The notes beneath the pieces were generated by a model. It was not told where the DNA came from. It did no database searches and saw only the letters and a program-made list of their open reading frames with translations. A program made the translations under genes and the position numbers. A stretch of 64,000 bases of DNA from Obrimoposthia wandeli (lineage: Eukaryota), in the NCBI GenBank assembly GCA_977020255.1, contig CDROCS010001295.1, positions 62,001 to 126,000 on the forward strand, given 5' to 3'. Positions 1 to 64,000 of this stretch are shown here, piece by piece (position 1 is the stretch's first letter; each line of letters begins with the position of its first letter).

Positions 1-875
1 ATCGCTGTTTCAGCAGTACTGCGATCTTCAGTGATTGAAAAAGTGATAGGGTTTCCGACATCCGCTTTGTTTAGAGTAAAGCTAAAACCGGCTATTACAT
101 CATCAATGTTGTTATTTTCGCGAGTTACCGCTAAGCCATTTAATTTGATTTCTGCATTTTGCGCTTGCTGGGTTTCAGTAACAGCAGTATTTAACCCTCC
201 TGCTTCAAATTCAAAATCATCCAAAGCTGCGCTATCACCACTAATTTGCAACGCATTTTTTGCACCGGACTCAGAAGTCACCATCAACTGCGCCACCCCA
301 TCAATTTCTAAGACGGCCGCTTTCACACCGGACTCTGCATCATTTATTTTTTTAGCAATGTCCGTTAAAGAATCCGCGACATCTATAGAGACCTTGAAAG
401 AAGCTTTATCTGCATTGACCGCAAAACTACTAGCCACCTCTGGCGCACCTGCATAGGTCCATTCGCCTATTTTAAAGGTCAATTCGCCACTTTTATTTAA
501 CGCCGTGCTGGCATCACTCGCGGCAACATTAAATGCTAGCGTTTGTGCTGCGGCCACTTGCTCTACTTCAATTTTATAAGTACCGGGCTGGGCCGAGGAA
601 TCTAAACTATTTACCGATAATACATCCGTGGTTGGAACATTGACCGCCCGTGAATTAAACAAATCGGGATCTGCCAAGGGCGTCATCAATGTTTGTAATT
701 CACTCATACTGCCTTTAAGCGTACCGTAAGCGGATATTTGTGATTCGAAACCGGATTTTTTATTATCAATCTGCGTTTGCAAAGGTGCTTTTTGCGCAGC
801 AACTAAATCTGTCACAAGTTGTTGGCTATCAAAACCAGCACCAGCACCCAAAGCCGAAACAATACTTGTTGCCAT
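1..875 (-). CDS. fliD: Flagellar filament cap protein FliD, 5' part (runs off the left edge of the window)
   Basis: Manual translation from ATG at 875: MATSIVSALGAGAGFDSQQLVTDLVAAQKAP...ISAYGTLK...GTYKIEVEQVAAAQ...QQAQNAEIKLNGLAVTRENNNIDDVI. The frame is open to the edge and the gene follows flaG. Confidence 0.93.
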   Translation of the reverse strand, partial: MATSIVSALGAGAGFDSQQLVTDLVAAQKAPLQTQIDNKKSGFESQISAYGTLKGSMSELQTLMTPLADPDLFNSRAVNVPTTDVLSVNSLDSSAQPGTYKIEVEQVAAAQTLAFNVAASDASTALNKSGELTFKIGEWTYAGAPEVASSFAVNADKASFKVSIDVADSLTDIAKKINDAESGVKAAVLEIDGVAQLMVTSESGAKNALQISGDSAALDDFEFEAGGLNTAVTETQQAQNAEIKLNGLAVTRENNNIDDVIAGFSFTLNKADVGNPITFSITEDRSTAETA

Positions 876-993
876 ATTACCACCTATTTAGCTTTATCTT
901 GGTTCGTTTTGATACCAATAACTTTTGAACAGTTAAAGGTATAGCTTGTGATTAACTTAAGGGGCCGGTATTGCTTATCAAACCGGCCGGTAC

Positions 994-1377
994 TTAAGCT
1001 TTATCATTTAGTATAAGACCCAACATACTTTCTATCTGCTTAGCGACCGCTAAGGCCTCTTTGGTCGGCATTTGCCTAATCACATCTTGAGTCAACTTAT
1101 CTTTCACTACTACCACCATTTGATCGCTGTCTTGATCGATGGTAAAGCTTAAGTCACGCTGTGCTACATTTCCAACAAAGTTGTTTAACTTATCCACTGC
1201 CGCTTCTAGCTCTTGTGGATTCGCTTCAACGGCCTCTGTGACCGCAGCCACTGCCGCAACTTCTTTTGCTGCTTGCTCTGGTTTAGGTTGACTATTCTTT
1301 TCAACGTCCATTAGCTTCGAATTAGGCTGGCTAACACTTACCGGAACTGGATTGGCATTAATAGATTCGACTGACAT
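994..1377 (-). CDS. flaG: Flagellar protein FlaG
   Basis: C-terminal LSFTIDQDSDQMVVVVKDKLTQDVIRQMP motif; position between fliC and fliD. Confidence 0.92.
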   Translation of the reverse strand: MSVESINANPVPVSVSQPNSKLMDVEKNSQPKPEQAAKEVAAVAAVTEAVEANPQELEAAVDKLNNFVGNVAQRDLSFTIDQDSDQMVVVVKDKLTQDVIRQMPTKEALAVAKQIESMLGLILNDKA

Positions 1378-1395
1378 AATACACCTCTTAAGCTA

Positions 1396-1429
1396 AAAAG
1401 CCCTCACCACTAAAGATGGAGAGGGCTTT
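1396..1429 (-). terminator. Rho-independent terminator after fliC
   Basis: Inverted repeat AAAGCCCTC...GAGGGCTTT followed by a U-run on the minus strand, about 25 nt after the fliC stop. Confidence 0.75.
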
Positions 1430-1454
1430 CTTTAGATCAGATTATAAACGGATA

Positions 1455-3524
1455 TTACTGAAGTAGCGACAACACTTGCTGAGGACGTGAGTTAGCTTGT
1501 GCTAACATCGCATTACCGGCAGATTGCAGTACTTGAGCTCGTGACAAGTTAGCAGATTCTGCTGCAAAGTCAGCATCCATAATACGTGATTTAGCCGCAG
1601 ATGCGTTCTCAGAGACGTTAGCTAAGTTCTGAACCGTGAAATCTAAACGGTTAGTTACCGCACCTAATTCACCACGAACATCACTGATAGTTTGAATTGC
1701 AGTATCTAAAATACCGATGGCTTTGTTTGCGCCCGCTGCAGTTGAGATATCTAAGCTATTCACTGCGGCTCCGAATTTTCCATCAGCAGCTACGTTTGAA
1801 TCTAATAAACCAGTCTTAGCTTGAAGAGCCACTGTTTTATGTTCAACATTAATAGGGTTACCATTCTCCGATGTTAAACGAAGCCCACCGATAGCTATTG
1901 CGCCAGTACCAGCACCAGCTGCCATTGCAGCACTTGCTGTTCCAGCAGATTCTGCTTTAGCAGTCAAGAAGGTTTCAGTTCCTACTAGTGTGCCAGCCGC
2001 AAAGCCTGTTAATGAAATACCAGAGACATCACCTTCCAACACAACCGAGGAACCTTTTACGAAAGCGGTAATACCTGTATCTTTTGTGATTGCGTTAATA
2101 TCATTTGCAAATGAAGCCAAGAAATCAGTTGTAGCAAGCGCTCCAGTCACAGCAAGCTGAACACCATTCAAATGCGCACCTGTTGCACCTGCGGCTTGTG
2201 CTGCAATTGCAGTAATAGGGCCGTCAACGGATAAGGAAGTGAAGGAAGTGGCAGTTACTCCAGTTTGATCAGATATATCATTAATCGCTTTAATTTTGTC
2301 ATCTAAATCTGCGCTATCTGAAGCCGCTACTCCTACACCATTGATTTTAAAGTCACCAACGGCGAATGCGTTCGCATCTACTTCAATACCTTCAATAGTA
2401 CCACTTACATTACTTTCTCTAAAGCCCAAGTTATTCAAATCTTCTAAGTTACCAGCAGAACCTCTTTCAATAGATATTGGCTCACCATTATCTGCTGTTA
2501 GCGCTATTGAGCCTTGTGTTGTAGCTGGCGTACCAGCGGCTAACACACCGCCACCTGTACCTGTGACCGTCACTGTTTGTGCATTCTCAGCTGTTATTAC
2601 AAGTTTGCCGTCGTCGTTGACAGTAGCTGTAATTAACCCATTGCCTTCATCGGTTAATTTTTCTGCAACTTCTGTTAGATTCTCAGTGCCAGTAACTTCG
2701 ACCGCTTTAGTTGATCCATCTAAAGCTGTAATCTCAACTTTTAGTTTATCAGTACCTTCGATCATGATTCCTGTTCCAGCTGTGGCGGCCGTAACATTGC
2801 CTGTCATAGATGCCGTAACACCGGTAATATTTTGATTGATCGCATCCATCAGATCGTTGACTTGAGTGCCAGCTGTTGCTGCATTGTATTCTTCGCCCAA
2901 TTTGATAACTGATTGGCCATTAATCAACACATCATTATAGCCTAGTGCGTCGGCACCAGTGAAAAAAGCTAAATTAGTTGCGCCGCCTAGCACGTCCGCG
3001 CTAGTAGAACCCAATCCCAAATTTTTCGTATCCATTTTCTGAATATCAACTTCGATTGTTTGATTAGCTTTTTCACCGACCTGCAAACCGACCTTACCTA
3101 ATGATCCATCAAGGATATTCAAACCATTAAACGTGGTTGTTTCAGCAATACGATCAATTTCAGATTTTAATTGCTGTACTTCAGCATTTAGCGTACCACG
3201 GTTACCTGTATCGTAGATACCGTTGGCAGACTGAATAGATAGTTCACGCATACGCTGTAAAATATTGGTTGTTTGAGATAGCGCGCCTTCAGCGGTTTGA
3301 ATCATTGAAACACCATCGTTAGCGTTTCTGATTGCCATATCAAGACCTTTAACTTGCGAGGTCATACGGTTAGCAATCGCTAGGCCAGCTGCATCATCAC
3401 TTGCACTATTGATACGTAAACCACTTGACAAGCGTTCTGTTGCAGAATTCTGCGCGCTTAAAGAGTTGTTTAGGTGACGCTGTGCATTTAGAGACTGGAT
3501 ATTCGAATTGATTACCATTGCCAT
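1455..3524 (-). CDS. fliC: Flagellin, large (689 aa) with expanded outer domains
   Basis: Conserved N-terminus (INSNIQSLNAQRHL...ERLSSGLRINSASDDAAGLAI) and C-terminus (SRIMDADFAAESANLSRAQVLQ...QQVLSLLQ). Confidence 0.98.
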   Translation of the reverse strand: MAMVINSNIQSLNAQRHLNNSLSAQNSATERLSSGLRINSASDDAAGLAIANRMTSQVKGLDMAIRNANDGVSMIQTAEGALSQTTNILQRMRELSIQSANGIYDTGNRGTLNAEVQQLKSEIDRIAETTTFNGLNILDGSLGKVGLQVGEKANQTIEVDIQKMDTKNLGLGSTSADVLGGATNLAFFTGADALGYNDVLINGQSVIKLGEEYNAATAGTQVNDLMDAINQNITGVTASMTGNVTAATAGTGIMIEGTDKLKVEITALDGSTKAVEVTGTENLTEVAEKLTDEGNGLITATVNDDGKLVITAENAQTVTVTGTGGGVLAAGTPATTQGSIALTADNGEPISIERGSAGNLEDLNNLGFRESNVSGTIEGIEVDANAFAVGDFKINGVGVAASDSADLDDKIKAINDISDQTGVTATSFTSLSVDGPITAIAAQAAGATGAHLNGVQLAVTGALATTDFLASFANDINAITKDTGITAFVKGSSVVLEGDVSGISLTGFAAGTLVGTETFLTAKAESAGTASAAMAAGAGTGAIAIGGLRLTSENGNPINVEHKTVALQAKTGLLDSNVAADGKFGAAVNSLDISTAAGANKAIGILDTAIQTISDVRGELGAVTNRLDFTVQNLANVSENASAAKSRIMDADFAAESANLSRAQVLQSAGNAMLAQANSRPQQVLSLLQ

Positions 3525-3601
3525 GAGATTTTCTCCTCAATCTGCCAGATAGTCCTGACATTTTCTTACTATTAATCACATTTTTTAATGTGCTAATTTA
3601 T

Positions 3602-3628
3602 ATATCGACCACTTTGCACTTAGCTTAA
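3602..3628 (-). promoter_or_regulatory. sigma28 (FliA) promoter of fliC
   Basis: Minus strand TTAAGCTA-N11-GTCGATAT matches the TAAAGTTT-N11-GCCGATAA consensus, about 80 nt upstream of the ATG. Confidence 0.75.
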
Positions 3629-3854
3629 ATGTTAATTGTGATTTATTTCATATATTTTTAACTTTGTGCTTAATCATATTAAAGCTGCAGGCTTTGAGTT
3701 CTTTGTTTTGCTTTATTTATTCATGCTAAGATACTGCTAGCTTAGCTTTCCACTATTAACCACTCTTTGCTAGCGTAATTTATTTACACACTTACTCCAT
3801 CAACACTTATTATAAACGCCCTTAATACAATCGCACTTAATAAATAGGCACCTT

Positions 3855-4163
3855 ATGTTAAATCACTTACAACAAGCTTTGGTACAAGCAAAAAAAATTG
3901 TAGAGCTACTTAAAGAAGAAACGCAATGGGAGCAGCTGGAACCGCTAATAATAATTAGAGACCAACATCTAACGGCGGCAAACACAGCACTACAACCATT
4001 AGCAGCGAGTGATATAGAGAAGGTTAGAAATATATTATTGCAACTATCAGCACTGAATGAGGAATTGACTAATGCCGCTACTGCACACAAAAACGATCTT
4101 TATCAACAAATAAAGCTGAGTAATAAATCTAAAAAGATGAGCAAGGCTTATAAGGGGCTTTAA
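3855..4163 (+). CDS. FliT-like flagellar chaperone (102 aa, helical)
   Basis: Pattern QWEQLEPLIIIRDQHL...LNEEL...KMSKAY typical of short FliT proteins; AGG RBS; flagellar context. Confidence 0.6.
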   Translation: MLNHLQQALVQAKKIVELLKEETQWEQLEPLIIIRDQHLTAANTALQPLAASDIEKVRNILLQLSALNEELTNAATAHKNDLYQQIKLSNKSKKMSKAYKGL

Positions 4164-4309
4164 AACTGAAGCTGGATGAGACTAGCTTTTGGCAGATAAT
4201 ATCGATTTTCTTATTTAGCAGTTAAGACATCCAGCCCTATTCATTTGGTGGTATTGCTACTGTATTTTAATTATAACCAATGACCTAAATAGACCATTGG
4301 CTAAGGGTA

Positions 4310-5608
4310 CTATTGTATATGGTTAAATAAACTCATTGCGGACACCCGGCCGAATACCGCTTGTGATGCCTGCAGAGTCACTTCTTCTAGCTTAAACTCA
4401 CTAATCGCTGCTGGCATATCAACATCTTGGATACTACTCAAGCTGGTTTTTGCAAACAACTCAAAATCTAAGTTATTGGTTTTAACATTTTCCATAAAGC
4501 GCAAGCGTGTACCTAACTGTGTCACACTTTCTATATTTCTCTCCGATGCCTGATCCCACTGTGTAAACATCTTAGCAGTTTGCTTTTCAAGATTTATCCT
4601 AGCATCACCATTTGATATAGGTTTTTCTAACTCTGCTGCATAACTTTGCACTGCATCTAAGATGTTTTTACGCTCTGGCTCAGTATGCAAAACACTGGTA
4701 TTTTCGCCGGTAAAACTTTCCGGCGATACTGCTGCCGCTAAGTAAAATTTCATTCCAAAAAGCTCTTGACGATCTCCAGGGGTGAAAGCGATACCAGTCA
4801 AGGGCGTAACCCCATCAGATGAAAGCGCTGCAGCACCGTTGCTATCTGTCACTGAATAGCTATGCACGGCAGGTAATGGTAATAATACCACCGAGGTAGT
4901 TATCGTCAAGTCACCCAGGTTTTTACTAAAATCTTTAAACTGCGCTTCATCTTCAACGGTGTCAAAAACAACATTGGTTACTTGCGGCACAGGCGGCCCT
5001 GGTTGACTTGCATACGTCCCTTTAACGGTTGTTTGCAAAGTATTGGTTACTGCTTCAAATAAATACTGCCCTGAATCATTAGAAGGCACTAATAAATCAT
5101 TTGACACTTTAATATGCCTTTGCCCATCATCACCTTGGTATTGATAACTACTATCGGCTTGTTGCTGGTAAGGCTTGGTAGTTCCTTTGGAGCCACTGAA
5201 AATATACTCACCTTGGCTATCTTGAGTATTCATTAAACCCGCCATAAAATCGGCTTCCGTTTTCAGGCTTACCGCGATCGAAGCTCGATCACTGTCAGTT
5301 AAAGTCCCTGTGGATCCCTGTATGACAAGCTCTTTAACCCTATCCATCGAGGTGCGCATGGATTGCATGACCGACTCTTGTAGTGTTAAACGCCTATCTG
5401 TTGCCTTAATATTAATTTCATACTTGTCATATTGGGCAAGTTCACGTTCTAATTTTAAGACTTGCGCGGCAGCTACCGGATCGTCTGAAGGCTGTAAAAT
5501 GCGCTTACCACTGGATATTTGCTGCTGTAGATTATCAATCTTGACATTAGAGCGCTGCATATTATCTATTGAGGTGAGGTACTGCTGCTGGGTAGTGACG
5601 CGTAACAT
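4310..5608 (-). CDS. flgL: Flagellar hook-associated protein 3
   Basis: MLRVTTQQQY...QQQISSGKRILQPSDDPVAAAQ; C-terminal LQASQAVFGRVSAMSLFN. Confidence 0.96.
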   Translation of the reverse strand: MLRVTTQQQYLTSIDNMQRSNVKIDNLQQQISSGKRILQPSDDPVAAAQVLKLERELAQYDKYEINIKATDRRLTLQESVMQSMRTSMDRVKELVIQGSTGTLTDSDRASIAVSLKTEADFMAGLMNTQDSQGEYIFSGSKGTTKPYQQQADSSYQYQGDDGQRHIKVSNDLLVPSNDSGQYLFEAVTNTLQTTVKGTYASQPGPPVPQVTNVVFDTVEDEAQFKDFSKNLGDLTITTSVVLLPLPAVHSYSVTDSNGAAALSSDGVTPLTGIAFTPGDRQELFGMKFYLAAAVSPESFTGENTSVLHTEPERKNILDAVQSYAAELEKPISNGDARINLEKQTAKMFTQWDQASERNIESVTQLGTRLRFMENVKTNNLDFELFAKTSLSSIQDVDMPAAISEFKLEEVTLQASQAVFGRVSAMSLFNHIQ

Positions 5609-5649
5609 AATAATTCTCCTAGGCTAGCTTTATAGCTTTAAGCTATTAT

Positions 5650-7719
5650 CTAAAAGCTCTGTAACAAAGTATCGAACAAAGTCTGTGAAGTAGTGATTAC
5701 TCTTGCCGAGGCCTGATAAGCTTGCTGATATTGCACCAAACGCGCGGCTTCTTCATCTAGATTCACACCAGTAATACTTGCAAGCGTTGCTTTTGTGCTA
5801 CTTAATACTGCCGAACTTGCGGTCAGGTTAATCTTACCTGTAGCGGCTATGGCACCTACATTTTCTACTATCTTTGAATAGTGATCTTGTAGTGAGCCAT
5901 TAGGCAGCAGTTTTTTTGCCTGAATCGCGGATAAGGCAAGCGCATTTCTATTGTCTGAAACACCATCTTTGTTGTAATCAAACTCAAATCGATCACCTAC
6001 TTTTGGCACATTATCGATGGTAACACTGTAACCTGAAGAGGCTGTTACATTAGGCCCCGGAATTTCAATCGCCTCTCCTGCTGTAAATTTGCTGCTTGTC
6101 GCCAGCGGGAATAAGGGATCCAACCCCAAAATAATCGGCTGTGGATCCAATGGATTACTAACATTAAATACAGTATATCGAAGCACAGGATTAAGAGGGT
6201 CAGTATTATCCTGACTAAAAACTATTTCTACTGGTGGGTCTAACTTGCCGGTATTGTCCGAGTTTAAAAACGCTGTGCTTGTAGGGTTGGTAATCTCTAC
6301 AGTAGCAACGCCTGACCCGGTATTGTTCGGATTTGTAGTGATGCGTACAGGGCTTGCTAACGCAACCTGTTTTACATCGGTCATGACACTGTTGATTTCT
6401 GCCGCTGCGTTGCGTGTTGGCTGTACAACGAATTTATCACCCACACTAAAAAAACTATTGGCATTGACTTCGACTAACACTCCATCAAATTTGGCATTCA
6501 GCTTGCCTGTATTATTATCTAGATAATAACTATTATCGGGCAAGCTTGAAGGGGGCGAAGGTGCCACTGTCACTTTACTCAAGCTCACTTCGGCATTTGA
6601 GGGCGAGCGCTTTACCGTCAACTCATCATCACTACCGATTGCTAATTCGTAATCATCAGTGGTCAATTTTGATACGTCATCTATATTAACATATGCAGAG
6701 TTTACTGTTGATACGTTATCGGTATTGGCTTTTAATCGCCCACGTATTGCAGTGTTACTGTTAATATCACTAAAAACATTACCGCCGAGCTCATTATCTA
6801 ACGTCATGCCTTTTTTGTGCTGAGTATTCGTTTCATCCGCTAACGCCAATGCAATACGCCCCAGTTCATTAATACTTGGATTGAGCACATTATTTCTAAA
6901 TTCTTTAACACCTCCAAGTGCACCACCGGAAACTTGCTGGGTGATATTAATTTCGGAACCTGACATTTTTATAAAGACTTGCGGTTGTGAATTATCGGGA
7001 TTACCGGTTTTCAACTCAACACTATTAACTGTTTTACCCACCACTAACGGCTGCCCACTGCCGATAAACATGTTGTATTGCTCACCTTGCTCTACAACAT
7101 TGACATCGACCAATTCTGCAATTTTATTAACCAGCACATCGCGTTGGTCTTTCAATTCATTAACAGGTTGACCATTATTGGTTAGCTGTTGAATTTGATC
7201 GTTTAATGCTGCCACTGATTTGGCGTAATTACTTAAATTACCAGTAGCCGCTTTCATTGTGGCATTGACGGCGTCATTTTGTACATTTAAATGGTCTGAT
7301 AAACTATTAAACCGCCTGGACAACGCTGAGGTTTCTTCGATATATAATTGCCTATTTGCCAGCGAAGTAGGATCATCAACAACGTTTTGCATAGAGGTAA
7401 AATAAGTATCTAACTGTGCAGAAATACTGGTACTACTTGAAGCCAATAAATTATCGGTTTGGCTAATTAACGAATCCGTTAAATTCAAACTATTGTAGCT
7501 CGACAAATCAGACCAATGCTGGCGGGTGAGAAACTGATCTGTAGCCCTATCAATATCCTGTATGCGGGTACCTTGGCGATCATTGATAGATACAAAATTG
7601 GCGTTTTGTCTCGAATAACCTTCAGTACTGGCATTAGCGATATTTTGGCTGACGGTCGTCAGTGCGGTTCTATTAGATAATAGCGCTTGGCTACCAACAT
7701 TAAGTAAATTAAAAGACAT
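5650..7719 (-). CDS. flgK: Flagellar hook-associated protein 1
   Basis: TVSQNIANASTEGYSRQ; C-terminal GVNLDEEAARLVQYQQAYQASARVI. Confidence 0.97.
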   Translation of the reverse strand: MSFNLLNVGSQALLSNRTALTTVSQNIANASTEGYSRQNANFVSINDRQGTRIQDIDRATDQFLTRQHWSDLSSYNSLNLTDSLISQTDNLLASSSTSISAQLDTYFTSMQNVVDDPTSLANRQLYIEETSALSRRFNSLSDHLNVQNDAVNATMKAATGNLSNYAKSVAALNDQIQQLTNNGQPVNELKDQRDVLVNKIAELVDVNVVEQGEQYNMFIGSGQPLVVGKTVNSVELKTGNPDNSQPQVFIKMSGSEINITQQVSGGALGGVKEFRNNVLNPSINELGRIALALADETNTQHKKGMTLDNELGGNVFSDINSNTAIRGRLKANTDNVSTVNSAYVNIDDVSKLTTDDYELAIGSDDELTVKRSPSNAEVSLSKVTVAPSPPSSLPDNSYYLDNNTGKLNAKFDGVLVEVNANSFFSVGDKFVVQPTRNAAAEINSVMTDVKQVALASPVRITTNPNNTGSGVATVEITNPTSTAFLNSDNTGKLDPPVEIVFSQDNTDPLNPVLRYTVFNVSNPLDPQPIILGLDPLFPLATSSKFTAGEAIEIPGPNVTASSGYSVTIDNVPKVGDRFEFDYNKDGVSDNRNALALSAIQAKKLLPNGSLQDHYSKIVENVGAIAATGKINLTASSAVLSSTKATLASITGVNLDEEAARLVQYQQAYQASARVITTSQTLFDTLLQSF

Positions 7720-7822
7720 TTGCCCCTCCTAACGATCTTTACTTGCGCAACAACCGCCACTTTAAATCAGTTTCTCTGCAAGCTAAAAATTAAAGTTCAA
7801 TAACCGCAAAGTCTAAGTAGTT

Positions 7823-7849
7823 ATATCGGCTAGTAGCTAGCCTTCATTA
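7823..7849 (-). promoter_or_regulatory. Putative sigma28 promoter upstream of flgK
   Basis: Minus strand TAAT-N15-GCCGATAT, with a near-perfect -10 element, overlapping the flgJ stop. Confidence 0.55.
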
Positions 7850-8886
7850 GATGTTTTCGTGCTGTTTTCGATAATATCGCTATTGTAGATACTAGATATT
7901 TTATCAGCATATTTAGGGTCGGTTGCATAACCGGCTTTCTGCAGTAACTGTACGTACTTTTGTGGATCTGCTGCAGCGCTAATTGCCTCTTGATACCTAG
8001 GACTTTCCTTTAGAAACTTAACGTAGTCTTTAAAACTTGCTTCGTATGAATCGTAAGATCTAAACTTAGCCACTTCTTTAACCATCACGCCATTTTTAAA
8101 CTCTAAGGTATTTGCCGCTTTTGCCTCACCATCCCAGCTACCGCCCGCTTTAATATTAAATAGGTTATAGCTGTTTTGGCCACTGCCATCGCGCACCATA
8201 TGCTTACCCCAACCCGTTTCTAATGCCGCTTGTGCTAGCAATACCTTAGGATCTACGCCTAATTCTTTAGCTACGCCTTGTGCTAACGGCATTAAGTTAT
8301 CAACAAACTGTTGCGCAGATTCAAACTTCTCTGGCATATTTTGGTTTGCTTGGCTGTACAGTTCAGCTTTATGTGATTTCAACTCATCAATAGATTTTTG
8401 CAGTGCTTTATCATTTTCACTGGGAGCAAACTTATAGTCGCCTAATACCGCTGAAGCTGCTAAGTTCGCACCATTGCCATAGGCTTTGCGCAACCAATCT
8501 TCAGTGTTGAGCGATTTATCTTTGGTTTCATCGCCTGTTTGATCGTCCATGGCAATTTTTAATTGATTACTCAGCTGTCTTACCAACACATCGGTTAAAC
8601 CAATGCCGCGACCTTCTACCATATCTAAAGTCATCTGCTGGTCCATCATATCTTGATAAAAACGTACATCTCCACCGGTAAAAACATTATCAGGATCTGA
8701 AATAACTTCGTTGGCATCGCGCATACTTTTGAGCATTTGATTAAGAAATATCTGCTCGAACTGCTTGGCTACTTCGCGCAATGCGCCAGGCTTGTCATTT
8801 TTGGCTTGTGTTTTTAGCGACTGCAAGCTATTTAAATCGGAATATAAAGCGCTGCCTTTTGAGGGAATTGGGTTATCTATACTCAT
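7837..8886 (-). CDS. flgJ: Flagellar rod assembly protein/muramidase FlgJ
   Basis: N-terminal EVAKQFEQIFLNQMLKSMR rod-cap domain plus glucosaminidase domain (AQAALETGWG, NLFNIKA, GYATDPKY). Confidence 0.97.
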   Translation of the reverse strand: MSIDNPIPSKGSALYSDLNSLQSLKTQAKNDKPGALREVAKQFEQIFLNQMLKSMRDANEVISDPDNVFTGGDVRFYQDMMDQQMTLDMVEGRGIGLTDVLVRQLSNQLKIAMDDQTGDETKDKSLNTEDWLRKAYGNGANLAASAVLGDYKFAPSENDKALQKSIDELKSHKAELYSQANQNMPEKFESAQQFVDNLMPLAQGVAKELGVDPKVLLAQAALETGWGKHMVRDGSGQNSYNLFNIKAGGSWDGEAKAANTLEFKNGVMVKEVAKFRSYDSYEASFKDYVKFLKESPRYQEAISAAADPQKYVQLLQKAGYATDPKYADKISSIYNSDIIENSTKTSNEG

Positions 8887-8887
8887 A

Positions 8888-9976
8888 TTAAATCACTATT
8901 AAATCCGCTTTTATGGCACCCGACTGTTTAAGCGCTTCTAAAATAGCCATTAAATCACCCGGTGCTGCCCCCACCTGATTGACAGAATCGACGATTTGCT
9001 GCAGCGAAGTGCCCGCATTAAAATTAAACATGTGACCAGAACCTTCATCGACCTGAATACCCGTTCTTGGAGTAATAACAGTCTCACCACCTGCTAAGGC
9101 ATTTGGCTGATCAACATCTAGGTTTTCGGTAATTGTGACAGTTAAGCCACCGTGAGTGACTGCAACTGGCGAAACTCTTACATCTTGACCGATAACGATA
9201 GTGCCCGTTCTTGAGTTAATAATTATTTTGGCGGTTTCTTTAGCAGGCGTTACTTCTAGATTCTCTAGTACTGACACAAATGAAACACGCTGAGATGGGT
9301 GCCTAGGTGCTCGTACTCTAATGGAAGTAGCATCTAAAGGCATCGCTGTTTGGGCACCCAATAAATTATTAATCACTTCGGCTACTCGCCTTGCGGTTGT
9401 AAAGTCAGAGTGATTTAAATTAAGCGTAAGACTGTCACCTTGCGTAAATGCGTTTGGCACTAAACGTTCCACAGATGCACCATTAGGTATACGCCCAACA
9501 CTAGGTACATTTAAGCTGACTCTCGATCCATCATTACCTTCTGCACCAAAACCTGCCACTACTAAGTTACCTTGAGCAATAGCATACACATTGCCATCAG
9601 CTCCTTTTAACGGTGACAATAATAAACTCCCACCTCTTAAGCTTTTAGCATCACCCAAAGTCGATACTGTGATGTCAATGGTTTGTCCAATTTTTGCAAA
9701 GGGTGGCAAATCAGCATGAATTGCAACTGCTGCAATATTTTTGGAACTTGGGTTTACATTTGCAGGAATCTGCACCCCAAAATTATTTAGTAAATTTCTG
9801 AAGGTTTGCGAAGTGAAGTTCGATTTATCTCCACTGCCATCTAAACCAACGACAAGGCCATAACCGACTAATTGGTTGTTGCGCACCCCTGAAATCGACG
9901 TTAAATCCTTAATCCTTTCAGCCGATGCATTAAAGGATAAAATCATTGTGGTGATAAATATGATGATTTTTTGCAT
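8888..9976 (-). CDS. flgI: Flagellar P-ring protein
   Basis: ERIKDL...[21 protein letters not shown]; C-terminal [18 protein letters not shown]. Confidence 0.98.
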
Positions 9977-10029
9977 CTTAATACCTATGTTTAACTAATT
10001 AAAAGGGCTGAATCCTAAAAGGGCGTATC

Positions 10030-10698
10030 TTAAAAAGGCAGTAACGCACTAATAAAGAATTTTGATAGCCAACCCATCGTATTAGTATCAGCTACCTGAC
10101 CTGTACCACTATAACTGATGCGAGCATCAGCTAGCTTTTCTGAAGAAACGGTATTATCTGCAGTAATATCTTGAGGGCGAACCATACCACTTATTTGGAT
10201 ATATTCGTCGCCTTGATTCAGATTCAACCACTTTTCACCCCGCACAACTAATACACCATTTGGCAGCACATCATGCACTGTCACTGATATACTGCCATCT
10301 AAGCTATTACTAATATCGGATTTCCCCTCACCTTCGAACTCCGTAGTAGGGCCAGTTATGCTGGTATTAAATCTATTTAACTGATTGCCGAATATTGTGG
10401 GAGCTGCGAGCACCGTGCTAGTTGATTTATCAGAAGTACTTTTGGCTTTTTTAGACGCGCTGGTACTCTCTTTCAATAAAATCGAAATGATATCGCCAAT
10501 TTGTGCTGCACGGCCATTACCATAGAGATCTCTACGAGAAGACAAATTAACAATAGATCCAGTCACGGGACTTGGCCTTTGCAAATTTTGCGACGACACG
10601 GGGGCATAATACGGATCATCGGGCTTAACCGTTTTTGACACACAACCTGTCATTAATATAAGTGCACCCACTACCCACAAATTTTTTAACATCTGCAA
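10030..10698 (-). CDS. flgH: Flagellar L-ring lipoprotein (start may be ATG 10692)
   Basis: Lipobox LMTGC; GEKWLNLNQGDEYIQISGMVRPQDI; ADARISYSGTG. Confidence 0.97.
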   Translation of the reverse strand: MQMLKNLWVVGALILMTGCVSKTVKPDDPYYAPVSSQNLQRPSPVTGSIVNLSSRRDLYGNGRAAQIGDIISILLKESTSASKKAKSTSDKSTSTVLAAPTIFGNQLNRFNTSITGPTTEFEGEGKSDISNSLDGSISVTVHDVLPNGVLVVRGEKWLNLNQGDEYIQISGMVRPQDITADNTVSSEKLADARISYSGTGQVADTNTMGWLSKFFISALLPF

Positions 10699-10726
10699 CC
10701 TTTTTCGTTGTTAATGAAAGTTACTA

Positions 10727-11512
10727 TTACAACTGCTGATTAATAAAGCTCAGCATTTCATCTGCTGTTGATATAACTTTAGAATTTATTTCATAAGCCC
10801 TTTGAGTGGTAATCATATTAACCAGCTCCTCAACTGCACTAACATTAGACGCCTCTAACATATTTTGCTTGGTTTCCCCTAAACCTGCTTCGCCAGGATT
10901 TGCCACAACAGGGGCTCCACTACTGGCCGTTTCAGTAAACAAGTTTTGACCAGTTGCGAGCAAACCGGCGGGGTTAACAAATGATGCTAGTGTTAACTGC
11001 CCTATATTTTGTGGCGCGGTATTACCTGCCGTGGTTACTGTAACAGATCCATCTACACCGACAGAAAAATTATTAACTTCAGCAGGCAATGTAATCGCAG
11101 GCTCAACCAACAAACCTTCAGCGGTTGTTAACTCGTTATTGCCGTTAAGATGAAATTGACCATTACGAGTATAACCTATTTCACCCGTCGGCAAGGTTAC
11201 CTGAAAAAAACCATTACCATTGATCGCCACATCAAAAGGCTGATCGGTAATTTGCACTTCGCCGCCAGTAAACTGCTTTTGAGTGCCTACTACTCTTACG
11301 CCATTTCCTAATTGCAACCCGGAAGGTAATTGGGTACCTGCCGCAGAATCCGCGCCTGGCGCTCTTTGAATTTGATAAAGTAAATCTTCGAATACCGCTC
11401 TGTCTTTTTTAAAACCAACCGTAGAAACGTTTGCCAAGTTATTGGAAATAACTTTGAGCTGGGTATCTTGTGCAGAAAGACCCGTTTTCGCGACGTATAA
11501 TGCACCGTTCAT
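10727..11512 (-). CDS. flgG: Flagellar distal rod protein
   Basis: ISNNLANVSTVGFKKDRAVFEDLLYQ; LEASNVSAVEELVNMITTQRAYEINSK. Confidence 0.98.
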   Translation of the reverse strand: MNGALYVAKTGLSAQDTQLKVISNNLANVSTVGFKKDRAVFEDLLYQIQRAPGADSAAGTQLPSGLQLGNGVRVVGTQKQFTGGEVQITDQPFDVAINGNGFFQVTLPTGEIGYTRNGQFHLNGNNELTTAEGLLVEPAITLPAEVNNFSVGVDGSVTVTTAGNTAPQNIGQLTLASFVNPAGLLATGQNLFTETASSGAPVVANPGEAGLGETKQNMLEASNVSAVEELVNMITTQRAYEINSKVISTADEMLSFINQQL

Positions 11513-11530
11513 ACTATTCCCCTAAAAGCG

Positions 11531-12271
11531 TTACGCTTGTAATATTTTTGCTGCAGCAGTAGAGTTTTCTTCTGCTGTCTTCATCATTTTTATATTCATT
11601 TCAAACTGTCGCGATAAACCAATAATATTCGTTAATTCGTGCACTGCATTAACATTACTGGTTTCGATAAAACCGCTTTGCACCCGGGCATTTGGGTCTA
11701 TTTCTAAAACATTACCCCCATTGACCTTCATTAAGCCATCAACGCCTTTATAGGATGTTTGCGGGTCTAAGTTAACCATTTTTATCTGATCTACTATCAG
11801 TAACTGAGCAGTCGTTGCCCCCTCTGGCTTTATACTAATAGTGCCATCTGAGCCTATATCTAATTGCTCTAGCGGCGGCAACACTATTTCATTACCCCCT
11901 GCTCCCAGTATCGGCAAACCACTGCCGTTAACTAATTGCCCTTGCGGCATTATCTGCAACTCAGCAGATCGTGTATAAGATTCTGAACCATCTTTAGCGC
12001 GCACTGCCAGCCAAGTATCGCCTTGCATTGCCAAATCTAAATTACGACCCGTTTGCATCATTGTACCTGATGCTCTATCGGTTTGTGGCCGCTCTGAAAG
12101 CGAGTAAACACGTGAGGGCTGCCCTTCACCAAACACTTGCATGGAACGGGCTTGCTCTAAATCAGATTTAAAACCAGTGGTTGAAATATTAGCTAAGTTA
12201 TTTGCGTGTGCTTGCTGCGATAACATGGTTTGCTTGGCACCACTCATCGCTAAAAATATGACCTTATCCAT
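11531..12271 (-). CDS. flgF: Flagellar basal-body rod protein
   Basis: MDKVIFLAMSGAKQ...HANNLANISTTGFKSD; ETSNVNAVHEL...RQFEMNIKMM. Confidence 0.97.
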   Translation of the reverse strand: MDKVIFLAMSGAKQTMLSQQAHANNLANISTTGFKSDLEQARSMQVFGEGQPSRVYSLSERPQTDRASGTMMQTGRNLDLAMQGDTWLAVRAKDGSESYTRSAELQIMPQGQLVNGSGLPILGAGGNEIVLPPLEQLDIGSDGTISIKPEGATTAQLLIVDQIKMVNLDPQTSYKGVDGLMKVNGGNVLEIDPNARVQSGFIETSNVNAVHELTNIIGLSRQFEMNIKMMKTAEENSTAAAKILQA

Positions 12272-12310
12272 CTGAATACCTTAGCTGTTTTATCGTTATC
12301 TCTATTAGAT

Positions 12311-12326
12311 AGCAATATGCATGCCA
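12311..12326 (-). promoter_or_regulatory. sigma54 (-24/-12) promoter of flgF
   Basis: Minus strand TGGCATGCATATTGCT (GG-N10-GC), 40 nt upstream of the ATG. Confidence 0.8.
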
Positions 12327-12360
12327 TAAACTTAGAACACTTTTTAGATTTTAATAGGCA

Positions 12361-12398
12361 AAAAAAATCCTTAGCTAATATTTTTAAGCTAAGGATTT
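12361..12398 (-). terminator. Rho-independent terminator after flgE
   Basis: AAATCCTTAGCT...AGCTAAGGATTT stem followed by a long U-run on the minus strand. Confidence 0.8.
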
Positions 12399-12416
12399 GT
12401 TATACCGATGTAGTGA

Positions 12417-14564
12417 TTAAATCTGCAAGATGTTCTGAGTTACAGTATTCAGTGTTTCGAGTGTTTTAGAACTCGCCTGGAAGTTACGCTGAAATTCGAT
12501 CAGCTTCACTAATTCCGCCGACAAATCTACGTTTGAAGACTCAAGCGCTGAAGATCGCAAAGTACCGTTTAAACCAGATCCCGGCGGGTTTAGCACAGGC
12601 TGTCCAGATACATTGGTCGCTAACCATTGAGTAGATCCACTAGGCTGCATTCCCGCTTGGTTCTCAAAAGTTGCCACTGCCACAATACCCAAAGTCTTAC
12701 TTTGGTTATTACTGAAGGTTGCCACCATTTCACCGGTTGCAGTAAAATTAACACCTGTTAAATCGCCTTTCGAATAGCCATCTTGGCTCGACCCCTTAAC
12801 GATTTGCAAGTCTGCAAACTGTGTGGTGCCGGCTAAATCCAAGGTAATTTCAGTTGCCGCATTCGCCGGATCTGCATTTAGAATCGTTAATTTAGGCACT
12901 TCTGCGCCAACAGTAGTCGGTACATCTATTTCATTAATCGCAGTCAAGATACCGTTAGTAGGATTAAACCTAATAATTACCGGGCCTATTTCAGTGGTCG
13001 TCGCATTAGAAGAAGACCCCGGCTCTACCGTTTTTCCAATATTTAACGCTTCAGGCCTTTGACCTAATGGGTTCAAATATGCGTACATTCTATATACGCC
13101 TTCGAAAGAGTTATCACCTTTAACTATCTCTGTTGAAGTAACCGCGCCTACGGCTGGTGCAACAGCCACTGTTACCGCTGGTGTCGTCGCGTCATTCAAA
13201 ACGGCACCTCCAAAGAAATTACCGTCTTGCTGTTTAATATTTAACGAAGAATTTAACACATCACCAGATTCTGCTTTAAATGTAAACAACAACTCGTTTG
13301 TTCCAGAATCATATTTCACTGACTCTATATTTGGATTAGCATCACGAATTGCAGTTTCTTTGGAGATAATTTCATTAGCTACTTGCTGCCTGGTAATCGG
13401 TGCATCACCAGTAGCATTAAACGCAAAATCAACACCTGCAATCGAAAATTGCTGCGGTGTAACATAAGACCCGATTTCAGCAGCGGCTATATTGGCTGCG
13501 CCAGTCGTATCCCCTCCTCCACCAGTGGGTATTTGAAACGTATGAGTTTCGTTACTGGCCAAAGTAGTCACTCTTGGGTTTGAAAGCAAATCAGCTGCAG
13601 CAGTAGCTGCGAGAGAATCCGGTCCTACTATCAGCTCTCCACTCTCCCTAGCCGCTGCTTCAAAAATAACCTGCACAGACCCTTGTACAGCAGGATCTGT
13701 TCCCGCCACTGCTAAACCAGGCGTAAACCTAACATCAAAGATACGCGGGTCCGCTAGTTGCAGCTCTTGCAGTTTCGCAGCCGAAACCGATACATATTCC
13801 CCTCTGCCAAGTCCTGCCGGAATAACAAATTGAGCAGCATCAGAGGTATCAACATCTACACCCGAAATTGCAACTTCGTCTCCAGCGAACACACCTGCGG
13901 CACCTTGATCAAAAGTATGTACTTCTTTCTTCGCTTGCTGCTCAACCATATCGTAACGAATGGTGTGCTCATTTCCTAAACTATCGAAAGTGCCAACGGT
14001 TGTGCTAAAGGTTGCCGAAGCCGGTACTTCACGGCTATAAGGCGTCGTCAAAGCTGCGGCATCTTTTGCTTCGTCAATATTAAAGAAAAGCCCCATTGTT
14101 TCAGTGCCTTTTGGCGGGCTTTCTTTTTCTGAAACTCTTAAATTATCGACTGGTAAGCGGTTACCTTCATCATCTACGCCATAGCCTTGTAAATTTTGCC
14201 CACCTTTGGATACAATAAAACCATCTTTATCCAGCTCGAATGAACCATCACGTGTATAAGTAACTGAGCCACGTCCGTCATCCAACTGAAAGAAACCGCT
14301 GCCATTAATGGATAAATCTAAATTATTGTTGGTAAATTGCACATTACCACCACTAAAGTCTTGCGCTATATCGGCGACCAACACACCTGAACCCGGAGCA
14401 TTACTTGCACCAGAGCCAATCGCTGCCGTTGCATAAATATCTGCAAACTCTGTTCGTGACGATTTAAAACCGGTAGTACTCGCATTAGCGATATTATTAC
14501 CTGTTACATCTAGTGCCGTGGTCGACGCTCTGATACCTGATATTGCCGTGTTAAATCCAGCCAT
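12417..14564 (-). CDS. flgE: Flagellar hook protein, large (715 aa)
   Basis: LDVTGNNIANASTTGFKSSRTEFADIY; C-terminal LESSNVDLSAELVKLIEFQRNFQASSK. Confidence 0.97.
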   Translation of the reverse strand: MAGFNTAISGIRASTTALDVTGNNIANASTTGFKSSRTEFADIYATAAIGSGASNAPGSGVLVADIAQDFSGGNVQFTNNNLDLSINGSGFFQLDDGRGSVTYTRDGSFELDKDGFIVSKGGQNLQGYGVDDEGNRLPVDNLRVSEKESPPKGTETMGLFFNIDEAKDAAALTTPYSREVPASATFSTTVGTFDSLGNEHTIRYDMVEQQAKKEVHTFDQGAAGVFAGDEVAISGVDVDTSDAAQFVIPAGLGRGEYVSVSAAKLQELQLADPRIFDVRFTPGLAVAGTDPAVQGSVQVIFEAAARESGELIVGPDSLAATAAADLLSNPRVTTLASNETHTFQIPTGGGGDTTGAANIAAAEIGSYVTPQQFSIAGVDFAFNATGDAPITRQQVANEIISKETAIRDANPNIESVKYDSGTNELLFTFKAESGDVLNSSLNIKQQDGNFFGGAVLNDATTPAVTVAVAPAVGAVTSTEIVKGDNSFEGVYRMYAYLNPLGQRPEALNIGKTVEPGSSSNATTTEIGPVIIRFNPTNGILTAINEIDVPTTVGAEVPKLTILNADPANAATEITLDLAGTTQFADLQIVKGSSQDGYSKGDLTGVNFTATGEMVATFSNNQSKTLGIVAVATFENQAGMQPSGSTQWLATNVSGQPVLNPPGSGLNGTLRSSALESSNVDLSAELVKLIEFQRNFQASSKTLETLNTVTQNILQI

Positions 14565-14575
14565 GTTATATTCTC

Positions 14576-15259
14576 CTATACACCAATTCTTAGTACATTA
14601 GCCATTGATGTTGATCCCACAGCTGTATTAACCTGCATGCCAACGCCATTTTGCCCTAAAGTTACACTTGTGACTCTATTATCTAGATAAGTATCTATCC
14701 TTTCATAGCTACCATCTTCCATTTTTACTTCTGCTTTCAAGGAGTATTCACTGCCTGCTTTTTCAGCGGAGCCAACCCATTTAAAATCAGAATTACCCGC
14801 TGTATACGCTCCCAGATCAACTGTTTCTACTACAGTTCCGTTTGCATCTGATACCGTTAATCGAACATTATCAGTATTACCTGGCAACGCTAAAGCACCA
14901 CTAATATCACCCTCTTTGTTACTGAGCGTTTTATCAGTAGATATCAAAACATTTTGCCCAACCATAGAAGAAGCTTGTAAGGCTGACTGGCTGGTAATCA
15001 TTGACTGACTCATCGCAGTAATCGAATTACCCAAGTTATTCATACTTTCCACTTGGCTCATATTCGAAATTTGCCCCATAAATTCAGCGGTATCCGTAGG
15101 GCTTGTTGGGTCTTGATTAGTCATCTGCGCAATCATCAGCTTCATGAACATATCACTATCTTCTTGTGACTTGCTCTTGCCTGTGGTTGTATCGGCCGCT
15201 TTATTAGCTGCGTTGATCTGTTCAAACACATTGCTATTATTGGTATTAATTGTACTCAT
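14576..15259 (-). CDS. flgD: Flagellar hook assembly (cap) protein
   Basis: FMKLMIAQMTNQDPTSPTDTAEFMGQISNMSQVE. Confidence 0.97.
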   Translation of the reverse strand: MSTINTNNSNVFEQINAANKAADTTTGKSKSQEDSDMFMKLMIAQMTNQDPTSPTDTAEFMGQISNMSQVESMNNLGNSITAMSQSMITSQSALQASSMVGQNVLISTDKTLSNKEGDISGALALPGNTDNVRLTVSDANGTVVETVDLGAYTAGNSDFKWVGSAEKAGSEYSLKAEVKMEDGSYERIDTYLDNRVTSVTLGQNGVGMQVNTAVGSTSMANVLRIGV

Positions 15260-15269
15260 AAATCACCTA

Positions 15270-15704
15270 CTATTGACCCAAAGTTAATGCGCGTTGCATC
15301 ATCTTTTTCGCCGAATCCATGACATCGGCATTAATTTGGAACGATCTTGACGCTGAGATCATATCAGCCATTTCTTCTACCACATTGACATTTGGGTAGT
15401 ATATAAAACCATTTTCATCTGCCATTGGATGACTAGGCAAATACTCTGGCTGTAATGGAGCTTTACTTTCCACTATGCCTAAAACTTGCACACCCTGACC
15501 CGATAACAAACCACCATCCGCTGCACTAAGCTGCTGCTGCGAAGGCTCTTGCAATGCAAACACAGGCTTGCGTGCTCGGTAGGTTTCATCAACACTTGAA
15601 CTAATACTCTGTGCATTAGCCATGTTGCTCGCCGTGGTATTTAAGCGCACTGTTTGTGCGCTCATGGCAGAACCTGAAATATTAAATATATTAGCAATAG
15701 ACAT
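15270..15704 (-). CDS. flgC: Flagellar basal-body rod protein
   Basis: SGSAMSAQTVRLNTTASNMANA; HPMADENGFIYYPNVNVVEEMADMISASRSF. Confidence 0.98.
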   Translation of the reverse strand: MSIANIFNISGSAMSAQTVRLNTTASNMANAQSISSSVDETYRARKPVFALQEPSQQQLSAADGGLLSGQGVQVLGIVESKAPLQPEYLPSHPMADENGFIYYPNVNVVEEMADMISASRSFQINADVMDSAKKMMQRALTLGQ

Positions 15705-16102
15705 TATGCGGATCCCTTAACAGCGAGTTTCAAACCCTTGAATTTACTATTTAGAAACTCAAATGAAGCCTGATAAGCTAAAGAGTTCTGCCCAAAATCC
15801 GCCATTTCTTGCTGTACATCTACGGTATTACCATCGACCGACGGCTGTGTAGGTATTTTGTACATAAGATCTGCTGCGAAATCTGGATGAATAACGGTAG
15901 GGGCGTGCCCTGTATTGGTGGTGTTAGCTTTTAACACATTAGTCGACTCATTATTCAATATCGCTTTAAAATCCATATCTCTGGATTGATAATTTGGCGT
16001 ATCAGCATTGGCAATATTATTTGCCAAAACTTCAGCACGATCCGCTCGAACTTGGATTGCTTGCTGATGGATTCCTAATGCTTTATCAAATGTTATGGCC
16101 AT
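15704..16102 (-). CDS. flgB: Flagellar basal-body rod protein
   Basis: RAEVLANNIANADTPNYQSRD; PSVDGNTVD; 1-nt TAATG overlap with flgC. Confidence 0.98.
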   Translation of the reverse strand: MAITFDKALGIHQQAIQVRADRAEVLANNIANADTPNYQSRDMDFKAILNNESTNVLKANTTNTGHAPTVIHPDFAADLMYKIPTQPSVDGNTVDVQQEMADFGQNSLAYQASFEFLNSKFKGLKLAVKGSA

Positions 16103-16133
16103 TACACACCTCTATTAATATTAGTTATATTAA

Positions 16134-16149
16134 AGCAATGATTATGCCA
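16134..16149 (-). promoter_or_regulatory. sigma54 (-24/-12) promoter of the flgB operon
   Basis: Minus strand TGGCATAATCATTGCT, 32 nt upstream of the ATG. Confidence 0.8.
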
Positions 16150-16729
16150 AATTTTATTTTTAAATAAACCATTGATAAACTGAGGTTTTTTTATTACTTA
16201 AAAAGGGATAATTACTATTTGGCAAACCAATGCCGCCATTGAAGAAAAAAATTGCCGCTTTAATCAGCACTCATTAATGAACATGGAATTCATGAGCGGA
16301 GCTGCATTTTAAGAAAATAAAAATTCAAATCAGCAGCCTATTATAAACCCCAACAAACCATTTTAAAAACGAGCAATCAATCTACAACCATTTTCCACAG
16401 TTAAATACCGACCTAAAATATTTTGGAAAAATTCATAATACTATATGAGAATCCAAGCTAAGGCTTAGATACATTTACTTAGGCGCAAGTGAAAATTTTT
16501 GGCGCAACAATAAAATTCTCAATCGACATTCGTATACCGCTTTAATTTAGCAGCAATAATTAACGAGAACTGAGCAGTTAATTTTATAATCAGAGGGAAT
16601 AATATATTTCTAACGGTAGGAGCATCACGTCAGCCCAACAATTACTAGTAAAGAGGCATGACAAAAATGACAAGTAAGCAGAGACACACTATAAACAGGA
16701 ACAATCAACTAACGAATAAATTTTTGACA

Positions 16730-16757
16730 TAAAAAAGCCCCGCTATAAACGAGGCTT
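16730..16757 (-). terminator. Terminator of the tRNA operon
   Basis: Minus strand AAGCCTCG-loop-CGGGGCTTTTTT just downstream of the last tRNA. Confidence 0.75.
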
Positions 16758-16773
16758 AATTAAGTATATTAAA

Positions 16774-16863
16774 TGGCGGTGAGGGAGGGATTCGAACCCT
16801 CGATAGAGTTTCCTCTATACACCCTTAGCAGGGGCGCGCCTTCAGCCACTCGGCCACCTCACC
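16774..16863 (-). tRNA. tRNA-Ser(GCT), distal copy
   Basis: GGTGAGGTGGCCGAGTGGCTGAAGG...CT-GCT-AA...long variable arm...GGTTCGAATCC...CCA; 90 nt. Confidence 0.97.
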
Positions 16864-16985
16864 ACATAATGCTATTTTCTATCTTCAACTACAAACGAGC
16901 AGATCAATATTAGAAAAAACATTTAATATCAATAACAAATTAAAATCTGTAAATGATTGATTAATATACATCACAAAAAAAGAGA

Positions 16986-17062
16986 TGGTGCGCCCGGCAC
17001 GATTCGAACGTGCGACCGCCTAGTTCGTAGCCAGGTACTCTATCCAGCTGAGCTACGGGCGC
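16986..17062 (-). tRNA. tRNA-Arg(ACG)
   Basis: GCGCCCGTAGCTCAGCTGGATAGAG...CT-ACG-AA...GTTCGAATC...CCA; 77 nt. Confidence 0.97.
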
Positions 17063-17121
17063 TTTGTAAGTTATTGTATAAGTTGAATTCACCTTCGAAC
17101 AAAGCTATTCACTTTGAAAGA

Positions 17122-17198
17122 TGGTGCGCCCGGCACGATTCGAACGTGCGACCGCCTAGTTCGTAGCCAGGTACTCTATCCAGCTGAGCTACGGGCGC
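17122..17198 (-). tRNA. tRNA-Arg(ACG)
   Basis: Identical 77-nt copy. Confidence 0.97.
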
Positions 17199-17243
17199 TC
17201 AACTTAAACTTTAACTCTTTTCTCTTTTCTTGTTACATTGGGA

Positions 17244-17320
17244 TGGTGCGCCCGGCACGATTCGAACGTGCGACCGCCTAGTTCGTAGCCAGGTACTCTA
17301 TCCAGCTGAGCTACGGGCGC
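17244..17320 (-). tRNA. tRNA-Arg(ACG)
   Basis: Identical 77-nt copy. Confidence 0.97.
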
Positions 17321-17352
17321 TTTCTCCCAATTCTTGATTCATCTGTAAAGTA

Positions 17353-17429
17353 TGGTGCGCCCGGCACGATTCGAACGTGCGACCGCCTAGTTCGTAGCCA
17401 GGTACTCTATCCAGCTGAGCTACGGGCGC
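17353..17429 (-). tRNA. tRNA-Arg(ACG)
   Basis: Identical 77-nt copy. Confidence 0.97.
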
Positions 17430-17443
17430 TTTATACTTACAAA

Positions 17444-17533
17444 TGGCGGTGAGGGAGGGATTCGAACCCTCGATAGAGTTTCCTCTATACACCCTTAGCA
17501 GGGGCGCGCCTTCAGCCACTCGGCCACCTCACC
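17444..17533 (-). tRNA. tRNA-Ser(GCT), proximal copy
   Basis: Identical to 16774-16863; directly downstream of csrA, as in the classic csrA-Ser-Arg cluster. Confidence 0.97.
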
Positions 17534-17608
17534 TCAAGAGGCGCATACTATACAAGACTGATTTTGAAATAGAAACCCTTTATTTACAAATATTTCAAAT
17601 CTTTTAAA

Positions 17609-17791
17609 TTAACTTGCTTCTTCTTCCTTTTCTCTTTGAATACGCTGATAAATCTCTTCACGATGCACTGAAACATCCTTAGGAGCATCTACACCTATTC
17701 TCACTTGGTTACCTTTGATACCCAAAACTGTCACTGTCACTTTGTCACCGATCATCAGTGTCTCACCAACACGACGAGTAAGTATTAGCAT
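17609..17791 (-). CDS. csrA: Carbon storage regulator CsrA/RsmA
   Basis: [16 protein letters not shown]...[22 protein letters not shown]. Confidence 0.99.
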
Positions 17792-17913
17792 TTGTTAATT
17801 CTCCTATAATCTTTAAATAGCTCGCACACCAATTAATGGCTTACATCTTAATGAGATATAATTTTTTTGTTAACTACAGCTTGCAATTACTATAAAGCAA
17901 TTACAGTAAAGCG

Positions 17914-19149
17914 TCATTCACTGATTGAATCATTTCTACCTAATTCAAACGCCGAGTGTAGTGACCTAACAGCCAGCTCTAAGTATTTTTCGGCCATAAC
18001 AACCGATACTTTGATTTCTGAAGTTGAGATCATTTGGATATTGATATTCTCTTCAGCTAGCGCGTCAAACATTTTCGTTGCCACGCCTGCATGGGATCGC
18101 ATACCCACTCCTACAATTGAAACCTTAGCGATTTTGTTGTCGCCTTTGACTTCTCTTGCTTTTAATAGCTGCGCAGTACGTTCTAAGATCTCTTGTGCTT
18201 GATCAAAATCATTACGATGCACTGTAAAAGTAAAGTCTGTTGTTTGATCTTCTGCAACATTCTGCAAGATCATATCAACTTCAATGTTGGCCTCACTGAT
18301 AGGACCCAGTATCTTAGAGGCCACTCCAGGTATATCTGGTACTCCCATCACTGTTAGCTTAGCTTCATCTCTATTAAAAGCGATGCCCGAAATAACTGGC
18401 TTTTCCACGTTTTCATCATCCTCTATTGTAATCAACGTACCTGGGCCATCTTCAAAGCTCGACAACACTCTTAAAGGTACTTTGTATTTCCCTGCAAACT
18501 CTACCGCACGTATCTGCAAGATTTTTGAACCTAAACTCGCCATCTCCAGCATTTCTTCGAATGTAATCTCAGAAAGCCTTTGCGCACCTTCTACCACTCT
18601 TGGGTCCGTTGTATAAACACCATCCACATCAGTATATATTTGGCATTCATCGGCTTTTAGCGCTGCGGCTAAAGCCACACCAGTAGTATCTGACCCGCCG
18701 CGGCCAAGAGTGGTTATATTATCTTCTTTATCAGCACCTTGAAAACCAGCTACCACAACAACAGACCCTGCTTCTAGATCCGCATGTATTTTGGCAACGT
18801 CTATATCTTCAATACGTGCTTTCATGTGCACGCTATCAGTCAATATTCTAACTTGACTGCCAGTATAGGACCTAACCTTCAACCCCAAATCTTCCAAGGC
18901 CATGGACATTAAAGCAATGGTTACTTGCTCGCCTGTCGATAACAATACATCCATCTCTCTAGCAGAAGGTACATTTTGCATTTCTTTAGCTAGGGAAATC
19001 AAACGATTGGTTTCGCCACTCATAGCAGATACTGTCACTACTATATCGTGACCTTGATCTTTAAATTTCTTAACTTTTTCAGCTACTGCTTTAATTCTTT
19101 CAACGGAACCTACCGAGGTACCCCCGTATTTCTGTACATATAGAGCCAT
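17914..19149 (-). CDS. lysC: Aspartate kinase
   Basis: MALYVQKYGGTSVG; TLGRGGSDTT; DVDGVYTTDPR; two ACT domains. Start set at ATG 19149. Confidence 0.97.
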   Translation of the reverse strand: MALYVQKYGGTSVGSVERIKAVAEKVKKFKDQGHDIVVTVSAMSGETNRLISLAKEMQNVPSAREMDVLLSTGEQVTIALMSMALEDLGLKVRSYTGSQVRILTDSVHMKARIEDIDVAKIHADLEAGSVVVVAGFQGADKEDNITTLGRGGSDTTGVALAAALKADECQIYTDVDGVYTTDPRVVEGAQRLSEITFEEMLEMASLGSKILQIRAVEFAGKYKVPLRVLSSFEDGPGTLITIEDDENVEKPVISGIAFNRDEAKLTVMGVPDIPGVASKILGPISEANIEVDMILQNVAEDQTTDFTFTVHRNDFDQAQEILERTAQLLKAREVKGDNKIAKVSIVGVGMRSHAGVATKMFDALAEENINIQMISTSEIKVSVVMAEKYLELAVRSLHSAFELGRNDSISE

Positions 19150-19189
19150 TACGTTCACTCGTTAAACATTTAATTATTCACAAACCTGC

Positions 19190-21802
19190 CTAAAACAGTT
19201 TTTGCAAGCTTTCTAATTGCGCCGCCAACACCGCTGGTAGTGCATCTATATCAGTACCACCACCTTGGGCCATATCAGGACGCCCACCACCTTTACCGCC
19301 TAACTGCACAGATAATTCTTTAATAATATCGCCAGCCTTGACCTGACTTGTTAGCGCTTTACTAACACCGGCAACTAAGCTGATTTTTGAATCGTTAACT
19401 GCAGCCAAAACAACCACTGCATTGCCTAGTTTGTCTCTTAGTTTTTCAACGGTATCTCGCAAAGATTTAGCATCTAAACCGTCTAAACACTCAACCAATA
19501 CCTTAACACCATTAATATCTAGTGCATTATTAGCCAGTTGTGCACCTTTAGCTGCAGATATTTCGCTTTGTAACTGTTCAACTTGTTTTTCAAGCTGGCG
19601 GTTTTTCTCAGTGAGACCTTTAACTTTATCCAGGACCATATCTTTAGGGCCTTTCACAAGCGAGGCTATTTGCAACAACTGTGATTCAATATTGATCACT
19701 AAATCTAAAGCACCATTGCCAGTTACTGCTTCAATTCGCCTAACACCTGCAGCAATACCGCCTTCAGAGCGGATTTTTAGCAAAGCTATATCGCCAGTAC
19801 GCTTTACATGAGTGCCGCCACATAATTCTATCGAAAAAGTATCATTACCCATGCTAACCACACGCACGTTTTCTGCATACTTTTCTCCAAACAATGCTTG
19901 GGCGCCAAGTGCTTTAGCTTCTGCTATCGGCATTTCACGTGTTACGACTTCGCCGTTAGCCATTATTTGCTGATTGACTAAGGCTTCTACTTGGCTTATT
20001 TGTGCAGCAGTCAATGCTTCAAAGTGTGAGAAATCGAAACGCAGTTTATCAGGGTCGACCAATGAGCCTTTTTGTTGCACATGATCACCCACGATTCTGC
20101 GTAAAGCTTCGTGTAGTAAATGCGTCGCACTGTGATTTAGTGTGGTAGCACTTCGCGATTGCTCATCAGCTTGTGTAATTAGCTGCTCACCCACTGAAAT
20201 TTCACCATTGAGCAATTGACCGTGATGCAAGTGCATATCCGCTTGTTTGGTGCAATCTTCAACCATAAACTTAGCATTAGCTGCACTTAATACGCCTTGA
20301 TCTCCAACTTGCCCGCCAGACTCGCCATATAGGGACGTACTATCAAGAATAACAGTACCTGCTTCGCCTTGTTGAATTTTATCAACCTGCTCACCGTCGA
20401 CTATAATTGCAATGACTTTGCCTTCGCCTTTTAGGCTTTTGTAGCCGCAAAATTCAGTACTGCCATTAATGTCTAGCTTATCTTCGCCAGTCGCTTTGAA
20501 CTTTCCAGCGGCTCTTGCTCTGTTACGCTGAGCATTCATCTCTTCTTCAAACTTATCCATGTCAATCGTCAAGCCATGCTCTCTAACCACATCAGCAGTT
20601 AAATCGACTGGAAAACCATATGTGTCGTATAGCATGAACGCAGAACCAGCGGGAAACTCTTTTGATCCCTCTTCATTATTTGAGATCATAGAGTTTAGTT
20701 GCTTAATCCCTAAATCAAGCGTTTTAATAAACTGCTCTTCTTCTTTAAGGATAACTTTCTCTATTTGCCCTTGCAGCTTAATTAGCTCTGGATAGGCTTC
20801 GCCCATTTCAACGCCAAGCGCTGCAACTAAACGATAAAAGAAAGGTTCACTTGCCCCAAGTTTATTACCGTGACGAATCGCTCTTCGCAATATTCTGCGC
20901 AACACATAACCGCGCCCTTCATTAGAAGGCAAGACACCGTCTGAAATCAAAAACGAACAAGAGCGAATATGATCAGCGACTACGCGCAACGATTTAGCCT
21001 GCGTATCGCTGGTACCTATAATTTTCGCTGCAGCTTGCAATAAGTTTTGGAAAATATCTATTTCGTAGTTGCTATGCACGCCTTGCATAATAGCCGCTAT
21101 ACGCTCTAGGCCTAACCCTGTATCAATTGATGGGTTTGGTAACCTTGTTTGCTCACCACTCGCATCGCGATTGAATTCCATGAACACTAAGTTCCATATC
21201 TCTATGTATCGATCGCCATCTTCATCTGCACTGCCAGGTGGACCACCCCATACGTCGTCACCGTGATCGAAAAAGATTTCCGTGCTGGTACCACAAGGGC
21301 CGGTATCACCCATTGACCAAAAGTTATCTTCCCCTAAGCGAGAGAAGCGACTCATATCAATACCCATTTCATCACGCCATAAAGCTTCCGCGTCTTTATC
21401 TGTATGATGCACAGTGACCCAGAGTTTCTCTTCTGGTAAGCAGAGTACTTGTGTCAGAAATTTCCAGGCGAATTGAATAGCTTCACGTTTAAAATAGTCC
21501 CCAAAGCTAAAGTTACCCAGCATCTCAAAAAACGTATGATGCCTTGCCGTGTAACCAACATTTTCTAAATCATTGTGCTTGCCACCTGCTCTAACGCAAC
21601 GCTGCGCACTGGTAGCTCTTTTGTAAGGGCGCTTATCTTCACCGGTAAATACATCTTTAAACTGCACCATACCAGCATTTGTAAACAATAAAGTTGGATC
21701 ATTACCTGGCACAAGCGAACTAGAAGGAACTACTTCGTGGCCTTGATCTTGATAGAATTTAAGGAAAGCTTGACGTATCTGTGCACTGCTCATGTATTTC
21801 AT
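19190..21802 (-). CDS. alaS: Alanine--tRNA ligase
   Basis: [15 protein letters not shown]; [18 protein letters not shown]; ELCGGTH; [14 protein letters not shown]. Confidence 0.99.
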
Positions 21803-21879
21803 AACAACGACTTTAATTATCCATTAACTTATATAGCGAACACATATAGCGCTAATTACCGTCATTAAAAAAGGCAATA

Positions 21880-22345
21880 CCAGCAAGTTATTCTATATGC
21901 AAAAAAATAGCGGGTTATTATATATCGCGGTTATTAATTGTTCGAACTATTTATTGACAATATAACAATTTGCAATATTTTTTTTGTATTATAGAGCAAT
22001 AAATTTCAAGTATATTATTGATATGTAATAAAATTTTAGAATATAGCTGGCAATTAGTTATTTTGGTGAATTTAGCAACAGTTGTTTGAAATATAGCTAA
22101 GAGTAGCAAATAGAAAGCCTGTGTTAATAATAATCAGGTATATTTTGCTCTATAGCAAAATATACTTGGTCAATAGCAAGGCCTCTTGCTGTCATTACAC
22201 TCATCTATTACTTTAATCAGTAATTCAAGTATAGAGCAACGTTTTATAAATTTTGAAGAAATTCGAATTTGGAGTGTTCACGATTTGCAAGCAGTCAAAT
22301 AACTGCTTGCATCACGTCAACTTTTGCAATGTATTGAACATCTTA
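21880..22345 (-). pseudogene. recX: Decayed recX
   Basis: Manual translation of the minus strand gives ...VMQAVI*LLANREHSKFEFLQNL* (RecX LLARREHS..EL..KL motif), then ELLIKVIDEC in another frame and a faint RYFL.YR near the end. Multiple stops and frameshifts; canonical recA-recX-alaS position. Boundaries approximate. Confidence 0.75.
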
Positions 22346-22401
22346 TCTGTAATTAGATAAACGCTGTAGAGTTCAATTATTAAAATGCGTTAAAGCAGCT
22401 A

Positions 22402-23463
22402 TCAATCTTCTTTTGTTTCTTTAGCAGCTTTAGCGGCTTTTTTATCGTCTTTCTTCTCTGCTTTTTTATCGTCTGGTAGTGCCAATAACTGTTCACGTAC
22501 AGCCGCTTCAATTGCATTAGCATCTTCTGGATGATCTGTTAAGTACTGAGCAGCATTCGCCTTACCTTGACCTATTTTACTACCGTTATACGCATACCAA
22601 GCTCCAGCTTTCTCCACCAGACCTTGTTTAACACCCATATCAATGAGTTCACCCATGCGGTAAATACCTTTACCGAACAGAATTTGAAACTCTGCCTGCT
22701 TGAAAGGCGCGGCTACTTTGTTTTTAACCACTTTAACTCTGGTTTCGTTGCCAATAATTTCATCACCTTGCTTGATCGCGCCAATACGGCGAATATCTAA
22801 ACGCACTGATGCATAGAACTTTAGCGCGTTACCCCCGGTAGTTGTTTCGGGTGAGCCAAACATAACACCAATTTTCATTCTGATTTGGTTGATGAAAATC
22901 AACAAACAGTTGGCTGTTTTAACAGTACCCGTTAACTTACGTAGTGCCTGAGACATTAAACGCGCTTGAAGGCCCATATGTGATGCACCCATTTCGCCTT
23001 CAATCTCGGCTTTAGGCGTCAACGCCGCTACTGAATCAATAATTACAACATCAATAGTGTTTGAGCGTACTAGCATGTCGCATATTTCTAATGCTTGTTC
23101 GCCTGTATCTGGCTGCGACACCAGTAAGTCATCAACATTTACACCAAGTTTTTCAGCGTAACCAGGATCTAACGCATGTTCCGCATCAATAAATGCGCAG
23201 CTTTTACCCGCTTTTTGAGCCTCGGCAATTACTTGTAAAGTCAACGTTGTTTTACCTGATGATTCTGGGCCGTATATCTCTACGATACGCCCGTAAGGCA
23301 AGCCACCTATACCTAAAGCAACATCTAATCCTAGTGAACCTGTGGATACAGATGGAATAGCCTCACGCGGCTGATCTCCCATGCGCATTACTGCACCTTT
23401 ACCAAACTGACGTTCGATTTGAGATAGCGCAGCATCTAAAGCTTTTTTTCTATTCTCGTCCAT
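22402..23463 (-). CDS. recA: Recombinase RecA
   Basis: [23 protein letters not shown]; GPESSGKTT; [19 protein letters not shown]. Start set at ATG 23463 after the AGGTGGA RBS. Confidence 0.99.
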
Positions 23464-23511
23464 TGTTTCCACCTAGGCTATGTTAGCAATTTATAATATG
23501 TGTTCAAAACA

Positions 23512-23527
23512 CTGTATGAATACACAG
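23512..23527. promoter_or_regulatory. LexA (SOS) box upstream of recA
   Basis: CTGTATGAATACACAG = CTGT-N8-ACAG, about 50 nt upstream of recA. Confidence 0.9.
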
Positions 23528-23793
23528 CATTATCCGTGGAAATATTTTAAAAGCAAGCTTAAATCTAGTTTGAATCAATTTTATTAAATAATTAAGCAGA
23601 TATTACAATCCCTAGCAAGTGAACTAATCATGCTCAATACTATTATTCAATTCAGCATTGATAGATATATTATTGTACCACTTGCACAGATGCTAATTTA
23701 TTAGTGGATCTATGCTAGATGAAAGAATAAGGATAACAACTTCTCTATCCAAGCAACGTTTACAACCAAATAATCGCAAAGGTTTTATCCGGC

Positions 23794-24201
23794 TTATTCC
23801 ACTTCAATTATTTCATAGCTATGAGAAACTTCAACACCAGCAGCTTTCAACATGATAGATGCAGAACAGTATTCATCAGCAGATAAGCGCACTGCCCTTT
23901 CCACTTGTTTCTCTTTAATTGAACGCCCTGTAACGGTAAATTTAATATGTATCTTAGTAAACACGGAAGGCACCGCATCAGCGCGTTCAGCGGTTACTTG
24001 AGCACTACAATCGACAACATCTTGACGCGACTTTTGTAAAATACCCAGTACATCATAACTCGAGCACCCAGCGACACCCAATAACATCATCTCTAGTGGT
24101 CTAGCACCTTGTTTCTGCTCACCATCAATCATTACTTCAAAGCCTGAACCCGTGGTTCCTTTGAAACGAACATCGCCATCCCAATTAGTGGTTACTTGCA
24201 T
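23794..24201 (-). CDS. OsmC/YhfA family protein
   Basis: RPLEMMLLGVAGCSSYDV...LSADEYCSASIML, the two-Cys OsmC fold. Confidence 0.9.
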   Translation of the reverse strand: MQVTTNWDGDVRFKGTTGSGFEVMIDGEQKQGARPLEMMLLGVAGCSSYDVLGILQKSRQDVVDCSAQVTAERADAVPSVFTKIHIKFTVTGRSIKEKQVERAVRLSADEYCSASIMLKAAGVEVSHSYEIIEVE

Positions 24202-24228
24202 TTACGACACCTTTATATTCAAATAATT

Positions 24229-24256
24229 ACTTAAAACTTAAAACTTAAAACTCAAA
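24229..24256. repeat. 7-bp tandem repeat (ACTTAAA x3 + ACTCAAA)
   Basis: Seen directly in the 80-bp gap between trpC and the OsmC gene. Confidence 0.8.
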
Positions 24257-24281
24257 AATTAATTTTAAACACTGCTAACTA

Positions 24282-25094
24282 TTAGCTAAAAAACAACTCT
24301 CGCAATTTGCTACCAGGATCATCAGCACGCATAAACGCTTCGCCTACCAAAAATCCATGCACATCTTTAGCCCGCATGGCTGCAACATCATCTTGGGTGT
24401 GAATAGCACTTTCAGTGATCACTATTTTGTCTTTAGGGATAAATTTTAATAGATCAAAAGTATTGGCGAGATCCACTTCAAAGGTATGTAAGTTTCTGTT
24501 ATTAATACCTAGTAGTTGATTATCAAGACTAAGCGCTTGCTCTAATTCATCACCGCCATGCACTTCTATCAATACATCCATACCTAGGCGTAAAGCTAAG
24601 TTATTTAGCTCTTTCATTTGTCGCTCTTCTAAACAAGATACGATCAAAAGAATACAATCTGCCCCTATCGCTCGCGCTTCAAACACTTGATACGGATCGA
24701 TAATAAAATCTTTACGAATGATCGGCAAATCACATGCGGCACGTGCTTCAACTAAATAGCGCTCATGGCCTTCAAAAAAATCAGCATCGGTTAAAACAGA
24801 CATACAACTCGCGCCGCCCATTTGGTAAGATTTTGCTATTTGCGCTGGATCAAAAGGATCTCGCAACAATCCTTTAGAGGGGCTACGCTTTTTTGCTTCA
24901 GCAATAATAGCAGGGCGCCCCTGCAAGATGCTTTGCTGCATTGCTCTGGCAAAACCCCTAGGAGCTTGATCACTATCCAACGCTAAAGCAATATTCTTCT
25001 CTAAATCCGCAATACTTTTATGCGAAGAGCGCTCGGCCACTTCTTCAATTTTACGGGCTACTATTTTTTTTAATACTGTGGGGATATCAGACAT
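24282..25094 (-). CDS. trpC: Indole-3-glycerol phosphate synthase
   Basis: [13 protein letters not shown]; [11 protein letters not shown]; GINNRNL; ITESAI; [10 protein letters not shown]. Probable start ATG 25094 (MSDIPTVL). Confidence 0.97.
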
Positions 25095-25163
25095 ATTATC
25101 TCTATTTAATCTTATTCGTATCGGCTTGATCGTATCAAGCATGTTGATCAATATAGCAGATGC

Positions 25164-26186
25164 TTACTGCGTAAAAGACTGACTATAGCTGACCAATTGC
25201 TGCAATTTCTGTGCGGCTTTACCTTCATTGATCGCCGCTTTTGCCATCAATACGCCTGCTTTAATATCTTCCGCTAAATCAGCGGCATACAATGCAGCAC
25301 CGGCATTCAAAGCAATCATATCTGCCGCTTTTTTATCTTGGCCATTAAAAGCTGCGTTTATCATGGTTAAACTTTCAGCTGAGCTAAACACTCTTAAACC
25401 GTTTAGGCTTTGTGGATTAATTCCACCATCTGCCGCGGTTATCTTATATTCACTGATTTCATTATCTTTCAGCTCCGCGACGAATGTTTCGCCATTCAAG
25501 CTTATTTCATCTAAACCATCACTCGCACTCACTACTAGCACATGCTTTGCACCTAGTTCTTGCATCACTTGCGCTATAGGCAAACAGTATGATTTATCAA
25601 ACACACCTAACAAATAATGTTTAGCACCTGATGGGTTAGTTAACGGGCCTAGTAAATTAAAAATAGTACGCAAACCCATTTCTTTACGGGGTGTAATAGC
25701 GTGACGCATAGCGCGATGATACTGTGGTGCGAACATAAAGCCAACGCCCACCTCATCAATGCAACTAGCCACTTGCCGTGGGTTCAACGCCAAATTAACC
25801 CCCACTTCTTCTAATAAATCAGCTGCACCTGTTGTCGAAGATACCGATCTATTACCGTGCTTGGCAACACAGCCTCCCGCTGCTGCAACCACAATTGCAC
25901 AAGCAGTTGATACATTGAATAGGTTGGCGCTATCTCCACCAGTACCTACAATATCAACCGCAGACTGATGCTTAATATTAACAGGCACGGCAAGTTCACG
26001 CATTACTCTGGCAGCAGCAGCGATTTCTTTAACCGATTCCCCTTTCATTCGCAGCCCCATCAAGAAAGCACCCATTTGCGCCTCTGTCGCTTGGCCGGTC
26101 ATGATTTGCATCATCACTTTTTGCATTTCTGCTGTGGTTAAATCTCGGTTTTCTGCGACTACCGCTAACGCTTCTTTTATATCCAT
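25164..26186 (-). CDS. trpD: Anthranilate phosphoribosyltransferase
   Basis: DIVGTGGD; KHGNRSVSS; RTIFNLLGPLTNP; DGLDEIS. Probable start ATG 26186 (MDIKEAL). Confidence 0.97.
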   Translation of the reverse strand: MDIKEALAVVAENRDLTTAEMQKVMMQIMTGQATEAQMGAFLMGLRMKGESVKEIAAAARVMRELAVPVNIKHQSAVDIVGTGGDSANLFNVSTACAIVVAAAGGCVAKHGNRSVSSTTGAADLLEEVGVNLALNPRQVASCIDEVGVGFMFAPQYHRAMRHAITPRKEMGLRTIFNLLGPLTNPSGAKHYLLGVFDKSYCLPIAQVMQELGAKHVLVVSASDGLDEISLNGETFVAELKDNEISEYKITAADGGINPQSLNGLRVFSSAESLTMINAAFNGQDKKAADMIALNAGAALYAADLAEDIKAGVLMAKAAINEGKAAQKLQQLVSYSQSFTQ

Positions 26187-26294
26187 TTTAATGTATTCAT
26201 CCACTTTAAGGTGAGGATTCATGACACACTTAGGCTCTATACCAGAACTTATGTGTAAAATCACAGTGCTTTGTTGTTATCTTACAAATGTCAT

Positions 26295-26879
26295 TTATAA
26301 ATAAGGCTTCACAAAGTTCTCTAAAAGTTCATGCCCTTGGGCCGTTAAGATTGATTCTGGGTGAAATTGCACCCCTTCAATATTTAATTTTTTATGGCGA
26401 AACCCCATAATTTCATCAATGGATCCATCAGCATTTTCCGTCCATGCTGTTATCTCTAAACAGCTTGGCAAACTGTCTATATCAACCACTAGTGAGTGAT
26501 AACGGGTGACTTGTAATGGGTTTTGCAAACCTGAAAAAACGCCTAGCGAATTGTGTTTTATCCAACTAGTTTTCCCATGCATCACGCGCTTCGCTCGAAT
26601 CACCTTACCGCCAAAAGCCATTGCAATACTTTGATGGCCCAAGCATACACCTAATATCGGTATTTTTGTTGCATACTCTATAATTGTTGGAACACTAATC
26701 CCCGCTTCGGTTGGCGTACAAGGTCCTGGTGATATCACGATTAACTTGGGCGCTAATTGTGCAATTTGCGCTAAACTAATTTCATTATTACGCTTAACAC
26801 AAACCTTTGCGCCTAACTCCGACAAGTATTGGGTTAAGTTATACGTAAATGAATCAAAATTATCTATCATCAATAACAT
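26295..26879 (-). CDS. trpG: Anthranilate synthase component II (glutamine amidotransferase)
   Basis: [12 protein letters not shown]; ISPGPCTP; GVCLGHQ; [10 protein letters not shown]. Confidence 0.96.
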
Positions 26880-27866
26880 TAAACTTTTATCTCTTTGTTT
26901 TAAAGCTGTTTTTTATGACTTTCATTCCTTACTCTGTTTGTTGCCCGCTTATATTCAATACTAAACGTAGTACTCATAATTAATATGGAAAGCTTACCAT
27001 TTCTTTTCTATTTTGTTTATTTTTTTACAGTCTCTGTGCAATCTAAACACGGCCTAACTAAATGAATGATTTTCGCTTTATCATCGATAAATTAATTAAT
27101 TATCTATATTCCAACTGATTTCTTTAATTGATCTGCTTAATACTTAGCGCTTACCCAACACTTTATTTAGCTCTCTATACACTTTATAGGGACAATAACG
27201 ACCCTTCTACTTAAAGCTCGTTGTCTTCATAGACTTTATAAGATGGTATTTTCCTCTTCATAAAAACAGCATAAGACGGCGGCCTGCAAAACTAGCTAAA
27301 GACTAAAATCTAACGCTTTAGCAGGGCATCTCGAAACTAATTTCGCTTTACTTAGTGCTTTTTTATGATATCTTTTTAGGACTGGAGAATTGACAGCACG
27401 CAAATATGCAATCTACTTTCGCATGTGTGCTGATACTATCTTAGAAGTTCATTTATAATTATTCACCCGTTATTTCATGGAAGATATTGGTCGATGTAGG
27501 TTCAGGACCGTAAAAACTGATATACACAGCTCCAGACAAATATATAAATCTGGCTAGTATGAGGCAAAACTATCGAAATATTCGCTGCGATGAACCTTCA
27601 TTACCTTTAGCTGACTGCTTGAGACTGGATCCGTCCAGCAAGGCATTTCGGGGCATATCCAGTTTCAATGGTGCTTAGGTAGCCCACCCGTGCAAAAAAA
27701 TTTTGGATTACTTGCATAACAACTGGGAACTTGCGACGATCAAGAACAACGCTATAAGGTTATGTGAATTAAAAACAGGTGCTCCTTGCCAAAGGATTGG
27801 TTATTATTAGTGGCTAAATAGATAACTAATCAGTGTGTAAAATTTCAGTTTAGAGGGTGATTCCTA

Positions 27867-28406
27867 ATGGATACAGAAAGCGTTCAACGTGAAATGGAAG
27901 ATAGATCACAGAAGTCGAAAAAATCTCGAATTAGGGATAAAGAAGTAGAATTCAAGCAATGGGTAACACTAAAAGTTAATGGTGAGTTGTTTGCTGTAGA
28001 TGCCTTGCAAGTTATCGAAGTACAAAAGTATGGCGATATAACACCCGTACCAAATTCAGAAGAGTTTATTAGCGGCCTTATTAATTTAAGAGGTAAGGTA
28101 ATCACTGTTATAGATACTAGAGTAATGTTTAGCTTACCTCACAGAGAACCCAATGATCAAACAAACATAATTCTGGTTGATTTTAACGAAGATGAAATGG
28201 TTGGCTTTATCGTCGATAGTGTAGATGAGGTGATCAATATTCCTACGGAAGGCATTGAAGCCGCACCGAGAGTATCTAAAGGTAGTGCTAAGAGCGAGTT
28301 CGTAAGTGGCGTCACATATTATAAAAATAATATGATTATTTGCCTAGATATTGGAAAAATAAACGCACACATCACTCCAATTATAAAAAGTGGCGCTGCA
28401 AATTAG
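27867..28406 (+). CDS. cheW: Chemotaxis coupling protein CheW (orphan)
   Basis: ITPVPNSEEFISGLINLRGKVITVIDTR; VGFIVDSVDEV; AGAGGG RBS. Confidence 0.93.
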   Translation: MDTESVQREMEDRSQKSKKSRIRDKEVEFKQWVTLKVNGELFAVDALQVIEVQKYGDITPVPNSEEFISGLINLRGKVITVIDTRVMFSLPHREPNDQTNIILVDFNEDEMVGFIVDSVDEVINIPTEGIEAAPRVSKGSAKSEFVSGVTYYKNNMIICLDIGKINAHITPIIKSGAAN

Positions 28407-29151
28407 AACGCTCCAATATGATTGATCTAATCATTCTATTCGCTTCTGCTTCTCTCTAAGTCGAAAGCAGGTGTATTTAAAGCCCAGAATCTACATCTAT
28501 TAGCTTGCTGGGCTTACACCGCGATGCTTGCCTTTACAAAGCAAGCGCTTACACATAAACCTTAGCGGGATGAGATTAGCGACAGCCAATCAGTGATTTT
28601 TTCTTGTGGCAACATAAGATCTGAGCTTACTTTCATCATTTTTCGCTCTGGTAGGTATCGAACGTGATTACTCGCTTTTCCTTCGAAGCTTATTCACCGC
28701 CTAATTGCAATGAGAAGGTTACTTTTCAATTGCGTCAACATTCTAACCTTCTTCATTCAGAGAAATGAAGCTGGTTAGCCTATCTCATTCTTTCAAGTGC
28801 TATGGTCATAACAGTGTTTAAGCTCTCAAGCTGGAAACAACTAAGTGTAAATTCTTTTCAATAGTTAACGAAACGATTGCATTGTGCCCATTGGTAGTTT
28901 ACTTTACAAACTACCATTGTACTACGTAGCCCTTTTTTTATCAACTTCCAAACCAGCAAACGAATAGCGACTATAGCCGTCAGAAATAGACGCTAACAAT
29001 AGAGCTTATTATGCCGAGTGCAAGATATGGTTGGAGCTAGAATTAAGTACATACAGGGGCTAGCAAAATGAATTAAGCAGGTTTGGCTTACAGATAAATA
29101 TAAAGAATTGAGGACACAAATAAAAAGTGAAGATAGATATATAGAAAAAAA

Positions 29152-29185
29152 AGCCAGCGGCAGAACCTTAAAACTACCACTGGCT
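29152..29185 (-). terminator. Terminator after soxG
   Basis: Minus strand AGCCAGTGGTAG-loop-CTGCCGCTGGCT (12-bp stem with two G-U pairs) followed by a long U-run. Confidence 0.8.
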
Positions 29186-29253
29186 ACAAAGTAAATAAAT
29201 TAAACCATAAATGGATAACACAAACTATGCTACTTAAGTAGCACTAGTATTCT

Positions 29254-29949
29254 TTATTCGCTTTTTGCTTCTTCGCGTATAACCAACTCAAACTCAGCAC
29301 AGGCATCTTGTAGCCATAACCACACATAGTCTGAAAAGCTGCGTCTAACCACTAACTCCCATTCTTGGTCAGCGGTGCGACTAATGATTGCCTGAGTCTT
29401 GGCAAATACTGTCGTCACTACTTTTCCAACGGGAAAATTGCGATCATGCACATCAAAAGGCGCTGATTTTTGAAGCAATTTCTGAACATCACTACCCACT
29501 AAACGCAGAATTGTCTGCCCTCCTGAGGCATTAACAATTGCACAGTGGCCTTGCATCGCGTTAATCAACGCTTGCTCGATTTCAAAAGTACGCTCACCTG
29601 GCACTACCACCAGCCATTCATCCGGTGAAATCCAGCGGATTGATAATCCGTCATTTTCTACCATCTTCAATGGGCCAGGCAAAGCCATACCTAATACTCG
29701 CTCAACACCTTGAGTAAAACTAGTACTCGTCAGTTTACCGCGCAATACTATGTGTCCACGCAGTGTAAGCTCAGTAAGCTCTATTGAGCCCGTTTTACCT
29801 TGCTGTGCTGTAGCGATAGAAATTAAATCAGCATGTGCTAGCGGGCTTTCACCGATAATATCAGTACTTACTGGCCTTTGATCCATTGCGCTAACCGTTT
29901 TTGCATAATCAAATGCAGCATCAATAGCTTGAGTTGTTTGATCAGACAT
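29254..29949 (-). CDS. soxG: Sarcosine oxidase subunit gamma
   Basis: RWISPDEWL; PFDVHDRNFPVGKVVTTVFAK; VRRSFSDYVWLWLQDA; overlaps the soxA end. Confidence 0.93.
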   Translation of the reverse strand: MSDQTTQAIDAAFDYAKTVSAMDQRPVSTDIIGESPLAHADLISIATAQQGKTGSIELTELTLRGHIVLRGKLTSTSFTQGVERVLGMALPGPLKMVENDGLSIRWISPDEWLVVVPGERTFEIEQALINAMQGHCAIVNASGGQTILRLVGSDVQKLLQKSAPFDVHDRNFPVGKVVTTVFAKTQAIISRTADQEWELVVRRSFSDYVWLWLQDACAEFELVIREEAKSE

Positions 29950-32900
29950 TTTGACGCTCCCCTTTAGGGTCTAAAAATATTGGGCTGCAAATTTGTGCTT
30001 CTATATTAGTGCCATCCGCTTGCGGATAGTAAACCGTTTCACCCATGCGGTTATGACCATTGCGAATATAAGCCATCGCAATTGAGTGGCCTAAACAAGC
30101 ACTGTAATAGCTCGATGTTACATGACCAAGCATCGTCATCGGTATTGCTTCATTCGGATCGTTAACGGCTTGCGATCCTTCTGGAATAACCTTTTTCGGA
30201 TCTTTAGTGGTAATCCCTACAAGCTGCTTACGGTTGTCTTTCACACAATCTTCACGGCTCATGCCGCGCTTGCCAATAAAGCTAAATGGCTTCTTCGGCG
30301 ATACTGCCCAGCCCATACCTAAATCATAAGGATGAACAGATCCATCAGTATCTTGCCCTGCAATAATGAAACCTTTTTCTGCACGTAATATATGCATTGT
30401 TTCAGTACCGTAAGGTGTTAAGTTATACGCTGCACCTTTTTCCATTACCGCTTTCCAAATACGCATTCCGTAGTTGGCTTGTACGTTAATTTCAAAAGAT
30501 AGTTCACCTGTAAAGGAGATGCGGAAAATTCTAGCGGGTACCCCTTGTACCGTTGCTGCTTTCCAATCCATATACTTGAACGCTTCGTTGCTGATATCGA
30601 TATCATCAACCACTTCTTCAAGAATCTTACGTGCATTAGGACCTGTAACTGTCACTGTTGACCAGTGATCGGTAACCGTGTTGAAGTAAACGTCTAACTC
30701 TGGCCACTCTGTTTGCTGATAAATTTCTAGCCACTCTAATACTCTCGCAGCGCCACCTGTCGTGGTAGTCATCACAAAATGGTTTTGTGCCAGACAAGCG
30801 GTTACGCCATCATCGAATACCATGCCGTCTTCACCACACATAAGACCGTAACGACACTTTCCAATCGCTAATTTAGCCCAAGCATTGGTGTAAACACGTC
30901 CTAAGAATTCACGTGCATCTGGCCCTTGGATATCAATTTTACCTAAGGTAGAGGCATCAAGAACACCAGCACTATCACGTACCGCTAAACATTCGCGCTC
31001 AAGTGATTGCTGCATGCTTTCGCCTGCTTGCGGGAAGTACCAAGGGCGCTTCCAGTTACCAACGTCCTCAAATAACGCACCATTTTCTAAGTGCCATTGG
31101 TGCATCGCGCTGAAACGCTTTGGATCAAATAACTCTCCGCAGTTACGCCCTGCAATTGCACCAAAGGTAACTGGCGTATAGTTAGGGCGAAATATTGTTG
31201 TGCCTGTTTCAGGAATCGTCTTGTTCATTGATTTAGCGGCAATCGCCATACCATTGATGTTGCCAAGCTTACCTTGATCAGTACCAAAGCCCATCGCGGT
31301 ATAACGCTTAACGTGCTCTATTGATTCAAAACCTTCCAAGGTAGCCTGTTCAATACCTGCTGCGGTCACATCGTTTTGTAAATCAACAAACTGCTTGGGT
31401 GCACGACTTGTCGATTTAGGATGTGGAATATGAAACAGCGCCATCGGCGTATTTTCAACAATCGCTTGCGCTGTCGCAGGACTACTATTGCCAACCACTT
31501 CAAAACCTAAATTTTGTACTGCATTAATACCGGCTGTAGTACCTTGTGCTAAGCAAGTTGCTAAGTCGTAAGCGCCTTCAATTGCACCAGCTGTTAATTG
31601 CTTTTGTACAGTAGCGCCCGGTAAGAAACCAATCGCTTCATCACTCCATACTGGTCTGCTTCCCGTATGACATGATAAGTGAATCGCAGGGCTCCAGCCA
31701 CCAGAACTAGCAACAGTATCGCAACTTAGCTGGCTAACAGCGCCAGTCACTTTATCGCCTGCTTCATTAATAGGAGCAATGCTTACACCAGTTACACGCT
31801 TACTACCTTGCGCTTCAACTACGCCACTGCCATTAATGATTTTAATGCCCAGTGCTTTAGCTTGTTCTACAACAACAGAACCAGCGCCTTGCTTGCGCGT
31901 ATCAACAATAGCAACCACTTCACGCCCTGCCGCTTTCCAATCAAAAGCAGTGTTGTAAGCATTGTCATTAGTGGTCATTAACACTAACTGCTTACCTGGC
32001 ACTACCGCGTAGCGATTAATATAAGTAGAAACACCAGAGGCTTGCATGCAACCTGGAACGTCATTATTAGCAAATACTAAAGGACGCTCATGAGAGCCTG
32101 TTGCCAATACTACCCATTTTGTACGTACACGGTGCATACGCTGGCGTGATTGGTTTTTAGCCGCACGATCAGCAATGTGATCAGTACAACGTTCGTGAAT
32201 AGTCACGAAATTATGATCGTGATAACCATTCACGGTAGATTTTGCTAGCATCTGCACTTCTTTGTGCTCAGCAAGTTCTGCAACTACTTTAGCTACCCAC
32301 TGGTCAGCAGGTTCGCCGTCAATTAGTTCTTTAGAATGCAGTAAAGCTCCGCCAAATTCAGCTTGCTCATCGGCGATAATCACCCGTGCACCACTGCGCG
32401 CTGCAACCAAAGCAGCACTTAAACCTGCAGGGCCCGCACCCACAATCACGATATCTGCATGCTGATTGTAATGATCGTATCTGTCTGGGTCCGCCTCAAG
32501 TGGTGAGCGACCTAAACCGGCAGCTTTGCGAATATATTTCTCATAGGTATCCCACATAGATTGCGGATACATGAAGGTTTTATAATAAAAACCCGGTGGC
32601 ATTACTTTGCCGCCAACTTTACCGAGTGTGCCCATCATGTCGAATTCAACACTTGGCCAGCCATTGGTAGAAGCGACAACTAAGCCATTGAACAACTCTT
32701 GCTGCGTTGCACGTACGTTTGGTACTTGAGTCGCTTCTGTGGCGCCTAGCTGCATGATGGCATTAGGCTCTTCAGCACCTGCCGATACTATACCGCGTGG
32801 CCGGCTATACTTAAAACTACGACCCACGATATCAACACCGTTAGCTAATAATGCTGATGCTAGTGTATCACCAACAAAGCCTGGGTAACTTTTGCCGTTG

Positions 32901-32968
32901 TAGCTAAAATTTATTTTTGAGTCGCGGGTTATACGCCCACCACTGTTGAGGCGGTTTTGCTGTGTCAT
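29942..32968 (-). CDS. soxA: Sarcosine oxidase subunit alpha
   Basis: GDTLASALLANGV...SFKYSRPRG; GAGPAG; KRYTAMGFGTDQGK; C-terminal GcvT-like folate domain. Start set at ATG 32968. Confidence 0.96.
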   Translation of the reverse strand: MTQQNRLNSGGRITRDSKINFSYNGKSYPGFVGDTLASALLANGVDIVGRSFKYSRPRGIVSAGAEEPNAIMQLGATEATQVPNVRATQQELFNGLVVASTNGWPSVEFDMMGTLGKVGGKVMPPGFYYKTFMYPQSMWDTYEKYIRKAAGLGRSPLEADPDRYDHYNQHADIVIVGAGPAGLSAALVAARSGARVIIADEQAEFGGALLHSKELIDGEPADQWVAKVVAELAEHKEVQMLAKSTVNGYHDHNFVTIHERCTDHIADRAAKNQSRQRMHRVRTKWVVLATGSHERPLVFANNDVPGCMQASGVSTYINRYAVVPGKQLVLMTTNDNAYNTAFDWKAAGREVVAIVDTRKQGAGSVVVEQAKALGIKIINGSGVVEAQGSKRVTGVSIAPINEAGDKVTGAVSQLSCDTVASSGGWSPAIHLSCHTGSRPVWSDEAIGFLPGATVQKQLTAGAIEGAYDLATCLAQGTTAGINAVQNLGFEVVGNSSPATAQAIVENTPMALFHIPHPKSTSRAPKQFVDLQNDVTAAGIEQATLEGFESIEHVKRYTAMGFGTDQGKLGNINGMAIAAKSMNKTIPETGTTIFRPNYTPVTFGAIAGRNCGELFDPKRFSAMHQWHLENGALFEDVGNWKRPWYFPQAGESMQQSLERECLAVRDSAGVLDASTLGKIDIQGPDAREFLGRVYTNAWAKLAIGKCRYGLMCGEDGMVFDDGVTACLAQNHFVMTTTTGGAARVLEWLEIYQQTEWPELDVYFNTVTDHWSTVTVTGPNARKILEEVVDDIDISNEAFKYMDWKAATVQGVPARIFRISFTGELSFEINVQANYGMRIWKAVMEKGAAYNLTPYGTETMHILRAEKGFIIAGQDTDGSVHPYDLGMGWAVSPKKPFSFIGKRGMSREDCVKDNRKQLVGITTKDPKKVIPEGSQAVNDPNEAIPMTMLGHVTSSYYSACLGHSIAMAYIRNGHNRMGETVYYPQADGTNIEAQICSPIFLDPKGERQNV

Positions 32969-32969
32969 C

Positions 32970-33278
32970 TTAAGCCTCCTTTGCCGCAGCTTCACTGGCT
33001 GCAGTAATTGTTGGTTTTTCGCCGATTTTATACACTTCTTTTATCTCGTACGTTTGCGTATCACGGGTGATATTAAAAAATTTGCGACAGCCGACTGCAT
33101 GTACCCAAAGTTCATGATGGATACCACGTGGATTAGTGCGAAAAAACATATATTCGCCCCACTCTTTATCGCTACAGCTTTCAGGGTCTAGAGGGCGCGG
33201 AATATGCGCCTCGCCAGCTGCATGAAACTCTTCCTCTTCACGGTGTTCTTCACAGTGCGGGCAGTAAATATAAAACAT
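32970..33278 (-). CDS. soxD: Sarcosine oxidase subunit delta
   Basis: IYCPHC...EF...GEAHIPRP...WVHAVGCRKFFNITRDT (Zn site). Confidence 0.96.
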   Translation of the reverse strand: MFYIYCPHCEEHREEEEFHAAGEAHIPRPLDPESCSDKEWGEYMFFRTNPRGIHHELWVHAVGCRKFFNITRDTQTYEIKEVYKIGEKPTITAASEAAAKEA

Positions 33279-33300
33279 AGATAACTCCTATAGCAGTAGC

Positions 33301-34554
33301 TTAATGGGCAACGCCTGCTGCACCGTGTTCATCGATTAACGCACCGTCATGGAAACGGAACATTGAGAAAGGCTTCGCCATATCAGTCGCTTCACCTGCT
33401 GCTAAAGTGCCGGCAAATACATGCCCAGAACCAGGCGTTGCTTTAAAGCCGCCAGTACCCCAACCACAGTTGAAGAATAAGTTTTCAACCGGTGTTGCAG
33501 AGATAATCGGACAAGCATCGGGACAGGTATCAACAATACCACCCCACTGTCGGTTCATGCGTACACGACTGAATACCGGAAAGAGCTCAACTATCGCCTG
33601 CACGGTGTGCTCGATAGTATGATAACTGCCACGCTGACCATAACCATTGTAACCATCGATACCGGCACCGATCACTAAATCGCCTTTATCAGATTGTGAA
33701 ACATAACCATGTACATGATTAGACATCACAACCGTATCTAAAATAGGCTTAATCGGCTCAGAAACTAGCGCTTGTAGCGGGTGTGACTCAAGTGGCAATC
33801 TGAAACCTGCCATCGCCGCCATCACACTAGAGTTACCTGCCGTAACACAACCAATACGATTAGCATTGATAACACCGTGAGTTTTGGTCATCACACCCGT
33901 TGCTGCACCATCTTCTTGGATGATATCAACCACTTCACATTGCTGAATAAGATCAACGCCCAAGGCATCTGCTGCACGTGCATAACCCCAAGCTACCGCA
34001 TCGTGACGTGCAACGCCGCCTCTTGGCTGCCAAGAAGCACCCATAATTGGATAGCGTGGATTATCAGAGCAGTCCATCATCGGTACTATTTCTTTGATTG
34101 ATTGTGCATCTAAAACTTCACCGTCAACACCATTTAAACGATTGGCATTAACACGGCGCTGTATATCGCGCATATCTTGTAGCGTATGCCCTAGGTTTAG
34201 TACACCGCGTTGACTGAACATCACGTTGTAGTTAAGGTCTTGTGAAAGGCCTTCCCACAATTTCATGGCGTGTTCATATAACTTAGCTGATTCATCCCAT
34301 AAATAATTAGAGCGCACGATGGTAGTATTTCTTGCTGTGTTGCCACCGCCTAAATAGCCTTTCTCTAAAACGGCAACATTGGTAATACCGTGCACTTTAG
34401 CTAAATAGTAAGCCGTGGCGAGCCCGTGGCCACCGCCACCGACGATGATCACATCATATTTTTTCTTTGGTACTGGGTTACGCCATACACGCTGCCAGTT
34501 TTCATGATGACTCAAGGCGTGCTTTAACAGCCCGAAACCTGAATATTTTTGCAT
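33301..34554 (-). CDS. soxB: Sarcosine oxidase subunit beta
   Basis: [14 protein letters not shown]; [16 protein letters not shown]; [14 protein letters not shown]; [10 protein letters not shown]. Confidence 0.98.
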
Positions 34555-34721
34555 GGATAAACCCCTGAATTAGCCTTGTTTATTTGTATAAAAAACAAGC
34601 TTTATATTACATAAAAAAACCCCTACAAGAAAGTTAGTCTTGCCGTGTATTACAGGTAGGGGCTGCAAAATTTTGATAGCGTCGATAGTAAATTTATTAC
34701 TTGCCAACTTTCTACTTACAT

Positions 34722-34748
34722 CCGACAAAAGACTATCTAGTTGCGACA
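34722..34748 (-). promoter_or_regulatory. Tandem TGTCG repeats (21-bp period) upstream of soxB; putative AraC/GbdR-type site
   Basis: Minus strand TGTCGC-N15-TGTCGG; the same architecture recurs upstream of gbcB and gbcA. Confidence 0.5.
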
Positions 34749-34840
34749 GCTATGATTAAGGCGTTCTTTTATAACGCACAATTAACTCATCCATTTAGCA
34801 AGCTTGCTGCAGCAGTATCTTTAAATAGTCGAACTGTCAC

Positions 34841-35965
34841 TTAAAAATCTATTTGTAAATCTGTTTTAGGTACACTACAACATGAGAGAATATAACCGGC
34901 AGCGATATCTTCATCTGTGATTCCACCATTGTGATTCATCTCAGCCTCACCCTCAACTTTCAGCACTTTGCAAGTGCCACATATTCCCATGCCGCAAGCC
35001 TTTGGTATCATTAAACCCAGTTTGGATGCCGCAGAGTGTATTGTTTCACCAGGGTGAATTTGAATACTTTTTCCTTTACTGATAAAGCCAATATTGAGCA
35101 TATCAGCACTATCTAACGCATCAGCTTCATCAACGGCTATTTCCGCTTGATCTAGTGCGGTTTGTTCGACTTCAACCGGAGTCGCACCAAAAGATTCTTC
35201 ATGGTAGTGCGCCATGTCAAAGCCGTTATTTTCTAATAAGTTTCTGACCGCTTTCATATACACTTCGGGGCCACAGCAATAAATTTCACGCTGCATAAAG
35301 TCGCTACAAATCATCGCTAACTTATTACTATCTAAATAACCCCGATAACCATGCCAAGCTTGGCCAGTTTCTTGACGTTCGCAAATCAAACTTAACGAGA
35401 AATTGCTAATGCGTGAACACATATGCTCAAGCTCACGATGATAAATAATATCCGCAGGCGTTCGTGCACTATGTACAAAGTGCATATCTACTTCGGCATT
35501 GGTATCAAAAAACCAACGCGCCATCGACATAACCGGCGTAATACCCACACCACCTGACAGGAGCAGCACTTTTGTTGAAGGGTGATCGATACAATTAAAT
35601 AAACCAACAGGTCCGTGTACCGCAAGCTCAATACCTTCTTGTAAGTTATCGTGCAACCAATTTGAAACTAAGCCACCCGGCACTCGCTTGATAGTAATCG
35701 AAAAACTATAAGGCACCGAAGGTGAGCTAGAGATAGTATAAGAGCGCATAATTTGCTCTCCCTCTATTTCCAATTCCAAAGTAACAAACTGCCCAGGTTT
35801 AAAGAAGAACATTACTGGCTGTTCAGCCATGAAACAGAAAGTTTTAACATCTGCTGTTTCCTCTATTACTTTTACACAACGTACTGAGTGTCTACCGTTA
35901 CTCCATACTTTGGTATTTATTTCATGGAAGTAATCATCGCTCTGGGAAACTACTGCTGTATTCAT
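34841..35965 (-). CDS. gbcB: Glycine betaine demethylase reductase subunit (FAD/NAD + C-terminal 2Fe-2S)
   Basis: FKPGQF; RSYTISS; SGGVGITP; YCCGP; ACGMGICGTC...LSCC; divergent from gbcA. Confidence 0.88.
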   Translation of the reverse strand: MNTAVVSQSDDYFHEINTKVWSNGRHSVRCVKVIEETADVKTFCFMAEQPVMFFFKPGQFVTLELEIEGEQIMRSYTISSSPSVPYSFSITIKRVPGGLVSNWLHDNLQEGIELAVHGPVGLFNCIDHPSTKVLLLSGGVGITPVMSMARWFFDTNAEVDMHFVHSARTPADIIYHRELEHMCSRISNFSLSLICERQETGQAWHGYRGYLDSNKLAMICSDFMQREIYCCGPEVYMKAVRNLLENNGFDMAHYHEESFGATPVEVEQTALDQAEIAVDEADALDSADMLNIGFISKGKSIQIHPGETIHSAASKLGLMIPKACGMGICGTCKVLKVEGEAEMNHNGGITDEDIAAGYILSCCSVPKTDLQIDF

Positions 35966-36085
35966 GAGGTGCACACTCTTGGTCTATTTTATATTGAATT
36001 GTCTGGTTCGCTTGTTAACAAATAACTAACGCATAATAATTTCGCACATCATCTGCTGTGTCACACTTTTGATATTACCCAATTA

Positions 36086-36195
36086 CGACACGCATGTGCT
36101 TGCGTGTGACACTGAGCCTAGAGTAGTTATCTTTTGTCGTCCTAAGCGATTTTTCACTCTTTTAAAACGTCGCATCAAGCATCTGTTTAGGTCGC
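36086..36195. promoter_or_regulatory. GTCG direct-repeat sites in the gbcB/gbcA divergent promoter region
   Basis: Minus strand TGTCA-N16-TGTCG (36111-36086, 21-bp period); plus strand GTCGC at 36169 and 36191 (22-bp period) and TGTCGT at 36135. Confidence 0.45.
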
Positions 36196-36277
36196 TATCA
36201 GGCCGTTTTAAAAGAGGTTTTTAAGCGAATATCAGCGACCTCAAAAGCGCACAAAAATTTAGATTTAGGATACCAAT

Positions 36278-37558
36278 GTGAACTCACACGATTTAATTAA
36301 CATTAAGCATGTAGATTTTCCTCAAGCACGTAGCGAAATGTATCGCCTGCTCGCCGCTCGAAAAGGAAATTTGTCTTTGCCACAGCCTCTGTATAATGAT
36401 CCTCATATGTTTAAAGTTGATATGCAGGAAATATTTCAAAAAGAGTGGATATTTGTGGGTATGAGCTGTGAGCTACCTGATAAAGGTGACTACATCACTG
36501 TCGACATTGGCCAAAACTCGATCTTAATTGTGCGCGATGCTGATGCTAACGTCAGTGCTTTTCACAACGTATGCCGCCATCGCGGCTCTAAAATTTGCGA
36601 CCAACAAAAAGGCAAGGTCGCTAACTTAGTTTGTCCTTACCATCAATGGACCTATGACTTAAAAGGCAATCTATTATTTGCTGGTACTGAAATGGGTAGC
36701 GCGTTCGATCTCAAACAGCACGGTTTAAAGCCTACTCATTGCCAAGTCGCGGGGGGCTTTATCTTTGTCTGTTTAGCACTGGGTAATGCACCAGATATTG
36801 CACCACTAGCCGCCACCTTAGATGAATATATGGCGCCTTATGATATTGAAAACACTAAGGTTGCCGCACAAACAACCATTGAAGAAAGCGCTAACTGGAA
36901 ACTGGTGTTAGAAAACAATCGCGAGTGTTATCACTGTAACGCTTCTCACCCAGAGTTATTAGATAGCTTATTAGAATGGGATGATACGAGTGATCCTAGG
37001 GCTTCTGCTGAGTTTATTGCGCATTGCGAGCAATCAGCCAAGGCATGGGATGCTGAGGATATACCTCACCAGCATGTATCTTACGGTTTAAAAAATCGTA
37101 TCGTGCGCATGCCACTTAAAGAAGGCACCAGCACTATGACTATAGATGGGGGCAGAGCTTGCGATAAACTGATGGGGCGCATTAAAAACCCACAATTAGG
37201 TTCCATGAGAATCTTACATCTACCCAATTCATGGAACCACATGCAATCTGATCACTGCGTGGTTTTTCAAGTCATTCCCATAAGCGCTCAAAAAACCTTA
37301 GTGACCACTAAATGGCTAGTACACAAGGATGCACAAGAAGGTGTTGATTATAATATCGAGCGCCTAACACAAGTATGGAACGCCACTAATGAGCAAGATA
37401 AAATACTAGCCGAGCGCAATCAGCAAGGAATTAATTCCATTGGCTACCAACCTGGGCCCTACTCTGAAACATTTGAGTTTGGTGTAATTAACTTTATTGA
37501 TTGGTACAGTGAAACCATCCGCAATAATATTGATATAGCGAGTGCGACCCACCAATAA
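36278..37558 (+). CDS. gbcA: Glycine betaine demethylase oxygenase subunit (Rieske)
   Basis: NVCRHRGS...CPYHQW Rieske ligands; ENNRECYHC..SHPEL mononuclear Fe site; betaine/sarcosine gene context. Confidence 0.9.
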   Translation: MNSHDLINIKHVDFPQARSEMYRLLAARKGNLSLPQPLYNDPHMFKVDMQEIFQKEWIFVGMSCELPDKGDYITVDIGQNSILIVRDADANVSAFHNVCRHRGSKICDQQKGKVANLVCPYHQWTYDLKGNLLFAGTEMGSAFDLKQHGLKPTHCQVAGGFIFVCLALGNAPDIAPLAATLDEYMAPYDIENTKVAAQTTIEESANWKLVLENNRECYHCNASHPELLDSLLEWDDTSDPRASAEFIAHCEQSAKAWDAEDIPHQHVSYGLKNRIVRMPLKEGTSTMTIDGGRACDKLMGRIKNPQLGSMRILHLPNSWNHMQSDHCVVFQVIPISAQKTLVTTKWLVHKDAQEGVDYNIERLTQVWNATNEQDKILAERNQQGINSIGYQPGPYSETFEFGVINFIDWYSETIRNNIDIASATHQ

Positions 37559-37615
37559 AAACCACCCGGTTGTAGCTGGTATTATCAGCAACGCATTTGC
37601 TTCAAAAATTTCAGT

Positions 37616-37648
37616 AACCAATCACAGCTCATTTATGTGATTGGTTTT
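37616..37648 (+). terminator. Terminator after gbcA
   Basis: AACCAATCACA-N9-TGTGATTGGTT followed by TT. Confidence 0.65.
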
Positions 37649-37832
37649 ATCCTACTTTACCTATGAACACGCTGAATATATATTATTCAGCTATTGAGAG
37701 ATCATTCAACAGCGGTCTTTAATTCATCTAACATTAAGTGTCATTTACATTGAATTCAGCTATCTAATTAATTTCATACAATTGTTTAAGCTTGCTTTAC
37801 CCTCTATGAATTATCTGTTATAAAATTTCACT

Positions 37833-40718
37833 TTGATCTTTTTGGCAATCCTTGTTGGGCCGTTAATGACTTTACAAACGCAAGCTAAATCCTTACTAAA
37901 ATACCAATCGCTGGGCATTATAGGGATTGTACTATTTATTATTGTAGGAGTTTTTAGTTACTTTTTATTTAAAGATTCTGCTAGTAATAAAGATCGTTTG
38001 GAAACTTTAAACAAAGAGGTACTTATCGAGCAGAAACAGCGAATTCGTGCTGAACTAAAAAATGCTCGCGATTACATATTTTATAAAAACTCTCAAGCTG
38101 AAGTACTCTTAAAACAACAAACCAAGCTTGCTGTTGAGCGTGCTATTAGCGTTGCGGATGGTATCTATCAACAGCAAAAATCAATTGCCAGCGATGCCCA
38201 AATAGAGCTGTTGATTGTTGCTGCTCTGCGCAATTTGCGGTTTTTTAACGGCCGCGGCTATTTTTTCATTGACCAACTCGATTCAAAAGTAGTTTTGCAA
38301 CCTCCTTCCCCCCATTTGGAAGGCACATACTGGTTTAGCCACCCTGCCACAGTGCAAGCGATGAACTTAATTCTTAATTCAATAAATAATCCGCAAAGGG
38401 CCGGCTATTCAAGTTATTTATGGCATTCGCCTTCAGATACAAATAAAAATAACATGATTAAGAAAATAACTTATTCTAAAGTTTTTGAACCTTTAGATTG
38501 GGTGATAGGTACCGGTGATTACCTCGCTAGCTTCGAAGAAGATTTGCGTAGCGCTGCACTTGATCGACTGTCTTCGATAAACTCCAAAGGCCAAGTAAAA
38601 ATCACTATTTTAGACAACAAAGGCAATATACTAAGCCAGTCACAAACTGATTCAACTACTAATGAATCTACTACCCTTGAGCTAAACCAAACGTTGCGAG
38701 AAAGTATTGTAGCGTTCGCCCACAGCAGTGATGCCGGCTTTGTTAATTTTTCACAACTTAATCAATCAGAGCAAAATATTAGTAACCATTTTTCCTATAT
38801 TGAAACGATTACACCTTTCTCATGGGTGTTGGTAGCTGACATAGCCCCCAGTAAAATAAATGGCATAATAAACGAGCATAAAAAGCAAATGTCAGCGCAG
38901 TTTAGCAAAGATATAACGATGCTAATTATTGTATTGGTCATCACCTCTTTACTAACGCTGGTTATCATCTATATTTACAATTTTTGGTTTAAACGCCTCT
39001 TTAAACACTACCAAATCAATTTAGATTTACAGCAGCAAGAGATCAACGCCAGTGCCAAAGCGCTAAAACTTGCTTCAAGAGTCTTTGAATCCTCAAATGA
39101 CGCAATTATCGTATCGGACGCACAAAATAATATAGTTGCCGCCAACCCGGCCAGTGTCAGACTTACGGGCTACAACACCACAGAGATATTCGGTAAATGC
39201 ACCACTATTTTTGGCTCTGATCATCAAGATGAAAGATTTTATCAACAAGCACTACACAAGCTTGAAAAGGTCGGTTACTGGCAAGGTGAAATTTGGCATA
39301 AACACAAGAATGGTAAACTATATCCAGTGTGGCTTACCATTTCCACCAGCCTTGACACCCAGCACAATATACTCAATTATATTTCTATCTTTTCAGATAT
39401 TTCTGAACGGAAAAAAACCGAAAAGCGCTTATCATACTTAGCTGATTTCGACCCTTTAACAAAACTGTCTAAACGTCACATCCTTGCAAAGCGCACCGAA
39501 GAGTTAATAAAAGCCCACCAGCCTGCCAATCCGCAAAAATTTGCTTTAATGCTTATCGATTTAGATCGTTTCAAAAACATTAATGATTCCCTAGGGCATA
39601 ACATAGGTGATCAAGTGTTACAAAAAATAGCTGAACGCTTATCAGCAAATATCCGAGCGTCGGATACCATCAGCAGACTCAATGGTGATGAATTTATTAT
39701 TTTAGTCAATCATAGTAAAGCCGAATCGGCTGCCGCTAGGCTTGCCTATAGAGTGCTAAGAGACTTAGTTGTGCCCCTAGAGATAGAAACACATAGCTTA
39801 GTAGTAACTCCCAGCATTGGTATTGCCACCTTTCCAGAGAATGGAGATAGTTTTGATATTTTGCTTAAAAACTCTGACGCAGCGCTTAACCACGTTAAAA
39901 ACCAAGGGCGCAACCATTTCCAATTTTTTACCCATGACATGCACCAACGCGCCTCAGAAATGCTCACCATCGAACAGGGTTTACGACTCGCTATAGATAA
40001 AAACCAATTTGAACTTCATTACCAAGCACAGTTTGATTTAATCAGCGGTGATATTATTGGTTGTGAAGCGTTATTGCGTTGGAACTGCCCTGAACTAGGC
40101 TCGCCTGGACCTGATACATTCATTCCAGTGGCTGAAGAAACTGGGCTAATACTACCTATAGGACAATGGGTATTAGATCAGGCTTGTGCCCAAGCAGCTA
40201 TCTGGCAAGACTTAGGCTTACAATTAGTGCCTATAGCCGTAAACGTCTCTAGCTTTCAATTTAATAAAAACATTGTTAAATCCATACAACATAGCTTGAA
40301 TAAAGCGAATCTTGATCCTCAATGGTTAGTCGTTGAAATTACCGAAAGCGCTTTAATGCAAGACCCAGAATTCACTAAAGATGCAATACTTGAATTACGC
40401 ACATTTGGCGTAAAAATCGCACTGGATGATTTCGGAACAGGATACTCTTCACTAGCCTATTTAAAGCGCTTCCCTATCGACAAGCTTAAAATCGATCGCG
40501 CCTTTATTACCGGCCTACCCCAAGATCAAGATGACTTAGTGATCACCCGATCTATCATCGATGTAGCCCGAAACCTAAACATGACCACAATCGCAGAAGG
40601 TGTTGAAACGTTAGATCAGCAACTACTTTTAAGAAGTTTAGGCTGTGATCAAATGCAAGGTTTTTATAAAGCCAAGCCTGTCGATGCCGAGCAATTCGCA
40701 ATATCGCACTTAAGTTAG
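37833..40718 (+). CDS. Membrane c-di-GMP phosphodiesterase: TM-Cache-TM-PAS-GGDEF(NGDEF)-EAL
   Basis: Cache motifs RFFNGRGYFFI and VFEPLDWVIGTGDY; PAS domain; SRLNGDEF; EALLRW; DDFGTGYSSL; LKIDRAFI. Start may be ATG 37866. Confidence 0.93.
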   Translation: MIFLAILVGPLMTLQTQAKSLLKYQSLGIIGIVLFIIVGVFSYFLFKDSASNKDRLETLNKEVLIEQKQRIRAELKNARDYIFYKNSQAEVLLKQQTKLAVERAISVADGIYQQQKSIASDAQIELLIVAALRNLRFFNGRGYFFIDQLDSKVVLQPPSPHLEGTYWFSHPATVQAMNLILNSINNPQRAGYSSYLWHSPSDTNKNNMIKKITYSKVFEPLDWVIGTGDYLASFEEDLRSAALDRLSSINSKGQVKITILDNKGNILSQSQTDSTTNESTTLELNQTLRESIVAFAHSSDAGFVNFSQLNQSEQNISNHFSYIETITPFSWVLVADIAPSKINGIINEHKKQMSAQFSKDITMLIIVLVITSLLTLVIIYIYNFWFKRLFKHYQINLDLQQQEINASAKALKLASRVFESSNDAIIVSDAQNNIVAANPASVRLTGYNTTEIFGKCTTIFGSDHQDERFYQQALHKLEKVGYWQGEIWHKHKNGKLYPVWLTISTSLDTQHNILNYISIFSDISERKKTEKRLSYLADFDPLTKLSKRHILAKRTEELIKAHQPANPQKFALMLIDLDRFKNINDSLGHNIGDQVLQKIAERLSANIRASDTISRLNGDEFIILVNHSKAESAAARLAYRVLRDLVVPLEIETHSLVVTPSIGIATFPENGDSFDILLKNSDAALNHVKNQGRNHFQFFTHDMHQRASEMLTIEQGLRLAIDKNQFELHYQAQFDLISGDIIGCEALLRWNCPELGSPGPDTFIPVAEETGLILPIGQWVLDQACAQAAIWQDLGLQLVPIAVNVSSFQFNKNIVKSIQHSLNKANLDPQWLVVEITESALMQDPEFTKDAILELRTFGVKIALDDFGTGYSSLAYLKRFPIDKLKIDRAFITGLPQDQDDLVITRSIIDVARNLNMTTIAEGVETLDQQLLLRSLGCDQMQGFYKAKPVDAEQFAISHLS

Positions 40719-42079
40719 CTGTTAGCTGAATCAACCATTACTAATCCCTCAAGAATACGCAGCCCATTTACAAAATCGTTATCTTGATCCACTGCCATCA
40801 CTGATAATCGCACAGCGTTAACGATGTTAGCATCACTAGCACAACGACTATAGCCACTATTAGCTGCATTAAAATAAGATGCGTCACTGACAATAACACC
40901 CTTTTCTTGGGCCGCAGCGGTGAAATCAGAAGCATTCCAGCGTTGTGGTAACTGCAGCCAGCAACTGTAACTAGCGACTTGCCGTTGCATAGGTTGGTGT
41001 AAATATTGGCTAACCAATTGCTGCCTTTGCTGTGCTTTACGCTTTTGCAGCTGCGCCCAGTTAAAAGCGGCCCCTGAATTGATCGCATCACTGGCCAATT
41101 CAAACATAAAGGGGGAAGCCAGCCAAAGCGTTGCACGTATGTAATCGCTCACTTTCAAGCGCTGGCTATAGGGTACTTTTAAATAACCACAGCGCATGCC
41201 AGGGCTAATCGCCTTAGATAAACTACTAATATAAAAACCTAAATCGGGTACTAAATCAGTGATAGGCGTAAGTACTTGCTGATTCAAAAAGGCATAGATA
41301 TCATCTTCGATCAACCACAGTTGATGCGCTTCAATCACACTGGCTAATTGTTGGCGTCGCGCCTTTAACATCGTGGCTCCCGTAGGGTTTTGTTGGGCAG
41401 GTACCACCACCACAATACTGGGCTTTTCTATATAGCATTGAGCGGCTAAAGCTTGTGGTAACATGCCCTGCTCATCCATTTCAATCGCGACAACTCTACG
41501 TCTTAAATACTTGCAAATCGATAAAACACCCGGGTAAGTTTGCGCCTCAACAGCAATACAATCCCCTTCTTTAGAATATAACTGAATAATACTGGCAAGC
41601 GCATTTTGCGCGCCATTTGTCAGCATAATATCTTCGCTACTCTCAACTGTTAAGCCATATTGTTGACACCATTTTGCTCCCGCTTCGCGATGGCGTTGCA
41701 ACCCTGTATTCTCACTGTAAGTAAATAAGTCAGCGCTTGTTTCGCGATGAGAATTAGCGGTTAAAAATGATTGTAAAGCTGATATATTTAACGACATACA
41801 CGGCTGAAGAATCGAGAAATTTAACTCGCTAGGTGCGGTACTTGCTTGAATGACTTTATCTAAACGCTCAGCAAGCACAAAACTACCGCGCCCTACATAT
41901 GAAGCAATCTTTCGCTGCTCCACTAATAACTGGTAAGCTTTGGCAACCGTGACAGCAGTAGTATGCAGCCGTTTAGCCAACACTCGATGTGGTGGCAATT
42001 TGCTGCCTTTAGGATACTCTCCTAATTCTATCAACTGATTAATCTGGGTGGAAATAACTTGATACTTTGGCTGTTTCAT
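40715..42079 (-). CDS. GntR/MocR family regulator (wHTH + PLP aminotransferase-like domain)
   Basis: KLPPHRVLAKRL...TVAKAYQLL; IEDDIY; SSLSKAISPGMRCGY. Confidence 0.93.
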   Translation of the reverse strand: MKQPKYQVISTQINQLIELGEYPKGSKLPPHRVLAKRLHTTAVTVAKAYQLLVEQRKIASYVGRGSFVLAERLDKVIQASTAPSELNFSILQPCMSLNISALQSFLTANSHRETSADLFTYSENTGLQRHREAGAKWCQQYGLTVESSEDIMLTNGAQNALASIIQLYSKEGDCIAVEAQTYPGVLSICKYLRRRVVAIEMDEQGMLPQALAAQCYIEKPSIVVVVPAQQNPTGATMLKARRQQLASVIEAHQLWLIEDDIYAFLNQQVLTPITDLVPDLGFYISSLSKAISPGMRCGYLKVPYSQRLKVSDYIRATLWLASPFMFELASDAINSGAAFNWAQLQKRKAQQRQQLVSQYLHQPMQRQVASYSCWLQLPQRWNASDFTAAAQEKGVIVSDASYFNAANSGYSRCASDANIVNAVRLSVMAVDQDNDFVNGLRILEGLVMVDSANS

Positions 42080-42106
42080 AAAAATTCATATTTATTTTGA
42101 GCGCAC

Positions 42107-42150
42107 ATTACAACAACCATATTGACATATGTCAATTATAAAAATACTAT
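42107..42150. promoter_or_regulatory. Overlapping divergent sigma70 promoters built on the palindrome TTGACATATGTCAA
   Basis: Plus strand TTGACA-N17-TACTAT (42122-42150); minus strand TTGACA-N17-TGTAAT (42135-42107). Confidence 0.7.
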
Positions 42151-42235
42151 CTCAAGCAAGTTAACCTCTTATTTTGCTTTATTACCTCTCAGTAAATAAA
42201 AGCAGTTAAGCAATATTCACAATAGGAATTTAAAA

Positions 42236-43111
42236 ATGACAAATAAAACAGCTGCCTTTATCGGTTTAGGTGTAATGGGCTATCCAATGGCTGGCCACCT
42301 ACAAAGCCAAGGTTTTGATACCAGCGTTTATAATAGAAGTACCGACAAAGCCATTAATTGGCAGCAGCAGCATGGTGGAAATTTCGCTAAATCTCCAAAA
42401 GAAGCAGCTGAGAGCGCGGATGTGGTTTTTGTGTGTGTAGGCAATGATCAAGATGTGCGCAGTGTTATCTATGGTGATGATGGCGTATTAGCAGGGTTAT
42501 CAGCAGGTAACATTTTAGTAGATCACACCACTACATCTGCCACCTTGGCCATTGAGCTACAGCAAGCATGTGAAAAAATTGGCGTTAGCTTTATCGACGC
42601 ACCGGTTTCAGGCGGCCAAGCTGGCGCTGAAAATGGCAAGCTAACGGTTATGTGTGGTGGTGAGCAACATGCTTTTGATAAAGCAATACCGTTAATGCAA
42701 AGCTACTCTCAACAAATCCAATTACTGGGTGAAAATGGCCAAGGCCAGCGCTGTAAAATGGTTAACCAAATATGCATCGCAGGTGTACTTCAAGGGTTAT
42801 CAGAGGCATTACAGTTGGCAAAAGCTGCCAACCTACCCATAGAACAAGTTGTTAATACTCTAAAACATGGCGCTGCAGGTTCTTGGCAGATGGAAAATAG
42901 ATTAGTCACTATGGGCCAAGATAAGTTCGACTTTGGTTTTGCTGTCGATTGGATGCGCAAAGATCTAAATATCTGCTTAGAGGAAGCTGCTAGTTATCAA
43001 CTTGAGCTGCCTTTAACAAAAGAGGTAGACACTCGCTATGCTAAGCTGCAGGCTCAAGGTATGGGCCGTATGGACACTTCTTCACTCGTTAAATCCTTTG
43101 GCGAAAGCTAA
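42236..43111 (+). CDS. 3-hydroxyisobutyrate dehydrogenase-family NAD(P)-dependent oxidoreductase
   Basis: FIGLGVMGYPMA; DAPVSGGQAGA; catalytic CKMVNQI; FAVDWMRKDL. Confidence 0.92.
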   Translation: MTNKTAAFIGLGVMGYPMAGHLQSQGFDTSVYNRSTDKAINWQQQHGGNFAKSPKEAAESADVVFVCVGNDQDVRSVIYGDDGVLAGLSAGNILVDHTTTSATLAIELQQACEKIGVSFIDAPVSGGQAGAENGKLTVMCGGEQHAFDKAIPLMQSYSQQIQLLGENGQGQRCKMVNQICIAGVLQGLSEALQLAKAANLPIEQVVNTLKHGAAGSWQMENRLVTMGQDKFDFGFAVDWMRKDLNICLEEAASYQLELPLTKEVDTRYAKLQAQGMGRMDTSSLVKSFGES

Positions 43112-43118
43112 GTAGTTT

Positions 43119-43154
43119 AAATAGCTCAAATTCATTAGTAAGTTTGAGCTATTT
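43119..43154. terminator. Hairpin between convergent genes (likely bidirectional terminator)
   Basis: AAATAGCTCAAAT...GTTTGAGCTATTT. Confidence 0.65.
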
Positions 43155-43269
43155 GGTGTTGCTTTTAATACGTTGTACATACCACTCAAATCAGCATTTC
43201 TAATTGCGGTTGAGTGGCTGTTTTCTTTGCTGTTTAATTAGCAGCTGAAAACAAATAAACCAAATTCAT

Positions 43270-44826
43270 TTATTTAACAGTTAATACCGAAGCTGTTAAA
43301 GATAAGCTTTGTGCCATCTCTGAAACATCATTAGCAATACTATTGGTTTCTCCAGCTTTCTCTTGAGTCCCTGCATTACTATCTCTAATTGATTCCATAT
43401 CACCACTGACTTGCTCTGCAACCGTTCTTTGCTCCTCAATGGCAACGGCTATTTGCTCGCTCATATCTGAAATCAAACTAATTGCAACCGTCGCTTCGTT
43501 GAGCATTTCATTGGTTTTGGACGCGACAGATATTGCATCTTGGCTTTGTTGTTGCCCTTCTTCCATCATGCCTACTGCATTGGTAGCTGATGCCTGCAAA
43601 TTATCTACTATTTGATTAATCTCTTTCGTCGCTTCACTACTGCGCATAGCTAAAAGCCTTACTTCATCAGCAACCACTGCAAACCCACGCCCTTGGTCAC
43701 CAGCTCTAGCGGCTTCTATTGCTGCATTCAGTGCTAAGAGGTTAGTTTGTTCAGCAATGCTATGGATGATATTCGTCGCGTTACTGATATCTAAGGTATT
43801 AGCGGCAAGCTCGTCGATAACCAGTTTTACCCGGCTTATTTGGTTGGTTAGTAATTCCATTTGTTGCGTTGTATTATTTACTTGAGCATTACTTTTTTCT
43901 GACAGCTCTTTGGCGCTTCTAGAAGCCTCGGCCGTTTTCAACGTCGAATCAGCTATCTCAGCAATGGTATTACTCATTTCACTAACGGCTGTCACTACGC
44001 TGTTAATGTAATCACTTTGATTGTTTGATTGAATTTGGTTCTCAGTTGCTAGCATAGATGATTGATTAGCTATCGTTTTTAAAGTAGATGAGTTATCTTG
44101 AAAATTCTCGATAGTGCTGCGGATCATAGTAAAGAAATCATCTAATGAACTAATAAATAACTTATCATCACTTGATTTCGCTTGAATGCTATTCAAATCA
44201 AAACTCAAGTCTTTTTCTGTCGCGCACGTTCTAACACTGGCCATTATATGACTAGCCATTAAAAACTGTGATTTCAAACGAATAGAGAAGAATATCAAAA
44301 TAGCAGATTCAAGAATTACAAAAGCTGCATGCACGAAAAAAGTAGGCCAATCACAACTTTGGCCATAGGGTGTATAAGGTATCCCTGCAAAGCTCGCATT
44401 ACTTAACTGTAATGGCACGCTCACTAAATGATGAATGGCAATCACAGCAGCGGCAATTACAATAACTTTCCAATCGCGCCAAATGATAAGAAATGCCAGT
44501 GCCGTAAATATATGAAAATGCATTTCTAAACGGCCCAATTGCTGCATGATAATGATCATAGACATAATCATAAAGCTGGCGCCAATAATCCCTCGACTGA
44601 TAAGCGTGCCTTTAGCAGTATAATAAGCAACTAAACTTGCTACAACTACCAACGTTGCCGGTACACCTCCTTGCATATGCGTGCCGTAACCACTGGGAAT
44701 TAAAAAATAAATAAAAGGTAAATGTAGCGCTAAAATAATAAGCATGAACTTATCAGACCAAACTGCATCTGCTTTCATTCTGCTGTTTAAAAAAAGCTGC
44801 ACTTGATCCGCAATATTTGCTCGCAT
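43270..44826 (-). CDS. Methyl-accepting chemotaxis protein with a multi-pass, His-rich integral membrane input domain
   Basis: Signalling hairpin IAEQTNLLALNAAIEAARAGDQGRGFAVVADEVR. The first ~185 aa are hydrophobic helices carrying ALH35L, E101-M-H103-F-H105, RDW, H132H133 and H166AAFVILE; no large periplasmic ligand-binding domain. Confidence 0.95.
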   Translation of the reverse strand: MRANIADQVQLFLNSRMKADAVWSDKFMLIILALHLPFIYFLIPSGYGTHMQGGVPATLVVVASLVAYYTAKGTLISRGIIGASFMIMSMIIIMQQLGRLEMHFHIFTALAFLIIWRDWKVIVIAAAVIAIHHLVSVPLQLSNASFAGIPYTPYGQSCDWPTFFVHAAFVILESAILIFFSIRLKSQFLMASHIMASVRTCATEKDLSFDLNSIQAKSSDDKLFISSLDDFFTMIRSTIENFQDNSSTLKTIANQSSMLATENQIQSNNQSDYINSVVTAVSEMSNTIAEIADSTLKTAEASRSAKELSEKSNAQVNNTTQQMELLTNQISRVKLVIDELAANTLDISNATNIIHSIAEQTNLLALNAAIEAARAGDQGRGFAVVADEVRLLAMRSSEATKEINQIVDNLQASATNAVGMMEEGQQQSQDAISVASKTNEMLNEATVAISLISDMSEQIAVAIEEQRTVAEQVSGDMESIRDSNAGTQEKAGETNSIANDVSEMAQSLSLTASVLTVK

Positions 44827-44837
44827 TAAAAAATTCC

Positions 44838-45452
44838 TTATAAGTTCGTCAGCAATTTGTAATCACTAGTAATGTGTTTGAGATTTTGCTGAGTGTAAAC
44901 AACTAAACCGTTTAACTTGGGGTGTAGTAGGTATATGTAATTACTGTGCGTAATTTCCTTTTTACCCGGTATGTTTGATACCGATTGATTAAGCTCGGTT
45001 ATCACTTTGTTAAAGACAGCGACATCACTAATTTGAAAACCAATAAAATTGTCACTAAACTGTTTTAGAAAACGTGCTAGTACTTGTGGTGAATCATTGA
45101 GTGGGTCTATTGTTAAAAGAGAAAAAGCAGCTTTATCATCTAAATTTTGTTGTAGTTTTTGATAAAACTGCATCGAGACTGGGCAGGTAAAAGAGCAAAC
45201 CGTAAAACCGGTAGTAATGTATAGCGGCTGGCCAGCGTAAGACTGCCAGGTTAACTCCTCACCTAGTTGGTTGAGCATAGGGTAGTTATTTAATTCTATT
45301 GATGATTGAAAGCCATGAAGTGCGGGCTTTCCTAGTAATTCATTGTAAAAAGCGGTTGCCGGAAAAGCAGTTAATAAAAAAGCGCCTATAATGCTTGAAC
45401 TTGCAATGACCACTAAAATTTTTACTCTAATACTCTTCACTGTCATGTTCAT
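44838..45452 (-). CDS. SCO1/SenC family copper chaperone
   Basis: N-terminal TM anchor; GFTVC86SFTC90P (CxxxC); TIDPLNDSPQVL; distal H169 (ITHS). Confidence 0.9.
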   Translation of the reverse strand: MNMTVKSIRVKILVVIASSSIIGAFLLTAFPATAFYNELLGKPALHGFQSSIELNNYPMLNQLGEELTWQSYAGQPLYITTGFTVCSFTCPVSMQFYQKLQQNLDDKAAFSLLTIDPLNDSPQVLARFLKQFSDNFIGFQISDVAVFNKVITELNQSVSNIPGKKEITHSNYIYLLHPKLNGLVVYTQQNLKHITSDYKLLTNL

Positions 45453-45594
45453 TCAACACTACCAATATGAAATTACACGTAAGTATTACAATTTTCATTC
45501 AAATAATCGATTAAATGTTACTCAAATTGAGATAATCCTTAATCTTCAATTAATCTTAATCACTGTATGAACAGCACTTTTCTGTAGATAACAC

Positions 45595-45792
45595 TTAATA
45601 CAAAATTCTTTTCTTCTTATGATCTTTTCTTGCTGTCTCTTTTTTTTCCTCCTTGTTTGCCTGTAAAATAGCGAGAGAATTATGAACGTTTGAATCCCCT
45701 GATGAAAGGTCATTGGTAAAATTTGACATATACATGTGGTATAAAAACCGATGGCCCTTACTGTCACTGTTGACATTAAAAGCCACATTCAT
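45595..45792 (-). CDS. Possible small protein (65 aa) upstream of SCO
   Basis: Open frame in the same orientation as SCO-MCP, with an H/M-rich GHRFLYHMYM stretch and a basic tail; no clear RBS or recognised family. Confidence 0.3.
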   Translation of the reverse strand: MNVAFNVNSDSKGHRFLYHMYMSNFTNDLSSGDSNVHNSLAILQANKEEKKETARKDHKKKRILY

Positions 45793-45812
45793 GCATAAAA
45801 AACACCCGGTAC

Positions 45813-45841
45813 TTGACAGGCTCTGTATAATTCCCTATTTT
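45813..45841 (+). promoter_or_regulatory. sigma70 promoter of betIBA
   Basis: TTGACA-N17-TATTTT, with the -10 abutting the BetI box. Confidence 0.55.
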
Positions 45842-45859
45842 TATTAAACGTGCATTTAA
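45840..45859. promoter_or_regulatory. BetI operator
   Basis: TTTATTAAACGTGCATTTAA matches 16/20 of the palindromic BetI consensus TTAATTGAACGTTCAATTAA; 36 nt before betI. Confidence 0.75.
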
Positions 45860-45895
45860 TTAAATGGGCGATTAACAAAAAGGATCTACTCAGCA

Positions 45896-46525
45896 ATGCC
45901 TAAAGTTGGAATGCCAGCCATTAGAAAACCACAGCTTATTGACGCCACAATAAAGGCAATTGATGCCGTTGGCTTACAAAAAGCCAGTGTTGTCATGATT
46001 AGTGGTTATGCCGGCGTTTCCCCTGCCATTATCAATCATTATTTTGGCGGTAAAGAAGGCTTGTTAGAAGAGACCATGCGTAGCATTTTGCGTCAATTAT
46101 CCAAAACCGTGCAACAGCGCTTAGCACAGTGTGATAAAGATGACGTGATTGAGCGCATTATCGCCATTGTTGGCGGCAATTTCGATTCTCAACAAATAGA
46201 TAGCAAAGTGGTAAAAACTTGGCTGGCCTTTTGGTCACGTGCTATGCACCAACCACAGTTATTTCGCTTACAAAGAGCAAACGAGAAACGCTTGCTATCG
46301 CACTTATTACTCGAGCTAAAAAGAGTATTACCAGCGCCTAGAGCCAAACTTGTTGCGCTTTCGATTGCTGCACTCATTGATGGTATATGGCTGCGCGGTG
46401 CTTTCTCACCTAACGGTATAGATAAAGACCTCGCCCAGCGCATAATTATCGATTATATAGAAACACAATTACCGCCACAAACCCTTGAAATTCATCAACA
46501 GCGCCAACTACTGAAAAAGAACTGA
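45896..46525 (+). CDS. betI: Choline-responsive repressor BetI (TetR family)
   Basis: [18 protein letters not shown]; IINHYFGGK; [11 protein letters not shown]. Confidence 0.97.
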
Positions 46526-46528
46526 ATT

Positions 46529-47986
46529 ATGAAATCGACTCAATTATATATAGACGGACAATACTGCGATGCAACCTCAAACGAGACCTTCGCCACCTAC
46601 AACCCAGCAACGGGTGAGTTACTAGCAGAAATTCAAACGGCGTCTTTGAGTGATGTTGATAAAGCAGTAGCGGCGGCTAAACGCGGCTTTGCTGTTTGGT
46701 CTGCAATGTCTGGTACTGAACGCGGCCGTATTTTGCAAAAAGCGGTCGCTATTTTGCGTGAGCGCAACGATGAGCTAGCCATGCTGGAAGTGTTAGATAC
46801 TGGCAAGCCAATTCAAGAAGCGGATTGTGTTGATATTGAAACAGGCGCAGATGTTATTGAATATTACGCAGGCCTTGCCACTACTATAAGTGGCCAGCAG
46901 CAAGATTTAGGCGGCTCTAATTTTTATTACTCACGCCGTGAGCCATTAGGTGTTTGTGCAGGTATAGGCGCTTGGAACTACCCTATTCAAATCGCCATGT
47001 GGAAATCAGGCCCAGCACTTGCCGCGGGTAACGCAATGATCTTCAAGCCATCTGAAGAGACACCCTTAAGCGTACTTAAGCTCGCTGAAATTTATACACA
47101 AGCAGGCTTGCCTAATGGCGTATTTAATGTGGTACAAGGCGATGGAAAAGTTGGCCAAGCGCTTTCTCGCCATCCTGAAATTGCCAAAGTCTCTTTTACG
47201 GGTGAATGTGGTACCGGTAAAAAAGTAGTGGCTGATGCTGCTAGCTCTTTAAAAGAAGTCACTATGGAGCTAGGCGGTAAGTCTGCTTTAATCGCTTTTG
47301 AAGATGCTGATATTGAAAACGCTGTTTCTGGCGCTTTACTGGCTAACTTTTATACTCAAGGTGAAGTATGCACTAACGGTACTCGCGTATTTGTACACGC
47401 GAGTATTTATGATCAGTTTATTGAAAAAATCAAAGCGCGCACCGAAAAAATGATCATTGGCGATCCGACTCATGCTGATACGCAAGTGGGTGCGCTAATC
47501 TCTAAAGATCATATGCAAAAAGTACTTGGCTATATAGAAGCGGCTAAAGCGGCAGGCGCTACGCTTGTTTGCGGCGGCCAGCAAGTGACTGAAAATGGTT
47601 TAGATCGCGGTAACTTTGTACAACCTACCGTATTTGCCGATTGCACTGATGATATGCCTAACGTTCAAGATGAAATTTTTGGGCCTGTTATGTCTATCCT
47701 GAAATTCGAAACAGAAGAAGAAGTGATCGCACGTGCTAACAATACTGATTTTGGTTTAGCTGCGGGCATTTTCACCACTAACTTCTCACGTGCTCATCGC
47801 GTTATCGCCAAGATGCAAGCCGGTATTTGCTGGATCAACACTTGGGGCGCTTCTCCTGCACAAATGCCAGTGGGTGGTTATAAGCAATCGGGGATTGGCC
47901 GTGAAAACGGGATTGATACCCTTAATCAGTACACACAAGTTAAAAGTGTCTTTATCGAACTTGGGGATGTCGAATGTCCGTATTAA
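46529..47986 (+). CDS. betB: Betaine aldehyde dehydrogenase
   Basis: [10 protein letters not shown]; MELGGKS; [13 protein letters not shown]; EIFGPV. Confidence 0.97.
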
Positions 47987-49689
47987 ACACCACCCTACTA
48001 GAAACAGCTAAGCACTACGATTACGTCATCGTCGGTGCGGGATCAGCTGGCTGCGTACTCGCCGATAGGCTCAGCGCTAATGGTACTAACACCGTTCTGT
48101 TGATAGAAGCCGGTGGCACCGATAAAAGCATTTTTATCCAAATGCCTACCGCGTTATCTTATCCAATGAACAGCGCGCGCTATGCTTGGCAGTATGAATC
48201 ACAAGTAGAGCCGGGCTTAGATGGTCGCCAACTGCACTGCCCTCGTGGCAAAGTACTTGGTGGCAGCTCATCTATCAACGGTATGGTATATGTACGTGGT
48301 CACGCTAAAGATTTTGATCAATGGCAAGAAAACGGCGCAGCTGGCTGGAGCTATCAAGATTGTCTTCCGTATTTTAAAAAGGCAGAAACTTGGATTCAAG
48401 GCGGCGATCAATATCGCGGCAATGAGGGCCCTGTTGCTACCTGTAATGGTAACAACATGAAAACTAGCCCGCTGTATCAAGCGTTTATTGATGCGGGTGT
48501 GCAAGCGGGTTACCCTAAAACTGACGATTACAACGGTTATCAGCAAGAGGGCTTTGGCCCAATGCATATGACGGTTAATAAAGGTGTGCGTGCATCCACC
48601 AGCAATGCATATTTACGCCGTACCATGAAGCGCGCTAACTTTACGTTAATCAGCTCTGTTGTATGTAACAAAGTATTGCTAAAAGATAAAACCGCTATTG
48701 GTATTGAGTACCAAAAAAGCGGTAAGGTTGAGCAAGTGATTGCCGACAAAGAAGTAATATTAAGCGCCGGATCAATCGGTTCACCTATGCTGTTGCAACT
48801 TTCAGGTATTGGTCCTGCTCAAGTTTTAAAAGAAGCGAATGTAGAGCTAGTTCAAGAGCTACCGGGTGTTGGCGAAAACTTACAAGATCATCTTGAAGTG
48901 TATTACCAATATGCCTGTAAAGAGCCTATTACCTTAAACGGTAAGCTCGATTTGATCAGCAAAGGCATAATCGGTACGCGCTGGTTACTGTTTAAAGATG
49001 GTTTGGGCGCCACTAACCACTTTGAGTCTTGCGGTTTTATTCGCTCAAGAGCGGGGCTTGAATGGCCAAACATCCAATACCACTTTTTACCTGCTGCAAT
49101 GCGCTACGATGGTGGCAAGGCAATTGATGGTCACGGATTTCAAGTACACGTAGGCCCTAATAAGCCAAGTAGTCGTGGGCGCATGTGGATTAAATCTAAT
49201 GATCCATTGGATAAGCCAAATATCTTATTCAATTACATTACGACTGAGCAAGATAAACAAGATTGGCGCGATTGTATTCGTTTGACTCGCGAAATTATGA
49301 GCCAAAACTCACTCGCGCCATTTAGAGGCGAAACCATTCAGCCCAATGAAGACATCCAAACCGATGAGCAAATAGATACTTGGGTAAAAGCGAATGTTGA
49401 AAGTGCCTACCACCCATCTTGTACCTGTAAAATAGGGGCTGATGATGATGCAATGGCAGTGCTTAATAATCAATGCCAAGTACGTGGTATTGAGCAATTA
49501 CGTGTGGTTGATTCATCTGTCTTCCCAACCATTACTAACGGTAATTTAAACGCGCCAACTATAATGGTGGCCGAAAAAGCCGCCGACATGATACTAGGTA
49601 ACACACCATTAGCTGCGTTAGATGCACCAGTGTGGATCGATAGTAACTGGCAGCAGCAGCAACGTTTAAATGTCAACAAGAGCGATTAA
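47974..49689 (+). CDS. betA: Choline dehydrogenase (GMC oxidoreductase)
   Basis: GAGSAG; [20 protein letters not shown]; ENLQDH; YHPSCTC; [11 protein letters not shown]. Confidence 0.97.
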
Positions 49690-49831
49690 GCAGTACAAAG
49701 AAAGATGGCGAGCTAGATAAATAGGAAGCAGATACCCAAACGATTTTATAAATTACTTACCCGCGCATTGTGATACGCAATGGCGCTGGGTCAAATTTAG
49801 AATTCTCACTAATAAAAAGAAGGAAATACTG

Positions 49832-50788
49832 ATGACTACACAGCAAAAAAAATCCACGAGTAAGAAATTATTATGCGTAGCGGCGCTATCACTGAGTGTA
49901 ATAAGTGGCAGTGCTTTTGCGGGCTCTTGCGATAAAGTACGTTTTTCTGATGTTGGCTGGACAGACATTACAGCCACGACGGCAATTACTTCTGAAATTG
50001 TCAACGCCCTTGGTTATAAGGCCTCTACGCAGCTATTATCAGTGCCGGTTACTTACACCTCCCTGGCTAATGCAGACATTGATGTTTTCTTGGGTAACTG
50101 GATGCCAACGATGGAAGCGGATATCGCAAAATACCGCGATGCAGGTACTGTTGAAACGGTACGTGCTAACTTAGAAGGTGCTAAATATACTTTAGCTGTT
50201 TCTAAAGCTGCTTTTGATGCGGGTGTTAAAACCTTTGCTGATCTTGCTAAGCATAAAAAAGAGTTCAAAGGAAAAATCTACGGTATCGAGCCTGGCAACG
50301 ACGGCAACCGTTTGATCCAAGATATGATCGACAAAAATGCCTTTGATCTTAAAAGTTTCAAGCTAGTTGAATCATCAGAAGCAGGTATGATTTCACAAGT
50401 AAGTCGTTCTGCTAAGCGTGATCAATGGGTTGCTTTTTTAGGTTGGGCTCCGCACCCAATGAACGCTAACATCGAAATGGAATACCTAGCCGGTGGCGAT
50501 GATTTCTTCGGCCCTAACTATGGTGGTGCCAGCGTTTTCACTAACGTACGTAAAGGTTACCTACAAGATTGCCCTAACATGGGTCAGTTAGTTCAGAATC
50601 TATCTTTCAGCTTAAAGATGGAAAACGAAGTAATGGGCGCTATTTTAGACGACGGCAAAAAACCTGAAGTGGCAGCAAAGCAGTGGTTGAAAGCTAATCC
50701 TGGTGTACTAGATGCATGGTTAAAAGACGTGACGACTAAAGATGGCGGTGATGCTTTAAAAGCAGTTAAAGCTAGTATCTCAATGTAA
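49832..50788 (+). CDS. choX: Choline ABC transporter substrate-binding protein
   Basis: Signal peptide; VRFSDVGWTDITATT; DVFLGNWMP; GIEPGNDGN; FLGWAPHPMN. Confidence 0.9.
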   Translation: MTTQQKKSTSKKLLCVAALSLSVISGSAFAGSCDKVRFSDVGWTDITATTAITSEIVNALGYKASTQLLSVPVTYTSLANADIDVFLGNWMPTMEADIAKYRDAGTVETVRANLEGAKYTLAVSKAAFDAGVKTFADLAKHKKEFKGKIYGIEPGNDGNRLIQDMIDKNAFDLKSFKLVESSEAGMISQVSRSAKRDQWVAFLGWAPHPMNANIEMEYLAGGDDFFGPNYGGASVFTNVRKGYLQDCPNMGQLVQNLSFSLKMENEVMGAILDDGKKPEVAAKQWLKANPGVLDAWLKDVTTKDGGDALKAVKASISM

Positions 50789-50833
50789 TTTAGATTGGGG
50801 ATGTTTATATAGCATCTCTTTTTTAAACTTCAA

Positions 50834-50884
50834 AGCGGCTAGCGAATAAGACGAAAACCTTCGTTATATTCGCTGGCCGTTTCG
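50834..50884 (+). other. Long intercistronic stem-loop between choX and choW
   Basis: AAGCGGCTAGCGAATA...TATTCGCTGGCCGTTT with an inner ACGAA/TTCGT arm; a second small hairpin with a U-tail lies just before it (about 50799-50824). Confidence 0.55.
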
Positions 50885-50944
50885 TTTAATTTTACCTTCG
50901 CTAAACATTTCTTAACACCTTACTTTCAAAATATAGGCTTTAGC

Positions 50945-51790
50945 ATGAACTGGATCACCGAACACAAAATTCCGATAGGCAGCTGGATGGAAAGCTTAGT
51001 TGATTGGCTTACCGATAACGCTGACTTCATCTTTGATGCTATCTCCGTCACATTAGAATGGCTGATCCTAACGGTAGTAGAGGCATTAATATACCTCCCT
51101 CCTTATGTGCCTATTCTAGCTGCAGGCGCAATCGCTTGGTTTTTACACCGCAGTGTTCCTTTAGTCATTTTTGTGGTGCTGGCACTGTTGCTGATTCTAA
51201 ACTTAGGTTATTGGCAAGAAATGCTTGAGACTTTTGTATTAGTTCTTACCGCCACCTCTATCTCTATTTTATTCGGTGTGCCTATTGGCATAACTGCAGC
51301 ACATAAGCCTTGGCTGTACACTATACTGCGCCCAATATTAGATTTAATGCAAACCATCCCCACTTTTGTCTATCTAATTCCAACCTTAGTCTTATTTGGC
51401 TTAGGTGTAGTACCTGGTCTTATTTCTACTATCATATTTGCCATTGCCGCCCCTATTCGCCTTACCTATTTAGGTATCAGCAAAGTACCCGGCGATTTAG
51501 TTGAAGCAGGTCGCGCCTTTGGGGCAACCCCATTTAAGCTACTTTATAAAGTAGAGCTACCAGCGGCAATGCCAAGCATTATGGCCGGTATTACCCAGTG
51601 CATTATGTTGTCACTTTCTATGGTTGTAATCTCCGCCTTAGTTGGCGCTGATGGCTTAGGCAAACCTGTAGTACGCGCTCTAAACACTGTTAATATCTCT
51701 CAAGGTTTTGAAGCAGGTTTAGCGATTGTATTAGTAGCAATTATTTTAGATAGAATTTGTAAGGCGCCCAACGCCAAAGAGGAAGGATAA
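50945..51790 (+). CDS. choW: Choline ABC transporter permease
   Basis: LRPILDLMQTIPTFVYLIP; EAGRAFGA..LL.KVELPAAMPSIMAG. Confidence 0.9.
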   Translation: MNWITEHKIPIGSWMESLVDWLTDNADFIFDAISVTLEWLILTVVEALIYLPPYVPILAAGAIAWFLHRSVPLVIFVVLALLLILNLGYWQEMLETFVLVLTATSISILFGVPIGITAAHKPWLYTILRPILDLMQTIPTFVYLIPTLVLFGLGVVPGLISTIIFAIAAPIRLTYLGISKVPGDLVEAGRAFGATPFKLLYKVELPAAMPSIMAGITQCIMLSLSMVVISALVGADGLGKPVVRALNTVNISQGFEAGLAIVLVAIILDRICKAPNAKEEG

Positions 51791-51792
51791 AC

Positions 51793-53001
51793 ATGGCCGC
51801 TATTAGTATACAAAACGTCGATGTTATCTTTGGTAAAAAGACTGAAGAATCCTTAGCACTACTCGACCAAGGTAAAACACGACAAGAAATTATAAACATT
51901 ACCGGTGACACGGTAGGTGTGCATAACGCTAGCATTGATATCGAAGAAGGCGAAATTTGTGTTTTGATGGGCCTCTCGGGTTCCGGGAAATCCAGCCTAT
52001 TAAGAGCGGTTAACGGTTTAAATAAAACCAGCCGCGGTAAGCTATTAGTACAAAATGGTACTGAGATGGTTGATGTCGCTAACTGTGATAGCGCTACATT
52101 GCTACATTTGCGCAGCCATCGTATCTCCATGGTGTTTCAAAACTTCGCTTTAATGCCTTGGTTGAACGTAATAGATAACGTCGCTTTCGGTTTGGAAATG
52201 CAAGGGATGAAAAAAGCGCAGCGTCATGAAAAAGCCATGGAACAATTAAAAATGGTCGGCTTAGATCAATGGGCTAAAAAGCTACCTAGCGAACTATCAG
52301 GTGGTATGCAGCAACGCGTTGGTTTAGCTCGTGCCTTCACCATGGATACCGACATTTTATTGATGGATGAGCCCTTCTCTGCACTTGATCCACTGATTCG
52401 TACTCAGCTACAAGATGAATTAATTGAGTTACAGCAAAACTTGAAAAAAACCATTGTTTTTGTAAGCCACGATTTAGATGAAGCGCTAAAAATAGGTAGC
52501 AAAATTGGCATTATGGAATCGGCTAAAATCATTCAATATGATATTCCAGAAAATATAGTACTTAAGCCTGCCAACGCTTATGTACAAGATTTTGTTGCTC
52601 ATACTAATCCGTTAAATGTGCTTAAAGGCCATTCACTTATGACCCTCGTCGCCGATTTAGCTAATAGCGAAGATGGCCTGTGCATTGATGAGATACAGCA
52701 TATTTATCTCTCAATTGACGCTCAACAACACCTGTTGAATGTATGCAAAAATGACAGTACATTAGAGATTCAATACTGTTCACCTGAGCAAGATATTAGT
52801 CAGTTATCAACCACCGGTATCACCTTGGTGCCTGCTGATATTAGTATGCGTCGTGCTATTGAAATTAAGTACCACACCAACTTACCGATCATTCTTGCCG
52901 AGCAAGAAAAAGTATTGGGCGTACTCAACGACAATAGTTTCTATCATGCATTGCTAGGCAAACACTTTCTAACTGATTTCCCAGACACACAAGTGTCATA
53001 A
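51793..53001 (+). CDS. choV: Choline ABC transporter ATP-binding protein
   Basis: GLSGSGKS; LSGGMQQRVGLARA; LLMDEPFSALDP. Confidence 0.9.
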   Translation: MAAISIQNVDVIFGKKTEESLALLDQGKTRQEIINITGDTVGVHNASIDIEEGEICVLMGLSGSGKSSLLRAVNGLNKTSRGKLLVQNGTEMVDVANCDSATLLHLRSHRISMVFQNFALMPWLNVIDNVAFGLEMQGMKKAQRHEKAMEQLKMVGLDQWAKKLPSELSGGMQQRVGLARAFTMDTDILLMDEPFSALDPLIRTQLQDELIELQQNLKKTIVFVSHDLDEALKIGSKIGIMESAKIIQYDIPENIVLKPANAYVQDFVAHTNPLNVLKGHSLMTLVADLANSEDGLCIDEIQHIYLSIDAQQHLLNVCKNDSTLEIQYCSPEQDISQLSTTGITLVPADISMRRAIEIKYHTNLPIILAEQEKVLGVLNDNSFYHALLGKHFLTDFPDTQVS

Positions 53002-53012
53002 AGAAGCCATAA

Positions 53013-53063
53013 AAACTGATGCTTAATACTTAGATTCACCACTTAAGTATTAAGCATCAGTTT
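53013..53063. terminator. 20-bp perfect inverted repeat after choV
   Basis: AAACTGATGCTTAATACTTA-N11-TAAGTATTAAGCATCAGTTT. Confidence 0.7.
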
Positions 53064-53316
53064 CTTTTATCTAGTTCTCAGCTTTTCGCCTCACAACCCT
53101 TCACTACCCCCATCTTGCCTTTGCGCCTCTCTCTTTCTCGTGATTTTTCTGTTTGTTTATCATTTGCATTATTTCTAAAAGCTCGGTTGTCATTTTATAT
53201 ATAAAACATCTTGCATTAGCGACAATAACATGGAAAATCGAAGTAAAATGAATGTTCATTATCAGTATAAATCCCCATCGCTTTACTTTAATAGCTTTAT
53301 TGTCGGAATAAATATC

Positions 53317-54102
53317 ATGATTACAGCACAGCAAATAGAAGATTATCAAACAGATGGCGTAGTAGTATTGCGCGGTGTATTCAAAGATTGGATAAACACT
53401 TTGAACCAGGGTGCCGATCTAAATATAGCCAACCCTAGTGCTAGATCTATCACACATCAATCGGAAAAATATAAGGGGCGATTCTTTGAAGACTTCAGCA
53501 ATTGGCAAGATATCGCGCCTTTTAAACAGTTTGTAGAACAATCGCCGATGGCGGACATTGGCGCGCAGTTAATGCAATCCCAACAAGTACAAATGTTTCA
53601 CGATCACTACTTAGATAAAGCCGCTGTCAGTGGTGTTGCCACACCTTGGCATCAAGATATGCCCTACTACTTTGTAGACGGTATGCAAACCGTTAGCTTT
53701 TGGGTACCACTAGATTCTAGAACCGAACAGGTTTCTTTAAGATGTGTGGCTGGATCTCATTTATGGCCAAAGCTCATTATGCCCACTAAGTGGTCTGGCA
53801 GTGCTGAGTTTTATCCAGGGGATGATAACTTTATGAGTTTACCTGATATTGATAATAGTGATTATGAAATACGCAGCTGGGCAGTAGAACCTGGAGATGT
53901 GGTGGCTTTTAATTTTAAAACCGTACACGGCGCTAATGCAAATAATGTCGACTCTGTTAACCGCACTGTGTCTTTTAGATTAGTTGGCGATGATGCCCGT
54001 TATGTTCAACGCCCGGGGCCTACATCACCAAATTACCCAGGTATCAATCAAACCAGTGGTGAGCGGTTGAGAGAGGATTGGTTTCCGATGCTGCGTAGAT
54101 AG
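53317..54102 (+). CDS. Phytanoyl-CoA dioxygenase (PhyH) family Fe(II)/2-oxoglutarate dioxygenase
   Basis: TPWHQDMPYY (HxD), VSFWVPLD, VEPGDVVAF..KTVHGA, R.VSFR. Start set at ATG 53317 (GGA RBS); the ORF track extends to 53230. Confidence 0.9.
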   Translation: MITAQQIEDYQTDGVVVLRGVFKDWINTLNQGADLNIANPSARSITHQSEKYKGRFFEDFSNWQDIAPFKQFVEQSPMADIGAQLMQSQQVQMFHDHYLDKAAVSGVATPWHQDMPYYFVDGMQTVSFWVPLDSRTEQVSLRCVAGSHLWPKLIMPTKWSGSAEFYPGDDNFMSLPDIDNSDYEIRSWAVEPGDVVAFNFKTVHGANANNVDSVNRTVSFRLVGDDARYVQRPGPTSPNYPGINQTSGERLREDWFPMLRR

Positions 54103-54224
54103 CATTTTTTACCCATGAAAACGTTCGCTGACACGAAGCGGGCGTTGATAATATGTGAGTTATAGGCGATTCCTTAATAGACCTTGTATTCCCTTAATAG
54201 CATTCCCTTAGTAGCATCTATTTT

Positions 54225-54431
54225 CTAGTTGTCAGGCTCTTCCATTTCTTGCAAATCAAAGAATGCATTGGTCGCTGCTAGAATTTCGCCGTTCGCTTCT
54301 TTTAATATTTTTTCCTCTTGAATGACAGCAGCCTGCAAGTCTTCAAGTTTCTTCTGCGATGTCTTAAACCTTCCTATCGCTAGTTGTAGTATTTTATCCG
54401 CAGCTTCTATTTTTTCATGATGATTTTGCAT
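54225..54431 (-). CDS. Small coiled-coil protein (68 aa), unknown function
   Basis: Strong GAAGGAG RBS; heptad-like K/E/Q-rich sequence. Confidence 0.6.
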   Translation of the reverse strand: MQNHHEKIEAADKILQLAIGRFKTSQKKLEDLQAAVIQEEKILKEANGEILAATNAFFDLQEMEEPDN

Positions 54432-54464
54432 TACTTTGACTCCTTCATATTAAATATTGGCTCA

Positions 54465-54720
54465 CTCTGGTTGCGAGCGCTAAGTTTACCGAGTTACGGG
54501 ATAATATCTGATTTTATTGGTGAACAGCATAAATGATCATCTTTAAAGTACATATTACCCAAAAGAAATCATGCACGATGCGCCCTTCGCTCACGTCAGG
54601 TATGTGGTTTGTTATCGTGACTCACAAGAAACAATACTCGAAAGAGGCGTTAATGCTAACCCAGCTACACTTAATCGATGGATTACTACTGCATCAAAAA
54701 GATCTAGTATTAAAGAATAA
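54465..54720 (+). mobile_element. IS6-family insertion sequence remnant (left end + frameshifted transposase 5' fragment)
   Basis: MIIFKVH|fs|YPKEIMHDAPFAHVRYVVCYRDSQETILERGVNANPATLNRW aligns in register with the IS26-type ...DIILWAVRWYCKYGISYRELQEMLAERGVNVDHSTIYRW; IR-like CTCTGGTTGCGA at 54465. Confidence 0.75.
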
Positions 54721-54841
54721 TAGTAAAGTGATCTATTAGCATTTATCTTTGCGTTTAAATCCATACGAAGTTGCCTTTATTCATTCAGCAAAAATACATA
54801 TAAACGTATTAAAATAAGTCCTTTATTAAAGAAATTTTCAA

Positions 54842-56263
54842 TTAACTATTATGCTTAAGTAGGTGCGGTTTCGTTAGCAGTTTTCTCATAAATAAGTAGG
54901 TATATCCGCCGACTAATATCGATGCGATTAGGTCAATCGCTGGGAAAGTCCACCAGATGCCTGGTACCCCAAAGTTTTCTGAAAATACCCATAATACCGG
55001 TAACAGCAAAATATAAGTGCGAAATGCATTCAGCAGTGCCGCTGGTTTTGCAAAACCTAGTGCTTGAAATAAAGCAGGACACATCATACCAATTCCAACT
55101 GTCACAAACCCTATAAACACGACACTAGATATGCTACTTGCCGCTGTAATTAACGCTTGGTCTTGCGTAAACAGCTGAAACAACCAATGGGATTTATAGA
55201 TCATTAGCGCAGACCAAAAGAGCGCATACACTGCACTGGTAAAAATAGCGATTTTTAAGGATTGGTTGACTCTTTGGTATTGCTTAGCGCCATAATTAAA
55301 TCCTGCAAATGTCTGAAACGCAATCATCATGCCTAGCACAGGAAGAAATATCAGCATAAAAGTGCGGTTGAAAACACCATGCCCACTAATGAGTAAATCA
55401 GCTTCATCGCCCGCTACGTTGACAATGGCAAAGTTTACCGCTGCCAACATAACCGCATAGCCGGTATAAGATAAGAAAATAGGCACACCTAAAGATAGCG
55501 CTTGTTTGTTATATTGCCAGTGCCATTTAAATTGCGCCATTTCAAACTGAATACGGTGCTCGCTAGTTAATAGAATTTTAATAGAGTAAGCAAACGAAAT
55601 CGCGATAGCCAATACTGTTGCCCAAGCAGCGCCAGCCACACCCCATTCAAAAACAAACAAGAACAGTGCATCAAACACAATATTCAAAATCGAAGAGAGC
55701 GCCATCACTTTCATCATTTGTATGGCTTTGCCTTCAGCTCTAAAAGCATCTGACACGATACCACTACAAAAACTCAGCGAGCTAAACAAAGCAATAGGCA
55801 CGATATACTCAATCGCATAGGCTTGAAGGGCTGGGGGTAATCGAATTAATTGAAATATTTCAACTTTGAAGACTAAGATGAAAAAACTACTGATTATTCC
55901 CACGATAAATGCAAAAAATAACGCGCTACTAAACACCGCATTAGCGTGATGATGATGACCTGCACCTAACTGACGAGATAAAACAGAAGCCATCCCACCG
56001 GCCATCATCGCACTAATGCTAATAAGTACCATATGCACAGGAAAGGCCGCCGATACACCACCTATCGCCTGTGTACCAACAGCTCTTGCAATAAATATAG
56101 CGTCCACAAAATTATATAAACCATTCACGAGTAAGCCAACAATGATTGGAATTGCCATTTTTATAAAAAGCTTAAATACCGGTGCGGCTAACATTTCACT
56201 GGGCTTGGTTTCATTTTCATCACCCTCTATTGTTGAGGAAACTTCAGTTATAGACTTTGTCAT
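54842..56263 (-). CDS. MATE family efflux transporter
   Basis: NGLYNFVDAIFIA; FRAEGKA; NIVFDALF.FVFEWGVAGAAWAT; GFNYGAKQYQRV; about 12 TM helices. Confidence 0.94.
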   Translation of the reverse strand: MTKSITEVSSTIEGDENETKPSEMLAAPVFKLFIKMAIPIIVGLLVNGLYNFVDAIFIARAVGTQAIGGVSAAFPVHMVLISISAMMAGGMASVLSRQLGAGHHHHANAVFSSALFFAFIVGIISSFFILVFKVEIFQLIRLPPALQAYAIEYIVPIALFSSLSFCSGIVSDAFRAEGKAIQMMKVMALSSILNIVFDALFLFVFEWGVAGAAWATVLAIAISFAYSIKILLTSEHRIQFEMAQFKWHWQYNKQALSLGVPIFLSYTGYAVMLAAVNFAIVNVAGDEADLLISGHGVFNRTFMLIFLPVLGMMIAFQTFAGFNYGAKQYQRVNQSLKIAIFTSAVYALFWSALMIYKSHWLFQLFTQDQALITAASSISSVVFIGFVTVGIGMMCPALFQALGFAKPAALLNAFRTYILLLPVLWVFSENFGVPGIWWTFPAIDLIASILVGGYTYLFMRKLLTKPHLLKHNS

Positions 56264-56623
56264 CAGCTATCACTTTAATAATATTTTAGGGGTAATAAAT
56301 ATTGGGTTGGTAATGTTGTAAACATTTACATCCAACATACTCAATAAAAAGGAATATGCAAAGATAATGGATGTATTAAAAGGGTTAAATATTACAAGTA
56401 TTCAGTTAACGTTGAAACCGTTACCAATTGAATTTTAAAATCACTTTAGAAAAGTGCCCTTTGTTAATAAATGTTTGTTCTTGCTATTCTTTATCTATTA
56501 TCTCTTGAGCTAGCTTTTTTTAAGCTTAAGCCATATTAATCCAATTTATTGCAGCGACCTTTTGCACGGCTGAACTGATGAGAATCTTTAGATTACGTCG
56601 CCTTACACCAGTACTGTGTATGT

Positions 56624-56858
56624 AATGAAACGCTAAGCTGAGGAGTAGAACAAGAAGAGGTTATCGCTTTCTTTTTTAAAACCACACTCTGCACTAATGC
56701 CAATAATAATGGCAGCGTAAATCATATTATGTGGTTTAGATTAGTTGCGATGATGCACGTTATATAAAATGCCGAAGCCGACATCAGATTACTTTGGTAT
56801 CAATCAAAGCAATCGTGAGCGTTTTGCAGAGGATTGGTTTCCAACTATTCGCAGTAAG
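56624..56858 (+). pseudogene. Decayed second copy of the phyH 3' end
   Basis: NETLS*GVEQEEVIAFFFKT...WFRLV|fs|DDARYIK...PTSDYFGINQSNRERFAEDWFP vs intact YEIRSWAVEPGDVVAFNFKT...SFRLVGDDARYVQ...PTSPNYPGINQTSGERLREDWFP. May extend slightly further 5'. Confidence 0.85.
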
Positions 56859-56944
56859 TGTCTGCTTGTAGCTTGTCGTATTCTTTCTTCCAGCTTGTAT
56901 TCACGGCTAACTCTATAAATATTAACCGCAAATACAGTAAATGT

Positions 56945-57988
56945 TTAGCTTAACGAATCAGGCCCAACACGAATCATCAATTTGCCAAAGTTTTTACCTT
57001 CCAACAAACCGATAAAAGCATCAATGCTATTCTCAAGTCCGTCAACAATGTGCTCTTTTGCTTTTATTTCACCGTTGCTTAGCCACTTAGCCATTTGCTG
57101 ACTAAACTCACCATAGCGATCCCCGTAATCATCAAATACGATAAATCCTTGCATCTTAATACGCTTAACTAGCAAGTTACCCATCAGTAATGACAAGCGA
57201 TCAGGGCCTTCTGGCAGCTCTGTCGCATTGTATTGTGAAATAAGGCCGCATACAGGTACACGTGCACTGCTATTAAGTAATGGCAACACTGCATCAAACA
57301 CTTTACCGCCAACATTTTCAAAATAAACATCAATGCCTGCTATCGCCACATTTGCCAACTGCTCGGCTAAATCATCTGCTTTATGATCAATACAATGATC
57401 AAAGCCAAGTACATCAACCGCGTATTGGCATTTTTCAGCGCCACCGGCAATACCGATAACTTTACAGCCTTGAAGCTTAGCAATTTGCCCAACTAAACTA
57501 CCCACTGCGCCAGTAGCCGCCGCAACCACAACGGTTTCACCTGCCTTTGGCTGCCCTATATCAAGCAACCCCATATACGCCGTTAGTCCAGGCATTCCCA
57601 TTACGCCTAGTGCTTGAGAAGGACTTGCCATATCAGCGGCTAATTTTAGTAAACCTGTGCCATCAGAGATAGCATAATCCTGCCAGCCATTACCTGCCAA
57701 CACCCAATCTCCTACTGCGAAATCTGCATTATTAGATTGCGCGACTCTACAAACCGTACCACCAACCATTACTTCATCTAACTGTACTGGATCTGCGTAA
57801 GATTTTGCATCGCTCATACGCCCGCGCATATAAGGATCTAGGGATAAGTACACAGTACGTAATAATACCTCGCCCTCTTTAGCGATTGGCATCTCGTTGT
57901 TTTCTAACCTAAAGTTACTTGCAACAGGTGCACCATAAGGGCGCGATGCTAACAACATTTGGCGATTGATATTTGCTGATTGTGTCAT
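56945..57988 (-). CDS. NADP-dependent oxidoreductase (CurA/YncB, PTGR-like MDR family)
   Basis: YLSLDPYMRGRM; GMPGLTAY.GL; VVAAATGAVGS; NVGGK; GKNFGK. Start set at ATG 57988 (AGGA RBS). Confidence 0.92.
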   Translation of the reverse strand: MTQSANINRQMLLASRPYGAPVASNFRLENNEMPIAKEGEVLLRTVYLSLDPYMRGRMSDAKSYADPVQLDEVMVGGTVCRVAQSNNADFAVGDWVLAGNGWQDYAISDGTGLLKLAADMASPSQALGVMGMPGLTAYMGLLDIGQPKAGETVVVAAATGAVGSLVGQIAKLQGCKVIGIAGGAEKCQYAVDVLGFDHCIDHKADDLAEQLANVAIAGIDVYFENVGGKVFDAVLPLLNSSARVPVCGLISQYNATELPEGPDRLSLLMGNLLVKRIKMQGFIVFDDYGDRYGEFSQQMAKWLSNGEIKAKEHIVDGLENSIDAFIGLLEGKNFGKLMIRVGPDSLS

Positions 57989-58035
57989 GTTTATTCCTAA
58001 CTTATTCATGTAAAATGCGGACAATAACTGCTTGA

Positions 58036-58722
58036 TTAGCCATTAACATGCGCTAGCAATTTTTGTGCAACTAAAGCAGAACTGGCCGGGTTTTGACCTG
58101 ATATAATAAGACCATCTTGCACAGCAAATGCATGCCAATCCTCTGCTTTTTGAAAGTCAGCCCCAAGACTATTGAATTCATCTTCTAATAAAAATGGAAC
58201 TATATCAGTAAGTTGCACAGCTGCTTCTTCGCTATTGGTAAAACCTGTTACCGCTTTACCTTTAAGCACAGATTCGCCATTAGCTTCCTTAACGTTTAAT
58301 AACGCAGCACTAGCATGGCATACCGTACCAACCGCTTTATCGGCTTTTAAAAAGCTATTAATTAGCGCGATTGAATCACTACTTTCAGTTAAATCCCAAA
58401 GTGGCCCATGCCCGCCTGGATAAAACACAGCATCGAAATCGCCTTGCTGTTGCGCTGATAAGAGCTGCGTATTTGCAACTTGCGCTTGTGCCGTTGTATC
58501 TAGATCAAACCTTCTAGTGGCATCCGTTTGAAAATCAGCTAACTTACTACTCGGGTCAATAGGCGCTTGCCCACCTTTAGGTGTTGCCAACGTTACCTCA
58601 ACACCAGCATCGATAAAAGCATAGTAAGGCGAGGCAAACTCCTCGATCCAAAATCCAGTTTTGTTGCCCGTGTTACCTAATTGATCATGTGAAGTTAATA
58701 CCATTAATATTTTCTTAGTCAT
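58036..58722 (-). CDS. DJ-1/PfpI (type 1 glutamine amidotransferase-like) protein
   Basis: TGFWIEEFASPYY; FYPGGHGPLWDL; nucleophile elbow VCHA; SGQNPASS. Confidence 0.92.
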   Translation of the reverse strand: MTKKILMVLTSHDQLGNTGNKTGFWIEEFASPYYAFIDAGVEVTLATPKGGQAPIDPSSKLADFQTDATRRFDLDTTAQAQVANTQLLSAQQQGDFDAVFYPGGHGPLWDLTESSDSIALINSFLKADKAVGTVCHASAALLNVKEANGESVLKGKAVTGFTNSEEAAVQLTDIVPFLLEDEFNSLGADFQKAEDWHAFAVQDGLIISGQNPASSALVAQKLLAHVNG

Positions 58723-58886
58723 CGTGTAATTCCTTTAACTTTTAGCATGCCTTGAACAGCGCATTCATAGGTGAATTTGATAAAGCTAGTATAGGCTTAT
58801 TTAAAACAGCCAACAATGCAGATAAATTTGACTTAATTAGTCAAATAATTGATACAATTAATTTAATTTTTTTCTCTGGTAACTTT

Positions 58887-59804
58887 ATGGATATTTCATT
58901 TGAACAGCTCAAAAGCATGGTGGTTTTTGCGCAAGTTATAGAGCAAGGTAGCTTAAGTGCCGCCGCCAAGCACCTAGGTTTATCGCGTGCGGTGGTTAGT
59001 TATCATTTAAAGAAACTGGAAGCGCAACTTGAAGTAAAATTACTTAACAGAACTACGCGCTCAATAAGCCTTACTGATGTTGGTAAAGCTTACTATCAAC
59101 GCTGTCGCGCTATTGCTGAGCAAGCGAGCGCTGCTAATCAGCAAATTGAAAATTTGAAAAGTGAAGTAGTGGGTTTATTAAAGATAAGCTGCCCTGTGAA
59201 TGTTGGTTTGCAAACGATTGTTCCGGCGCTCAGTGAGTTTAAAAAACTCTATCCTAAAATCGAAATAGATATCAATTTAACCGATGAAGTGGTCAATATC
59301 ATGAAGGATGGCATCGACTTAGCCATACGCGGTGCACCTTTAGCTGATTCTGGATTACAAGCCAGTAAATTGGCAACGCTCACCACTTGCCTGTGCGGTG
59401 CACCTGAATACTTTATTAAACACGGCCACCCTAAAACCCCCGCTGATTTAGCGAAGCACCAATGGGTTATTTACAAGCTGACATCAGGCGTGCTGAGTTT
59501 AAGCAAAGGTAGCCGCTCTTTCAGCGTTGCCACAAAAGGTTCTATCATTACTAATAATGCAGCTGCACGTACTGCTTTCGTACAAGCTGGGCATGGTTTA
59601 GGGCGAATTCCAAAATATGATGCTTGGCCGAAAATTCAAGCAGGGACTTTAGAAACAATTTTGGATGATTACTCGCTAAGTGATATCAATGTATACGGCG
59701 TATTCCCACCGGGTACCGCCAATACTAAAAAGCTGCGCTTACTGCTAAATTTCTTAAAAGAATATTTCGTGCGCCAACTACATTCAGAAATAAATAATGT
59801 ATAG
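58887..59804 (+). CDS. LysR family transcriptional regulator
   Basis: FAQVIEQGSLSAAAKHLGLSRAVVSYHLKKLE..L.VKLLNRTTR; divergent from the DJ-1/CurA operon. Start set at ATG 58887. Confidence 0.93.
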   Translation: MDISFEQLKSMVVFAQVIEQGSLSAAAKHLGLSRAVVSYHLKKLEAQLEVKLLNRTTRSISLTDVGKAYYQRCRAIAEQASAANQQIENLKSEVVGLLKISCPVNVGLQTIVPALSEFKKLYPKIEIDINLTDEVVNIMKDGIDLAIRGAPLADSGLQASKLATLTTCLCGAPEYFIKHGHPKTPADLAKHQWVIYKLTSGVLSLSKGSRSFSVATKGSIITNNAAARTAFVQAGHGLGRIPKYDAWPKIQAGTLETILDDYSLSDINVYGVFPPGTANTKKLRLLLNFLKEYFVRQLHSEINNV

Positions 59805-59835
59805 CTGACTATGCTTCCTACTCATAGTCAGAAGT

Positions 59836-60581
59836 TCAGAATGCTAATGCAGCTACTTTTTCATTTAAATAATCTATGATAGAAGCTTTGATGAACTTGG
59901 TTCTTGAGCTTGCCGGTGAGTAAGCATTCACACAAAAATAGAGCGTCTCGTATACCGCTTCCTGTAAAGGATGGATTGTAATTAAAGTTTGGTCAACAAA
60001 ACTTTTCGCCGCATGCAGTGGTAAAACAGTAAAGCCTAGCCCATAGCTCACTGGCTGGCATATTAAGCTAATTTGATTGGAAAACCCTTTCAAGGGAAAC
60101 TGGTTAACGACTACAATAACTGCGATGATAAATCCGGATCCAACTCCATTAAACACTCCCAATCAACGTTCGCATTGCTGGTGCAATGTGCTGACGATTA
60201 AATATTATCTAACTTACTCAGCTCAATCACCCGCTTTCTGGTGATGAGATCTGTATTCTATATATCTGTCAAATAAATAATCGACAATTAAACCATTGCA
60301 GCATTTGCAAACGGGTAGAGCTTCAAACCTATGCTGCCAGGTGATGCAATACTAATAACGCCTTGGTACTCACGATTGTTCTAGCCATTGAGAGCACAGC
60401 TTCGCCCTTTGTTGATAACCTGCATCTGGAATGATTTCAGTAACTACCGCTAACTGCTTGCCCAGTTTTTTATGTGCTGACTAACACCAGATTGCGTCAT
60501 AAATAATTGCTGGGCTGTCAAAGTAAAATGCTCTATCTCTACAAGCTTGCAAAAAGTGTTAAGCCAAAGTTGATTAATCAT
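59836..60581 (-). pseudogene. Frameshifted/deleted LysR-family regulator
   Basis: ATG 60581: [38 protein letters not shown], then a -1 frameshift in an A-run; later fragments SPGSIGLKLYP and GFSNQISLICQPVSYGLGFTVLP in different frames; several stops; 746 bp versus about 900 bp expected. Confidence 0.88.
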
Positions 60582-60634
60582 GTTTTCACCACAGTCCTTA
60601 TAATTAGCACATTACTTATTCAAGGGGCAATGTT

Positions 60635-61112
60635 ATGAAAAACATGGAGCTTTTCGCAACATTATTTCAGTAAGAAGCAGCAGTTACATAGCGAAGTTCT
60701 TGGTTGGTATCTTATTATGGAACCTACTGAAATAATCGAAGATGACAGCCCTATCGGCGAAATGTGTACTGATGTCTTTGGCGAAAAATGGGGTAAGTTT
60801 AAAATTGCACATTTATCAACAGGTGATCGTATTGGTGTCGAGCTATTTCAATTTAAGAAACAGCAAAACCCTGAAAACAATTTTGAATACTGGAAAACCG
60901 GCGTATTTCATTTTTGTGTTCAAGATCCTAACTTAGAAGAGTTAGTAGAAAAAATTGTGGCAGCAGGTGGTAAAAAACGCATGAAAGCACCGCGCTACTA
61001 CTACCCTGGTGAAAAGCCATATCGCATGATATACATGCAAGACCCGTTTGGTAACATTCTTGAAATATACAGTCACAGCTACGAGCTAACTTATGCAGCA
61101 GGTGCATATTAA
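60635..61112 (+). pseudogene. VOC/lactoylglutathione lyase-family gene with a damaged 5' end (in-frame remainder 60717-61112)
   Basis: The remainder has GDRIGVELFQF, GVFHFCVQDP and QDPFGNILEIYS. The upstream SEVLGWYLIMEP is in frame, but the ATG at 60635 is out of frame and the first metal-binding xxHxxI motif is scrambled. Confidence 0.65.
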
Positions 61113-61127
61113 AAAATAGTGAATAAT

Positions 61128-61240
61128 GATCCCCGGGGCAGCCCTCTCGCTTAGGCTCGACTTCACTTCGTGAAGCGGGGTATTTCTAGTGACTATTGGT
61201 GCTAACAAGTTCACGCCCTAAAGGGCGGGGAATTAGACCC
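61128..61240. mobile_element. GC-rich hairpin element resembling IS200/IS605 ends (possible non-autonomous element)
   Basis: CCCCGGGGCAG...CTTCACTTCGTGAAGCGGGGTATT and CACGCCCTAAAGGGCGGGGAATTAGACC: two hairpins, each followed by CGGGG(T/A)ATT; no transposase ORF. Confidence 0.45.
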
Positions 61241-61331
61241 TTGATAATTTAGGCTCCGCCTAATTCATCTCTATTAAAGCAGCCCGCTCAATTATTTAGT
61301 GAGCTGCTAGCTATTTTTTGTTAACCTAAAT

Positions 61332-64000
61332 CTAGCTCAAATGCTCTTGATCATTACTGAATTTAGTCACAAAATCTTCTTCCTTCATAGGTTTACTAAA
61401 GTAATAACCTTGGATAGTTTCACATTCCATAGTGCTCAAAAGTGCTAATTGCCCTGCTGTCTCCACCCCTTCTGCCACACTTTGTAACTTTAAGTTTTTA
61501 GTAAGGCTAATAATAGTATTCACCAGTGCCAAGCTTTCTGGATCTTGTTCAATGTCCGCTATAAATGATTGGTCAATTTTCAATTTAGAAATAGGAAATT
61601 TTTTTAAGTAACTCAAAGACGAGTAACCGGTGCCAAAATCATCAATGGCTATTTCTATACCCATTTCATCAAGCGCTTTAAGCTGTCGATAAGTTTTTCC
61701 AGCATCATTAATCAACAAACTCTCGGTAATTTCCATCACGAGTAATTGCGGGGGTAACTGAGTACTGGTTAATATTTCTTTAAATATAGAAACAATATCT
61801 TGACGTTGGAACTGGCGGCTCGATACATTAACGTTAATCTTCATTGGCTGTTTAAGATTTCGATTGATCAACTGCGCCACTTCACAGGCCCGCCAAGCAA
61901 CCCACTGCCCTATACTTTCTATCAAACCAATACTTTCAGCAATAGGGATAAAATCTGCAGGCGACACATTACCTAGCTTTGGGTGCTGCCAACGCAGTAA
62001 GCTCTCTGCGCTAGTATAGCGCTGTTGTTCTATATCCCAAATAGGTTGGTAGTGTAAGCTCAGCTGCTGAAGTTCAATAGCCCGATGCAGCGCCGTTTCT
62101 ATTTGGCGGCGCCGCTGAGCAATGCTATTCATCCGTTCTGTATAAAAATGATAACTATTTCGCCCCTCTTCCTTAGCTTTATACATCGCGCTATCTGCAT
62201 CACGACAAATAATTTCGGCATTATTCGCATCATCCGGATAAATGGCGACGCCAATACTACAAGAGATGAACAGACTATTGCCATCTAGGTGATAAGGCTT
62301 GCGAATAGATTCAAGTAGCTGATCACACAAGGTCGCCACACTCAATACCGAGCTAATATTAGGTAGAATAATAGCAAATTCATCACCGCCTAATCTGGCT
62401 GGCGTATCACGATCATTCAGCTGTTGCACTATGCGCGAAGCCACTTCCTTTAACAATAAATCTCCCACTGAATGGCCTAAGGTATCATTGATACTTTTGA
62501 AATGATCCAAGTCGATAAATAACAGCGCGCCTTGTTGCTCTAGTGCTTTTGCTTGAGTTAGCACTTGCTTAAGAGTTTGGGAAAAAAGATTGCGATTAGG
62601 CAAATCAGTAAGGTTGTCATAGTTGGCTTGATGCTGAATAAGCTGTTCATTCTTTTTTCGTTTGGTAATATCACTAAACAGCGTTACATAACCTTCAGGT
62701 TTGCCCTCGACATCATGCATGGTTGATATATTAACCCACTGAAGATAAAGCTCACCGCTTTTTCTCTTATTCCAAATTTCACCTTCAAAATGCCCAGTTT
62801 GTTCAAGCTGTTGATAAAAGCTTTGATAAAAATGCTGATCATGACGCCCGGATCTAAGCAACTCAGGCTTTTGATTCATGCAGTCTTGCAAACTGTAACC
62901 GGTAATTCTCTCAAATGATTTATTAACTAACTGAATGTAATTGTTTTTATCAGTGACCATAATCGCTTCTGAAGAGGTACGAAACACTGCATCAGTTAGC
63001 CGTAGCTGCCTCTCGTTTTCTTTTTGTAAGTCAATAATTTCTCCAACTACTATATAGTGGCTTATATCATTTTCACTATCTAATAGCGGGCTGATACTGA
63101 CCTTTAACCAGCAAATAGCCCCATTAACACCCCTACCTTGTAACTCGCCTGACCAGTTCTTGCCACTTTTAATACATTGCAATATGTTTAGGTATTCGCT
63201 TACCTCTACCTCTAGAGGCTTAAGAAATAAAGGCGTTTTACCCACAACTTGCTCGCTCGTGTAACCACTGGCTGTTTCAAACATGTGATTCACATATTCA
63301 ATGTTACCCTTCGCGTCTATCACCAACACTAATATTGGACTAGATTGCACCACTCTAGATAGTAACTTGATACGCTCTTGTGAAAGGGTACGTGCGGTTG
63401 CATCAAAAAACATCGCTATATTATGTTGGCGCCCTGTAATGTTGTTATTCACTTTAAACAAGGTACTATCAAATACCCGTTTATTAGCCACAATAGAGTC
63501 TATCTGGAACTGCCCAGACCACGCCTTTTCCTCACTGTGCTCTTCAATCAATGCCAGTACTTGGCTATATTCACTTTGCGATTGAGGCAGTTTAAAAGGT
63601 ATACCTGGCTTATATTGACTAATACCGAACATGCTATTAAAGGTGGGGTTTAAATAATTAATCGCCTTTTCATCATCTGTGATGATCGTTGCAACAGGAG
63701 ATTGTTCAACAGTAGAAGATAGTAACTGAATCTGTTGACGCATATGTAAACCGAGCTGGTGTTGTTTTAATAAGATATACACAGCGGCGATTAAAAATAT
63801 AATCAAAGTCAACATACTCCCCAAAAATCCGGCGTTGATATTGATCCAAGTCTGTAATACTTGTTGGTAGGTAAGGTAGATACTAACGGCGATGGGATAT
63901 TTCGCCGATAACGTTATTGCATAAAAAGATTGCGGTAAATAACGTTTATAGTCAGTGCCGCTTAATTGATTGGCACCACTTTTTAACACTGCATCGATTA
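61332..64000 (-). CDS. Multi-PAS GGDEF-EAL protein (5' end beyond the window)
   Basis: Three PAS-like repeats; intact RLGGDEF; ESLLRW (EAL variant); DDFGTGYSSL. The frame is open to position 64000. Confidence 0.93.
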   Translation of the reverse strand, partial: IDAVLKSGANQLSGTDYKRYLPQSFYAITLSAKYPIAVSIYLTYQQVLQTWININAGFLGSMLTLIIFLIAAVYILLKQHQLGLHMRQQIQLLSSTVEQSPVATIITDDEKAINYLNPTFNSMFGISQYKPGIPFKLPQSQSEYSQVLALIEEHSEEKAWSGQFQIDSIVANKRVFDSTLFKVNNNITGRQHNIAMFFDATARTLSQERIKLLSRVVQSSPILVLVIDAKGNIEYVNHMFETASGYTSEQVVGKTPLFLKPLEVEVSEYLNILQCIKSGKNWSGELQGRGVNGAICWLKVSISPLLDSENDISHYIVVGEIIDLQKENERQLRLTDAVFRTSSEAIMVTDKNNYIQLVNKSFERITGYSLQDCMNQKPELLRSGRHDQHFYQSFYQQLEQTGHFEGEIWNKRKSGELYLQWVNISTMHDVEGKPEGYVTLFSDITKRKKNEQLIQHQANYDNLTDLPNRNLFSQTLKQVLTQAKALEQQGALLFIDLDHFKSINDTLGHSVGDLLLKEVASRIVQQLNDRDTPARLGGDEFAIILPNISSVLSVATLCDQLLESIRKPYHLDGNSLFISCSIGVAIYPDDANNAEIICRDADSAMYKAKEEGRNSYHFYTERMNSIAQRRRQIETALHRAIELQQLSLHYQPIWDIEQQRYTSAESLLRWQHPKLGNVSPADFIPIAESIGLIESIGQWVAWRACEVAQLINRNLKQPMKINVNVSSRQFQRQDIVSIFKEILTSTQLPPQLLVMEITESLLINDAGKTYRQLKALDEMGIEIAIDDFGTGYSSLSYLKKFPISKLKIDQSFIADIEQDPESLALVNTIISLTKNLKLQSVAEGVETAGQLALLSTMECETIQGYYFSKPMKEEDFVTKFSNDQEHLS

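Follow-up and report, generated by a model that had tools for sequence, protein, structure and literature searches.

The locus examined here raises the question of why the gene for a copper chaperone of the SCO1/SenC family should lie directly in front of the gene for a chemoreceptor (MCP). Reviews describe SCO proteins as assembly factors of respiratory oxidases, yet note that they are present in bacteria lacking those oxidases, where they may have other roles. In the window, i.e. the whole stretch of 64,000 nucleotides that was analysed, the scanned open reading frames of at least 90 aa contained no match to the families of cytochrome oxidases (COX1 and COX2 included) or of other cuproenzymes, as an earlier note on this DNA had also reported. 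The note proposed instead that the SCO protein metallates the receptor, which would then sense by means of a copper cofactor. In a search of the literature, neither the pairing nor the sensor domain concerned was found described, in keeping with the note, which knew of no characterised case. The features on which the following argument draws are collected in Table 1.

Table 1. Features of the SCO-MCP locus, in positions of the window, with the evidence for each.
Feature	Positions	Strand	Evidence
SCO1/SenC-family gene, 204 aa	44838..45452	-	PF02630 match; alignment to solved SCOs; partner orthologue in 141/153 related loci
MCP gene, 518 aa	43270..44826	-	PF00015, E 8e-39, residues 300-481; AF2 model pLDDT 87
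SCO stop TAA (44838-44840), AAGGA ribosome-binding site and spacer to the MCP ATG	44827..44840	-	direct reading
Hairpin, 16-bp stem, between the convergent MCP gene and upstream dehydrogenase gene	43117..43156	.	terminator-like; consensus match only
N-terminal six-TM His-rich sensor domain, residues 1-190	44257..44826	-	AF2 pLDDT 91.6, pTM 0.86; profile search; positive-inside count
MCP signalling domain with conserved hairpin tip	43384..43929	-	PF00015; tip residues invariant in homologue alignment
E101-M-H103-F-H105 motif, periplasmic start of TM4	44512..44526	-	translation check; 262 homologues
H132-H133 pair, TM5	44428..44433	-	conservation in 262 homologues
H166 to E173 stretch, TM6	44308..44331	-	conservation; helix 160-204 in AF2 model
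H35, TM1	44722..44724	-	conservation; among three residues lost in SCO-less subfamily
C158, periplasmic loop just before TM6	44353..44355	-	conservation; lost in SCO-less subfamily
C86-S-F-T-C90, CxxxC copper-ligand motif of SCO	45183..45197	-	translation check; partner conservation
H169, third copper ligand of SCO	44946..44948	-	translation; kept in 139/140 partner SCOs

The two genes lie close together. The intergenic gap is 11 nt, as first noted, and the minus strand reads ATAAGGAATTTTTTAATG at the junction, so that the TAA stop of the SCO gene overlaps the AAGGA Shine-Dalgarno sequence of the MCP gene, 8 nt 5' of its ATG. Direct reading thus bears out the overlap on which the earlier proposal of translational coupling was built, and such coupling is plausible from the arrangement of the letters. 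In related loci the gap between the SCO and sensor genes lies mostly between -23 and +20 nt, the commonest junction being a 4-nt ATGA overlap. Promoter counts were not above those of shuffled sequence, so the scan for promoters and terminators was uninformative save for one hairpin, which likely marks the end of a two-gene operon. Among sequencing runs, the sequence is contained solely in the DNA runs of the assembly itself.

The first member of the pair has the characteristics of a copper-binding SCO protein. It matches the Pfam SCO1-SenC family (PF02630) with an E value of 7e-18 and a score of 65.2 bits, where the cut-off is 22.8, and the solved SCO structures (Blr1131 ScoI, human SCO1 and B. 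subtilis Sco) align with it over the CxxxC and His positions. C86, C90 and H169 fall on the copper ligands of Blr1131; the ligand set was thus correctly read as intact. Among partner SCOs from homologous loci these residues are nearly invariant (C86 in 139/140, C90 in 140/140 and H169 in 139/140), at a mean divergence of 76%. The N-terminus opens with a K/R-rich segment (residues 1-11) and continues as a hydrophobic one (about 11-33), and the protein is predicted to consist of a single N-terminal membrane anchor and a thioredoxin-fold domain facing the periplasm.

In the MCP, the Pfam match is confined to residues 300-481 (PF00015). The sensor domain of about 190 residues that precedes it has no sequence match in Pfam, NCBIfam or the PDB, and it is not known to have a homologue that is solved or characterised. 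It is predicted to form six TM helices joined on the outside by loops of 9, 6 and 20 residues, leaving no extracellular domain, so that the description of this receptor as one without a periplasmic ligand-binding domain holds. Positive-inside counting predicts an N-in topology, which places the histidines within the membrane's periplasmic half, on the same side as the SCO domain. No Cys lies within any of the TM helices, the sole conserved one being in a periplasmic loop, and in the AF2 model TM6 is one continuous helix (160-204) running into the cytoplasmic signalling hairpin. A Foldseek search of the PDB gave no significant match for the domain, and a shape search of the ESM Atlas gave TM scores below 0.5. 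VIA-align retrieved generic six-TM anchors (adenylyl cyclases and ImcA) at Z of about 11, which is below the trust level for helical bundles. An internal duplication was rejected, since hhalign of the two halves gave a probability of only 0.3%.

The association of SCO and sensor extends well beyond this locus. The sensor family numbers 5,063 cluster representatives in a profile search (E up to 1e-3), i.e. about 5,000 clusters at 50% identity, and extends over Gammaproteobacteria, Campylobacterota and further groups. In 141 of 153 evaluable loci (92%) the gene immediately upstream of the sensor, on the same strand, encodes an SCO, and 144 (94%) have one anywhere in the locus. These counts reject chance adjacency and answer the adjacency check proposed in the earlier note; the nine loci with no SCO in the stretch fetched still keep the sensor residues. 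Thirteen diverse partner SCOs taken from other loci all score above the cut-off of the Pfam SCO1-SenC profile, and in the independent RefSeq annotation of a Marinobacter plasmid an ‘SCO family protein’ is upstream of the MCP. SCO is the sole neighbour conserved across clades. Distances between partner SCOs are correlated with distances between the sensors (r = 0.88, a value reached in none of 500 permutations), and the sensor domain is the more conserved of the two (mean distance 0.61, versus 0.76 for SCO).

The same sensor domain with its SCO also heads histidine kinases, including the hybrid histidine kinases of Sulfurimonas, where the operon order is REC-PAS-HD-GYP, SCO, hybrid kinase. GGDEF-EAL proteins are further outputs of the SCO-paired domain, and the domain also occurs in a PAS-SpoIIE protein, the partner SCO of which is divergent. 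Judging from these architectures, the pairing belongs to the six-TM domain whatever the output, and not to chemotaxis. The idea that the SCO metallates a copper-dependent receptor therefore gains from the conserved pairing and ligands, but in tying SCO to chemoreceptors specifically it was drawn too narrowly. The occurrence of the pair in about nine of ten related loci, in distant bacteria and with several signalling outputs, suggests that it is probably an undescribed metal-dependent sensor module, the metal most likely being copper.

If the domain holds a metal, the ligands should be conserved and close together. All ten residues originally listed as potential ligands (H35, H50, E101, M102, H103, H105, H132, H133, H166 and E173) are present in the translation, and in an alignment of 262 homologues all are conserved but H50, which is replaced by Y, W or F. 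The full core is present in the window MCP: E101-x-H103-F-H105, H133, Q140 and H166, borne by a bundle of six TM helices with a signalling output attached. These residues and F104 are conserved at 98-100% (E101, H103 and F104 each in 262/262, H105 in 258/262, H133 in 261/262 and H166 in 259/259 non-gap sequences), while H35 (234/262), H132 (241/262), E173 (242/262) and M102 are conserved at 89-94%. Three conserved residues, C158, Q140 and M86, were missing from the original list. C158 is found in 202/262 homologues and in 125/130 SCO-linked loci, and where it is replaced the commonest residue is His, a substitution typical for metal ligands.

Mean-field DCA of 575 sequences was used to set the helices in register by depth. 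In the resulting registers the six His fall within about 8 residues of depth (some two helical turns) near the periplasmic face, and the four universal ones within about 3; the coupling of H35 to H105 ranks 39 of 17,391. A dispersal of the histidines, which would speak against a common site, is not what the registers suggest: they place the ligands at one depth of a compact bundle. The candidate set of five or six His and two Glu in a helical bundle would equally suit non-haem iron or haem.

One subfamily, from Pseudomonas and Stutzerimonas, lacks the SCO partner (0 of 7 loci). Its members have lost H35, H105 and C158 in 120 of 120 cases while keeping the remaining site, a correlation between SCO and this triad that lies in one clade and so counts as one evolutionary event. 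The H35 position is M, L, F or an alignment gap in all 120, and the C158 position is Gly in 118. Among the first 153 loci the link between loss of SCO and loss of C158 is weak and again confined to one clade (2/8 versus 5/130). A membrane-anchored Cys-motif protein, DUF6436, is often encoded upstream in this subfamily and is possibly thioredoxin-like; its presence there makes a redox role for the partner, rather than one in metal delivery, a possibility.

Our preferred reading is that SCO and the receptor form one module, in which SCO probably loads or maintains copper in the buried His cluster and the metal centre is the sensing element (a probability of roughly 0.55). The SCO protein would be made together with the receptor and, anchored and facing the periplasm with its Cys-x3-Cys/His copper site kept, would most likely supply or maintain copper in the periplasmic half of the six-helix bundle. 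The universal layer of the cluster would comprise H103, H132/H133 and H166, with E101 and Q140 nearby, and the SCO-associated set would be H35, H105 and loop C158, with E173 and M86 one turn deeper. What such a centre senses may be a small signal, either diffusible or redox; a gas such as oxygen or nitric oxide is the most plausible, ahead of copper or the redox state itself. Any change there would shift TM6, and through it the cytoplasmic MCP hairpin, to modulate CheA. The choice of copper, its transfer from SCO to the receptor and the nature of the stimulus are inferred.

Several known systems share parts of this arrangement. The MHYT membrane domain requires copper for sensing CO and O2 (PMC11347149). 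Like the present domain, MHYT (PF03707, e.g. CoxC of Afipia carboxidovorans) is a six-TM sensor with conserved His and Met near the periplasmic face and with many outputs. However, it consists of three repeated two-TM units with a Met-His-Tyr-Thr motif, whereas the present domain has no internal repeat and has the motifs EMHFH, HH and H...E; none of 24 members of the present family matched PF03707 at E values up to 10. We know of no report of a dedicated chaperone gene for MHYT.

Another likeness in architecture is HtrVIII (Htr8) of Halobacterium salinarum, a six-TM aerotaxis transducer with a TM region that is proposed to bind haem and for which a similarity to the haem sites in subunit I of cytochrome oxidase has been reported (PMC13401364). 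In Htr8, as in the window MCP, six TM helices are fused directly to the MCP domain with no extracellular ligand-binding domain, and it is the top Swiss-Prot match by Foldseek (TM 0.62, E 0.03, only 14% identity). It differs in being archaeal, and to our knowledge it has no SCO partner.

In the RegB-SenC-RegA and PrrB-PrrC-PrrA systems of Rhodobacter, an SCO homologue is likewise encoded beside a multi-TM sensor kinase, and SenC/PrrC is implicated in relaying an oxidase or redox signal. SenC/PrrC is also a housekeeping oxidase chaperone, and its gene is not known to be translationally coupled to that of the kinase. The TM domain of RegB senses quinone by way of a GGxxNPF motif, which on direct reading is absent from residues 1-200 of the MCP. 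The ethylene receptors of plants and cyanobacteria (ETR1) use an intramembrane Cu(I) cofactor for gas sensing, with copper supplied by dedicated trafficking proteins, namely a P-type ATPase and an ATX1-type chaperone acting by a cytosolic or lumenal route, and not SCO. ETR1 has three TM helices per monomer, with the copper ligands Cys65 and His69 in one of them (TM2); the present domain has six TM helices and no Cys in any, and no homology between the two was detected.

For delivery into the membrane a precedent is oxidase assembly, where Sco-like chaperones, as PrrC is described to be, metallate the membrane-buried CuB of cbb3 oxidase from the periplasmic side (PMC7558416). A tethered periplasmic SCO with a Cys2His site acts in CuA/CuB assembly as it would here, the difference being that the proposed client is a signalling receptor, not an oxidase. 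CuB is an all-His site with an adjacent HH pair. The sensor domain has no Pfam match to COX1 or COX2, and has six TM helices compared with a 12-TM core; the pattern of single H, single H, HH and HxH in both is something that we take to be a resemblance.

A bolder reading we put forward as a doubtful one: the centre might be binuclear, with H103, H132, H133 and H166 holding a metal or haem and SCO-loaded copper sitting on H35 and H105, one turn below, after passage via C158. If true, such a centre would amount to a small, non-catalytic counterpart of a haem-copper or type-3 copper O2/NO centre, acting as a direct gas receptor, and bacteria of redox gradients, such as Sulfurimonas, Thiomicrospira, Marinobacter and Methylophaga, would have a new class of O2/NO sensor served by a metallochaperone of its own.

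Among explanations other than a loaded cofactor, the one that survives best, and that we nevertheless think unlikely, makes SCO a co-sensor, which binds periplasmic copper or changes its thiol redox state and signals to the six-TM domain by contact or by reversible hand-over of copper. The signal would then be copper availability or periplasmic redox, much as in the relay proposed from PrrC to PrrB in Rhodobacter, and the regB-senC-regA and prrBCA operons provide a precedent for an SCO gene beside that of a six-TM sensor kinase. The strict pairing and the conserved copper ligands of SCO fit this explanation equally well, and loop C158, which lies at the membrane surface, could serve as a transient copper acceptor. 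Copper is bound by SCO proteins in either oxidation state, Cu(I) or Cu(II), and PrrC has been suggested to act as a thiol-disulfide oxidoreductase (PMC7558416). However, a copper sensor would sit poorly with outputs that are motility and c-di-GMP rather than metal homeostasis, and no copper-efflux or copper-resistance genes are among the conserved or annotated neighbours in 163 loci, where most clade-specific neighbours are unannotated. The buried, near-invariant multi-His cluster resembles a permanent cofactor site, and the core of it is kept in the SCO-less subfamily, so that SCO is presumably dispensable for sensing by the domain.

It is a further step down in likelihood, and in our view improbable, that the buried site binds iron or haem in the manner of hemerythrin or a cytochrome, with SCO serving only as a thioredoxin-like oxidoreductase that, for example, reduces C158 or the site. 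Five or six His and two carboxylates in a helical bundle are close to the ligand set of hemerythrin, the best structural match in Swiss-Prot is the proposed haem-binding transducer Htr8, and the Pseudomonas subfamily has as its partner DUF6436, another kind of protein with a Cys motif, perhaps thioredoxin-like. On the other hand, the Htr8 match is only 14% identical, bis-His haem b bundles space their His about 13-14 residues apart, unlike HxH and HH, and in the receptors linked to DUF6436 there is no Cys on the periplasmic side that it could act on. The SCO His ligand, for which we know of no role in thiol-disulfide exchange, is moreover kept in 139 of 140 partners. That the six-TM region is a mere membrane anchor and the SCO adjacency a matter of co-regulation or chance can be all but dismissed: its general fold does resemble that of the anchors found in adenylyl cyclases and in the diguanylate cyclase ImcA (Z of about 11), but invariant polar and charged intramembrane residues are not expected in an anchor, the pairing persists across phyla and four output types, in 92% of the loci, and the domain is better conserved than SCO itself.

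If the preferred reading is true, a dedicated SCO paralogue with a receptor as its client would extend metallochaperone biology to bacterial sensory proteins. It would likewise establish a large sensor domain, one with no counterpart in Pfam, NCBIfam or the PDB, that controls chemotaxis, two-component signalling and c-di-GMP turnover. The sco gene, together with a short list of invariant residues, offers a genetic handle on the module. Many of the bacteria that carry it inhabit oxic-anoxic interfaces, which makes the module a testable candidate for the direct sensing of oxygen, nitric oxide or redox state within the membrane.

The window SCO protein scores far above the curated cut-off of Pfam SCO1-SenC, and aligns across the copper-ligand positions with the solved SCOs Bradyrhizobium ScoI, human SCO1 and B. 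subtilis Sco, with C86-x3-C90 and H169 all present. It is predicted to be membrane-anchored with a periplasmic domain, since it begins K/R-rich and continues with a hydrophobic stretch. The stop codon of its gene, TAA, shares bases with an AAGGA ribosome-binding site, and an 11-nt spacer leads to the ATG of the MCP gene. An earlier note on this DNA had described intact copper ligands and this junction; the ligands are found at the positions it named, and the junction reads the same directly from the minus strand.

A family scan of the window, covering ORFs of at least 90 aa, found no oxidase or other cuproenzyme family, in agreement with the same note's remark on their absence. Besides flagellar genes and cheW, the window has an island of choline/glycine-betaine catabolism, within which the SCO-MCP pair lies. 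The island carries soxBDAG (sarcosine oxidase), a GbcAB-like Rieske oxygenase together with its reductase, betI-betB-betA and an ABC transporter of the OpuAC type. The synteny around the pair is not kept in relatives. The hairpin downstream of the MCP gene is probably a bidirectional terminator shared with the dehydrogenase gene.

Positions of features in the window and in homologous loci
Feature	Position	Strand	Remarks
MCP (methyl-accepting chemotaxis protein) gene	43270..44826	-	518 aa, PF00015
SCO gene	44838..45452	-	204 aa, Pfam SCO1-SenC match
Hairpin, 16-bp stem	43117-43156		between MCP gene and convergent dehydrogenase gene (42236-43111)
Choline/glycine-betaine island	29254-37558 and 45896-53001		
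dCache-PAS-GGDEF-EAL	37833-40718	+	large c-di-GMP protein
PAS-PAS-GGDEF-EAL	61332-63989	-	large c-di-GMP protein
cheW, stand-alone	27867-28406		beside flagellar flg genes
Flagellar flg genes	1455-16102		
Pseudomonas/Stutzerimonas loci	L165:2994-4693, L172:3240-5551, L175:2311-4500, L176:1412-4500		
Metagenome hybrid-kinase locus	L097:870-4835		
Marinobacter nanhaiticus plasmid pD15-8W	L164:3381-6990		
Decayed copy	L167:2855-4182		also L168, L169

The known family of the MCP (PF00015) is limited to residues 300-481. Searches with the first ~190 residues, singly or as a 24-sequence set, gave no match in Pfam, NCBIfam or the PDB. AlphaFold2 models this N-terminal region confidently (pLDDT 91.6, pTM 0.86) as six TM helices plus one small hairpin on the periplasmic side, bearing out the description of an MCP that lacks a periplasmic ligand-binding domain, and TM6 runs on as a single helix into the cytoplasmic domain. 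Lys/Arg counts are 4, 2, 2 and 3 in the cytoplasmic segments versus 0, 1 and 0 in the periplasmic loops; the predicted domain is therefore assigned an N-in topology, with E101/H103/H105, H132/H133, C158 and H166 then lying in the membrane's periplasmic half.

Homologous loci were collected in two scans, one taking one genome per species (444 loci with a relative carrying the EMHFHIF motif, of which the closest 80 were examined) and the other adding 80 loci from metagenomes, seeded on non-MCP members of the sensor-domain family. Partner SCOs were detected by six-frame search with an HMM built from partner proteins, and 153 loci, each with 650 nt or more of upstream sequence, were evaluable. SCO lies directly upstream on the same strand in 141 of these, and is slightly displaced, divergent or two genes downstream in a further three. 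The commonest spacing of the two genes is a 4-nt ATGA overlap; other gaps fall mostly between -23 and +20 nt. All 13 diverse partner proteins tested pass the Pfam SCO cut-off, and on the Marinobacter nanhaiticus plasmid RefSeq itself labels the gene upstream of the MCP “SCO family protein”. SCO is the sole neighbour kept across clades. Partner SCOs have a mean pairwise divergence of 76% and retain C86 (139/140), C90 (140/140) and H169 (139/140). SCO and sensor distances correlate with r = 0.88 (0 of 500 permutations as high), a value to which shared phylogeny adds and which shows that the two have long been co-inherited.

Individual loci depart from this arrangement or extend it. At two Marinobacter loci (L051, L062) no SCO is adjacent and the C158 position is Ala or Val, a sample too few in number and too closely related to weigh as evidence; a third locus, L074, has Ala at C158 and an upstream ORF that is not SCO-like by inspection, yet counts as SCO in the HMM tally. 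In the decayed L167 lineage the receptor has come apart into a piece of 266 aa and MCP fragments, and the sequence directly upstream retains no more of SCO than a C-terminal remnant of ~49 codons, as though the two genes had decayed in step. On the M. nanhaiticus plasmid the pair has an IS3 transposase beside it and, after it, genes for a Crp/Fnr-family regulator and a GGDEF-EAL protein, which hints at module mobility and an oxygen/NO-related context.

An exhaustive profile search returned 5,063 representatives (50% identity) at E up to 1e-3 and 2,182 at E up to 1e-10, and many sensor proteins in AlphaFold DB clusters have this fold N-terminally. Besides chemotaxis outputs (MCP, HAMP-MCP, PAS-MCP), the fusion partners of the domain include histidine kinases, hybrid kinases, GGDEF-EAL and PAS-SpoIIE, and SCO is found with all of these types, including a histidine kinase. 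Operon order is REC-PAS-HD-GYP > SCO > kinase for hybrid kinases of Sulfurimonas and other Campylobacterota, and binding-protein > SCO > sensor for GGDEF-EAL members; in a SpoIIE-type member SCO is divergently transcribed. In L097 and about 28 similar metagenome loci, SCO sits between a response regulator and the 6-TM hybrid kinase. The proposed SCO-chemoreceptor pairing thus stands for MCPs but is not specific to chemotaxis: the partner of SCO is the 6-TM domain. Shuffling among outputs with retention of one accessory gene is characteristic of a sensory input module that has a factor for its maturation or for co-sensing.

Conservation was counted over 262 homologues. E101, H103 and F104 are each present in all 262, H166 in 259 of 259 aligned, H133 in 261, Q140 in 259, H105 in 258, D25 in 252, M102 in 245, E173 in 242, H132 in 241, H35 in 234, M86 in 231 and C158 in 202, with His its commonest substitute. 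Nine residues proposed as ligands (E101, M102, H103, H105, H132, H133, H166, E173 and H35) are therefore kept in 234-262 of 262, but a tenth, H50, is not conserved. Co-evolution was analysed by mean-field DCA over 575 non-identical sequences (Neff 327), and the top couplings give self-consistent helix registers; H35-H105 is among the strongest (rank 39 of 17,391). In TM6 numbering, depths are ~164 for H133, ~165 for H132, 166 for H166, ~167 for H103, ~169 for H105, ~171-172 for H35, 173 for E173 and ~174 for M86. By these registers, which are indirect evidence, the candidate ligands probably form a stack about two helical turns thick within a compact bundle, and the histidines would be clustered, not dispersed.

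From a tblastn match on a Pseudomonas plasmid, a large subfamily of MCPs that share this 6-TM domain was identified. Among the 120 Pseudomonas/Stutzerimonas members listed, E101, H103, H133, H166 and M86 are kept in all and H132, Q140 and E173 in 119, while H35, H105 and C158 are absent from every one: M, L, F or a gap in the alignment stands at position 35, G or S at 105, and G at 158 in 118 members. SCO was found in none of seven distinct loci examined; in four, DUF6436, membrane-anchored with SCPC and CFC motifs, is upstream and may be a non-orthologous replacement partner. Because the subfamily without SCO is also without these three residues, SCO dependence may map to H35, H105 and C158, an assignment from one clade, hence one event, which carries no statistical weight. 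This suggests a second, SCO-loaded copper site beneath the universal four-His site, or a copper-entry relay.

The earlier note's reading, that SCO metallates the receptor, is favoured as far as sequence goes by pairing, ligand conservation and clustering. The best-supported reading, whose probability we put at about 55%, is a copper-cofactored membrane sensor: its dedicated SCO would mature the copper cofactor, and a gas or redox signal at the copper site would be transmitted through TM6. Two precedents support this: the membrane-buried CuB site of cbb3 oxidase is metallated from the periplasmic side by Sco-like chaperones, which are also present in bacteria without aa3 oxidase (PMC7558416), and MHYT, an unrelated membrane domain, depends on copper for sensing CO and O2 (PMC11347149). 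The module is carried by organisms such as Sulfurimonas, Thiomicrospira, Marinobacter, Methylophaga and lucinid symbionts, with a Crp/Fnr neighbour at one locus; this ecology fits oxygen, NO or redox sensing, without being proof. It is rather unlikely that SCO instead co-senses copper or redox state, the role proposed in the PrrC-PrrB case. The Campylobacterota operons resemble prrB-prrC-prrA in having SCO between two signalling partners. A copper-homeostasis sensor is opposed by the lack of copper-resistance genes among annotated neighbours and by the buried invariant cluster. That the site binds iron or haem, with SCO an oxidoreductase, we consider improbable; the invariant SCO His ligand makes it less likely that SCO works through thiols only. 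It is scarcely credible, given directly upstream SCO in 141 of 153 loci, that the domain serves only as an anchor or that the adjacency arose by chance.

MHYT is the nearest functional analogue of the sensor domain; membership of that family was rejected, there being no profile match and no internal repeat. Among characterised receptors the archaeal aerotaxis transducer HtrVIII/Htr8 comes nearest in architecture and is also the best Swiss-Prot structural match (TM 0.62, 14% identity), a likeness of architecture and structure score. Adenylyl cyclase and ImcA membrane anchors share the general 6-TM arrangement, with a Z-score below the trustworthy level. The order single H, single H, HH, HxH is reminiscent of the six histidines in subunit I of haem-copper oxidases, as a lead only. 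No account of the domain or of its SCO pairing was found in the literature covered, which leaves out most subscription journals. The pair is a putative new and widespread two-gene sensory module, a membrane-embedded metal-cofactor sensor with a dedicated SCO partner. Membrane-embedded metal-cofactor sensors are already known; what would be added is the dedicated SCO partner.
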